64,000 nt of DNA from Macrostomum lignano (Eukaryota): NCBI GenBank assembly GCA_002269645.1, contig NIVC01000800.1, forward strand, positions 124,001-188,000. The letters run 5' to 3'. Below are positions 1 through 64,000 of the stretch, piece by piece. A program made the position numbers and the translations under genes. How positions within the stretch are numbered: the first letter of the stretch is position 1; each line of letters begins with the position of its first letter. The notes under the pieces are model-generated. The model saw only the letters and a list, made by a program, of their open reading frames with translations, had not been told where the DNA came from and did not search any database.

Positions 1-980
1 AACCTTCGAGGTCATTCTGTCTGGCAAGCTGCGAGCTACTCCGAGCGACTCTTCGAGGTCATTCTGTCTGGAAAGTAATAACATGCGAGGACATACTGGA
101 GTTTGAAAAAATTAATTTCTTAACTTTCAGCGTCTACTAAAGGAGCTTAGAATAAGTAAACAAGAGCGTTTGTCTTCTTTCTGCCCCTGCCTCTCGGTCT
201 GCCAGTCTGTCTTCTGTATGCTTCGCATTGGAAGGCTCAAGTCATAAAGTGAGGGAGGTCCAATGTCTTGAAGAATACAAAATCGATGCTTTGAGACAAG
301 AGACGGTGCGCGCACCAGTGGGCTGCACTGCAAGTCTGCAACAAATTGGCTCCTAGAAGCAACACACTATAGCTACGCCCCCCGCATATTTTTATTGCTT
401 CTTCCGTTCTTCATTCACTCCTGTGAATTCCGAAACTGCAAAATAAAGAGCTGAAGGCAGTCATTTTTTTAGATCTAAACAAATATACGAGTAACGTAAA
501 GTCTCGACAACAACAGTGCCGTTCGGTTTTGATGAAGCTAAAACAACAAAGTCTATTTTTTATTTAAATTCGTCAACGTATTTTGTTTTACTAATGTTTC
601 TATCTGAAAGGAGCATATCGCACACTGTAACACAAAGTTTCATAGAATATTCCAAATTCCAAGGACAAAGTTGCTGACAGTTTAAGTGCTACTTCTAAGC
701 ATTTAGTGAGTAAAAATGAAAACTGTGTTCAAAACTCACGCTAACTAATAAACTAATAAATAAACGAAGTTTCATTTTCTAAACGAATATTGTCCAGACC
801 TACATATATATAAGCTATGCTTCACTCTAACAGTAGCAAACTAAACTGAACAGGGGTTAGTAGGAACAACGGGACTCGCACACGCGCACAAATGTGCAAT
901 GAAAGTGCAACTTACAGTACGCGGCTATCAGTTCGCTAGTGAACTTTATCGAACAATCAGTTAATCAAACTCGATGGGGT

Positions 981-1902
981 TCAATAAGCCCGAATCTTCG
1001 GCGGCACTGTCGGGCAGTCCTTCTGGTCGAGGGTCTTGTCAATGACCGGCCGGTACTTGAGCGTCACCTTGCCGGTGGCCTCGTCCATGAAGCACAGCGT
1101 GTGCTTGCGCCAGTGCTGCTCGAACGGCCGCTTGGTCTGGCCATCGGTCGGCTTGGTGTAGTCGAACTCGTCGATTCGATCTTTGAAGTCTTCGCGGGCG
1201 TGGGCGCCGCGCGACTCATTGCGGGCCTCGGCAGCGTACACAGTCTGCGTTGAGATGGCGGGAGCGGCTGGGTTTCACGGTTGAGATTAGATTTAATTGC
1301 GGGGGGGGGGCAGGTAAGATTAGAGATAAAAGGTGCGATGATATTTAGGGGTGACATAAGAGTCGAAAGATGAAACCTGGATGCGAAGTCTGAGAAGAGA
1401 TTCTAAGGGAAGGAGAAGGGCTTACCTGTCCAGCATTGAGCATCAGATTCTGCAGCTCCAGCGTCTCAACCAGATCGGAGTTCCAAATCAGGCTGCGGTC
1501 GGTGACCTTCAGATCGGCCATCCGTTTGTAGATCGCGTCGAACTCCTGGCAGCCGCGCTTCAGGGTGGGGCCGTCGCGGAACACGGCGGCGTTGCTCTGC
1601 ATGGCCTTCTGCAGGTCCAGCCGCAGCTGCGCCGTTGGGGTGTCGCCTTTGGCGTTGCGCAGCCGGTCGATGTTGGCTACGGAGGCCTCACCGGAGTCGG
1701 AGCGGAGGGGCGCCTGCTTCTCCCCAGGCCGGTTCTCCTTGGCGATGGTGTGCGCGCAGGCGCGGCCGAACACGACCAGATCCAGCAGAGAGTTGGCGCC
1801 GAGGCGGTTGGCGCCGTGCACCGACACGCAGGCGGCCTCGCCAGCGGCGTACAGGCCGGGGATCACCACGTCGGAGCCTTTCTGGGCATCGTAGGTGATG
1901 GC
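981..1902 (-). pseudogene. SDHA: Second orphan duplicate of SDHA exons 3-4 (exon 3 1426-1902, exon 4 981-1244)
   Basis: Same as above, offset 7474-7475 bp. Confidence 0.9.
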
Positions 1903-1919
1903 CTGCGGGAGGGGGACAG

Positions 1920-2232
1920 GAGACTGGCTATGAATCTAATGAGACTGGCTATCAATCTAATGAGACTGGCTATCAATCTAATGAGACTGGCTATCAATCT
2001 CATGAGACTGGCTATCAATCTCATGAGACTGGCTATCAATCTAATGAGACTGGCTATCAATCTAATGAGACTGGCTATCAATTTAATGAGACTGGCTATC
2101 AATCTAATGAGACTGGCTATCAATCTAATGAGACTGGCTATCAATCTAATATCTAATGAGACTGGCTATCAATCTAATGAGACTGGCTATCAATCTAATA
2201 TCTAATGAGACTGGTTATCAATCTAATGAGAC
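1920..2232. repeat. 21-bp minisatellite (GAGACTGGCTATCAATCTAAT), truncated copy, about 14 units
   Basis: Direct reading; same motif as SDHA intron 2. Confidence 0.97.
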
Positions 2233-4908
2233 AAGTTTGACTGTTTCAGAGAAGAACAAGAAGAGGATGATTGTAGGCGGCTCCGAGAGCTCCCTACCGC
2301 CTCAGTTTAGAAGTGAGTATCAGCGCCATGACTCACAATGGCGACATTTCTGACACACTTTAGCATGCAATTCATCAACAAGTTTGACTGTTTCAGAGAA
2401 GAACAAGAAGAGGATGATTGTAGGCGGCTCCGAGAGCTCCCTGCCGCCTCAGTTTAGAAGTGAGTATCAGCGCCATGACTCACAATGGCGACATTTCTGA
2501 CACAATAGCATGCAATTCATCAACAAGTTTGACTGTTTCAGAGAAGAACAAGAAGAGGATGATTGTAGGCGGCTCCGAGAGCTCCCTGCCGCCTCAGTTT
2601 AGAAGTGAGTATCAGCGCCATGACTCACAATGGCGACATTTCTGACACACTAGCATGCAATTCATCAACAAGTTTGACTGTTTCAGAGAAGAACAAGAAG
2701 AGGATGATTGTAGGCGGCTCCGAGAGCTCCCTGCCGCCTCAGTTTAGAAGTGAGTATCAGCGCCATGACTCACAATGGCGACATTTCTGACACACTAGCA
2801 TGCAATTCATCAACAAGTTTGACTGTTTCAGAGAAGAACAAGAAGAGGATGATTGTAGGCGGCTCCGAGAGCTCCCTGCCGCCTCAGTTTAGAAGTGAGT
2901 ATCAGCGCCATGACTCACAATGGCGACATTTCTGACACACTAGCATGCAATTCATCAACAAGTTTGACTGTTTCAGAGAAGAACAAGAAGAGGATGATTG
3001 TAGGCGGCTCCGAGAGCTCCCTGCCACCTCAGTTTAGAAGTGAGTATCAGCGCCATGACTCACAATGGCGACATTTCTGACACACTAGCATGCAATTCAT
3101 CAACAAGTTTGACTGTTTCAGAGAAGAACAAGAAGAGGATGATTGTAGGCGGCTCCGAGAGCTCCCTGCCGCCTCAGTTTAGAAGTGAGTATCAGCGCCA
3201 TGACTCACAATGGCGACATTTCTGACACACTAGCATGCAATTCATCAACAAGTTTGACTGTTTCAGAGAAGAACAAGAAGAGGATGATTGTAGGCGGCTC
3301 CGAGAGCTCCCTGCCACCTCAGTTTAGAAGTGAGTATCAGCGCCATGACTCACAATGGCGACATTTCTGACACACTAGCATGCAATTCATCAACAAGTTT
3401 GACTGTTTCAGAGAAGAACAAGAAGAGGATGATTGTAGGCGGCTCCGAGAGCTCCCTGCCGCCTCAGTTTAGAAGTGAGTATCAGCGCCATGACTCACAA
3501 TGGCGACATTTCTGACACACTTTAGCATGCAATTCATCAACAAGTTTGACTGTTTCAGAGAAGAACAAGAAGAGGATGATTGTAGGCGGCTCCGAGAGCT
3601 CCCTGCCGCCTCAGTTTAGAAGTGAGTATCAGCGCCATGACTCACAATGGCGACATTTCTGACACAATAGCATGCAATTCATCAACAAGTTTGACTGTTT
3701 CAGAGAAGAACAAGAAGAGGATGATTGTAGGCGGCTCCGAGAGCTCCCTGCCGCCTCAGTTTAGAAGTGAGTATCAGCGCCATGACTCACAATGGCGACA
3801 TTTCTGACACACTAGCATGCAATTCATCAACAAGTTTGACTGTTTCAGAGAAGAACAAGAAGAGGATGATTGTAGGCGGCTCCGAGAGCTCCCTGCCGCC
3901 TCAGTTTAGAAGTGAGTATCAGCGCCATGACTCACAATGGCGACATTTCTGACACACTTTAGCATGCAATTCATCAACAAGTTTGACTGTTTCAGAGAAG
4001 AACAAGAAGAGGATGATTGTAGGCGGCTCCGAGAGCTCCCTGCCGCCTCAGTTTAGAAGTGAGTATCAGCGCCATGACTCACAATGGCGACATTTCTGAC
4101 ACAATAGCATGCAATTCATCAACAAGTTTGACTGTTTCAGAGAAGAACAAGAAGAGGATGATTGTAGGCGGCTCCGAGAGCTCCCTGCCGCCTCAGTTTA
4201 GAAGTGAGTATCAGCGCCATGACTCACAATGGCGACATTTCTGACACACTAGCATGCAATTCATCAACAAGTTTGACTGTTTCAGAGAAGAACAAGAAGA
4301 GGATGATTGTAGGCGGCTCCGAGAGCTCCCTGCCGCCTCAGTTTAGAAGTGAGTATCAGCGCCATGACTCACAATGGCGACATTTCTGACACACTAGCAT
4401 GCAATTCATCAACAAGTTTGACTGTTTCAGAGAAGAACAAGAAGAGGATGATTGTAGGCGGCTCCGAGAGCTCCCTACCGCCTCAGTTTAGAAGTGAGTA
4501 TCAGCGCCATGACTCACAATGGCGACATTTCTGACACACTTTAGCATGCAATTCATCAACAAGTTTGACTGTTTCAGAGAAGAACAAGAAGAGGATGATT
4601 GTAGGCGGCTCCGAGAGCTCCCTACCGCCTCAGTTTAGAAGTGAGTATCAGCGCCATGACTCACAATGGCGACATTTCTGACACACTTTAGCATGCAATT
4701 CATCAACAAGTTTGACTGTTTCAGAGAAGAACAAGAAGAGGATGATTGTAGGCGGCTCCGAGAGCTCCCTGCCGCCTCAGTTTAGAAGTGAGTATCAGCG
4801 CCATGACTCACAATGGCGACATTTCTGACACACTAGCATGCAATTCATCAACAAGTTTGACTGTTTCAGAGAAGAACAAGAAGAGGATGATTGTAGGCGG
4901 CTCCGAGA
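2232..4908 (+). repeat. 145/147-bp tandem array; each unit = 63-nt exon + 82/84-nt GT-AG intron (18 internal exons, first at 2250-2312)
   Basis: Every unit has tttgactgtttcAG|, a 63-nt segment, |GTGAGT and an intronic CTGAC branch-like motif. Only one frame is open (KKNKKRMIVGGSESSLPPQFR). Confidence 0.8.
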
Positions 4909-5051
4909 GAAACGAATCTAATAAGAAGAAAAAAGTTCAAGTACACAAGGCCGGCGGAAATGGCGAGAAAAAGTCCGGCGGGAGAGCTGCCAAAAAGCAG
5001 CATCTGAAGGGACCCAGCAAAGGAAAGCCGCAGGGCAAGCATCAGCCTTAA
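4870..5051 (+). CDS. Terminal coding exon of unidentified plus-strand gene (Lys/Gly-rich basic C-terminus), in frame with the repeat exons
   Basis: After the last AG: KNKKRMIVGGSERNESNKKKK...KGKPQGKHQP-TAA, then G|GTAGGT donor (5053) and ttttctttcAG acceptor (5236), i.e. a likely 3'UTR intron. Confidence 0.65.
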
Positions 5052-6369
5052 GGTAGGTAGGCCCTATGGAATTACATTTATGGGTGAGTGTTGAAAATAT
5101 TTTGAATCTGATTGCAAAGCGAAACTACTAACTGATGAAGTGCCCGGAGAGACAGGTCATAACAAGTGACTAGTTTATTTATTAGCATTTTAGAAATACT
5201 TCGTGCATGCTGACCCTTTCTACTCTTTTCTTTCAGGTGCCGACGGTTAAAGTCAGAATTTAATTCTGCGAGGCTGATGATACGAAACATGACCAGACAA
5301 ACTATGACAATTATTTTCCTTGATTCGGTAAAAGTGAACAAACGTTTCTTTTTTCTCCCCGATAATTCGCATCCAGTCGCTTTTTGGAAGCGCGCAGCCT
5401 TCAACGTAACTATTATGCGATGGAGGAAGGAAATAAATTAAGCCAGAACTCAATAACGAACCCTTTCGATTCCTAAAGTGTGGCAGTGGTTATTCAAGCA
5501 AATTTCCAAGAAAATATTAATTGTTTGTGCTATTTTATTTCAGGAAACGAAACTAATCGGATTTCTTAATTTACAATTTCCAACTCTTGACAAAGCTTTA
5601 CGCCAAGAGTACATGTATTTCTGAAGGGCTTTTCATGTATATCAGTACTCTGTGTATGTTCTGTTTCAGATTTAGCGATTTCTGCATTAATGAGATGAAG
5701 GATTTTAATGAATTGTTGTTAGTTTGGCTAGCCTTTAACCTGCCTAGCTGTCTGAGGAACCTGTCACAAGCGTACCGATCGAGGCTATGCGTGTGCTGTT
5801 TGTTGTTGTTAAACGGGGTGCTAGCGGGATCAGCCCAAGTGACGTTGGCTCCACCGCTTGAACAGACAACCTCAAGATTGAATCCCTTCAGTGGGGATCG
5901 GAGCCGTTGAAAGATTTGGAAACTCCTGCAGGATTTGTTGTCCTCACTGCAAAGGCTCATAATTACGAATATTTTCACGGCTTGGCTCCGCTAATCCAAG
6001 CTCAGTGGACCCGCAATCTCGGCCAGACACAAGTGAAATTTAACTATCCATCAGGCAGGGTCGAACGTGAGCGGACGACACAAAGAGCGAGATCAATGGC
6101 GCCATCCGCGGGCACTTGGTCCAGCTCCCGCAAACAGGTGCATGAGAGCCTTGCCTACACATGTGCTTTACGGCAATATATCACATGTACGAGTATTTAC
6201 ATGCATATTATTACATGCAAGGGCAACTATGAGGATATAGTTAACCCACAGACTGCAGCCTGAATTGCCGCACTCATCTCGCAAAAGTACACGGGGTGTC
6301 TGGAGTTCTGACACTTAAACCCAGAGATAAAAAGGGAGATTTGGTGTCATTTTGAAGCGGCGCATTCTT

Positions 6370-6725
6370 TATTATTATTAGAGGCAGGGGGGTTGTGTGC
6401 ACCCTGGCGCACTTTAAGCGACATAGGCACACAACCGGCGAGAGGCATTACTGCCCATTCCGCCGACTCCCCTGAGCAGGCACACAAGCGCGCGGATACG
6501 TACGCAGGCACACACTCACACAGGAGTGTACAGCGGCCCTAACTTTATTTTTATCGTTAGGCATGTACACTTCACTGCGCCTTGGGGGCTCTCAAGGCCG
6601 TTAATTGCACGAGCAGAGCCAAGCCGAGATTCTAATTCAGACCCAAATTAATGCGACTGCACTTGGAATCGAGCCTGGGTCGCTGGCACACCAGAGCCTG
6701 CGCTACCGCTGGGCTACGGCCCCCC
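6370..6725 (-). mobile_element. tRNA-derived SINE (family A), full length, 13-bp TSD
   Basis: Minus-strand head GGGGCCGTAGCCCAGCGG (A box) ...GGCTCGATTCC (B box); (AAT)n tail; GCGGCGCATTCTT at 6357-6369 and 6726-6738. Confidence 0.85.
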
Positions 6726-6849
6726 GCGGCGCATTCTTCCTAGTATATTAAATCTCGCATATTTTGGTCATTTCATTTAAAATTTGCTTTATAAAGCATC
6801 GCAATGTCACTGATAGTCTAGCGAAATTGACAACCTACATAGAAAGTGA

Positions 6850-7300
6850 TGGTTTGCCCCTCATGGATAAACCTTCTTAACATAGTCGTCACATGTAGCA
6901 ACTCGCTTCTTCCACCGCTTGAGCATGGATGGCGTCAGTCGCATCGAAATAGCTTTGGCTTGAAAGACCTTGGGAAAGAATTCATCGGACCTTGTCTTAA
7001 AACGGCTCTTCAGCTGCAGAAAAATAAAGAAATCGGCAGGCTCCAGATCCGTTGAGTGTAGATTTTGAAAATCATCTACTAATTTGCTTTTTGGTTTGAT
7101 AGCGGCCTACGTTGGTTCACAGACAGTTTCGATCTAGTGCAGTAAATCATGCCGTTTACCTGATGGGCAAGTTCACGTTCATCTCGTAGTCGTATTACAT
7201 CAAGGTGCAAAATGCGCTGCACAATGACGCATCCATCGGAAACGACACTAGACACATTGGAAATGAAGTTTGTAAGTTGTTTTTTTTAAGCAAACCCCTC
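6850..7300 (-). mobile_element. Degenerate Tc1/mariner transposase C-terminal relic
   Basis: Minus-strand translation HSTDLEPADFFIFLQLK...MLKRWKKRVATCDDYVKK resembles mariner YSPDLAPxDFFLFxxLK...KRWxKCxxxxGDYxEK. Upstream part is disrupted, no TIRs seen. Confidence 0.5.
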
Positions 7301-8454
7301 ACCGTTTTTGAGCACAATTCTTCGCAAAGCAACCGTTTAAGCTATTTCCGGCTCAGCTGGACCAAGAGTGGCAATTCTATTCTCCCATAACTCCTTTTTT
7401 CCCAGCCTTCTCCGACTGTAGCTTAGCCAGGGATAGCATTCAATTGCCAGCCAGCAGACCATGCAAAACAATGAAACCTTCGAGGTCATTCTGTCTGGCA
7501 AGCTGCGAGCTACTCCGAGCGACTCTTCGAGGTCATTCTGTCTGGAAAGTAATAACATGCGAGGACATACTGGAGTTTGAAAAAATTAATTTCTTAACTT
7601 TCAGCGTCTACTAAAGGAGCTTAGAATAAGTAAACAAGAGCGTTTGTCTTCTTTCTGCCCCTGCCTCTCGGTCTGCCAGTCTGTCTTCTGTATGCTTCGC
7701 ATTGGAAGGCTCAAGTCATAAAGTGAGGGAGGTCCAATGTCTTGAAGAATACAAAATCGATGCTTTGAGACAAGAGACGGTGCGCGCACCAGTGGGCTGC
7801 ACTGCAAGTCTGCAACAAATTGGCTCCTAGAAGCAACACACTATAGCTACGCCCCCCGCATATTTTTATTGCTTCTTCCGTTCTTCATTCACTCCTGTGA
7901 ATTCCGAAACTGCAAAATAAAGAGCTGAAGGCAGTCATTTTTTTAGATCTAAACAAATATACGAGTAACGTAAAGTCTCGACAACAACAGTGCCGTTCGG
8001 TTTTGATGAAGCTAAAACAACAAAGTCTATTTTTTATTTAAATTCGTCAACGTATTTTGTTTTACTAATGTTTCTATCTGAAAGGAGCATATCGCACACT
8101 GTAACACAAAGTTTCATAGAATATTCCAAATTCCAAGGACAAAGTTGCTGACAGTTTAAGTGCTACTTCTAAGCATTTAGTGAGTAAAAATGAAAACTGT
8201 GTTCAAAACTCACGCTAACTAATAAACTAATAAATAAACGAAGTTTCATTTTCTAAACGAATATTGTCCAGACCTACATATATATAAGCTATGCTTCACT
8301 CTAACAGTAGCAAACTAAACTGAACAGGGGTTAGTAGGAACAACGGGACTCGCACACGCGCACAAATGTGCAATGAAAGTGCAACTTACAGTACGCGGCT
8401 ATCAGTTCGCTAGTGAACTTTATCGAACAATCAGTTAATCAAACTCGATGGGGT

Positions 8455-9377
8455 TCAATAAGCCCGAATCTTCGGCGGCACTGTCGGGCAGTCCTTCTGG
8501 TCGAGGGTCTTGTCAATGACCGGCCGGTACTTGAGCGTCACCTTGCCGGTGGCCTCGTCCATGAAGCACAGCGTGTGCTTGCGCCAGTGCTGCTCGAACG
8601 GCCGCTTGGTCTGGCCATCGGTCGGCTTGGTGTAGTCGAACTCGTCGATTCGATCTTTGAAGTCTTCGCGGGCGTGGGCGCCGCGCGACTCATTGCGGGC
8701 CTCGGCAGCGTACACAGTCTGCGTTGAGATGGCGGGAGCGGCTGGGTTTCACGGTTGAGATTAGATTTAATTGCGGGGGGGGGGGCAGGTAAGATTAGAG
8801 ATAAAAGGTGCGATGATATTTAGGGGTGACATAAGAGTCGAAAGATGAAACCTGGATGCGAAGTCTGAGAAGAGATTCTAAGGGAAGGAGAAGGGCTTAC
8901 CTGTCCAGCATTGAGCATCAGATTCTGCAGCTCCAGCGTCTCAACCAGATCGGAGTTCCAAATCAGGCTGCGGTCGGTGACCTTCAGATCGGCCATCCGT
9001 TTGTAGATCGCGTCGAACTCCTGGCAGCCGCGCTTCAGGGTGGGGCCGTCGCGGAACACGGCGGCGTTGCTCTGCATGGCCTTCTGCAGGTCCAGCCGCA
9101 GCTGCGCCGTTGGGGTGTCGCCTTTGGCGTTGCGCAGCCGGTCGATGTTGGCTACGGAGGCCTCACCGGAGTCGGAGCGGAGGGGCGCCTGCTTCTCCCC
9201 AGGCCGGTTCTCCTTGGCGATGGTGTGCGCGCAGGCGCGGCCGAACACGACCAGATCCAGCAGAGAGTTGGCGCCGAGGCGGTTGGCGCCGTGCACCGAC
9301 ACGCAGGCGGCCTCGCCAGCGGCGTACAGGCCGGGGATCACCACGTCGGAGCCTTTCTGGGCATCGTAGGTGATGGC
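8455..9377 (-). pseudogene. SDHA: Orphan duplicate of SDHA exons 3-4 (exon 3 8901-9377, exon 4 8455-8718); exons 1-2 absent
   Basis: Same translation and splice sites as 15204-16125. Upstream sequence switches from the 21-bp intron minisatellite to the 145-bp array instead of exon 2. Confidence 0.9.
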
Positions 9378-9394
9378 CTGCGGGAGGGGGACAG

Positions 9395-9707
9395 GAGACT
9401 GGCTATGAATCTAATGAGACTGGCTATCAATCTAATGAGACTGGCTATCAATCTAATGAGACTGGCTATCAATCTCATGAGACTGGCTATCAATCTCATG
9501 AGACTGGCTATCAATCTAATGAGACTGGCTATCAATCTAATGAGACTGGCTATCAATTTAATGAGACTGGCTATCAATCTAATGAGACTGGCTATCAATC
9601 TAATGAGACTGGCTATCAATCTAATATCTAATGAGACTGGCTATCAATCTAATGAGACTGGCTATCAATCTAATATCTAATGAGACTGGTTATCAATCTA
9701 ATGAGAC
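9395..9707. repeat. 21-bp minisatellite, truncated copy
   Basis: Identical to 1920-2232. Confidence 0.97.
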
Positions 9708-11656
9708 AAGTTTGACTGTTTCAGAGAAGAACAAGAAGAGGATGATTGTAGGCGGCTCCGAGAGCTCCCTACCGCCTCAGTTTAGAAGTGAGTATCAGCG
9801 CCATGACTCACAATGGCGACATTTCTGACACACTAGCATGCAATTCATCAACAAGTTTGACTGTTTCAGAGAAGAACAAGAAGAGGATGATTGTAGGCGG
9901 CTCCGAGAGCTCCCTGCCGCCTCAGTTTAGAAGTGAGTATCAGCGCCATGACTCACAATGGCGACATTTCTGACACAATAGCATGCAATTCATCAACAAG
10001 TTTGACTGTTTCAGAGAAGAACAAGAAGAGGATGATTGTAGGCGGCTCCGAGAGCTCCCTGCCGCCTCAGTTTAGAAGTGAGTATCAGCGCCATGACTCA
10101 CAATGGCGACATTTCTGACACACTAGCATGCAATTCATCAACAAGTTTGACTGTTTCAGAGAAGAACAAGAAGAGGATGATTGTAGGCGGCTCCGAGAGC
10201 TCCCTGCCGCCTCAGTTTAGAAGTGAGTATCAGCGCCATGACTCACAATGGCGACATTTCTGACACACTAGCATGCAATTCATCAACAAGTTTGACTGTT
10301 TCAGAGAAGAACAAGAAGAGGATGATTGTAGGCGGCTCCGAGAGCTCCCTGCCACCTCAGTTTAGAAGTGAGTATCAGCGCCATGACTCACAATGGCGAC
10401 ATTTCTGACACACTAGCATGCAATTCATCAACAAGTTTGACTGTTTCAGAGAAGAACAAGAAGAGGATGATTGTAGGCGGCTCCGAGAGCTCCCTACCGC
10501 CTCAGTTTAGAAGTGAGTATCAGCGCCATGACTCACAATGGCGACATTTCTGACACACTTTAGCATGCAATTCATCAACAAGTTTGACTGTTTCAGAGAA
10601 GAACAAGAAGAGGATGATTGTAGGCGGCTCCGAGAGCTCCCTGCCGCCTCAGTTTAGAAGTGAGTATCAGCGCCATGACTCACAATGGCGACATTTCTGA
10701 CACAATAGCATGCAATTCATCAACAAGTTTGACTGTTTCAGAGAAGAACAAGAAGAGGATGATTGTAGGCGGCTCCGAGAGCTCCCTGCCGCCTCAGTTT
10801 AGAAGTGAGTATCAGCGCCATGACTCACAATGGCGACATTTCTGACACACTAGCATGCAATTCATCAACAAGTTTGACTGTTTCAGAGAAGAACAAGAAG
10901 AGGATGATTGTAGGCGGCTCCGAGAGCTCCCTGCCGCCTCAGTTTAGAAGTGAGTATCAGCGCCATGACTCACAATGGCGACATTTCTGACACACTTTAG
11001 CATGCAATTCATCAACAAGTTTGACTGTTTCAGAGAAGAACAAGAAGAGGATGATTGTAGGCGGCTCCGAGAGCTCCCTGCCGCCTCAGTTTAGAAGTGA
11101 GTATCAGCGCCATGACTCACAATGGCGACATTTCTGACACAATAGCATGCAATTCATCAACAAGTTTGACTGTTTCAGAGAAGAACAAGAAGAGGATGAT
11201 TGTAGGCGGCTCCGAGAGCTCCCTGCCGCCTCAGTTTAGAAGTGAGTATCAGCGCCATGACTCACAATGGCGACATTTCTGACACACTTTAGCATGCAAT
11301 TCATCAACAAGTTTGACTGTTTCAGAGAAGAACAAGAAGAGGATGATTGTAGGCGGCTCCGAGAGCTCCCTACCGCCTCAGTTTAGAAGTGAGTATCAGC
11401 GCCATGACTCACAATGGCGACATTTCTGACACACTTTAGCATGCAATTCATCAACAAGTTTGACTGTTTCAGAGAAGAACAAGAAGAGGATGATTGTAGG
11501 CGGCTCCGAGAGCTCCCTGCCGCCTCAGTTTAGAAGTGAGTATCAGCGCCATGACTCACAATGGCGACATTTCTGACACACTAGCATGCAATTCATCAAC
11601 AAGTTTGACTGTTTCAGAGAAGAACAAGAAGAGGATGATTGTAGGCGGCTCCGAGA
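9707..11656 (+). repeat. Second 145/147-bp exon-intron array (13 internal exons, first at 9725-9787)
   Basis: Same unit as 2232-4908, different copy number and variant order. Confidence 0.8.
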
Positions 11657-11799
11657 GAAACGAATCTAATAAGAAGAAAAAAGTTCAAGTACACAAGGCC
11701 GGCGGAAATGGCGAGAAAAAGTCCGGCGGGAGAGCTGCCAAAAAGCAGCATCTGAAGGGACCCAGCAAAGGAAAGCCGCAGGGCAAGCATCAGCCTTAA
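11618..11799 (+). CDS. Second copy of the basic terminal exon
   Basis: Identical to 4870-5051. Confidence 0.65.
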
Positions 11800-13118
11800 G
11801 GTAGGTAGGCCCTATGGAATTACATTTATGGGTGAGTGTTGAAAATATTTTGAATCTGATTGCAAAGCGAAACTACTAACTGATGAAGTGCCCGGAGAGA
11901 CAGGTCATAACAAGTGACTAGTTTATTTATTAGCATTTTAGAAATACTTCGTGCATGCTGACCCTTTCTACTCTTTTCTTTCAGGTGCCGACGGTTAAAG
12001 TCAGAATTTAATTCTGCGAGGCTGATGATACGAAACATGACCAGACAAACTATGACAATTATTTTCCTTGATTCGGTAAAAGTGAACAAACGTTTCTTTT
12101 TTCTCCCCGATAATTCGCATCCAGTCGCTTTTTGGAAGCGCGCAGCCTTCAACGTAACTATTATGCGATGGAGGAAGGAAATAAATTAAGCCAGAACTCA
12201 ATAACGAACCCTTTCGATTCCTAAAGTGTGGCAGTGGTTATTCAAGCAAATTTCCAAGAAATTATTAATTGTTTGTGCTATTTTATTTCAGGAAACGAAA
12301 CTAATCGGATTTCTTAATTTACAATTTCCAACTCTTGACAAAGCTTTACGCCAAGAGTACATGTATTTTTGAAGGGCTTTTCATGTACATCAGCACTCTG
12401 TGTATGTTCTGTTTCAGATTTAGCGATTACCGCATTAATGAGATGAAAGATTTCAATGAATTGTTGTTAGTTTGGCTAGCCTTTAACCTGCCTAGCTGTC
12501 TGAGGAACCTGTCACAAGCGTACCGATCGAGGCTATGCGTGTGCTGTTTGTTGTTGTTAAACGGGGTGCTAGCGGGGATCAGCCCAAGTGACGTTGGCTC
12601 CACCGCTTGAACAGACAACCTCAAGATTGAATCCCTTCAGTGGGGATCGGAGCCGTTGAAAGATTTGGAAACTCCTGCAGGATTTGTTGTCCTCACTGCA
12701 AAGGCTCATAATTACGAATATTTTCACGGCTTGGCTCCGCTAATCCAAGCTCAGTGGACCCGCAATCTCGGCCAGACACAAGTGAAATTTAACTATCCAT
12801 CAGGCAGGGTCGAACGTGAGCGGACGACACAAAGAGCGAGATCAATGGCGCCATCCGCGGGCACTTGGTCCAGCTCCCGCAAACAGGTGCATGAGAGCCT
12901 TGCCTACACATGTGCTTTACGGCAATATATCACATGTACGAGTATTTACATGCATATTATTACATGCAAGGGCAACTATGAGGATATAGTTAACCCACAG
13001 ACTGCAGCCTGAATTGCCGCACTCATCTCGCAAAAGTACACGGGGTGTCTGGAGTTCTGACACTTAAACCCAGAGATAAAAAGGGAGATTTGGTGTCATT
13101 TTGAAGCGGCGCATTCTT

Positions 13119-13474
13119 TATTATTATTAGAGGCAGGGGGTTGTGTGCACCCTGGCGCACTTTAAGCGACATAGGCACACAACCGGCGAGAGGCATTACT
13201 GCCCATTCCGCCGACTCCCCTGAGCAGGCACACAAGCGCGCGGATACGTACGCAGGCACACACTCACACAGGAGTGTACAGCGGCCCTAACTTTATTTTT
13301 ATCGTTAGGCATGTACACTTCACTGCGCCTTGGGGGGCTCTCAAGGCCGTTAATTGCACGAGCAGAGCCAAGCCGAGATTCTAATTCAGACCCAAATTAA
13401 TGCGACTGCACTTGGAATCGAGCCTGGGTCGCTGGCACACCAGAGCCTGCGCTACCGCTGGGCTACGGCCCCCC
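13119..13474 (-). mobile_element. SINE family A, duplicated copy
   Basis: Same sequence and TSD (13106-13118, 13475-13487) as 6370-6725. Confidence 0.85.
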
Positions 13475-13598
13475 GCGGCGCATTCTTCCTAGTATATTAA
13501 ATCTCGCATATTTTGGTCATTTCATTTAAAATTTGCTTTATAAAGCATCGCAATGTCACTGATAGTCTAGCGAAATTGACAACCTACATAGAAAGTGA

Positions 13599-14049
13599 TG
13601 GTTTGCCCCTCATGGATAAACCTTCTTAACATAGTCGTCACATGTAGCAACTCGCTTCTTCCACCGCTTGAGCATGGATGGCGTCAGTCGCATCGAAATA
13701 GCTTTGGCTTGAAAGACCTTGGGAAAGAATTCATCGGACCTTGTCTTAAAACGGCTCTTCAGCTGCAGAAAAATAAAGAAATCGGCAGGCTCCAGATCCG
13801 TTGAGTGTAGATTTTGAAAATCATCTACTAATTTGCTTTTTGGTTTGATAGCGGCCTACGTTGGTTCACAGACAGTTTCGATCTAGTGCAGTAAATCATG
13901 CCGTTTACCTGATGGGCAAGTTCACGTTCATCTCGTAGTCGTATTACATCAAGGTGCAAAATGCGCTGCACAATGACGCATCCATCGGAAACGACACTAG
14001 ACACATTGGAAATGAAGTTTGTAAGTTGTTTTTTTTAAGCAAACCCCTC
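13599..14049 (-). mobile_element. Mariner relic, duplicated copy
   Basis: Duplicate of 6850-7300. Confidence 0.5.
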
Positions 14050-15203
14050 ACCGTTTTTGAGCACAATTCTTCGCAAAGCAACCGTTTAAGCTATTTCCGG
14101 CTCAGCTGGACCAAGAGTGGCAATTCTATTCTCCCATAACTCCTTTTTTCCCAGCCTTCTCCGACTGTAGCTTAGCCAGGGATAGCATTCAATTGCCAGC
14201 CAGCAGACCATGCAAAACAATGAAACCTTCGAGGTCATTCTGTCTGGCAAGCTGCGAGCTACTCCGAGCGACTCTTCGAGGTCATTCTGTCTGGAAAGTA
14301 ATAACATGCGAGGACATACTGGAGTTTGAAAAAATTAATTTCTTAACTTTCAGCGTCTACTAAAGGAGCTTAGAATAAGTAAACAAGAGCGTTTGTCTTC
14401 TTTCTGCCCCTGCCTCTCGGTCTGCCAGTCTGTCTTCTGTATGCTTCGCATTGGAAGGCTCAAGTCATAAAGTGAGGGAGGTCCAATGTCTTGAAGAATA
14501 CAAAATCGATGCTTTGAGACAAGAGACGGTGCGCGCACCAGTGGGCTGCACTGCAAGTCTGCAACAAATTGGCTCCTAGAAGCAACACACTATAGCTACG
14601 CCCCCCGCATATTTTTATTGCTTCTTCCGTTCTTCATTCACTCCTGTGAATTCCGAAACTGCAAAATAAAGAGCTGAAGGCAGTTTTTTTTTTAGATCTA
14701 AACAAATATACGAGTAACGTAAAGTCTCGACAACAACAGTGCCGTTCGGTTTTGATGAAGCTAAAACAACAAAGTCTATTTTTTATTTAAATTCGTCAAC
14801 GTATTTTGTTTTACTAATGTTTCTATCTGAAAGGAGCATATCGCACACTGTAACACAAAGTTTCATAGAATATTCCAAATTCCAAGGACAAAGTTGCTGA
14901 CAGTTTAAGTGCTACTTCTAAGCATTTAGTGAGTAAAAATGAAAACTGTGTTCAAAACTCACGCTAACTAATAAACTAATAAATAAACGAAGTTTCATTT
15001 TCTAAACGAATATTGTCCAGACCTACATATATATAAGCTATGCTTCACTCTAACAGTAGCAAACTAAACTGAACAGGGGTTAGTAGGAACAACGGGACTC
15101 GCACACGCGCACAAATGTGCAATGAAAGTGCAACTTACAGTACGCGGCTATCAGTTCGCTAGTGAACTTTATCGAACAATCAGTTAATCAAACTCGATGG
15201 GGT

Positions 15204-15467
15204 TCAATAAGCCCGAATCTTCGGCGGCACTGTCGGGCAGTCCTTCTGGTCGAGGGTCTTGTCAATGACCGGCCGGTACTTGAGCGTCACCTTGCCGGTG
15301 GCCTCGTCCATGAAGCACAGCGTGTGCTTGCGCCAGTGCTGCTCGAACGGCCGCTTGGTCTGGCCATCGGTCGGCTTGGTGTAGTCGAACTCGTCGATTC
15401 GATCTTTGAAGTCTTCGCGGGCGTGGGCGCCGCGCGACTCATTGCGGGCCTCGGCAGCGTACACAGT
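15204..15467 (-). CDS. SDHA: SDHA exon 4 (terminal)
   Basis: caacgcag|ACT-GTG start; [16 protein letters not shown] motif and C-terminal ...[11 protein letters not shown]. Spliced CDS is 1935 nt = 644 aa + stop. Confidence 0.96.
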
Positions 15468-15648
15468 CTGCGTTGAGATGGCGGGAGCGGCTGGGTTTCA
15501 CGGTTGAGATTAGATTTAATTGCGGGGGGGGGGCAGGTAAGATTAGAGATAAAAGGTGCGATGATATTTAGGGGTGACATAAGAGTCGAAAGATGAAACC
15601 TGGATGCGAAGTCTGAGAAGAGATTCTAAGGGAAGGAGAAGGGCTTAC

Positions 15649-16125
15649 CTGTCCAGCATTGAGCATCAGATTCTGCAGCTCCAGCGTCTCAACCAGATCG
15701 GAGTTCCAAATCAGGCTGCGGTCGGTGACCTTCAGATCGGCCATCCGTTTGTAGATCGCGTCGAACTCCTGGCAGCCGCGCTTCAGGGTGGGGCCGTCGC
15801 GGAACACGGCGGCGTTGCTCTGCATGGCCTTCTGCAGGTCCAGCCGCAGCTGCGCCGTTGGGGTGTCGCCTTTGGCGTTGCGCAGCCGGTCGATGTTGGC
15901 TACGGAGGCCTCACCGGAGTCGGAGCGGAGGGGCGCCTGCTTCTCCCCAGGCCGGTTCTCCTTGGCGATGGTGTGCGCGCAGGCGCGGCCGAACACGACC
16001 AGATCCAGCAGAGAGTTGGCGCCGAGGCGGTTGGCGCCGTGCACCGACACGCAGGCGGCCTCGCCAGCGGCGTACAGGCCGGGGATCACCACGTCGGAGC
16101 CTTTCTGGGCATCGTAGGTGATGGC
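15649..16125 (-). CDS. SDHA: SDHA exon 3
   Basis: cccgcag|GCC-ATC start; GLYAAGEAACVSVHGANRLGANSLLDLVVFGR motif; 477 nt, ends CAG|GTAAGC. Confidence 0.96.
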
Positions 16126-16142
16126 CTGCGGGAGGGGGACAG

Positions 16143-17330
16143 GAGACTGGCTATGAATCTAATGAGACTGGCTATCAATCTAATGAGACTGGCTATCAAT
16201 CTAATGAGACTGGCTATCAATCTCATGAGACTGGCTATCAATCTCATGAGACTGGCTATCAATCTAATGAGACTGGCTATCAATCTAATGAGACTAGTTA
16301 TCAATCTAATGAGACTGGCTATGAATCTAATGAGACTGGCTATGAATCTAATGAGACTGGCTATGAATCTAATGAGACTGGCTATCAATCTAATGAGACT
16401 GGCTATCAATCTAATGAGACTGGCTTTCAATCTAATGAGACTGGCTATCAATCTAATGAGACTGGCTATCAATCTAATGAGACTGGCTATCAATCTAATG
16501 AGACTGGCTATCAATCTAATGAGACTGGCTATCAATCTAATGAGACTGGCTATCAATCTAATGAGACTGGCTATCAATCTAATGAGACTGGCTATGAATC
16601 TAATGAGACTGGCTATGAATCTAATGAGACTGGCTATCAATCTAATGAGACTGGCTATCAATCTAATGAGACTGGCTATCAATCTAATGAGACTAGTTAT
16701 CAATCTAATGAGACTGGCTATCAATCTAATGAGACTGGCTATCAATCTAATGAGACTAGTTATCAATCTAATGAGACTAGTTATCAATCTAATGAGACTG
16801 GCTATCAATCTAATGAGACTGGCTATGAATCTAATGAGACTAGTTATCAATCTAATGAGACTGGCTATGAATCTAATGAGACTGGCTATCAATCTAATGA
16901 GACTGGCTATCAATCTAATGAGACTGGCTATCAATCTAATGAGACTGGCTATCAATCTAATGAGACTGGCTATCAATCTAATGAGACTGGCTATCAATCT
17001 AATGAGACTGGCTATCAATCTAATGAGACTGGCTATCAATCTCATGAGACTGGCTATCAATCTAATGAGACTGGCTATCAATCTAATGAGACTGGCTATC
17101 AATCTAATGAGACTGGCTATCAATCTAATGAGACTGGCTATCAATCTAATGAGACTGGCTATCAATCTAATGAGACTGGCTATCAATCTAATGAGACTGG
17201 CTATGAATCTAATGAGACTGGCTATCAATCTAATGAGACTGGCTATCAATCTAATGAGACTGGCTATGAATCTAATGAGACTGGCTATCAATCTAATGAG
17301 ACTGGCTATCAATCTAATGAGACTGGCTAT
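16143..17330. repeat. 21-bp minisatellite, about 56 units, filling SDHA intron 2
   Basis: Direct reading; 1188 of the 1231 intron bases. Confidence 0.98.
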
Positions 17331-17356
17331 TCGAATAATCATGGGGCGCAACTCGC

Positions 17357-17846
17357 CTGGCCCTGCCAGTTGGTGGGCACGCCGCCCATGTTGTAGTGCA
17401 CAGTGGGCAGCACAGGGATCGGCTCCCGGGTCACGTCCACCCCGGCAAAGATGTGGGCGGTCTCGGAGATGCCCGGCAGGCGGCTGCGCAGCTGTTCAGG
17501 CGGCAGGTGGTGCAGCTGCAGGAAGATGTGGTCCTTGTCCTTGCCAACTCCGCGGCCCTCGCGAATCTCGATGGTCATGGCGCGAGACACCACGTCGCGG
17601 CTGGCCAGGTCCTTGGCAACAGGAGCGTAGCGCTCCATGAACCTTTCGCCCTCGCTATTAACCAAGTAGCCGCCTTCGCCGCGGCAGCCCTCGGTGATGA
17701 GGCAGCCTGCTCCATAGATGCCAGTAGGATGGAACTGGACAAATTCCAAGTCCTGGTTGGGCAGGCCAGCGCGGCTGACCATGGCAGTGCCATCGCCAGT
17801 GCAGGTGTGCGCTGAGGTGCACGAGAAGTAGCACCGACCATAGCCT
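17357..17846 (-). CDS. SDHA: SDHA exon 2
   Basis: ctgcag|A-GGC-TAT restores the frame ([20 protein letters not shown]...QFHPTG...[12 protein letters not shown]). 490 nt, ends CAG|GCGAGT (GC donor). Confidence 0.95.
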
Positions 17847-18977
17847 CTGCAGTTCAGGTGGAAAGTAAATGACTGCTTTGTCTTAGGAGTACAAGTTTTT
17901 ATTCCAACTGAACCTTATATTTAACCATTTCCTACTTATATATCTGATAGTAGTCTGAAGTGAGTATTAAGTCAGTTAAATTTAGCAGCTTCACCCTCCA
18001 TTGTTGGGAAGAAAAAAGCATGAAATTAAGTTTTAAAAGCAACCTATAGCTAGCTAATTCTTTGCTACAGGCACTTAGTGCACTAGATTGATGAGCCTTA
18101 GTGAACCAATCAATTTAATTTTTTATTAGATAAGATTGCCATCTATAAAAATACCCCTTGGCAATAAACTAAGTAATGAAATAATAAAAATCGAACAATT
18201 AGTAGCAAACCTAGTTTTAATGAGTCTATAGTAAAAAGTAAATAATATTTAAAAAAATAATATTGACTGATTTATTGAGATTTTAGTTATAAAAAGCATA
18301 AGCTATCAGAGTTACATTATATCAAATAGAAAATAAACTAAGGATTGACCAACTATGATTTTTTCATGCATGATTGGAACTAGACCATGTGTGAAACCAT
18401 GTGTGACTATGAATTTTTTACATTTTATTTGAACACAGAACTATGTATTAATATTATTGTCTAATAATTTTTTTTGATTTTTAAGATTTTATGATTATAA
18501 GTTATGAAAGATTGGGAAAGAATTCAATCAAAGCAATGTTTATATATGCAAGCAATAAAGTTCACAAGTTCATAGTTTATAAGTAAGAAGCTATTACATT
18601 TACATTATCCTTATTATAAATTAAAATTGATTAAAATCATTTGCTTATATAACTATTAATTATATACTTAATTATAAAGAATCTAGACCATATATTTCTA
18701 GTTTTAGTTAGTCTAGATTTGCTAATTATAAGAAAAATAAAATATTTAATACTCAATGTTACATATATGGTATATTAATATTTTTATAAATTATTGTAAA
18801 TATCCATTAATTAAACTTTTTAAATATTTAATAACTTTATATAGGCCTAATTTGGTTTCAAAGCTAAGAGAAGGCCAAAAAATATCGAAACTTTTACTGT
18901 GTATAAGCCAAAGGTAAAATTCCAAAGTCAAGTCAAACGTAATAAACAATAATGACTAGTATCAATTCAATACTCAC

Positions 18978-19681
18978 CCAGTAGCCAAAACAGTATTCTT
19001 TGATTGAAACCTATGAATTGTGCCATCTTCCAAATTCAAGGCAATGACACCTTTGCAGATTCCATCTTCATAGATAATGTCCAGAGCAAAATACTCAACA
19101 AAATAGTCGCAGCCATACTTCAATGACCTGCCATACAAGGTATGCAGCATTGAATGTCCAGTTCGATCTGCCACTGCACAGCAACGATGGGCCTGGCCTC
19201 CTTGGCCATAGTTGATGCTCTGACCACCAAAAGCACGCTGGTAAATCCGGCCATTTTCTAAACGACTAAATGGCATACCATAGTTTTCCAGCTCGATCAC
19301 AGCCTTGGGCGCCTGCTCGCACATGTAGTGAATAGCATCTTGGTCACCTAGCCAGTCAGAACCCTTCACCGTATCATACATGTGGAATCGCCAGTCATCA
19401 GCCTCCATGTTTCCCAGTGCGGCATTGATTCCACCCTGCGCTGCAACAGTATGGGATCGAGTAGGAAACAGCTTTGTTACGCATGCTGTCTTGAATCCTT
19501 CATTAGCGAGTCCGAAAGCAGCACGCAAACCAGCGCCACCAGCTCCAACGACTACAGCATCATAGACATGGTCAATGACAGGATATTGCGATGTTATTGA
19601 ACTGGTAGTTGCATTGCGATGCAAGCGCTGGTTAAAACCAACGATATTTCTCAGTCTTGAAATTCGCCCTAATTTTAACAT
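18978..19681 (-). CDS. SDHA: Succinate dehydrogenase flavoprotein subunit, exon 1 (transit peptide + FAD-binding N-terminus)
   Basis: ORF with GAGGAG dinucleotide-binding motif and [12 protein letters not shown] covalent-FAD His motif. Ends ...TVLAT-GG|GTGAGT (phase 2 donor at 18977). Confidence 0.97.
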
Positions 19682-20719
19682 TTTCTACTTGATAGGCGTA
19701 TTGCCAATAAAAGTACACAACCTGTTTTAGAATAACGAAAACCAAGTAATTTTTGAAGGGCAAATGTGTGTACGGTAAAAATAAACCTATTTCAAAATAT
19801 AGTCAAACTTTAATTTAAACGTAAAAGTGACTTTAAAAAAAATTAAGAACATAATATTACCACCTAACTGTTCTTCGTTATACAAACACTGAATTTTTTA
19901 GCCTATTAGTATTAATGCTTAGTTATACTGAAAACTTGCCGAGTTTATACTTTTCAGAGGGAAATAAGAAAAACAATTAATATTAAAAAATAACAATTTT
20001 TTAGTTTCTAGGAGCTAGTTTCCAGTCAATGCAGCTCTGAATCAGTCACTTCTAGAGCTGATGTGTAAATTAGTATCAATTCAAAAAACTTTCCAGGACG
20101 GAGACGCAAATCTGGCGGAGAACGCTCATCGAAAATCAGCTAACATACCCAACCCTGAAGTGAGTATTCCTTCACTTCAACCCTCTCGATTGGGACCAGA
20201 CCCTGAAAAGTATCTTGAGGCCTAATTTATTAAGACTACAGCTAATACAAGCATAAAGACAAGACGACTAAATACTAAGGGACTACAAAAATAGAAGGAT
20301 GCAATTACACTCAAAATCTATGGAAATTGTAATTGACGGCCACTTTTCTAAACAATGTCACTTTTGAATGGATGCACGTGGAAATTTCTTTTTTTCGCTG
20401 AGACCTTCGAAATTTATTCCCCTTTAAGATAAAATAGCATTCGCGGATTTGACTTAACTTTTTTTAAATTTCACTTTTCTTAAGGCAACCCATTTATTCA
20501 TCAACAAATATATATGCCTTTACTATCTAAAACTAGTTACGAGCCTTAAACTCCATTTCTAACTCTTCGAAGGGTTTAATTAGCCGTGTAGAATGTTTAA
20601 ACAATATAACGAAATTTAAATTGAAAAGCGGTAGTATCCAGCAAAATATTTATCTAAAGTGGCCTTCAAAACTTTTTTTCCGTGAAAAGTGAGTGTCGCG
20701 TCCTGTATATACATGTATG

Positions 20720-21340
20720 TTGCTTTAGAGCCTCGCACCATGTCGCGAATGAACGTCACGCATCTGCGGCGCTGGCATCAGACAGCAGGCAGTCGACAAA
20801 ACGCCAAGTGCAGCGGATCTGCCCCCACCGGTAGGGTGCCTGCAGCGTCAGCAGCAGTACCTCCTGCACCCAGTTGCGGGGAGTACGTCTTGGCACGGAT
20901 GATGTGTCCTGCCAGCTGGAGTTGCCGACGGCGCAGCAGTTCGCTTGGACGGACCAGTCCGGTGCGGTGATACAATGCCGCGTTTGTCACTCGCTCGTAG
21001 CCGATCTTGAAGGCGGCGCGCAGCAGGCCAGCGTGCGCGACGTCAACTTGTTGCTCGAGCGAATCTGTCAGCGTCCAGGTCTCGGCGTTGTACCACAGGA
21101 CAGTCTATCGAACACTGCCAGTGACAATGCCGCCTTCTGGCGGTCAGGTAGTGTCTCGGACTGCAGGACTACCCTGGCAGAACAGAAGGCAGCCCAGGCA
21201 AGCCCGCGCGGCGATGCCGCAAATCTTTGCGACGCCAGGAACCAGACCGCTCGCTACTCTGAGTGAAAAGTCGACTTCAAAGCCAAAAGCTGTCAGACCA
21301 AGCGATCATTGGGTACTGAGAAGCCCAGTTACATGTACTT
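20720..21340 (-). mobile_element. Non-LTR retrotransposon (RTE-like LINE) reverse transcriptase 3' fragment, frameshifted
   Basis: VLWYNAETWTLTDSLEQQVDVAHAGLLRAAF...VTNAALYHRTGLVRPSELLRRRQLQLAGHIIR matches the LLYxxETWTL...RRRRLRLAGH post-RT region of RTE/L2-type LINEs. Confidence 0.85.
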
Positions 21341-22650
21341 GACTGCAGATTTACTCAAGGCTGCAAAATCCAATGACCAAAATTTAAATTTACAATAAGT
21401 ATTGAAGTGCTGGATTGCTATTGTGAAGCTTCAAAGGTCCCGAGGCTCGCGATGGAGAGGGTCGCAGTTTGCCGACACCTGATGTTACAGGGTACATGTA
21501 CAATGCATGCACAACTGTACAATGAGTGTACATCTACATTCTGCACTGACCAATTGATCGTGCAATTTGAGTTCTTCTTAATTACACTTGGATTCTTACG
21601 CTGTATTGATTTGATTCTTTAGCTTTTTTCAGATTTTTCTTCGGTATTCAAAATGCATGTAAGACGCATCTCGTACGCCTTGTATGTTTGGCTTTAATGT
21701 CATCGAGCTCATTAATCATGCTTTATGATAAACAGAGAACTACGGGGTATGGCAAGGCTAAAGTTTCCGTATCAAAGCAGCCAACTGCATGCAATGCTGT
21801 TGAGCCGTAATCAAGCAGTCCTCAGACGTATCGTTTGACTCAATGACAAATAAAAATAATTGATTGCATGAGGGAAACTCACAATTGATAAATAGCTGTA
21901 GACAACTCGCTGCTTGAATATCGTTGGAGGAAAATGACGAGTTGTCGGACGAATGTCGTGTTCGGGGCGCAAAGCAACTTGCACTTTTATGGACACATTT
22001 TGAAATCCATCGACCATAAAATTCCTCTTGACTATATGGATCGAAGGAGAACCAACAGCACGTCCACGGCAGGGAAAATGGTAACAGTGATTTCAAGTTT
22101 CAAGCTCATTTGGATATTCTTGTCGTTAACAGTAAACTCAGCCCGGAAACTTTTGCAATATCCCTCGTACATCTCAACTCAGAAGGGATCAGCTTCACAA
22201 AGGATCTAAAAACCATTCGAACTCAAAATGATGCACCCAATTATATTTAGACTGGGGCAGACCACAGCCAAGGGTATTTTGTTATTGCGACGGTTAAAAG
22301 TGCATCCCAAGGAAGCGACGCGCAGACACGGTTTAAAGGACGGACGGGATATGATATACGACTCTCACACAGCAAACGGCCTGCATGCTCCCTGAGGTTG
22401 ACCTCATACGCGTGCATGTATTGCTGGTTCCAGAAGGGCTAATTGTACAGTTTTTGACTTATCGTCCCATGCAGCAGCTGACAGAAAATTGGCTGCATTT
22501 TGGAAGCCGAGTTCGGGTCTGCTTTGGAGAGGATGTTCAGGCCACGAAGAGAATATATCAGCTAAATGTGGGTTTCAGTTTTTTAGCAGTTGTAAATTGA
22601 TTATGCTCCCTTAGAATGACATAGTAGAAATATACTTCGTAGTACTTGTA

Positions 22651-23294
22651 GAGTTGCTGAGATGCCAAGGATCACAGGGGAGTTGCTGAGACGCCAAGGC
22701 TCACAGGGGAGTTGCTGAGATGCCAAAGCTCACAGGGGAGTTGCTGAGATGCCAAGGCTCACAAGGGAGTTGCTGAGATGCCAAGGCTCACAAGGGAGTT
22801 GCTGAGATGCCAAGGCTCACAAGGGAGTTGCTGAGATGCCAAGGCTCACAGGGAGTTGCTGAGATGCCAAGGCTCACAAGGGAGTTGCTGAGATGCCAAG
22901 GCTCACAAGGGAGTTGCTGAGATGCCAAGGCTCACAGGGGAGTTGCTGAGATGCCAAGGCTCACAAGGGAGTTGCTGAGATGCCAAGGCTCACAGGGGAG
23001 TTGCTGAGATGCCAAGGCTCACAAGGGAGTTGCTGAGATGCCAAGGCTCACAAGGGAGTTGCTGAGATGCCAAGGCTCACAGGGAGTTGCTGAGATGCCA
23101 AGGCTCACAAGGGAGTTGCTGAGATGCCAAGGCTCACAGGGGAGTTGCTGAGATGCCAAGGCTCACAGGGAGTTGCTGAGATGCCAAGGCTCACAGGGAG
23201 TTGCTGAGATGCCAAGGCTCACAGGGGAGTTGCTGAGATGCCAAGGCTCACAGGGAGTTGCTGAGATGCCAAGGCTCACAGGGGAGTTGCTGAG
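22651..23294. repeat. About 30-bp minisatellite GAGTTGCTGAGATGCCAAGGCTCACA(A/G)GG, about 21 units
   Basis: Direct reading. Confidence 0.97.
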
Positions 23295-24869
23295 CTACCA
23301 CCAGTCAATGATGTGACATGCTGATATTTCGAGATTCAATTGGGATGCTCATAGATAGCTCGTATCTTAGGTTTTCGAAAGCTGCTTCTCAGAGCTAAAG
23401 CGTTCTGCTTTTAAATTTATCTTTATGAAGCCAGCAATATTGACTCCGAGCGTAATTTTTTGAAAACAATATTGTCCCTAAATTGTAGCCCCTGCACAAC
23501 AATGTCGACTTTTTGGGAGTAAGAAAGTGGCTTTATGCTGTTTTCCATGATAGAATAGCCGGTTGGTCGAAAAGTACAATCGAAAATAATGACAGTGGCT
23601 TCACAACATCCTGATTTTATTGATGAATTCCAATTTCATTAATAATCTGTTTTGTAATTCTACCTATGTGATTTATTCGGGAATTACGGGCTTCCGGGGT
23701 CAAACAACACGCAGCAAGGAAAAGAATTCGGAGGACTCAACATTCTGTATAAATAACCCACTAAATATATAATTTCATTGAAAACAAAAAGGAAGGAAAA
23801 CAGTCCCTGAAGTGCACATATAGATTTAGCTGACTATTTTGCTTTCATTTTGAAAACACCACCCCCAACTGTGTCGCTGCAGAAGCTCTGAAAGCCCCCC
23901 CCCCGTCGGGAACCGATCTGGACTGCATGGTAGCGGAAAGGCAATCTTCTTGCGCTTTGAAAAGGCGCCGCTCTCCCTCTCCTTGGGGGAATAGGGATCT
24001 GGTGGGTCGTATCTTCCTCAGCGGCATACCATGAGCTGGCGCTGGTTGCTGCAACTTGTGCGGCCGTCCTGTGGGGCGAAATTGGATTTCTTTACTGCAC
24101 CGCACGGGGGATTCTCGGCGGTGCTCCGCTTTTATTACAGAAGCATGGGAGCCAATTATGTAAAAAAAGTTCTCTCTGGCGATCTGGGCGCGCTGACAGT
24201 CTGACTTCTGAGGCTTTCCAATGCAAATTGTAACTGCATTTTGCTTCCTCCTTCCATTCTGTAACTCGTCATAAATTTGAACCGTGTGCTCATTAAAAAA
24301 TTCGAGAGCTCGATCAGGTTCTCAAAACTTAAGCGGGAACAAACTCCCACAAAGAACCAACTACGATTAATGATAGGACCTTTCGTCAGGAAGACTGCGA
24401 ACTAGTCAATTTCATATTTTAATATCTAGCAGTGATATTTTATGTTATCCCCCGTTCCCCAGGTCATGGATGCAGCCAAGTTGTAGCCTGTAGTGCTAGC
24501 GGACCCAGCATTCGAATGAGTTTTTTCCTCAAGGCCAGCTGTGTCATTAATCTTAGAATGAAATCACAGCGCTTTTTAAAATGGGTATATTATTTGTCTC
24601 CATGGATGCTTTGTGTTCTGCAAATTTCCTATTCCAAAACCTATTCCAACCAATCTATCTAAAGTACGAACGAAGATTTAGCAAACTTCTCCGGAACTCG
24701 AGAACCCTCGAATAGAAGTGGTTTTGAAGTTTTGAAGAAAGCTTAGAACTTTTCGGTACCGGTTGGGATCTACTGATGGGATATGGGTCAGACTTCGGAC
24801 CAAAAGAAAAGGGACTGTCGATAGCATCAGTATTCCCCGGGAGTGGCTCGGACTTCAATTTGATTTCCT

Positions 24870-25070
24870 CGGCTTTGCCACCCAAACCCATTGCGAGATG
24901 TGGAGTAGAGTGTCACTGAGAGGCAATCTGAGTTTGAACCGGTGTGAACTGAAGCAATGCAGAGTTAAGTGTCTTGCTCAAGGATACAAATTGTTCCGAT
25001 TGGATCGAGAATCGAACCCCTGACCTTTCAGTCGTGAGTCCGACGCTCTTAACCACTAGGCTACAACCCC
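24870..25070 (-). mobile_element. tRNA-derived SINE (family B) with CORE/MIR-like motif
   Basis: Minus strand GGGGTTGTAGCCTAGTGGTTAAGAGCG...GGTTCGATTC followed by TATCCTTGAGCAAGACACTTAAC, resembling the CORE-SINE TGACCTTGGGCAAGTCACTTAAC. No intact acceptor stem. Confidence 0.7.
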
Positions 25071-25150
25071 TTACAAGGGGATGGGAATGCATAGTTCGGT
25101 ATAGTATAGAATAAGTTGGAAACCATTGTTGCCTTCTTAGGTGCTTACAC

Positions 25151-25942
25151 GAGCATTTCTCATGGACACAGCCGATTCTTTATGATGTAGCGAGCATTTC
25201 TCATGGACACAGCCGATTCTTTATGATGTATCGAGCATTTCTCATGGACACAGCCGATTCTTTATGATGTAGCGAGCATTTCTCATCGACACAGCCGATT
25301 CTTTATGATGTAGCGAGCATTTCTCATGGACACAGCCGATTCTTTATGATGTATCGAGCATTTCTCATGGACACAGCCGATTCTTTATGATGTAGCGAGC
25401 ATTTCTCATCGACACAGCCGATTCTGCATGACGTAGCGAGCATTTCTCATGGACACAGCCGATTCTGCATGACGTAGCGAGCCTTTCTCATGGACACAGC
25501 CGATTCTGCATGACGTAGCGAGCATTTCTCATGGACACAGCCGATCCTGCATGACGTAGCGAGCATTTCTCATGGACACAGCCGATCCTGCATGACGTAG
25601 CGAGCATTTCTCATGGACACAGCCGATTCTGCATGACGTAGCGAGCATTTCTCATGGACACAGCCGATTCTGCATGACGTAGCGAGCATTTCTCATCGAC
25701 ACAGCCGATTCTGCATGACGTAGCGAGCATTTCTCATGGACACAGCCGATTCTGCATGACGTAGCGAGCATTTCTCATGGACACAGCCGATCCTGCATGA
25801 CGTAGCGAGCATTTCTCATGGACACAGCCGATTCTTTATGATGTAGCGAGCATTTCTCATGGACACAGCCGATCCTGAATGACGTAGCGAGCATTTCTCA
25901 TGGACACAGCCGATTTTTCATGACAGCGAGCATTTCTCATGG
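25151..25942. repeat. 41-bp minisatellite, about 19 units
   Basis: GAGCATTTCTCATGGACACAGCCGATTCT(TTATGATG/GCATGACG)TAGC. Confidence 0.97.
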
Positions 25943-26667
25943 TCAAATCTGATTCTAAAAACAGTTCAGTGTTGGTTTTTCGTCGTGTCTAAGTAAACCA
26001 AAATCTCAATCCCCTTTTACCTGCCAGTCGACCCTCAGTCACTTATAGATACCAACTCTTTGAAAAGATCACCAAAACAGGAAATCGACAGCCGTAATAT
26101 CTTATCAACTTCCGGTGGGGGCTGGCACAGTCAAACTTTGCTAAGAAATCGATGAGAGCTGCTACCCTCATGAAGAAAGGTATAAGAGCATCATAAACTA
26201 ACGGTAGAATCCCAAAAAAGTAATTGCGAACATCTAAAAGTGCATACGGCTCAAACGTGCAGAGTTGCTTGATTGAATATTCGAGTCCCAACTGCCCTGG
26301 AGTTGATGGGTGGCGCTTGAACAGAATTTTAAATATTTATCAGGCCCCGCTCTCAAACAGGAAGACTGGAGAAAATTATGTGCTCAGATCTGATTTTCAC
26401 TCAGCGTTGCCCCAGCATTCTCTGCATCCCTCCGTCTCCTTACTCTGTCATTTTGCAAGCAGGTGACTAATGACCTGGACGGATTTTGAAAGCTCAGAAT
26501 GCACAGTTCCCTATATTTTCAGAGCAGTGTTGCAATCTAGCATCAATCTTTATCTCAAACTGACTCAGTCGGTTCGCAAATTTCTCAACTGGAAAGCTCA
26601 TCTACTAAATAATGAAAACCTTTTGTCGTCTTTTGTTTCGAGCGAGCAAGTTAAAGCAGTGGGTTCT

Positions 26668-26875
<208 letters not shown>

Positions 26876-27317
26876 GAGCTGGCAGAGGGTGAACTCCCCA
26901 GTAAGATCAGGGCTGAATAATTCATCAGCAGCAAGAAGAGACGCAAACGCTTCACAAGTCACATTGGCTTTCTCCTAAAAGCAGAAAAATTTGGGATTTT
27001 CGATCGCAGCACTTTCGAAGCCGCATAGAAGCGTGACAGCCGAAGCCGATATGGTGAATTCGTTTACAAGTGCTGGACAGAAAACTGCGATCGATTCCTC
27101 GTGCCTAAAGAAGTCGCAGAAATTCTACATCAGTGGCATCAATACGGCTCGCATAGTGAAGCTGCCAAGAGTATGGAGTATGGTGCTGTTACAGTGCGTA
27201 CTGTTCACGCAGAATTGTGTTTTGAATAGCACACCTGAATTGGTTGCGTCTTTTTTCAATCGAATTCTTTTTTACCATTGACAAGTTCTTCGATTTCAGG
27301 ACGTCTCAGATTTGACT

Positions 27318-27730
27318 CAATGGTATGAATTTGTCTCTGGTATGAATTTGTCTCTGGTTATCAAATTGTCTATGGTATCAATTTGTCTATGGTATCAAAT
27401 TGTCTATGGTATCAATTTGTCTATGGTATCAATTTGTCTATGGTATCAAATTGTCTATGGTATCAATTTGTCTATGGTATCAAATTGTCTATGGTATCAA
27501 TTTGTCTATGGTATCAATTTGTCTATGGTATCAATTTGTCTATGGTATCAATTTGTCTATGGTATCTAATTGTCCATGGTATCAAATTGTCTATGGTATC
27601 AAATTGTCTATGGTATCAATTTGTCTATGGTATCAATTTGTCTCTGGTTATCAATTTGTCTATGGTATCAATTTGTCTATGGTATCAAATTGTCTATGGT
27701 ATCAATTTGTCTATGGTATCAATTTGTCTA
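27318..27730. repeat. 17-bp minisatellite ATGGTATCAA(T/A)TTGTCT, about 24 units
   Basis: Direct reading. Confidence 0.97.
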
Positions 27731-27924
27731 CTGCTTCCTATTCAGCTCCAAAGCCTCTGGAAGCAAATTCGGTACTTCGAATGCTGCAGTTTTTTTGTTG
27801 ATCAACTGCTTTGCGCCGCAACAGCGAAAGGGAGGGCCATAAATAAAATAATATGGCACTGCAGAGCACTGCCTCCCGGCTTTTCTGTGTACTTTAGCTT
27901 GGAAACGGTTTTCAATTGTTTCTA

Positions 27925-28842
<918 letters not shown>

Positions 28843-29321
28843 TCAAACGCGACCGGAGCGCATTCTGAGGCCGGCCACCTCCCCAATGGCTGTCCTGCAG
28901 TCAAATATCTAATCGAGCTCTCCCAGAGAAATCAAGAAGGACGAGAAGCGAAGAGGAGCTGGTTGAGTCTGCAACACCCGCTATAAACCCAGCTCTTTGC
29001 ATGTTTAGCCTTGAAAATTTAATAATAACGCAATCCGAAATTGAAACAGGCCTTTCAATCAGCAATTTCATCAGTAATTTCATCATCACATCTTGATGCA
29101 AGGCTATTGGTAAGTTAATTAGAGGCTAGGGTACTCAATTAGGTAGGATTCGAAATCCAGCAGGCAAAAATTGCTCAAGTGTTTTTGTCTTATTTTTTAA
29201 TTATAATTTACTCTTAATTTTAACGGTTTTTTGATTTCATGGAATTGGAGGATTTCTAAACCAGACCCGGATTCAGAGCAGCGAATCTCAAAAGCGCTTT
29301 TCTGAAGCTGAAGCCGCCCCT

Positions 29322-29697
29322 GAGGTTTAGGTTAGGGTTTTAGGGTTTAGTTTAGGGTGTTTGGCTTTAGTTTAGGGCGTTTGGGTTTAGGCTAAGGTGT
29401 TTGGGTTTAGGTTGGGGTGTTTGGGTTTAGGTTAGGGTGTTTGGGTGTTTAGTTTAGTTTAGGTAGGGTGTTAGGGTTCAGGTTAGAGTGTTAAGGCTAG
29501 GTTAGGGTGTTAGGATTTAGATTAGGGTATTAGGGTTTAGGTTGAGGGTGTTAGATCTAGGTTAGGGTGTTTGGGTTTAGGTTAGGGCGTTTGGGTTTAG
29601 GCTAGGGTGTTTGGGTTTAGGTAGGGTGTTAGGGTTTAGGTTAGGGTGTTAGGATTTAGATTAGGGTGTCAGGGTTTAGGTGAGGGTTAGGTTAGTT
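29322..29697 (+). repeat. Degenerate interstitial telomere-like (TTAGGG variant) array, about 20-bp period
   Basis: Units like TTAGGGTGTTTGGGTTTAGG; strand-asymmetric G-rich. Confidence 0.85.
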
Positions 29698-30164
29698 TCG
29701 GCAGTTAATTATCGTTCACCCTATAGTCTACTGAGCAACTTGTATACACAAATACTAGGGGCTTAGGGAAATCACAACCAGCTTCAGATAGGAGTTGAAA
29801 CCCATTAGAATCCCAGAAAATCCCGCATTAGGCCGGGCCGCGGGTCAGCCGAAGACTAAAGAAAAAAGTTTAAAAAGTTCTGACTGAAGTTTTGTGAATC
29901 CAGGTTGTGAATCCAGCGTGGCAGGTGTGCAGATGAACGAAGGTGAATCAAACGACCCGTGTAAAGTAATACGAATTGTACAAGTCTGACACTGCCGCGT
30001 GTAATTGGGTCGCGAGAGCGCGAGAGCGAGACAAGAAGGGCTAATTGGCGCTTATCAGCAAGTGTGATTGAGAATCCGACTTCAGAAATGCGGCCGCCCA
30101 GTCTTTGATCGAGACATAGAATTCTAGATTCTATGTCGAAGGACGATGGACGAGATGCGATAGG

Positions 30165-30362
30165 CATCTCGTCCATTCCCTCCCCTGAGGATTGGCATCT
30201 CGGCCATCCCCTCCCCTCAGGATTGGCATCTCGGCCATCCCCTCCCCTGAGGATTGGCATCTCGGCCATCCCCTCCCCTGAGGATTGGCATCTCGGCCAT
30301 CCCCTCCCCTGAGGATTGGCATCTCGGCCATCCCCTCCCCTGAGGATTGGCATCTCGGCCAC
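30165..30362. repeat. 31-bp minisatellite, about 6 units
   Basis: GGCATCTCGGCCATCCCCTCCCCTGAGGATT. Confidence 0.95.
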
Positions 30363-30611
30363 CCCCGTAAGCGTGGCAATTTGAAAGCTGAAGCTTCAGT
30401 CTGCCTTCATATTTTTCTCTTTTCAAAATTTAAGAAATTCCGAGCGTTAAGCTTCGACTTCAACAGGCTTATCTTTTTGACCTGTTTCGTGGGCGTCTGC
30501 TCGAAATCTCCAACTGCTAAATTTCACATTTCAAAAGGCCTGAAAATTTCCTTTGTCAATCATTTTCGACAAAGATCCGATATTTTCTGCCCGTGCGTTT
30601 GCTTTCGTTTC

Positions 30612-31128
30612 GGTACCCGGTGAAGCCGGTACCCGGTGAAGCCGGTACCCGGTGAAGCCGGTACCCGGTGAAGCCGGTACCCGGTGAAGCCGGTACCCGG
30701 TGAAGCCGGTACCCGGTGAAGCCGGTACCCGGTGAAGCCGGTACCCGGTGAAGCCGGTACCCGGTGAAGCCGGTACCCGGTGAAGCCGGTACCCGGTGAA
30801 GCCGGTACCCGGTGAAGCCGGTACCCGGTGAAGCCGGTACCCGGTGAAGCCGGTACCCGGTGAAGCCGGTACCCGGTGAAGCCGGTACCCGGTGAAGCCG
30901 GTACCCGGTGAAGCCGGTACCCGGTGAAGCCGGTACCCGGTGAAGCCGGTACCCGGTGAAGCCGGTACCCGGTGAAGCCGGTACCCGGTGAAGCCGGTAC
31001 CCGGTGAAGCCGGTACCCGGTGAAGCCGGTACCCGGTGAAGCCGGTACCCGGTGAAGCCGGTACCCAGTGAAGCCGGTACCCGGTGAAGCTGGTACCCGG
31101 TGAAGCCGGTACCCGGTGAAGCCAGTGC
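30612..31128. repeat. 16-bp CpG-rich minisatellite GCCGGTACCCGGTGAA, about 32 units
   Basis: Direct reading; nearly invariant. Confidence 0.98.
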
Positions 31129-31573
31129 CCGAAAGCTACAGCATGCAGCTGGAATGTGAAGCACTCACACTGTTGTTTATAGTATATAGCTCGTACTTTT
31201 AGTACTTTATATAGTAATTGTCAGATACATAATATTGATTAATATTGTTAATGCAAATAGCTGTGCGTATCCCTTTCTAGAAAGTTCAATAAATATTCAA
31301 TACAGTATCGTACCGATATATCTATGGTTGTTAGTTCATATCGCAAATACGCTAATACTTTAAGTGCCCCCCCCAAACTGCTCAATTTTTCATCTTGTGT
31401 ATTTCTTTTTGTTCAAACTGATAAAATATACTTAATTAAAAGAAGCAAACTTCAACAGGTTATGGGCCCAGCACGCTTCCACTGCGAGTACTTCGATGTA
31501 CTAGATCATTCTGGTAATCTGGTTGTTCGTGCCATCTGGAAACTTGATCGCTCGGTCGATCAGTTACGTTGCT

Positions 31574-33364
31574 ATGGCTGCAAGCGAAGAAAAATGGCAC
31601 ATAGAGAAGCTCACGAAGGACAATTGGATGACGTGGAAAATCCAAATGAAACATTGCTTAATCGCAAGAAGACTCTGGGGCATAGCTACCGGAGAAGATG
31701 TTCTTCAGCAAGACGCAAATGAAGCACGACGCAATGAATTCAAGGAACAGCAACAGCGAGCAGCAGCAATGATAGTTCTGTCTCTCAGCAGTGAGTACAT
31801 CTACCTTGTGACTACATGCGATGATGATCCGAGGCAGATGTGGCAAATTTTATGTGGTCATTTCGAACGTGACTCGACTGCCAACAAGTTGTTTTTGAAG
31901 AAAAAACTATTTAGACTGCAGATGACTGATGGGACTCCAGTTCAGGAGCACATTCGCTGTCTGAAGGAGTTAACTGACAAGCTGGCGTCCATTAATGCTG
32001 CTGTGTCTGACGAAGACCAGGTTGTGATTCTTCTTAGCAGTCTACCTGACAGCTACAGTCATCTGGTTACGGCTCTGGAGACCCGAAAGGAAGAGGAGCT
32101 GACTTTGCTGACGGTTCAACAAGCACTGCTTAATGAAGAAATGAAACGAAGTGAAACTATGAAATACGAATCCCGTGATTCGGAATCTGCTCTTCGTGTT
32201 GACAAATTTAAGGGACGCAGACCAATTAAGTGCTACACATGTGGCAAGGAAGGACACTTCAGTAGAGAGTGCAGGTTCAACGTGAGCAACAGGCAGCAAA
32301 ACTCAAAATCGACTCTGCATAAAGCTAAAGCTGCAGAAAGTACGAGTCATTCGAATCCGAACCTGGACAACGAGATAGCCGATAGTGCCGCTACATTTCT
32401 TACCTCTGAAGAAACTGGTCCTCAGGACACAACCGCACGGTGGATAATTGACTCTGGTGCGACAAGACATATGACCTGTCAAAGGAATGCTCTAAAAGAC
32501 TACACTGAATTCGATGAACCGGAAAATGTAGGGCTCGGAGACGGGCGAACAGTTCAAGCTTACGGAACTGGACGAGTGAACATCGTCACGAGACTCCCTG
32601 GTGGTGAGCGTTCTAACGCAGTACTTGGATCTGTACTTTTCGTACCTAGACTAGCCTGCAATCTGTTCAGTGTACGTGCGGCTACACTTAAGAACAATGT
32701 CATTCAGTTTGGTCACACTAGGTGCTGGATTCGAAACCAAACAGGGAAGCTAGTAGGCTTTGGAACACTAGTTGATCGATTGTATCAACTTGAGTGTGAT
32801 GTAGATTACAACTTAGCTACAGCTGCAGTAACGACTACAAAGTCAGAGCTCGAAACTGCCAATTTGTGGCATCATCGTCTAGGACATCTCCACAGAAATC
32901 AACTCGAACAACTATTCAAGAAAAGGTACGTCGAGGGTACTGACACTTCCATTGTGAGTGATATGAATTTCTGTGAAGCGTGCGTTGAAGGAAAGGCGCA
33001 TCGAAAGAATCACAAATCAGTCGGAGAAATTCGCTCATCAGAAGTACTGCAACTTGTGCACAGTGACATTTGTGGACCAATGCAGACGCAGTCGTTTGGC
33101 GGGAATCGATTTTTTGCGACTTTCATCGATGATTTCTCTCGCATTGTGAAGGTCTATTTTCTGAAGACTAAGTCTGAAGTCTTCCAGAAGTTTAAGGAAT
33201 TCGAAGCGCAGGTGACAAATGAGACTGAAAAAACAATAAAAGTTCTCCGAACTGATGGTGGAGGAGAGTACATGTCCAAGGAATTTTCTGCGTTTTTTAC
33301 TTGCAAAAGGAATTCGACACGAAATTTCGGTAGCCCATACACCAGAACAGAACGGTGTTGCTGA
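31574..33364 (+). CDS. Copia gag-pol, part 1 (gag, CCHC knuckle, protease, integrase N-half)
   Basis: ATG at 31574; CYTCGKEGHFSREC, WIIDSGATRHM, LWHHRLGH, LVHSDICGP, LRTDGGGEY; leaves the frame at the T6 run 33293-33298. Confidence 0.93.
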   Translation: MAASEEKWHIEKLTKDNWMTWKIQMKHCLIARRLWGIATGEDVLQQDANEARRNEFKEQQQRAAAMIVLSLSSEYIYLVTTCDDDPRQMWQILCGHFERDSTANKLFLKKKLFRLQMTDGTPVQEHIRCLKELTDKLASINAAVSDEDQVVILLSSLPDSYSHLVTALETRKEEELTLLTVQQALLNEEMKRSETMKYESRDSESALRVDKFKGRRPIKCYTCGKEGHFSRECRFNVSNRQQNSKSTLHKAKAAESTSHSNPNLDNEIADSAATFLTSEETGPQDTTARWIIDSGATRHMTCQRNALKDYTEFDEPENVGLGDGRTVQAYGTGRVNIVTRLPGGERSNAVLGSVLFVPRLACNLFSVRAATLKNNVIQFGHTRCWIRNQTGKLVGFGTLVDRLYQLECDVDYNLATAAVTTTKSELETANLWHHRLGHLHRNQLEQLFKKRYVEGTDTSIVSDMNFCEACVEGKAHRKNHKSVGEIRSSEVLQLVHSDICGPMQTQSFGGNRFFATFIDDFSRIVKVYFLKTKSEVFQKFKEFEAQVTNETEKTIKVLRTDGGGEYMSKEFSAFFTCKRNSTRNFGSPYTRTERCC

Positions 33365-35537
33365 AAGAATGAACCGTACTCTCATCGAATCTGCTAGAAC
33401 AATGATAACTCATGCTGGTCTTAGCAATGCTTATTGGGCAGAAGCCATCAACACAGCCGCGTATATCCGCAACAGAGTCCCGACGAACTCGGTAGCGCCA
33501 ATGATGACACCCTACGAAAGATGGTGTGGACGAAAGCCAAACATCTCACATCTTCGAACGTTTGGCTGTGTAGCTTATGCTCACATTCCTACAGTAGAGA
33601 GACAAAAACTTGATAAGAAGACTACCAAGCTAAGGTTCGTTGGCTACAGTGACAATCAAAAGGGCTACAGATTGTTTGACGAAAGAACTAGGAAAACAGT
33701 TGTTCGTTACGATGTCATCTTCAATGAGGGAGACTTCGGAAAGTTGAATGATTTCCAGCAGAACAATGAAAAGATAAATTCACATATGGAAGTCAACCTC
33801 GACGAGCACAACAGCCGAACAACTCCGAATGAAGAAATTGAAACTGAAATCCAACAAATTCTGCCAACGACCACGCGACAAAGGAAAACCCCAGAGCGTT
33901 TTCAATACAATGAGAACTTCGAAGTAGCTAGCCTAAGTACAACAGAGCCACAACATCGTGCTTTTCGAGCCATGGAGATTTTGGAACCCAGATCGATTGA
34001 CGAGGCTTGGAGTTGTGACAATGCGAAGGAATGGAAAGAAGCAACAGACTCGGAATACAACTCTCTGATAGAAAATGATACGTGGGAATTAGTTCCTCTT
34101 CCAGAAGGACGAAAGACTGTTGGCTGCAAGTGGGTATTCAAAGTGAAGCATGACAGCTGCAGAAACATTGAACGATTCAAAGGACGCCTGGTTGCCAAAG
34201 GGTATTCTCAACAACCTGGAGTGGATTATGACGAGACGTTTTCTCCTGTGGTAAGATTCTCATCAATCCGTACTATACTGGCATTCGCAACTCAACGAGA
34301 AATGCACATTCATCAAATGGATGTGGTCACTGCATTTCTAAACGGACATTTAACAGAAGAAATCTTCATGGATCAACCACCCGGATACGTTAAATGCGAC
34401 GAAGAGAATTTAGTCTGCAAGCTGAAAAGATCGCTATATGGTCTAAAGCAATCACCCCGGTGTTGGAACAAGGCCCTCTGTGATTACCTAATCTCGATTG
34501 GATTCAAGGAAAGTGGAGCAGACCCATGTGTGTTCACTCGCAAACTTGGAAACATGTCAATCATTGCGGTTTATGTTGACGACTTGGTGATGGCTACTGA
34601 TACTATGGATGAAATGCAGAGTATCAAGGAGGAATTCACTCGACGATTCAAGATGAAAGATATGGGAGAGCTTCATTACTGTTTAGGAGTGACAATAGTG
34701 ATTGACTCAGAGAGACGATTTCTTCAACTTCATCAGAAGCAATACATTATGCAACTACTGAAGAAGTTTAAAATGTTGGAAGCAAACCCAGCCACAACCC
34801 CAATGGATTCAAGCGTCAAGCTCGTTGAAAACGATGGCTACAGCAAATTCGTGGATCCAAAGGCCTATCAATCAATTGTAGGCAGCCTATTGTACGCAGC
34901 GATCGCTACACGGCCAGACATTGCTCAAGCAGTGGGAGCAGTATCGAAATTCAATTCCAAACCAACTGAGGCTCATCTCACCGCTGCCAAGAGAATTCTT
35001 CGATACCTGAAAGGCTCATCGGACGTCGTTCTGAAATATGAGAAGTCTGAAAGTAACGAGATCATTGGCTACTCAGACGCTGATTGGGCGTCGGACTTGG
35101 ATAGCAGACGCTCAGTCACTGGAAGTGTTTTCATTATGGCCGGTGGAGCAGTAACATGGTTAAGTCAAAAGCAAACCACGGTGGCGTTGTCAACGACAGA
35201 AGCTGAGTACATGGCCCTTGCGTCTGCGACACAGGAGGCAATATGGCTTCGTCGACTTGTAAGTGATTTGGGTGCCAATATCACTGGGTCAACTGTAATT
35301 AAGGAAGACAATCAAGGAGCCATTGCAATGTCAAAAAATCCGATTCGACACAAGCGGACAAAGCATATTGACATCCGCTATCATTTTATTCGAGATGCTA
35401 TTCAAGCTGGTACTGTGAAACTGGAATACTGTCCGACAAAGGAAATGCTGGCGGACATTCTAACAAAGCCAATTCCCAGGCATCAGTTTGAAAATCTGCG
35501 ATCAATGCTTGGTATTAAGTGTATGGATATGAATTGA
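33299..35537 (+). CDS. Copia pol, part 2 (integrase C-half, RT, RNase H)
   Basis: TPEQNGVAERMNRTL, LKRSLYGLKQSPRCW, AVYVDDL, YSDADWA, TKHIDIRYHF motifs; stop at 35537. Confidence 0.95.
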
Positions 35538-35979
35538 AGTAACTGGAGTAACTGAAGTAACTAATGTCATTGTCATCCATTTTTAATATCAGAGACTACT
35601 GAGTAATCTACCGCGATTAACTTAAATCTTCCAATGATAAGTTTCTGACAATTAAGTGGGAGTGTTGTTTATAGTATATAGCTCGTACTTTTAGTACTTT
35701 ATATAGTAATTGTCAGATACATAATATTGATTAATATTGTTAATGCAAATAGCTGTGCGTATCCCTTTCTAGAAAGTTCAATAAATATTCAATACAGTAT
35801 CGTACCGATATATCTATGGTTGTTAGTTCATATCGCAAATACGCTAATACTTTAAGTGCCCCCCCAAACTGCTCAATTTTTCATCTTGTGTATTTCTTTT
35901 TGTTCAAACTGATAAAATATACTTAATTAAAAGAAGCAAACTTCAACACACACGCCATTATCACACCGTTTTCAGAGCC

Positions 35980-37122
35980 ATGTTCGATGAGAACCACACC
36001 GACGATGTGCCCTTCGGCATGGTGTACATTGTGCACGGGAACTGCACTGAGCCGCAGACGCCGCTATTCCACGCGGACAATGGTCCCACGCAGGTGATGC
36101 TGGACAGCCTCTACTTCATCAAGTGCATCGCGGCCATGATCGGGCTCATGGTGAATCTGGTCTCCATCAAGGTGTTCCTATCATTCAAGCGTCGAAGCCT
36201 GTTCATCTCGATGATATTCTACCTGAGCTGCTGCGAGGTCTGCTTCAACAGCTGCGGCCTGTCATTCGAGCTGTTTTACCTGCTGGTTGGGAGCACCAAT
36301 AGTCACCTGATGCCCATTGGCAGTTCTCTCGCTGTAGCCCAGTTCCTCATCTACCTGGTGTGCCAGGTGGTCTGGATCATCTACAAATCCTCGCTGATCC
36401 TGCGCAACTGGATCATCGTGCTCATCGCCTGGCGCCGCTACCGCGCCATCAGCGCCAGCCTGAGCAGCCAGCGGAGCCAGTCGCGCCGCTCCTTCCGGCT
36501 GAGCCTGCTGCTCATCGGCCTGCTGGCGGCGCTGCTGACGACTCCGCGTGCCTTCGAGCTTGCCTACTTCCTGTGCGCCGAGTCGCGGCAGATCGTGCGC
36601 CTGGCGCCGGCCGCGTTCGCGCACAGCCGCAGGTACAGCGCCTACCCGAAGCTGTTCTTCGTCCTGACGTCTCCGATGCCCATCGTGTGCCTGCTGGTGA
36701 TCAGCACGCTGATGACCTGCAGCCTGCGGGCAGCCGCCAATACCGCCAACGTCCTGCAGGTGCCGATCAGCAACAGCGTGAGCAGCACTCGCGACCGTGA
36801 GTCGACCAACTCAACCTCGATGCGTCATCGACGAAGCCAGAGCGACGCCGTCAACCGCACAGTGCTGGTGCTCTGCGGCAGCTTCGTGCTCTGCGAGCTG
36901 CCCATGCTAATTGCTGGCATCATCAAGGACTTCGAGTGCGGCGACCACTGCATGAAGGTGCACGTGTTCAGCGGCGTGGCCAACACCCTCACTAGCATGG
37001 ACTCCTTCGCCAACTTTGTTGTCTACGTGGTTTCGATTCCATCGTTTCGCAACAAGCTGAGGCCCTGCTCAGCTGGAGAGCAGCGGTCTCGGGAGGAGTC
37101 CGTGCAGTTGAGGCGGATATGA
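35980..37122 (+). CDS. Intronless class A (rhodopsin-like) peptide-type GPCR, FMRFamide-receptor/Srw-like
   Basis: 380 aa with seven hydrophobic segments; TM3 end IAWRRYRAI, TM6 FVLCELP, TM7 ANFVVY; N-terminal NHT/NCT sequons. Confidence 0.85.
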   Translation: MFDENHTDDVPFGMVYIVHGNCTEPQTPLFHADNGPTQVMLDSLYFIKCIAAMIGLMVNLVSIKVFLSFKRRSLFISMIFYLSCCEVCFNSCGLSFELFYLLVGSTNSHLMPIGSSLAVAQFLIYLVCQVVWIIYKSSLILRNWIIVLIAWRRYRAISASLSSQRSQSRRSFRLSLLLIGLLAALLTTPRAFELAYFLCAESRQIVRLAPAAFAHSRRYSAYPKLFFVLTSPMPIVCLLVISTLMTCSLRAAANTANVLQVPISNSVSSTRDRESTNSTSMRHRRSQSDAVNRTVLVLCGSFVLCELPMLIAGIIKDFECGDHCMKVHVFSGVANTLTSMDSFANFVVYVVSIPSFRNKLRPCSAGEQRSREESVQLRRI

Positions 37123-37174
37123 CAGACAAGTGGATAGCCAGGGCGGTGCAACACCACAGACGCAGTAGAACAGA

Positions 37175-37995
37175 GGCAGATAGGCGGAGGAGGAGGGGCA
37201 TGGGGTAGAGAGGCGGAGGAGAAGGGGCACGGGGCGGAGAGGCAGAGGAGGAGGGGCACGGGATAGAGAGGCGGAGGAGGAGGGGCACGGGGTAGAGAGG
37301 CGGAGGAGGAGGGGCACGGGGTAGAGAGGCAGAGGAGGAGGGGCACGGGATAGAGAGGCGGAGGAGAAGGGGCACGGGGCGGAGATGCAGAGGAGGAGGG
37401 GCACGGGGTAGAGAGGCAGAGGAGGATGGGTACGGGATAGAGAGGCGGAGGAGAAGGGGCACGGGGCGGAGAGGCAGAGGAGGAGGGGCACGGGATAGAG
37501 AGGCGGAGGAGGAGGGGCACGGGGTAGAGAGGCGGAGGAGGAGGGGCTCGGGATAGAGAGGCGGAGGAGGAGGGGCACGGAGTAGAGAGGCGGAGGAGGA
37601 GGGGTACGGGATAGAGAGGCGGAGGAGAAGGGGCTCGGGGTGGAAAGGCAGAGGAGGAGGGGCACGGGATAGAGCGGCGGAGGAGGAGGGGCACGGGGTA
37701 GAGAGGCAGAGGAGGAGGGGCACGGGATAGAGCGGCGGAGGAGGAGGGGCACGGGATAGAGAGGCGGAGGAGAAGGGGCACGGGGCGGAGAGGCAGAGGA
37801 AGAGGGGCACGGGATAGAGAGGCGGATGAGGAGGGGCACGGGGTAGAGAGGCGGAGGAGGAGGGGCACGGGGTAGAGAGGCAGAGGAGGAGGGGTACGGG
37901 ATAGAGAGGCGGAGGAGAAGGGGCACGGGGCTGAGAGGTGGAGGAGGGGCACGGGGTAGAGAGGCACAGGAGGATGGGTACGGGGCAAAGAGGCG
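37175..37995. repeat. 29-bp GA-rich minisatellite, about 28 units
   Basis: GGGGCACGGG(A/G)TAGAGAGGCGGAGGAGGA. Confidence 0.95.
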
Positions 37996-38514
37996 GAGGG
38001 GGCGGTAACAAAGGAATCGCGCTGTTTGCTATTCGAAAGTCAAGATGATTATGCGTGTTGCACCCTTCTGCTAAAGCTGTCTGCTGTAAGGTCAAGGAAA
38101 AAAATATTACATTCTTACATATATTTTTTCAGTGAAATTTAGCGTTGTTGTGCACTCTGCCTAGTGGAGATTTGTGATCAAGACAATTCTATTATTGTTT
38201 CTTGGAATTTATTAAAGAAGAAATTTACTCCTTTATCGTACGTGGCACTTCGCAACCGTAAAACACAGGTGAACACTATTTGTTAAGCAGCACAACCGTG
38301 ACACACTTATATCTATATGATTCCAATATAAACTCTCTGTTGTAAGTATTGTGTGCAATACGAGTCTAAAATTCGATACTGAAATAGATGTTTTGTGATG
38401 GATATAGCGAATGTTTTATGTTAAACACCAATAAAAAATAGGCTTTAGGTTTCGCATCAGCGTATTGAGTAAACGGCAGACTTTATTGTCATTCTTGATT
38501 AATCAAATCGAGGC

Positions 38515-38742
38515 GGCAAGGCTGGCGCAGCGCTCTGATGTGCCAGCGGCCCAGGCTCGATTCCAAGTGCGATCACATTAATTTGAGGCTGAATTGGAAT
38601 CTCGGCTTGGCTCTGCTCGTGCAATTAACAGCCTGAGGACCAACCCCCAATGCACAGTGAAGTGTACATGCTCGCCGGTTGTGTGACACAGTGTCGCTTA
38701 AAATGCGCCAGGGTGCATACAGCCCCCAGCCTCTAATAAAAA
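38515..38742 (+). mobile_element. Diverged, internally deleted copy of SINE family A
   Basis: Colinear with the reverse complement of 6370-6725 (GGCTCGATTCCAAGTGC...CTCGGCTTGGCTCTGCTCGTGCAATTAA...GTGTACATGC|TCGCCGGTTGTGTG...CCTCTAATAA); about 110 bp of the middle missing. Confidence 0.8.
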
Positions 38743-38774
38743 TATTTCTGTTTTTCTTCCTTTTTTTCTCAGGT

Positions 38775-39045
38775 GGATTTCCCAAAGCAGAATTTTCTAA
38801 AGAAGGGTTTCCGAAGGGAAGGTTTCCCAAAGCAGGGATTCCCAAAGGAGGGATTCTCAAAGAAGGGATTCCCAAAGCAGGGATTCCCGTACGCGGGATT
38901 CCCAAATGAAGGATTCCTAAAGGAGGAATTCCCAAAGGAGGGATTCCCAAAGAAAGGATTCCCAAGGCAGGGACTTACCAAAGCAGGGATTCCCAGAAGA
39001 GGGATTCCCAAAGCAGGGATTTCCCAAAGCAGGGATTCCCAAAGA
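38775..39045. repeat. Degenerate about 15-bp repeat built on GGGATTCCCAAAG
   Basis: Direct reading. Confidence 0.85.
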
Positions 39046-39599
39046 ATGGGTTATTTTCTGTCAATAGCCGGCAGTTTGCACACCGAGGAAAAACGAGACG
39101 GCGCGAGTGGATGAAGAGTCACCAGAAAGGAAAATATTGAAAATCTCGGTGCACCCTTTTGACGTACGCCAAAAACGCCTGCAAATCGAGAAGTGGGGGG
39201 TTTTGTGCTCATCAAACATTTGACTTCCTCGATCTGGACCATTGCACTTCATCTGCGGAACTCAATTCCCCAGGGGATTGTTGGCGCCTGCAGAGAGACC
39301 CGCATGGAGCCAGATCAAGAAGTTGGTCGGCCAGCTTTCCAGGGAACATCGACTAATGGAAAGGACTATAGTTAGCCGATGAGGCTGCGAGATTCTGGGC
39401 AGACAGAGATACGGCTGATGGAGATCTGATCCACTTCTGATTGACTTGGAGTGCCTGGCACACATTTGCGCAAAGTGGACTCGTCTTGCAAATCAGTGAA
39501 AATAATACCCATCAGCAGCAGTGAGTGGCTTGCACTTTTGTAGCCGAATGCGATTGCAAATTAGGAGACTGCGAACTCCTAGGAAAAGGGCAGCGAGAG

Positions 39600-40105
39600 G
39601 GAAAGAAAGAGGGAGAAGGCAATGGAGAGAGACAGAGAGAATAGGAGAGGGAGAGGGAGGAGAGGGGGAGAGGGAGAGGGAGGAGAGGGAGAGAGGGGGA
39701 GAGAGGAGAGGGGGAGAGGGGGAGAGAGGAGAGGGAGGAGAGGGAGAGAGGAGAGGGAGGAGAGGGAGAGAGGAGAGGGAGGAGAGGGAGAGAGGAGAGG
39801 GAGGAGAGGGGAGAGAGGAGAGGGAGAAAGAGGAGAGGGAGAGAGGAGAGGGATGAGAGGGGGAGAGAGGAGAGGGAGAGAGGGGGAGAGAGGAGAGGAG
39901 AAAGAGGAGAGGGAGAGAGGAGAGGGAGGAGAGGGGGAGAGAGGAGAGGGAGAAAGAGGAGAGGGAGAGAGGAGAGGGATGAGAGGGGGAGAGAGGAGAG
40001 GGAGAGAGGGGGAGAGAGGAGAGGGAGAAAGAGGAGAGGGAGAGAGGAGAGGGATGAGAGGGGGAGAGGAGAGGGAGAGAGGGGGAGAGAGGAGAGGGAG
40101 AGAGA
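39600..40105. repeat. GA-rich low-complexity tract
   Basis: Almost pure G/A. Confidence 0.95.
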
Positions 40106-40507
40106 CAACCTTACTCCAAACTCCAAAAGCTTCATCAAATGATGTCTCCTGGTAGCCCCATCTGACCATCTGACGGAGCTCTCCCAGTCTGAACTCTCGT
40201 GATTTGTCAAGTCAACAGAACAACAGCGAACGCAGACAAAACTGCGGGAAAAGCCAATGATGCAAAGAATCAAGCCTAAGCCCTCTGGTTCATTCGTTTT
40301 CAGCAGCAGCAACAATTAAGGTTGAATGTTTCTGTCTTGCTTTTCAAAATCAAAATCTAACCGCTCACTTCCGACATTTCGCAGTTTGATCCAACCGTTT
40401 CTGTCTACTAAAACTCGCATTTGTGCTGGGTGAGCTTTTAATAGCTTTTCCTGGACTGCAGAGTCTAAACAGGAAACTGGTAGACAGTCTAACAACAACA
40501 AACAAAT

Positions 40508-41192
<685 letters not shown>

Positions 41193-42017
41193 CTCGGCTC
41201 AAAAGTACTCAAAACTGAATGAATGTCTTCCAGCTAAGGAAACCTGATAGACTAAAAGTCCTCAGGGCTGTAAACAAGCTTATTTGCTAGTCGGCGCAGA
41301 TGAAGAGAGACGGAGACAAAGACTCAAAGAGGCAGGCAGCTGCAGCAAGGATTATTAATGCAGCCTTCATTCTTTGCCAGGTGGACGGAAAAGCTCGCCA
41401 AAAGAGGATTTTCGGGATAAGCCAGAAGGGGATAAAGAAGAGGGAGACGGAGCGAGGGAAAAACGAATATCAAAAGAAATTCTCAGGTAGATCTCAGTGG
41501 ACGCGGGCTTAATTATAAAATGATGGATTTTGCTGCAGATTGCTTGCGGCCTCTGAAAGCATAATTAATGAGCTCAGTTAGTCACTCAAGCATAAGCAGC
41601 AGCTCTGTTTGGTTGGTCATTTCCCACTAATAATATAATGCCTGCGAATTGCAGTCCCATTAAGTTTGTTTCTGTTGAGATAAGGATTCATGAAATGATC
41701 TTTTGTTAATTTACCAAGTCAACTTTTGTAAATCACCAGTTTATGTTAATGAAGATGGAAAAAGGGACATTTAGTCAAATAGCATTCTGGTCCATTGTAT
41801 CTCGTATCAATATTCACTTTCGACCCGGCTATCAAAGTCTTCGATTTGAGCAGTTCTAGAAAAAAATACACTGAACAAGTACAGGAGTGAGCTTAGAAAA
41901 TGAGAAACAATCGTTCTAGGAAACATTTAGAGAGCAAAAGCAAATGCTGCAATCAAATTAGCAGTCACACGACTCCACTATTGATTAGCTGCGTGACAGC
42001 AGGTAGCCCGGTACGTT

Positions 42018-45000
42018 CTGTCTGTCTCCCTGCCTCTCTCTGTCTCTCCCTGTCTCTCTCCCTGTCTCTCTCCCTGTCTCTATCCCTGTCTCTATCCCTG
42101 TCTCTCTCCCTGCCTCTCTCCCTGTCTCTCTGCCTGCCTCTCTCCCTGCCTCTCTCCCTGCCTCTCTCTGTCTCTACCTGTCTCTCTCCCTGTCTCTCTC
42201 CCTGTCTCTCTCTGTCTCTCCCTGTCTCTCTCCCTGTCTCTCTCCCTGCCTCTCTCCCTGCCTCTCTCTGTCTCTACCTGTCTCTCTCCCTGTCTCTCTC
42301 CCTGCCTCTCTCCCTGCCTCTCTCCCTGCCTCTCTCTGTCTCTCCCTGTCTCTCTCCCTGTCTCTCTCCCTGCCTCTCTCCCTGCCTCTCTCTGTCTCTA
42401 CCTGTCTCTCTCCCTGCCTCTCTCCCTGTCTCTCTCCCTGTCTCTCCCTGTCTCTCTCCCTGTCTCTCCCTGTCTCTCTGTCTGTCTCTCTCCCTGCCTC
42501 TCCCTGTCTCTCTCTGTTTCTCTCCCTGTCTCTCCCTGTCTCTCACTGTCTCTCTCCCTGCCTCTCCTGTCTCTCCCTTTCTCTCCCTGTCTCTCCCTGT
42601 CTCTCCCCTGTCTCTCCCTGTCTCTCTCCCTGCCTCCCCTTGTCTCTCCATGTCTCTCCCTTTCTCTCCCCCTGTATCTCTCCATGTCTCTCTCTTCTTC
42701 TCTCTCTCTGTCTCTCTCTGTCTCTCCCTGTCTCTCTCCCTGTCTCTCTCCCTGCCTCTCTCCCTGCCTCTCTCTGTCTCTACCTGTCTCTCTCCCTGTC
42801 TCTCTCCCTGCCTCTCTCCCTGCCTCTCTTCCTGCCTCTCTCTGTCTCTCCCTGTCTCTCTCCCTGTCTCTCTCCCTGCCTCTCTCCCTGCCTCTCTCTG
42901 TCTCTACCTGTCTCTCTCCCTGCCTCTCTCCCTGTCTCTCTCCCTGTCTCTCCCTGTCTCTCTCCCTGTCTCTCCCTGTCTCTCTGTCTGTCTCTCTCCC
43001 TGCCTCTCCCTGTCTCTCTCTGTTTCTCTCCCTGTCTCTCCCTGTCTCTCACTGTCTCTCTCCCTGCCTCTCCTGTCTCTCCCTTTCTCTCCCTGTCTCT
43101 CCCTGTCTCTCCCCTGTCTCTCCCTGTCTCTCTCCCTGCCTCCCCTTGTCTCTCCATGTCTCTCCCTTTCTCTCCCCCTGTATCTCTCCATGTCTCTCTC
43201 TTCTTCTCTCTCCCTGTCTCTCCCTGTCTCTCCCTGTCTCTCTGTCTGTCTCTCTCCCTGTCTCTCCCTGTCTCTCTGTCTGTCTCTCTCCCTGTCTCTC
43301 CCTGTCTCTCCCTGCCTCTCTCCCTGTCTCTCTGTCTGTCTCTCTCCCTGTCTCTCCCTGTCTCTCCCTGTCTCTCCCTGTCTCTCCCTGTCTCTCCCTG
43401 TCTCTCCCTGTCTCTCCCTGTCTCTCTCCCTGTCTCTCCCTGTCTCTCTCCCTGCCTCTCTCCCTGTCTCTCCCTGTCTCTCCCTGTCTCTCCCTGTCTC
43501 TCCCTGTCTCTCCCTGTCTCTCTCCCTGTCTCTCCCTGTCTCTCTCCCTGCCTCTCTCCCTGTCTCTCCCTGTCTCTCTGTCTGTCTCTCTCCCTGTCTT
43601 TCCCTGTCTCTCCCTGCCTCTCTCCCTGTCTCTCCCTGTCTCTCCCTGTCTCTCTCCCTGTCTCTCCCTGTCTCTCTCCCTGTCTCTCTCCCTGTCTCTC
43701 CCTGTCTCTCCCCTGTCTCTCCCTGTTTCTCCCTGTCTCTCCCTGTCTCTCCCTACCTCTCCGTCTCTCCCTGTCTCTCCTTGTCTCTCTCTGTCTCTAT
43801 CCCTGTCTCTATCCCTGTCTCTCTCCCTGCCTCTCTCCCTGTCTCTCTGCCTGCCTCTCTCCCTGCCTCTCTCCCTGCCTCTCTCTGTCTCTACCTGTCT
43901 CTCTCCCTGTCTCTCTCCCTGTCTCTCTCTGTCTCTCCCTGTCTCTCTCCCTGTCTCTCTCCCTGCCTCTCTCCCTGCCTCTCTCTGTCTCTACCTGTCT
44001 CTCTCCCTGTCTCTCTCCCTGCCTCTCTCCCTGCCTCTCTCCCTGCCTCTCTCTGTCTCTCCCTGTCTCTCTCCCTGTCTCTCTCCCTGCCTCTCTCCCT
44101 GCCTCTCTCTGTCTCTACCTGTCTCTCTCCCTGCCTCTCTCCCTGTCTCTCTCCCTGTCTCTCCCTGTCTCTCTCCCTGTCTCTCCCTGTCTCTCTGTCT
44201 GTCTCTCTCCCTGCCTCTCCCTGTCTCTCTCTGTTTCTCTCCCTGTCTCTCCCTGTCTCTCACTGTCTCTCTCCCTGCCTCTCCTGTCTCTCCCTTTCTC
44301 TCCCTGTCTCTCCCTGTCTCTCCCCTGTCTCTCCCTGTCTCTCTCCCTGCCTCCCCTTGTCTCTCCATGTCTCTCCCTTTCTCTCCCCCTGTATCTCTCC
44401 ATGTCTCTCTCTTCTTCTCTCTCTCTGTCTCTCTCTGTCTCTCCCTGTCTCTCTCCCTGTCTCTCTCCCTGCCTCTCTCCCTGCCTCTCTCTGTCTCTAC
44501 CTGTCTCTCTCCCTGTCTCTCTCCCTGCCTCTCTCCCTGCCTCTCTTCCTGCCTCTCTCTGTCTCTCCCTGTCTCTCTCCCTGTCTCTCTCCCTGCCTCT
44601 CTCCCTGCCTCTCTCTGTCTCTACCTGTCTCTCTCCCTGCCTCTCTCCCTGTCTCTCTCCCTGTCTCTCCCTGTCTCTCTCCCTGTCTCTCCCTGTCTCT
44701 CTGTCTGTCTCTCTCCCTGCCTCTCCCTGTCTCTCTCTGTTTCTCTCCCTGTCTCTCCCTGTCTCTCACTGTCTCTCTCCCTGCCTCTCCTGTCTCTCCC
44801 TTTCTCTCCCTGTCTCTCCCTGTCTCTCCCCTGTCTCTCCCTGTCTCTCTCCCTGCCTCCCCTTGTCTCTCCATGTCTCTCCCTTTCTCTCCCCCTGTAT
44901 CTCTCCATGTCTCTCTCTTCTTCTCTCTCCCTGTCTCTCCCTGTCTCTCCCTGTCTCTCTGTCTGTCTCTCTCCCTGTCTCTCCCTGTCTCTCTGTCTGT

Positions 45001-47270
45001 CTCTCTCCCTGTCTCTCCCTGTCTCTCCCTGCCTCTCTCCCTGTCTCTCTGTCTGTCTCTCTCCCTGTCTCTCCCTGTCTCTCCCTGTCTCTCCCTGTCT
45101 CTCCCTGTCTCTCCCTGTCTCTCCCTGTCTCTCCCTGTCTCTCTCCCTGTCTCTCCCTGTCTCTCTCCCTGCCTCTCTCCCTGTCTCTCCCTGTCTCTCC
45201 CTGTCTCTCCCTGTCTCTCCCTGTCTCTCCCTGTCTCTCTCCCTGTCTCTCCCTGTCTCTCTCCCTGCCTCTCTCCCTGTCTCTCCCTGTCTCTCTGTCT
45301 GTCTCTCTCCCTGTCTTTCCCTGTCTCTCCCTGCCTCTCTCCCTGTCTCTCCCTGTCTCTCCCTGTCTCTCTCCCTGTCTCTCCCTGTCTCTCTCCCTGT
45401 CTCTCTCCCTGTCTCTCCCTGTCTCTCCCCTGTCTCTCCCTGTCTCTCCCTGTCTCTCCCTGTCTCTCCCTACCTCTCCGTCTCTCCCTGTCTCTCCTTG
45501 TCTCTCTCTGTCTCTATCCCTGTCTCTATCCCTGTCTCTCTCCCTGCCTCTCTCCCTGTCTCTCTGCCTGCCTCTCTCCCTGCCTCTCTCCCTGCCTCTC
45601 TCTGTCTCTACCTGTCTCTCTCCCTGTCTCTCTCCCTGTCTCTCTCTGTCTCTCCCTGTCTCTCTCCCTGTCTCTCTCCCTGCCTCTCTCCCTGCCTCTC
45701 TCTGTCTCTACCTGTCTCTCTCCCTGTCTCTCTCCCTGCCTCTCTCCCTGCCTCTCTCCCTGCCTCTCTCTGTCTCTCCCTGTCTCTCTCCCTGTCTCTC
45801 TCCCTGCCTCTCTCCCTGCCTCTCTCTGTCTCTACCTGTCTCTCTCCCTGCCTCTCTCCCTGTCTCTCTCCCTGTCTCTCCCTGTCTCTCTCCCTGTCTC
45901 TCCCTGTCTCTCTGTCTGTCTCTCTCCCTGCCTCTCCCTGTCTCTCTCTGTTTCTCTCCCTGTCTCTCCCTGTCTCTCACTGTCTCTCTCCCTGCCTCTC
46001 CTGTCTCTCCCTTTCTCTCCCTGTCTCTCCCTGTCTCTCCCCTGTCTCTCCCTGTCTCTCTCCCTGCCTCCCCTTGTCTCTCCATGTCTCTCCCTTTCTC
46101 TCCCCCTGTATCTCTCCATGTCTCTCTCTTCTTCTCTCTCTCTGTCTCTCTCTGTCTCTCCCTGTCTCTCTCCCTGTCTCTCTCCCTGCCTCTCTCCCTG
46201 CCTCTCTCTGTCTCTACCTGTCTCTCTCCCTGTCTCTCTCCCTGCCTCTCTCCCTGCCTCTCTTCCTGCCTCTCTCTGTCTCTCCCTGTCTCTCTCCCTG
46301 TCTCTCTCCCTGCCTCTCTCCCTGCCTCTCTCTGTCTCTACCTGTCTCTCTCCCTGCCTCTCTCCCTGTCTCTCTCCCTGTCTCTCCCTGTCTCTCTCCC
46401 TGTCTCTCCCTGTCTCTCTGTCTGTCTCTCTCCCTGCCTCTCCCTGTCTCTCTCTGTTTCTCTCCCTGTCTCTCCCTGTCTCTCACTGTCTCTCTCCCTG
46501 CCTCTCCTGTCTCTCCCTTTCTCTCCCTGTCTCTCCCTGTCTCTCCCCTGTCTCTCCCTGTCTCTCTCCCTGCCTCCCCTTGTCTCTCCATGTCTCTCCC
46601 TTTCTCTCCCCCTGTATCTCTCCATGTCTCTCTCTTCTTCTCTCTCCCTGTCTCTCCCTGTCTCTCCCTGTCTCTCTGTCTGTCTCTCTCCCTGTCTCTC
46701 CCTGTCTCTCTGTCTGTCTCTCTCCCTGTCTCTCCCTGTCTCTCCCTGCCTCTCTCCCTGTCTCTCTGTCTGTCTCTCTCCCTGTCTCTCCCTGTCTCTC
46801 CCTGTCTCTCCCTGTCTCTCCCTGTCTCTCCCTGTCTCTCCCTGTCTCTCCCTGTCTCTCTCCCTGTCTCTCCCTGTCTCTCTCCCTGCCTCTCTCCCTG
46901 TCTCTCCCTGTCTCTCCCTGTCTCTCCCTGTCTCTCCCTGTCTCTCCCTGTCTCTCTCCCTGTCTCTCCCTGTCTCTCTCCCTGCCTCTCTCCCTGTCTC
47001 TCCCTGTCTCTCTGTCTGTCTCTCTCCCTGTCTTTCCCTGTCTCTCCCTGCCTCTCTCCCTGTCTCTCCCTGTCTCTCCCTGTCTCTCTCCCTGTCTCTC
47101 CCTGTCTCTCTCCCTGTCTCTCTCCCTGTCTCTCCCTGTCTCTCCCCTGTCTCTCCCTGTCTCTCCCTGTCTCTCCCTGTCTCTCCCTACCTCTCCGTCT
47201 CTCCCTGTCTCTCCTTGTCTCTCTCTGTCTCTCTCCCTGTCTATCCCTGTCTCTCCCTGTCTCTCCCTGC
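42018..47270. repeat. 5.2-kb CT-rich satellite (CCCTG(T/C)CTCT(CT)) with 1717-bp higher-order repeat, about 3 copies
   Basis: Landmark TACCTCTCCG at 43754, 45471 and 47188; ORF-track repeats at 42274/43991/45708 and 42780/44497/46214. Confidence 0.95.
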
Positions 47271-47679
47271 GTGTCTTAGTTGAAGTTGATACAAACTTTG
47301 TTGCAAGTTCCTACTGATAAATTTTGCAACCTTTTTAATAGAATTCCGTGTAGAATTTTGAGCTATAAAATAATCATCCTTTTGGGTTTATCGCTACCGA
47401 AGCGAGAGCTAAAGAGCCATTGGCTGCAGAAGTAAACAATGCACAGACAGTATTGGGAAAACTGCTGCGAGCTGTTGAGGCTTTCAAGGGGAATTCAAAG
47501 GTCGAGAATTCATTTCATAATTCATAAATGAAAGCGATTTGATCGACTGATAACAATGATCAGTTTATTATATTCTCGATTTTATAACCTATTTTTATAA
47601 TTCCCAGTTTTTGGTAATAATTGATTAAAGCTAAAACAAGGCTTTCATTTTGAGACAGCTCTTACCACATTCATCCACA

Positions 47680-48118
47680 TTCACTCTCATTCACCCATTC
47701 ACTCTCATTCACCCATTCACTCTCATTCACCCATTCACTCTCATTCACCCATTCACTCTCATTACCCATACACTCTAATTCACCCATTCACTCTCATTCA
47801 CCCATACACTCTAATTCACCCATTCACTCTCATTCACCCACATTCACTCTCATTCACCCATTCACTCTCATTCACCCATACACTCTAATTCACCCATTCA
47901 CTCTCATTCACCCACATTCACTCTCATTCACCCACATTCACTCTCATTCACCCACATTCACTCTCATTCACCTATTCACTCTCATTCACCCACATTCACT
48001 CTCATTCACCCATTCACTCTCATTCACCCATACACTCTAATTCACCCATTCACTCTCATTCACCCACATTCACTCTCATTCACCCACATTCACTCTCACT
48101 CACCCGCCTTCACTCTTA
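47680..48118. repeat. 18/20-bp minisatellite CATTCACTCTCATTCACC(CA)
   Basis: Direct reading. Confidence 0.95.
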
Positions 48119-48309
48119 CTCAAAAATCAAACCAGTAAGAAAAATGATCATCCTGCATGAGCAACCGACACTTGCTACTGAGATTAGTAGGCCAAGAGGG
48201 AAAACGAATGCAATTGAAAATGGTATACAATCAATAAATAGTTTAAATAATATTTTCATAATTATAATCTGTGTTTTATATTTAAATTATTATTTAAATT
48301 AATAATTAA

Positions 48310-48756
<447 letters not shown>

Positions 48757-48893
48757 AGTTACTTAGCGAGCATAGCTGTCGACCGTCTCACCTTTGGCTG
48801 ATGCTTATATACCCAAGACTCAATAAGGTTTGGCTTACAGCTACATGTACTTACATGATAACGAGCTTTTCGCAGTATTGTTGTTGTTAAAAG

Positions 48894-49792
48894 TGTTGTA
48901 TCCCCCTTCCTCGCTGGCACGGCCGGGTTGGGCGACGGGTAGCGGTGTCGGGGTTCGGGTACTGGACTGCCCAGGGCTTACGAGCTCGATCGGCGACCCC
49001 GAGGCGTACGGACACTTCGGGGGGAGGTCAAGGTTGAGAAGTCGAGAGAGAGGGGAGGGGCGGCTGTGGGCGGGCGGCCACTCGACAGCCTGGTGAGTCA
49101 AGGAAGAGAGAGAGGGCTGCGGGCGGTCGGCCACTCGACAGCCTGGTGAGTCAAGGAAAAGAGAGAGGGCTGTGGGCGGGCGGCCACTCGACAGCCTGGT
49201 GAGTCAAGGAAGAGAGAGAGGGCTGCGGGCGGTCGGCCACTCGACAGCCTGGTGAGTCAGACTGAGGAGAGAGTGAGAGAGAGAGAGAGATCAGGAGAGC
49301 GACCCCGAGGAACACAGGCAATTGTCTCGACAGCTTACCGGGCCGGGTCGATTATAGCACTCATACACGGGAAGGCCGATCGATTGCAATAAATTGAGTC
49401 TTCGCAGTAAGAGACCGTCTCTACGGTTGATCGCTGGTCACGTTCGTTTATTTATCGCGGTGGGCGCAAATGGGGCGCAGGCACGGTGAGAAAAGGGGCG
49501 GGGTCTGAGCGTCGCCTTAAATAACGAGTAAAAAGGGGCAGGGGCGCAAACAAGGGGGGGGGAGAAAGGGCTTAAGCAATGGAGCTGATTGACAGCTGGT
49601 TGGCTGCGGCGAGGGGAGGGTGGAAGCGCGCACGGCCAGGGAGAGAGAGAGAGAGCAGAGGCCCAGCCAATCAGCACGGCTAGCCAAAGGGCTAAACAGC
49701 CAAGGCGAGAGAGAGAGAGAAAGAGAGCAGAGGCTCAGCCAAAGGGCTCATAGCTCCAGACTGGCTTGAGCCGGGGGGGGGGGGGGGTAACA
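48894..49792 (-). mobile_element. Possible solo LTR (about 900 bp) containing a 53-bp x4 repeat at 49060-49258
   Basis: Minus strand starts TGTTAC and ends TACAACA; internal TATTTAA and downstream AATAAA; no TSD found. Confidence 0.3.
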
Positions 49793-50550
49793 ATAATCAA
49801 CTACCAAAGTCAACAACTATCAAAGTGCACTTGCACCAGGGGAGCACTGTGACACAGGTCACAACAAAAGCGTATGGGGGGGGCAAGTTCCTGAAAAAGT
49901 GAACATTTTGGTTGTTCGCATTTTCGGGTGCAGGCCGCTGGGGGTGCGTTGAAATCATCAAGCCAAGTTAATGGCCCTTCGTTGTTGGGCAACCAGAAAT
50001 TTCAAATCTTGTTTGTCCTTCCCTAAAGGTTCATAGCTCGTACTCTCGGTGATTCCGATGCAGTGTTTTTCGCGATGCTCCTAGCTGTAGTATAGAAAAA
50101 AATAAGCGCTGTATTAATTCCTAATAAATCATCCTTGCACCTCATTTTGTCTCCGAGTTGCTTTTTTATCCTGGCAACTGTGTATAGTCTTGACTGCTGT
50201 AGGGTCCTTGGTCGATGCTGTAGACTGTTTTAGCCTTTCGTATTCAAGTCTCTCTTTGTTCCTGCAACTCAGCACCCGATGTCCACCTCACCTGCATAAT
50301 CAGCCACTTTCTGCACGCTTAGTAGTGACGAAAGCAAAAATTTAATGCAAAACAACAGGCTTAGCTTTCTAAAATCCGTATAAAAAGTCAATGACTGTCA
50401 TCTACAAAACTGAGTATTTATCATGAATTTTAAAAGGTTGCTAATTGCTTTAGGTCTGTTGGAAAAGTTTTTCTCAAATGTAACTTAACAGCCAGTCTCA
50501 TTTCAGGCAAAGCTTCAGAATACTCCAGCTCGACTAAGCTCAAGTCTTCA

Positions 50551-51348
50551 TTAAAATCCGTAGGCCATGAACTCGCAGATGGTGAGGGCCGTTGGCGGGT
50601 CGCTGCGGCTCACAACTCGAACCCGAGAGCCGAAGGCGCCGCAGGTGAAGTTGGCCACGGAGAACGAAGCGCTGAGCCTCACCTGGTTGCACACGGACCC
50701 GTCAACCAGCAGGTCGAACTTGTTGAGCCTCTCAGCGCAGCAGTCCTGCCTGTTGTGGATGGTGACGAAGGACACGAGAGACGGAGCTGTGAGGCCGGCT
50801 TCCCACCACTCGCTAGCATTGAACTGAGTGTGAGTGCAGGAGTCGGACCACAGAGACTGGCTCGTGTTACCGTCGATGGCTCTGTTGCATGGGTAGAACC
50901 ATGTCGCATCGGTTGAGCTCTGGCTGCAGTCCGCAACAGGCAGCTTCTTGAAATCTGATCGAGAGACGACAAATGAGTTGTACTTCTTAGACACAATGAA
51001 GGAGTTTCAGTAACTATTGGCATAAGAGAGAAACCACCAAAAGTAAGCTAAAGTAGCAGAAACTCACCCAGCACGAAGACGTCGCACGTGCCGGTGCTGA
51101 CCCAGGCGCTGGCATCGTAAAACGCCTGCAAGTCGAACAGCCTACACGCTCCGAGCAGCCAGTAGAAGCCGAAGCAGCCCGGCCTGTGGCTGCACACGAA
51201 GCCACAGCTGATCTCGCTGGGTCCGGGTTGCGAAAGAAACCCCAGAGGAGCGACAGCGCTGCCCGTCCTGGCCGCGGTGAACCGCACATACAGCCTGGCT
51301 GGGCACAATGAAGAAAGCCAGCAAGAAAGTCGCGAGCAGCCAACGCAT
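50551..51348 (-). pseudogene. Secreted PAN/apple-like + F-type (fucolectin) lectin, two exons (51348-51068, 50954-50551), frameshift near 51293
   Basis: Signal peptide MRWLLATFLLAFFIVPSQA; Cys pattern SCGFVCSHRPGCFGF...CRLF; phase-1 intron G|GTGAGT...tcAG|AT; AIDGN plus an exact H-X26-R-Q-D-X4-R fucose-binding motif. Confidence 0.8.
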
Positions 51349-51618
51349 TCTGCAGGCAATTGCAATAAAACAATGAGCGAAGGACGCGGTCGCAAGCTTT
51401 GGCTTCACTCTTTTATTGAAGTGATTGAAGCTGCCTACGCGTGTAGATTAGCATGAAGTTTAGCATGAGTATGTTTTGCAGCGGGCTTGAGTGGAGCGAA
51501 AACAAGCACTTCTCTGCAATAGCTATGATTGAAATTTGCAGAGGCTTCAACAAACGGCGCCATATTCTCAGGCGAACTGCTGTAGTGTAGCTGATGATTG
51601 ACTCGATACGATGAAATT

Positions 51619-52307
51619 CTGGGCCAGCCTCCCAGATCCTCAGTTACTGGGCCAGTCTCCCAGATCCTCAGTTACTGGGCCAGTCTCCCAGATCCTCAGT
51701 TACTGGGCCAGTCTCCCAGATCCTCAGTTACTGGGCCAGTCTCCCAGATCCTCAGTTACTGGGCCAGTCTCCCAGATCCTCAGTTACTGGGCCAGTCTCC
51801 CAGATCCTCAGTTACTGGGCCAGTCTCCCAGATCCTCAGTTACTGGGCCAGTCTCCCAGATCCTCATTTACTGCATGGGCCAGCCTCCCAGATCCTCGGT
51901 TACTGGGCCAGTCTCCCAGATCCTCAGTTACTGGGCCAGTCTCCCAGATCCTCAGTTACTGGGCCAGTCTCCCAGATCCTCAGTTACTGGGCCAGTCTCC
52001 CAGATCCTCAGTTACTGGGCCAGTCTCCCAGATCCTCAGTTACTGCATGGGCCAGCCTCCCAGATCCTCGGTTACTGCATGGGCCAGCCTCCCAGATCCT
52101 CGGTTACTGCATGGGCCAGCCTCCCAGATCCTCGGTTACTGCATGGGCCAGCCTCCCAGATCCTCAGTTACTGCATGGGCCCGCCTCCCAGATCCTCAGT
52201 TGCTGCATGGGCCCGCCTCCCAGATCCTCAGTTACTGGGCCAGTCTCCCAGATCCTCAGTTACTGCATGGGCCCGCCTCCCAGATCCTCAGTTGCTGGGC
52301 CAGCCTT
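51619..52307. repeat. 28/33-bp minisatellite CTGGGCCAGTCTCCCAGATCCTCAGTTA
   Basis: Direct reading. Confidence 0.96.
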
Positions 52308-52405
52308 CTAGAGTGTCAGTTTCTGGGCCAGCGCTCCCTCAAAAGCAGCAGTCGAAAAGCAGCAAAATGCGGCTTTCTGTCCAAGCTTGCAGCCAGTGCT
52401 CCATC

Positions 52406-52564
52406 ATGTCTTCGAGCGCCATTTTCAGTATCCTGAGACGCCAGTTCAGCACCAGCGGCGCCCTCCGCCAGCTCGTGGTGCCGCCAACCCAGGTCTTCGG
52501 GCTGGAGGGCCGCTGCGCCACCGCTCTGTACTCGGCGGCAGTCAAGTCTAAGAAGCTGGAGCAG
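52406..52564 (+). CDS. ATP5PO: ATP synthase subunit O (OSCP) first exon; downstream exons not found in window
   Basis: [17 protein letters not shown] transit peptide, then [31 protein letters not shown]|GTGAGG, matching [27 protein letters not shown]. Confidence 0.8.
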
Positions 52565-52631
52565 GTGAGGCTGCGCGGTCATTGGCAGTTTTTGCTGGCT
52601 CTCAAGCAGTACCGTAGCCGGGGGAGGGGCT

Positions 52632-52918
52632 GACTGACACAGCCTGTCACATGCTGATTGCTGGCATATGTGACTGACACAGCCTGTCACATGCTGATTG
52701 CTGGCATATGTGACTGACACAGCCTGTCACATGCTGATTGCTGGCATATGTGACTGACACAGCCTGTCACATGCTTGATTGCTGGCATATGTGACTGACA
52801 CAGCCTGTCACATGCTGATTGCTGGCATATGTGACTGACACAGCCTGTCACATGCTGATTGCTGGCATATGTGACTGACACAGCCTGTCACATGCTTGAT
52901 TGCTGGCATATGTGACTG
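52632..52918. repeat. 40/41-bp minisatellite, about 7 units
   Basis: GACTGACACAGCCTGTCACATGCT(T)GATTGCTGGCATATGT. Confidence 0.96.
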
Positions 52919-53317
52919 CCAGCTGAGAATGAAATGAGAAAAGGCACGACAGGAAATGGCGGAAAGCAAAAGCAGGACAAGCCAGAGTTGGACAAGGCAA
53001 GATAAAGACAAAGGACAAGGTGATAAAAATAAATAAAAACAGCCAGTATAACACGTCATGTTTGCCTGTAGTGTATTTGCAATATTGGCTGATATGTTGT
53101 TCGAATAAAAACTGCAGTTTTTTATGACATTTTAGTGCAACTTTGGCTGGAGCGGAAATTTTTGGCTTTTGGATTTTCTTGGATTCAAAGCATTTCCTTC
53201 TTAACGTCGAGTTGCAAAATTTCTGACTCTGAAAGCAAAGCCTCTTCTCTTCTCCATCTTAGGGTGACCGCACCAGATCGAAGAAGCTGCGGATCTCAGC
53301 CTCCGTCATCGTGTCGT

Positions 53318-54202
53318 TCATGAGGGCCACCGCTGCCGCGCCTTCGCGAGTCGCCAGGTCGGAATCCCAAGCAGATGCAGCGGCACGGCAGCGGCATGAC
53401 AGCGTTTTGCGAACCCGGAGTTGGAGAAGAAGTCGCGGCTTGACGGAGACGCCGAAGTGAAGCCGACCTCAACGAATCCGTTCGGGTCAAACGAGTTTGT
53501 GGCCGGAGATGTGGAGTACTCATAGTCAGATGAAGCTCTCCTGAAAAACCCGCACAAAGAACTGTGGAGTTACAGTTGTAGGATTCGATCACCGTTGCCG
53601 CCACTCGGACAGTCCGCTTGAGCCTGAGCAGTCACGTGAGTCCCTGCTGCACGCTCGCGAGCTCCACGTTCTCCAGCCACATCTTGGACGACACTCCGTC
53701 GAGCTTGGCTCCCTCGCTGCTCCACTCCACATTCTCCGACATCCACTGCTGCGTCTGGCCGCACACCAAGTTGCTCCTGCTGGCGTCCGCATCGTCGCTC
53801 ATCATCCAGGCGGCCCTCAGCTTCGAGCCCACACCCAGCATGAGCTTCCTGCTCAAGGTGAGGAACTTGGCGGCTCTGGCATTGGCGAATGCGGCACAGC
53901 GGCGGGACTGCGAGCTCTCTGCAGCAGCGAGTCCATCGATGAGGTGGCACACTGCGGGTGTCCGAGTCGAACTGGGCCACCTGCAGGCCGGTCGAGGCGC
54001 CGTAGAACAGGGCGACCAGGATGAGGCACTTGCTGATGCTGGCCGGAGTCTGGGCCGCCCGTACTGTCAGATTCTCAGGCAGGCACTGCGGGCTGCTCAA
54101 GCGGTGCCATGAGCTGGGCAGGCTCTTGCAGTGGACCAGCTGGGCCAGGCAGGCCGCTGCGAGCAGAGCGGAGACTGGAATAGCGATGAAGCTGGTTGCC
54201 AT
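53318..54202 (-). pseudogene. Secreted PAN-like + degenerate F-type/discoidin-like protein, multiple frameshifts and stops
   Basis: Signal-like MATSFIAIPVSALLAAACLAQLVHC; SISKCLIL...FDSDTRS/CHL spans a frameshift near 53951; CGQTQ...EW...VSSKMWLEN resembles the F-type domain at 50551; SSDYEYSTSPATNSFD segment in another frame. Confidence 0.5.
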
Positions 54203-54543
54203 GCTGGCTGCAGTGCGATATTGCGGATGCGAGGGCTCGGGATGAGGCAGGCGGCAGAAATCCCGCATACAGTAAAATTTATCCTGCTCCCGCTGTTGAG
54301 CTCAGTCGCCCCTGGCAACCAGCTGCTGTCCAAGCCGTCAGCTCAGACTGCAGCCACCCCAGCCCCTCCGATGTGGATGAAGAGCGAGATCTGACAAATG
54401 GGGAAGGCGGGTCGCTTTTTATTGTAGTGGAGGATGATCACTCCTCAGAGAGCCAATTTTTTAGTAAAAATGAAAAACTGACCAGCCTACACTTGTCCAA
54501 ACATTAACAGGATTTGAGGAAGAGCATTGCCGGCACTCAAGGC

Positions 54544-54840
54544 GCTGGCTCTAGATCTCCTTGGCTGGCTTCAGATCTCCAATTGGCTGGCTCTAGATCT
54601 CCTTGGCTGGCTCTAGATCTCCTTGGCTGGCTCTAGATCTCCTTGGCTGGCTCTAGATCTCCTTGGCTGGCTTCAGATCTCCAATTGGCTGGCTCTAGAT
54701 CTCCTTGGCTGGCTCTAGATCTTCTTGGCTGGCTCTAGATCTCCTTGGCTGGCTCTAGATCTCCTTGGCTGGCTCCAGATCTCCTTGGCTGGCTCTAGAT
54801 CTCCTTGGCTGGCTCCAGATCTCCTTGGCTGGCTCCAGAG
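54544..54840. repeat. 20-bp minisatellite GCTGGCTCTAGATCTCCTTG
   Basis: Direct reading. Confidence 0.95.
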
Positions 54841-56137
54841 TGGCAGGCAGGCAGATGGCCCATGGCTCGTGGCCACCTCAGTAGCTCACATACGCAAAAT
54901 GAAAAAATATCAATGATAGACCTGTTGCATCCGCAAAACAGGTCTACACAGGAGAATGCCAAGTGGCAATGCCAGGCTTCAGCAATCCAGTCTGCATCTT
55001 GTTGCAGATTTTATTGACTCCAAGGACTACTCAAGTAGAGCTTCTGGAGGAATTTCTTCTGATGGGAAGCTCGCCCAATCAATGCCTTTCTTACAGCTCT
55101 ATTCATATTCATAGAGCTTTTCTTTTATGAAATTAGGATTCTATGTTAAGTTTGTCTCACGTACATTTCCTGTACGTAAAAATCATATTGTAGAAATGCA
55201 TGGCAAAACTCGGCTCACTGGCTTTATGAATCTATTCTATCATATCTCTCTATCATCTCAATGTTGGACTTTCAGTTTGAGCGTGAAACAATGGTCTTAT
55301 GAATGGGCGGAACCATGGGCCCTGAAGCGACATCTGTGCAAATACGGGGGGGGCACTACGAAGCAGGTTGGCACAAAATCACACCGTGACCCAATTTAAT
55401 AAGCCAGCTCTCTCACCGCGACCCCGCAGTTCGATTCGGTGCACACGAAGATTCATCGATGGGCTTGTAGAGATCTCCAAAATAAAGTACAAAGTAAGCT
55501 ACTATAAGTAGTAACTCAAAAGTGCGAAAAACTCAAAATCTAAAAATGCCAAATGGTCACACTATTTTTAAGACCTCGAAACGAACGAATGATTATTTTG
55601 GCAACATTTAAATTTAGAACTCCGAATATGGTAATTAATGCTTGAAATCTATTGTACGAGTATTTGCAAGAATTCTATTCAATTTTCAAAGGGTCAAATT
55701 TCCAAAACGTGAAACCGTCACCTACCCAAAATAACCTGATTCTCGCAAGATTTTCCTATAAATGCAAGCCAAAATCTGAGCTAAAAATCTCAGACTCGGA
55801 GCAGCCTCTAAAGATCTTAAGCTTGCGGGAGAAGCTAATCGAGGCTACATCTCTGAGGGAGACAAATACTGTTCGGGAAGCCTTTGTTCGAGCCTGTGTT
55901 ATTTGATTGGTTGAGAGCGATTTATTGCCGGTCGTTGATTTAACTGAGTTTATTGAATTTGAGGCCTCCCATTTTCCTAAGGGATTGGATAGGATCTGGG
56001 GACCGATTTCGATACCCCAAAAGGATTATCGATTGATTGATTTGGATTATCCTAGAGTAACCGATAGGAGCACACTACTCCGATTTCGTTATTTCTAGAA
56101 GAAGACGCCCTTTCTGGAGGACCTCGTTATTGTTATA

Positions 56138-56274
56138 TTGATTTCTGCCCTCGAGGAATATATTGATTTCTGCACTCGATGAATATATTGATTTCTGCAC
56201 TCGATGAATATATTGATTTCTGCACTCGAGGAATACATTGATTTCTGCACTCGAGGAATGTATTGATTTCTGCA
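56138..56274. repeat. 25-bp minisatellite, about 5 units
   Basis: TATTGATTTCTGCACTCGA(T/G)GAATA. Confidence 0.9.
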
Positions 56275-56594
56275 GCTTTTCTTGCAGCTTGACACAAAAA
56301 GAACTCAAATTTCTAGAGGCAGATTTCTAAATTCAAAGTTCATTAGCAACAGCCAGCTTCGCCTGTTTGTTTGTTTATTGATAACGCCATGAAAATGCAC
56401 AAGTCAAAGATGCAGCAATTTAGGGAAATTTATTAATTAGACTTACAAAATTCACGAGCTCAGTACAAATGATTCCCAACATTGCTTGAGTTATTACGGT
56501 TAATATTTTAGTAACTAAAATTTCGGGTGAATAACACTATAAAAAGTACTTTATAATGATTTTTAACCAAACCGGGTTTTTACACGCCCAGTGC

Positions 56595-57136
<542 letters not shown>

Positions 57137-57159
57137 TCATTGGAAAGGAGATAAAGGGG

Positions 57160-57525
57160 AGGCGGAGGGTACGAGGAGGGGATGATGGAGGGTAAGAGGA
57201 GGGGATGATGGAGGGTAAGAGGAGGGGATGATGGAGGGTAAGAGGAGGGGATGATGGAGGGTAAGAGGAGGGGCTGATGGAGGAAACGAGGAGGGGATTA
57301 TGGAGGGTAAGAGGAGGGGAAAGGAGGGTAAGAGGAGGGGATGATGGAGGGTAAGAGGAGGGGATGATGGAGGGTAAGAGGAGGGGATGATGGAGGGTAA
57401 GAGGAGGGGATGATGGAGGGTAAGAGGAGGGGATGATGGAGGGTAAGAAAAGGGGATGGCGGAGGGTAAGAGGAGGGGATGATGGAGGGTAAGAAAAGGG
57501 GATGGCGGAGGGTAAGAGGAGGGGA
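57160..57525. repeat. 23-bp GA-rich minisatellite
   Basis: GATGATGGAGGGTAAGAGGAGGG. Confidence 0.95.
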
Positions 57526-57824
57526 GGGTAATATAATGCAATGAAATAAATGACAAAGTAGGTTACCAATGGTAAAAAAGCAAGGTGAAAAAAGTAATCT
57601 GATAAAGTGTCACAAAATCTGTGTTTGAATTTTTTAGTCTCACAGCTGATTGCGCAAAAATGGAAGAGTGAAAATAAAAAATAATGTAACTGGACATTTT
57701 TAGAACAATAACTCTATTTAGAAGATTTTCAGCAACCGATCACCTTAAAGCACCAGATAATGCCAATAAGGTCATGTGAAGATTGAATCTGAATAATAAT
57801 TAAATACCATTTAGATTGCTCTCG

Positions 57825-58995
57825 CCTCCAGTGCTCTCAATCTCGCTCTAGTGCTCACAATCTCACTCCATTGCCTCCAATCTCACTCCAGTGCTCAAAA
57901 TCTCACTCCAGTGCTCTCAATCTCGCTCTAGTGCTCACAATCTCACTCTAATGCTCACAATCTCACTCCAGTGCTCACAATCTCACTCTAGTGCTCACAA
58001 TCTCACTCTAGTGCTCACAATCTCACTCTAGTGCTCACATTCTCACTCTAGTGCTCACAATCTCACTTCAGTGCTCACAATCTCACTCTAGTGCTCACAA
58101 TCTCACTCCATTGCCTCCAATCTCACTCCAGTGCTCAAAATCTCACTCCAGTGCTCTCAATCTCGCTCTAGTGCTCTCAATCTCGCTCTAGTGCTCACAA
58201 TCTCACTCTAATGCTCACAATCTCACTCCAGTGCTCACAATCTCACTCTAATGCTCACAATCTCACTCTAGTGCTCACAATCTCACTCTAGTGCTCACAA
58301 TCTCACTCTAGTGCTCACAATCTCACTCCAGTGCTCACAATCTCACTCTAGTGCTCACAATCTCACTCCATTGCCTCCAATCTCACTCCAGTGCTCAAAA
58401 TCTCACTCCAGTGCTCTCAATCTCGCTCTAGTGCTCACAATCTCACTCTAATGCTCACAATCTCACTCTAGTGCTCACAATCTCACTCTAGTACTCACAA
58501 TCTCACTCTAGTACTCACAATCTCACTCTAGTGCTCACAATCTCACTCTAATGCTCAAAAACTCACTCCAGTGCTCACAATCTAACTACATTGCCTCCAA
58601 TCTCACTCCAGTGCTCACAATCTCACTCCATTGCCCCCAATCTCACTCCAGTGCTCACAATCTCACTCCATTGCCTCCAATCTCACTCCAGTGCTCAAAA
58701 TCTCACTCCAGTGCTCTCAATCTCGCTCTAGTGCTCACAATCTCACTCTAATGCTCACAATCTCACTCCAGTGCTCACAATCTCACTCTAATGCTCACAA
58801 TCTCACTCTAGTGCTCACAATCTCACTCTAGTGCTCACAATCTCACTCTAGTGCTCACAATCTCACTCCATTGCCTCCAATCTCACTCCAGTGCTCACAA
58901 TCTCACTTCATTGCCTCCAATCTCACTCCAGTGCCCCTAATCTCACTTCAGTGCTCAAAATCTCACTCCAGTACTTACAATATCACTCTAGTGCT
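57825..58995. repeat. 20-bp minisatellite TCTCACTC(T/C)AGTGCTCACAA, about 58 units
   Basis: Direct reading. Confidence 0.97.
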
Positions 58996-59014
58996 CATGC
59001 TCAGCCCTACTCCC

Positions 59015-60238
<1,224 letters not shown>

Positions 60239-60324
60239 CCTCAGCTCACTGCAACATGCGGCTGCATGGTGCGGGCTGGTGATGGGGGACAAAGGTCTGT
60301 TGCTGCTAGACTAGAGCTAGGGGG

Positions 60325-61430
60325 ACAAGGCAGAGGGGAATAGGACAAGACAGATGGGGAGAAGACAAGACAGATGGGGAGAGGACAAGGCAGATGGAGA
60401 GAGGACAAGGAAGATGGGGGAGGACAAGGCAGATGGGAAGAGGACAAGGCAGATGGGGAGAGGACAAGGGAGATGGGGAGAGGACAAGGGAGATGAGGAG
60501 AGGACAAGACAGATGGAGAGAGGACAAGGCAGGTGGGGAGAGGACAAGACAGATGGGGAGAGGACAAGGCAGGTGGGGAGAGGACAAGGCAGATGGGGGA
60601 GGACAAGACAGATGGGGAGAGGACAAGGCAGATGGAGAGAGGACAAGGCAGGTGGGGAGAGGACAAGGCAGATGGGAAGAGGACAAGGCAGAGGGGAATA
60701 GGACAAGACAGATGGGGAGAGGACAAGGCAGATGGAGAGAGGACAAGACAGGTGGGGAGAGGACAAGGCAGATGGGGAGAGGACAAGGCAGATGGAGAGA
60801 GGACAAGACAGGTGGGGAGAGGACAAGGCAGATGGGGAGAGGACAAGGCAGAGGGGAATAGGACAAGACAGATGGGGAGAGGACAAGGCAGATGGAGAGA
60901 GGACAAGGCAGATGGGGGAGGACAAGGCAGATGGGAAGAGGACAAGGCAGATGGGGAGAGGACAAGGGAGATGGGGAGAGGACAAGGGAGATGAGGAGAG
61001 GACAAGACAGATGGAGAGAGGACAAGGCAGGTGGGGAGAGGACAAGGCAGATGGGGAGAGGACAAGGCAGGTGGGGAGAGGACAAGGCAGATGGGGGAGG
61101 ACAAGACAGATGGGGAGAGGACAAGGCAGGTGGGAAGAGGACAAGGGAGATGAGGAGAGGACAAGGCAGGTGGGGAGAGGACAAGGCAGATGGGGGAGGA
61201 CAAGACAGATGGGGAGAGGACAAGGCAGATGGAGAGAGGACAAGGGAGATAGGGAGAGGACAAGGCAGGTGGGGAGAGGACAAGACAGATGGGGAGAGGA
61301 CAAGGCAGGTGGGGAGAGGACAAGGCAGATGGAGAGAGGACAAGGCAGGTGGGGAGAGGACAAGGCAGGTGGGGAGAGGACAAGGGAGATAGGGAGAGGA
61401 CACGGCAGATGGGAAGAGGACAAGGCAGAG
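60325..61430. repeat. 20-bp GA-rich minisatellite GAGGACAAGGCAGATGGGGA, about 55 units
   Basis: Direct reading. Confidence 0.97.
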
Positions 61431-62029
61431 AAGCCACAGCTAGCACTATTATCACACAAAAAAAAAATAGCAGACACCCATTTGCTAATAAAAGGCATGC
61501 ATTCTTACACACTCAATATATTTAAAAGACAAGCTTAGTTCATGATTTTGCAATAAAACTCAAACAATGAGTTAACAACTGATTCGTAAATAGCTAGAAA
61601 GGATACAAACATCGAGTGAGAAAAAACAAAATTAAAATTGTATACTTTAAAATTGACATTAGAAACGTGAAAATGAAAATAATTTGAAACAGAACTGACA
61701 AAGACAATTCGAATTGAATTCAGATTGGTTAACGGTAAACTACCGTAATAGAAGTGAAATACGTAGTTTCCGCATAAAAATAAGGCATTGATAAGCATTG
61801 ATTGCTACGTAATAAACGTCAGCAGGGTATGGAGAAAATTAAAGTCTACTTGATAAACAGTAAAAATTATAACTGATTGATTGACTGATTGTATGCAAAT
61901 AAATAAGCTCTTTTGATGTAGTAAGCACAATAGTATGTAGTTCAGGCTATACTAAATGATACTAAGATGGTTTATAAAGCGATGTGTATAGATAAATGTT
62001 CACCCTGATAATTTCAATCAACTGCCCAG

Positions 62030-62285
62030 AATGTACGCACTGGGCTGGGGGGACGGAAGGGAGGGGCCGAGAGTGTACACACTCGGCTAGGCTGGGGGAA
62101 GGGAGGGAGGGGTTGACACACTGGGCTGGGCTGTGGGAGAGAGAAGGGGTTGAGTGTACACACTAGCCTGGGCTGGGGGACGGGAGGGAGGGGTTGAGGG
62201 TGTACATACTGGGGTGGGCTGGGGGGACGGAAGGGAGGGGTTGAGAATGTACGCACTGGCTGGGGGGGCGGAAGGGAGGGGTTGA
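62030..62285. repeat. Degenerate about 40-bp G-rich repeat
   Basis: GTAC(G/A)CACT(G)GGCTGGGGGGACGGAAGGGAGGGGTTGAG-like units. Confidence 0.8.
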
Positions 62286-62899
62286 GAATTTATGGTGAAA
62301 ACTTTTGAAGCAAATAACATAATAGCGTAATTAGGATATAATTTACAGTAGTAGCAGGATGTGCACTTCAAAAAAGCATATACGAATACTTTACCATATA
62401 TACAGAAGATATACTGCCTGTAAGCTAATGCGAAATAAACATAAACAGAAAAAGTGGAGAGAACATGTACAGATGCAGGTAGATGCTCAGTGCCAAAGGT
62501 AGGTTTAATAAGCGACGAACGCAACAGAGAGAGCGAATATTAAAGCATTAATAAAAGGCCATTCAAGCAAAAATTCTTGCTAACCTAACAAGCTATAAAC
62601 AAAAAACTAATAACAATTGTGATTAAAAATCGATTTGTACACACGGTTAGAAGTGAAACAAAAGAAACAAATGAGGCCTGGCAAAAAGCGAAAACAAACA
62701 CAATTTAACTTCCGCATTTGGTCCACACAAAATAAAAAAACTTGAAACAAAGTATTAAGGTTTCGCTGCACAGAAGCTGACAAATTGAAGTTAAGTGAGT
62801 ATGCTTGCATTGAAATAACAGCAGACTTTATTTAGCAGAGCACAAATCAACAAGATGGTCAGATAATGCACCACCTGCGATGGCTCTAACAGCTGCCAA

Positions 62900-63290
62900 C
62901 TGTCACTGTAACACCCCACAGAAACTATAGAAATGTCACTGTAACACCCCATAGAAACTAGCAATGTCACTGTAACACCCCATAGAAACTAGCAATGTCA
63001 CTGTAACACCCCATAGAAACTAGCAATGTCACTGTAACACCCCATAGAAACTAGCAATGTCACTGTAACACCCCATAGAAACTAGCAATGTCACTGTAAC
63101 ACCCCATAGAAACTAGCAATGTCACTGTAACACCCCAGAGAAACTAGCAATGTCACTGTAACACCCCACAGAAACTAGAAGTCACTGTAACACCCCACAG
63201 AAACTAGAAGTCACTGTAACACCCCAGAGAAACTAGCAATGTCACTGTAACACCCCACAGAAACTATAGAAATGTCACTGTAACACCCAA
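62900..63290. repeat. 31-bp minisatellite GCAATGTCACTGTAACACCCCATAGAAACTA, about 12 units
   Basis: Direct reading. Confidence 0.96.
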
Positions 63291-63310
63291 GCGGTGCCCA
63301 GAAGCCATGC

Positions 63311-63994
<684 letters not shown>

Positions 63995-64000
63995 TTAAAG

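What the first reader, a model, noticed from the sequence alone, without database searches (positions are those of the whole stretch)
2232..5236. The 145-bp 'satellite' is a tandem array of spliceable exon-intron cassettes encoding a 21-aa repeat
Seen in sequence: each unit parses as tttgactgtttcAG | 63-nt exon | GTGAGT + 82-nt intron with a CTGAC branch-like motif. The 63-nt exon is frame-preserving (phase 1-1) and only one of its three frames is open, giving KKNKKRMIVGGSESSLPPQFR per unit. Both exonic variants are synonymous third-position changes (CTG>CTA Leu, CCG>CCA Pro), while the +2-nt indel (TT) and the C>A change lie only in the intron. The last acceptor opens into a longer exon in the same frame that ends in TAA 1 nt before a donor. 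Inference: a 145-bp segment spanning exon end + intron + next exon start duplicated via the CCGAGAG junction, creating a hybrid micro-exon that now expands like a VNTR. Protein repeat number would then be set by satellite turnover and possibly exon skipping. Only two exonic variants exist, so the synonymy signal alone is weak.
Basis: partly seen in the sequence, partly recalled or inferred. Interest (0 to 1): 0.88.

Follow-up and report, generated by a model that had tools for sequence, protein, structure and literature searches.

The report
Minisatellite made of exon-intron cassettes
A 145-bp tandem repeat in the flatworm Macrostomum lignano is a string of identical small exons, each with its own intron, copied from a gene for a secreted, strongly positively charged protein; the two arrays in this window are duplicated gene tails that lack the front of the gene.

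Summary
Positions 2231-4909 hold 18 full units of 145 or 147 bp plus a 59-nt partial unit. Every unit reads CAG | 63-nt phase-1/1 exon | GTGAGT plus an 82 or 84-nt intron.

The window is M. lignano Mlig_3_7, NIVC01000800.1:124001-188000. Independent UniProt models from another assembly of this species carry a signal peptide, an acidic stretch and a basic stretch. They then contain ...RRIVLGGSESSLPPQFR|KKNKKRMIVGGSESSLPPQF, which is exactly the predicted exon-exon junction. Diverged paralogs conserve the motif, the tail and the last intron with its phase. The cassette reading is therefore well supported by sequence, but no RNA data could be reached.

Both arrays here have no 5' exons. They lie on a 6.7-7.5-kb tandem segmental duplication whose novel junction fuses a 21-bp minisatellite from an SDHA intron to the array. 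The flanks are 99.6-99.96% identical, yet the arrays differ by five units.

This is a young, small-scale example of exon-intron unit amplification. It is a new variant of a known kind and of moderate interest.

The parts
2231..4909 (+). Cassette array, copy 1. It has 18 full units (13 of 145 nt, 5 of 147 nt) plus a 59-nt partial unit ending at CCGAGAG.
2250..4787 (+). Span of the 18 micro-exons, each 63 nt. The first is 2250-2312 and the last is 4725-4787; the rest start at 2397, 2542, 2687, 2832, 2977, 3122, 3267, 3412, 3559, 3704, 3849, 3996, 4141, 4286, 4431 and 4578. Each is preceded by TTTGACTGTTTCAG and followed by GTGAGT and an intron of 82 or 84 nt. Each encodes (K)KNKKRMIVGGSESSLPPQFR in phase 1-1.
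   Evidence: one search gives the coordinates and shows all splice dinucleotides intact; searches give the frame.
4870..5052 (+). Terminal coding exon, KNKKRMIVGGSERNESNKKKKVQVHKAGGNGEKKSGGRAAKKQHLKGPSKGKPQGKHQP*. The TAA is at 5049-5051. The exon is homologous to the C-terminal part of paralog P0002 (KKKRIQKHKAGGSGVKKTGG...).
5053..5236 (+). Last intron, 184 nt, from GTAGGT to CTCTTTTCTTTCAG. Its position and phase are conserved with paralog P0002.
5237..5455 (+). Last exon. Here it reads G-ADG*SQNLILRG*, against SADCRSQNCILRG* in paralog P0002, so in this gene it is 3' UTR. AATAAA is at 5432-5437. The 3' end is estimated.
9706..11657 (+). Cassette array, copy 2. It has 13 full units plus a 59-nt partial. 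The micro-exons run from 9725-9787 to 11473-11535.
11618..12203 (+). Copy 2 of the terminal coding exon (11618-11800), the last intron (11801-11984) and the last exon (11985 to about 12203).
1920..2230 (.). 21-bp minisatellite (GAGACTGGCTATCAATCTAAT) derived from SDHA intron 2. The duplication junction with the 145-bp array is at 2230/2231, with AC microhomology. An identical copy lies at 9395-9705. The parental array lies at 16143-17330.
981..1902 (-). Duplicated SDHA exons 4 (981-1244) and 3 (1426-1902), detached from exons 1-2. A second duplicate lies at 8456-8719 and 8901-9377.
15204..19681 (-). Intact SDHA gene. Exons are 19681-18978, 17846-17357, 16125-15649 and 15467-15204. Intron 2 is essentially the 21-bp minisatellite and has a GC donor.
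   Evidence: the exon boundaries are confirmed by a related spliced transcript.
1..14224 (.). Two full units of a tandem segmental duplication, 1-7475 and 7476-14224. A third, partial unit from 14225 to about 16450 runs into the intact SDHA gene.

Best explanation
The 145-bp repeat is a recently amplified exon-intron cassette from a lineage-specific M. lignano gene. The gene encodes a secreted, highly cationic, probably disordered repeat protein.

Gene layout: a signal peptide, an acidic stretch and a basic stretch come first. They are followed by n copies of a 21-aa unit with net charge +5, and then by a Lys-rich tail.

Origin (inferred): unequal exchange between two homologous GGCGGCTCCGAGAG (GGSE) sites, one in the upstream exon (...IVLGGSE-SSLPPQFR) and one in the terminal exon (KKNKKRMIVGGSE-RNES...). 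This duplicated the segment 'exon tail + intron + next exon head' and created a hybrid 63-nt symmetric exon that carries the original acceptor and donor. Further unequal exchange then expanded and homogenised the array like a minisatellite.

Splicing (inferred): every unit keeps both splice sites, the exon length is a multiple of 3 and the intron is short. Nearest-neighbour splicing should therefore include all units and always stay in frame, so repeat number in the protein follows array length. Skipping any number of units would also stay in frame.

This window: both arrays (18 and 13 cassettes) are 5'-truncated gene tails. They sit on a 6.7-7.5-kb tandem segmental duplication whose single novel junction joins the 21-bp minisatellite of SDHA intron 2 to the array. 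An intact copy with the 5' exons is expected left of the window or at other loci. The copies seen here most likely do not make the secreted protein.

Shown: the anatomy, the frame, the junction peptide in independent models, the paralog conservation, the missing 5' exons and the copy-number difference. Inferred: actual splicing, the origin and the function.
For: - Array anatomy: all 31 cassettes are intact.
- Species and locus: the window is 100% identical to NIVC01000800.1 of GCA_002269645.1.
- Independent models: M. lignano models P0001, P0005 and P0006 contain ...KEKNQKNRRIVLGGSESSLPPQFRKKNKKRMIVGGSESSLPPQF(R) after a signal-peptide-like N-terminus. P0004 lacks exactly the 23-aa first unit and stays in frame.
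- Need for splicing: the junction peptide is absent from all six frames of the window, while PPQFRS occurs 31 times. The models therefore require removal of the 82-nt intron.
- Paralogs: P0002 and P0003 share IVGGSESSL[AP]PQFRKKN[KR]K and the ...HKAGG.G.KK.GG tail. The last 12 residues of P0002 map to window 5239-5274 across the intron 5053-5236 in the same phase.
- Splice signals: the unit donor GTGAGTAT is identical to the donor of SDHA intron 1.
- Missing 5' exons: residues 1-130 of P0001 have no match in the 64 kb. Both arrays abut the same 21-bp-array junction.
- Turnover: flanks are 99.96% and 99.57% identical, but the arrays have 18 and 13 units in a different variant order.
- Absence from the GenBank annotation: Wudarski et al. 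2017 (PMC5730564) removed transcripts that overlap repeat annotation, which explains why the gene is not annotated there.
Against: - No transcript data could be examined. The UniProt models come from the ML2 annotation, and I could not read its methods.
- All models stop after the second unit, so no model shows many units or joins the array to the tail.
- No DNA was available for the models or the paralogs, so the 5' end of the array and the proposed origin could not be checked at nucleotide level.
- Within the arrays the exon is no more conserved than the intron.
- Relative to paralog P0002, this gene has an earlier stop and a second in-frame stop in the last exon. That could be C-terminal variation or decay.
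- The protein has no Pfam domain and no relatives outside the species apart from a doubtful motif match.
Confidence: 0.7

Rival explanations
1. The arrays in this window are expressed and functional. Either their first acceptor (2249|2250 and 9724|9725) receives the spliced leader by trans-splicing from a read-through or precursor transcript, or they are cis-spliced to exons far upstream. Either route would give a repeat protein, which without the signal peptide would start at the in-frame Met of KKRMIVGG.
For: - 38.8% of M. lignano genes are SL trans-spliced, and about 7% of transcripts are multi-gene precursors (PMC5730564).
- All 31 cassettes, both terminal exons and the AATAAA signal are intact.
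- Each exon has an in-frame ATG.
Against: - No promoter or 5' exon lies within 64 kb.
- Immediately upstream are a minisatellite and antisense SDHA exon copies.
- The duplication is very young, at 99.6-99.96% identity, so intactness says nothing about selection.
- A product without a signal peptide would not be the secreted protein.
Confidence: 0.15
2. The repeat is an ordinary non-coding minisatellite. Its GT..AG parse and open frame are chance, and the database proteins are ab initio gene-finder artefacts made from the same sequence.
For: - The parse alone arises in 1-2% of control 145-mers, and this window holds dozens of minisatellites.
- The synonymy signal is weak.
- Exon and intron are equally variable.
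- The basis of the models is unverified.
Against: - The models join the unit in frame to a non-repetitive N-terminus with a signal-peptide-like start and untranslated-looking 5' extensions of different lengths. That pattern is typical of transcript-derived partial models.
- Diverged paralogs keep the same peptide across the same junction, the tail and the last intron's phase.
- The open frame of the micro-exon runs on into a 60-codon terminal exon that has a homolog.
Confidence: 0.1
3. The segmental duplication, the unit counts or both are assembly artefacts of the long-read Mlig_3_7 assembly, for example haplotype or homeolog copies laid end to end.
For: - The DV1 line carries duplicated chromosomes.
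- The assembly has 180-312 Mb of duplicated sequence, and only 64% of its bases are scored error-free by REAPR (PMC5730564).
- Three homeologous scaffolds exist for the right part of the window.
Against: - The 21-bp|145-bp junction cannot arise from stacking allelic copies and appears twice, identically.
- The two copies differ by private substitutions and by array structure, as real paralogous copies would.
- This rival does not affect the cassette reading itself.
Confidence: 0.1

Closest known systems
Amplified exon-intron units inside genes: tandem exon duplication and intron-bearing coding VNTRs. Examples from my own knowledge are human LPA kringle IV-2, the spider flagelliform silk gene, titin PEVK and nebulin exon blocks, and the 54-bp-exon model of collagen gene origin. 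A general treatment is PMC5100051.
   Same: - The genomic repeat unit contains a whole exon with its splice sites.
- The exon is symmetric, so copy number changes protein length in frame.
- Unequal exchange homogenises introns together with exons.
- Copies differ in unit number.
   Different: - The unit is only 145 bp (63-nt exon plus 82-nt intron) and 98-99% identical. That is minisatellite scale rather than kilobase scale, and it is evidently very young.
- The exon is a hybrid of two neighbouring exons.
- Transcript proof is lacking here.
Schistosome micro-exon genes (MEGs)
   Same: - Both are flatworm, lineage-specific genes for secreted proteins.
- Both have a signal peptide followed by short symmetric exons (3-81 bp in MEGs; bioRxiv 10.1101/2023.06.21.545858).
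- Exon skipping could give in-frame variants.
   Different: - MEG micro-exons are different from one another and separated by long introns (up to 5 kb). Here the exons are identical tandem copies with 82-nt introns.
- No sequence similarity to MEGs was found.
Lys/Arg-rich repetitive secreted proteins of M. lignano, namely the 'GRK' regions of the adhesive protein Mlig-ap1
   Same: - Both are secreted, strongly positively charged and repetitive.
- Both cannot be assembled from short reads (PMC8621496).
   Different: - No homology was detected.
- This protein is small and lacks the vWD, EGF and lectin domains.
- The tissue of expression is unknown.
Multi-copy peptide precursors (neuropeptide or antimicrobial polyproteins)
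   Same: A signal peptide is followed by many identical short peptides (MIVGGSESSLPPQF) flanked by polybasic sites (KKNKKR before, RKK after).
   Different: - There is no amidation Gly and no match to known peptide families.
- Such precursors usually have their copies in one exon.
- This is a resemblance only and was not tested.

Membership tests
Intron-bearing coding tandem repeat (exon-intron cassette array) | A head-to-tail genomic unit that contains a complete exon with acceptor and donor. | tested here: met
   31 of 31 units have CAG | 63 nt | GTGAGT.
Intron-bearing coding tandem repeat (exon-intron cassette array) | The exon length is a multiple of 3 with the same phase at both ends, and the frame is open. 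| tested here: met
   The exon is 63 nt, phase 1-1, with one open frame. In-silico splicing gives open frames of 438 and 333 codons.
Intron-bearing coding tandem repeat (exon-intron cassette array) | The array is embedded between unique exons of one gene in the same frame. | tested here: inconclusive
   The 3' side is met, because the terminal exon is in frame and has a homolog in a paralog. The 5' side is seen only in protein models from another assembly. It is absent from this window.
Intron-bearing coding tandem repeat (exon-intron cassette array) | Mature transcripts contain the repeated exons joined to each other. | not testable with these tools
   The only evidence is indirect: the junction peptide PPQFR|KKNKK in UniProt models, which the genome cannot encode contiguously.
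Intron-bearing coding tandem repeat (exon-intron cassette array) | Unit number varies between copies or alleles. | tested here: met
   The two arrays have 18 and 13 units between flanks that are 99.6-99.96% identical.
Schistosome-type micro-exon genes | Most of the coding sequence is built from short symmetric exons after a signal-peptide exon. | tested here: inconclusive
   The symmetric 63-nt exons are met. The signal peptide was judged by eye from P0006, and no predictor was run.
Schistosome-type micro-exon genes | The micro-exons are distinct and separated by long introns, and the protein is homologous to a MEG family. | tested here: not met
   The exons are identical and the introns are 82-84 nt. 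The only hits outside M. lignano are two doubtful motif matches to a dinoflagellate and a ciliate protein, neither a MEG.
Non-coding minisatellite | A tandem array without coding capacity or gene context. | tested here: not met
   The sequence is a tandem array, but it matches annotated proteins and paralogs in frame.
Multi-copy peptide precursor | Repeated peptide flanked by dibasic cleavage sites, plus evidence of processing or a known peptide family. | not tested
   Polybasic flanks are visible in the sequence. No family match was found. Processing cannot be tested here.

The most novel reading that the evidence does not exclude
In the intact copy of this gene, a 145-bp minisatellite whose unit is a complete exon plus intron is transcribed and spliced unit by unit. 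The length of a secreted polycationic protein (or the dose of a 14-aa peptide released at polybasic sites) would then be set directly by minisatellite turnover. In-frame skipping of cassettes could add a ladder of isoforms. This would be an unusually small and young intron-bearing coding VNTR, an origin of a repeat protein by exon-intron amplification caught in progress.
Probability: 0.45. Interest if true: 0.65.

Novelty: new variant of a known kind. Interest (0 to 1): 0.5.

Why it matters
Repeat proteins are thought to grow by amplifying exon-intron units, but in known cases the introns have long since diverged or the units are kilobases long. Here the process is seen at minisatellite scale, with exon and intron still 98-99% identical. 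The hybrid exon still shows which two parental exons it came from, and two sister arrays already differ by five units.

If splicing is confirmed, the locus offers three things:
- a natural test of how the spliceosome pairs dozens of identical short introns;
- an example of a protein whose length changes at satellite mutation rates;
- a warning that repeat-masking pipelines remove real genes, since this gene is absent from the GenBank annotation, whose pipeline dropped transcripts overlapping repeats.

Tandem and simple repeats make up 15% of the M. lignano genome, so more such genes may be hidden there.

Tried and rejected
- DNA for the UniProt models and paralogs: P0001, P0006 and P0002 are not on record. 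The 5' end of the array, the upstream exon and nucleotide-level divergence could therefore not be examined.
The unspliced ORFs across the junction and across the terminal exon are not on record. The Mago nashi look-up identified the scaffold but reaches only the right part of the window.
- SDHA C-terminal homology search: it found no M. lignano entry. The best hit is an 86% identical transcript from a related organism. That transcript was useful only to confirm the SDHA exon boundaries.
- The paper describing the ML2 annotation is not held. Other papers did not state how those models were made.
- Pfam on the reconstructed protein and on P0002 gave nothing above threshold. The UniProt names (KI67, BLVR, H15, SET-binding) are low-complexity artefacts.
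- tRNA scan and Rfam scan found nothing in the window. The tRNA-like look of 6640-6720 is unsupported.
- IVGG as a serine-protease activation site was considered and dropped, because there is no protease domain downstream.
- Exhaustive phmmer found the motif MVIGGDESSLPPEYR in tandem repeats of a Symbiodinium protein, and a similar motif in a Paramecium protein. I judge this probably chance or convergent. A single 15-aa match of about 32 bits is expected roughly a thousand times in that library, and repeats inflate the E-value.
Full report
**1. What is there**

TRF finds a 145-bp array at 2231-4909 with 18.4 copies and 98% matches. It also finds a second, unreported array of the same unit at 9706-11657 with 13.4 copies.

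Cutting at the unit start gives 18 full units plus a 59-nt partial in array 1, and 13 full units plus the same partial in array 2. Every one of the 31 full units reads ...TTTGACTGTTTCAG | 63 nt | GTGAGT..., followed by an intron of 82 or 84 nt.

Only one frame of the 63-nt segment is open. With one base from the previous unit it gives KKNKKRMIVGGSESSLPPQFR, in phase 1-1.

There are four variable sites:
- CTG/CTA and CCG/CCA lie in the exon. Both are synonymous only in the open frame.
- A +TT insertion and a C>A change lie in the intron.

The partial last unit ends at CCGAGAG and continues in frame into a 183-nt exon (4870-5052). That exon ends with TAA one base before a GTAGGT donor. A 184-nt intron follows, then an acceptor at 5236.

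**2. Is it more than chance?**

Taken alone, hardly. A parse with comparable splice signals, an exon length that is a multiple of 3 and an open frame turns up in 1.9% of shuffled units and 1.0% of random 145-mers from this window. The window holds dozens of minisatellites.

Two synonymous variants out of two have P of about 0.05 counting all substitutions, or 0.11 counting transitions only. Exon and intron carry the same density of variable sites. The case therefore rests on outside evidence.

**3. Outside evidence**

*Protein hits.* A search with three units plus the tail found only Macrostomum lignano proteins.

- Cluster 1 (A0A1I8IUW5, JLP8, JIW0, JK32) reads as follows. There is a 5' extension without a Met, then MLLKGRAAAVSSLLLLVLLLVGTRCQA, which looks like a signal peptide. 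An acidic stretch and a basic stretch follow, and then ...PPVRKE KNQKNRRIVLGGSESSLPPQFR KKNKKRMIVGGSESSLPPQF(R), where all the models stop.
- The peptide PPQFR-KKNKK is the predicted exon-exon junction. It is not encoded contiguously anywhere in the window, where unspliced DNA reads PPQFRSEYQRHDSQWRHF* 31 times.
- A0A1I8JK32 lacks exactly the 23-aa first unit and stays in frame.
- A0A1I8FPF1 diverges after ...DIQK into sequence that appears, by my manual back-translation, to be a shifted reading frame of the region downstream in P0001. This would fit a skipped asymmetric exon.

*Paralogs.* Two diverged paralogs (A0A1I8ITX3, A0A1I8FQA5; about 50% identity) keep IVGGSESSLAPQFRKKNRK and a tail ...KKKRIQKHKAGGSGVKKTGG that is like the window's terminal exon. 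The last 12 residues of A0A1I8ITX3 (ADCRSQNCILRG*) align to window 5239-5274 (ADG*SQNLILRG*). That is the exon beyond the 5053-5236 intron, in the same phase. The gene structure is therefore shared by paralogs. In the window's gene an earlier TAA shortens the C-terminus.

*Limits of this evidence.* I could not establish whether these models are transcript-based. The paper is not held. The ragged, Met-less 5' extensions suggest that they are.

*Absence from GenBank.* The gene is missing from the GenBank annotation of Mlig_3_7. This is expected, because that pipeline discarded transcripts overlapping repeat annotation (PMC5730564).

*Wider searches.* No Pfam domain was found. An exhaustive phmmer search found no relative outside the species, apart from a short-motif match to a Symbiodinium and a Paramecium protein. 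I regard that match as probably chance, inflated by repeats.

**4.

The window is NIVC01000800.1:124001-188000 of M. lignano assembly GCA_002269645.1, at 100% identity.

Its first 16 kb are a tandem segmental duplication with units 1-7475, 7476-14224 and a partial third unit from 14225. Each unit starts with the last two exons of SDHA on the minus strand, followed by a 21-bp minisatellite.

- In the third unit the minisatellite (16143-17330) is simply intron 2 of the intact SDHA gene. Its exons are 19681-18978, 17846-17357, 16125-15649 and 15467-15204. The boundaries are confirmed by a related spliced transcript, and intron 2 has a GC donor.
- In units 1 and 2 the minisatellite is cut short after 311 bp and joined, through an AC microhomology, to the start of a 145-bp unit. 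That is the single novel junction of the duplication.

The N-terminal 130 residues of the gene models have no match anywhere in the 64 kb. Both arrays are therefore gene tails without 5' exons. The inferred original order is: 5' exons, cassette array, terminal exons, about 3.4 kb of spacer, then the SDHA 3' end in convergent orientation. The intact copy should lie left of the window or at other loci, since several distinct 5' variants exist among the models.

The flanks of units 1 and 2 are 99.96% and 99.57% identical. The arrays nevertheless hold 18 and 13 cassettes in a different order of variant types. Array turnover therefore outpaces point mutation.

**5. Mechanism**

*Shown:*
- Each unit carries an intact acceptor, a symmetric open exon and an intact donor. 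The donor octamer equals that of SDHA intron 1.
- The 3' end of the array lies exactly at CCGAGAG.
- The upstream exon in the models ends ...IVLGGSE-SSLPPQFR, and the terminal exon begins KKNKKRMIVGGSE-RNES. The unit's exon is the head of the terminal exon fused to the tail of the upstream exon.

*Inferred:*
- Unequal exchange between the two GGSE-coding sites made the first extra cassette. These sites are themselves an older internal repeat, which is also visible in the paralog as GGSESS and GGDESS. Further unequal exchange or slippage then expanded and homogenised the array.
- With short introns, nearest-neighbour pairing of splice sites should include every cassette. Any skipping stays in frame.
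- The product would be a secreted, disordered polycation with net charge +5 per 21 residues. It resembles the Lys/Arg-rich regions of M. lignano adhesive proteins in character only (PMC8621496).
- Alternatively, the product could be a precursor that releases many copies of MIVGGSESSLPPQF at polybasic sites.

The copies in this window probably make no secreted protein. Spliced-leader trans-splicing onto the first acceptor is conceivable in this species but untested.

**6. Comparison and verdict**

This is the known process of exon-intron unit amplification, as in LPA KIV-2, flagelliform silk, titin PEVK and the collagen 54-bp model. Here it occurs at unusually small scale and young age. It shares symmetric micro-exons and a secreted product with schistosome micro-exon genes, but it fails their defining features of distinct exons, long introns and homology.

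I rate it a new variant of a known kind.
- The cassette nature, the origin and the VNTR behaviour fit the evidence.
- Splicing itself is unproven.
- The arrays here are truncated duplicates.

Interest is moderate (0.5). It would rise if long cDNA reads show multi-cassette transcripts.

Noticed in passing
window 1-16450: A tandem segmental duplication (7475-bp and 6749-bp units plus a partial third) copies SDHA exons 3-4 and the tail of the neighbouring gene. The single novel junction, 21-bp array | 145-bp array, lies at 2230/2231 and 9705/9706 and has 2-nt AC microhomology.
   Followed up: yes
window 15204-19681 (minus): SDHA intron 2 (17356-16126) has a GC donor (CAG|GCGAGT) and consists almost entirely of a 21-bp minisatellite with 56.6 copies. 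Exon 1 is 46% GC, whereas exons 2-4 are 62-66% GC, and intron 1 is very AT-rich.
   Followed up: partly
P0128 (in the same 90% cluster as Symbiodinium natans CAE7229251.1) and P0129 (Paramecium sonneborni CAD8062986.1): Tandem repeats in these proteins carry motifs very like the flatworm unit: MVIGGDESSLPPEYR and MVGGDQNSLPPQYR against MIVGGSESSLPPQFR. This is probably chance or convergence inflated by repeats, but it is an odd coincidence across three distant eukaryotes.
   Followed up: partly
window 31523-35537 (+): A Ty1/copia-type retrotransposon. One ORF holds gag, zinc knuckle, beta-barrel and integrase core. A second ORF holds SH3-like and RVT_2 domains. The frame breaks near 33300.
   Followed up: partly
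window 35980-37122 (+): A single-ORF rhodopsin-family GPCR of 380 aa (Pfam 7tm_1), directly followed by a 29-bp GC-rich minisatellite.
   Followed up: partly
window 56595-57053 (-), 59015-60292 (-), 50551-50994 (-): An intronless Mago nashi gene, a DUF3472 plus ricin-B lectin gene, and an F5/8 type C domain ORF. Mago nashi and its neighbour recur on two homeologous scaffolds, NIVC01000644.1 and NIVC01000645.1.
   Followed up: partly
window 22651-63288: Minisatellite density is extreme, with more than 25 arrays of 12-60-bp units. They include a 5.2-kb CT-rich array (42018-47269) and a degenerate TTAGGG-like array (29324-29687). Many of them create long spurious ORFs.
   Followed up: no
window 2156-2353 (+): An ATG-started ORF begins inside the 21-bp array and reads in frame through the 'intron' end into the first micro-exon (MRLAINL...TSLTVSEKNKKRMIVGG...). 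It is probably incidental. No gene with this product is on record.
   Followed up: partly
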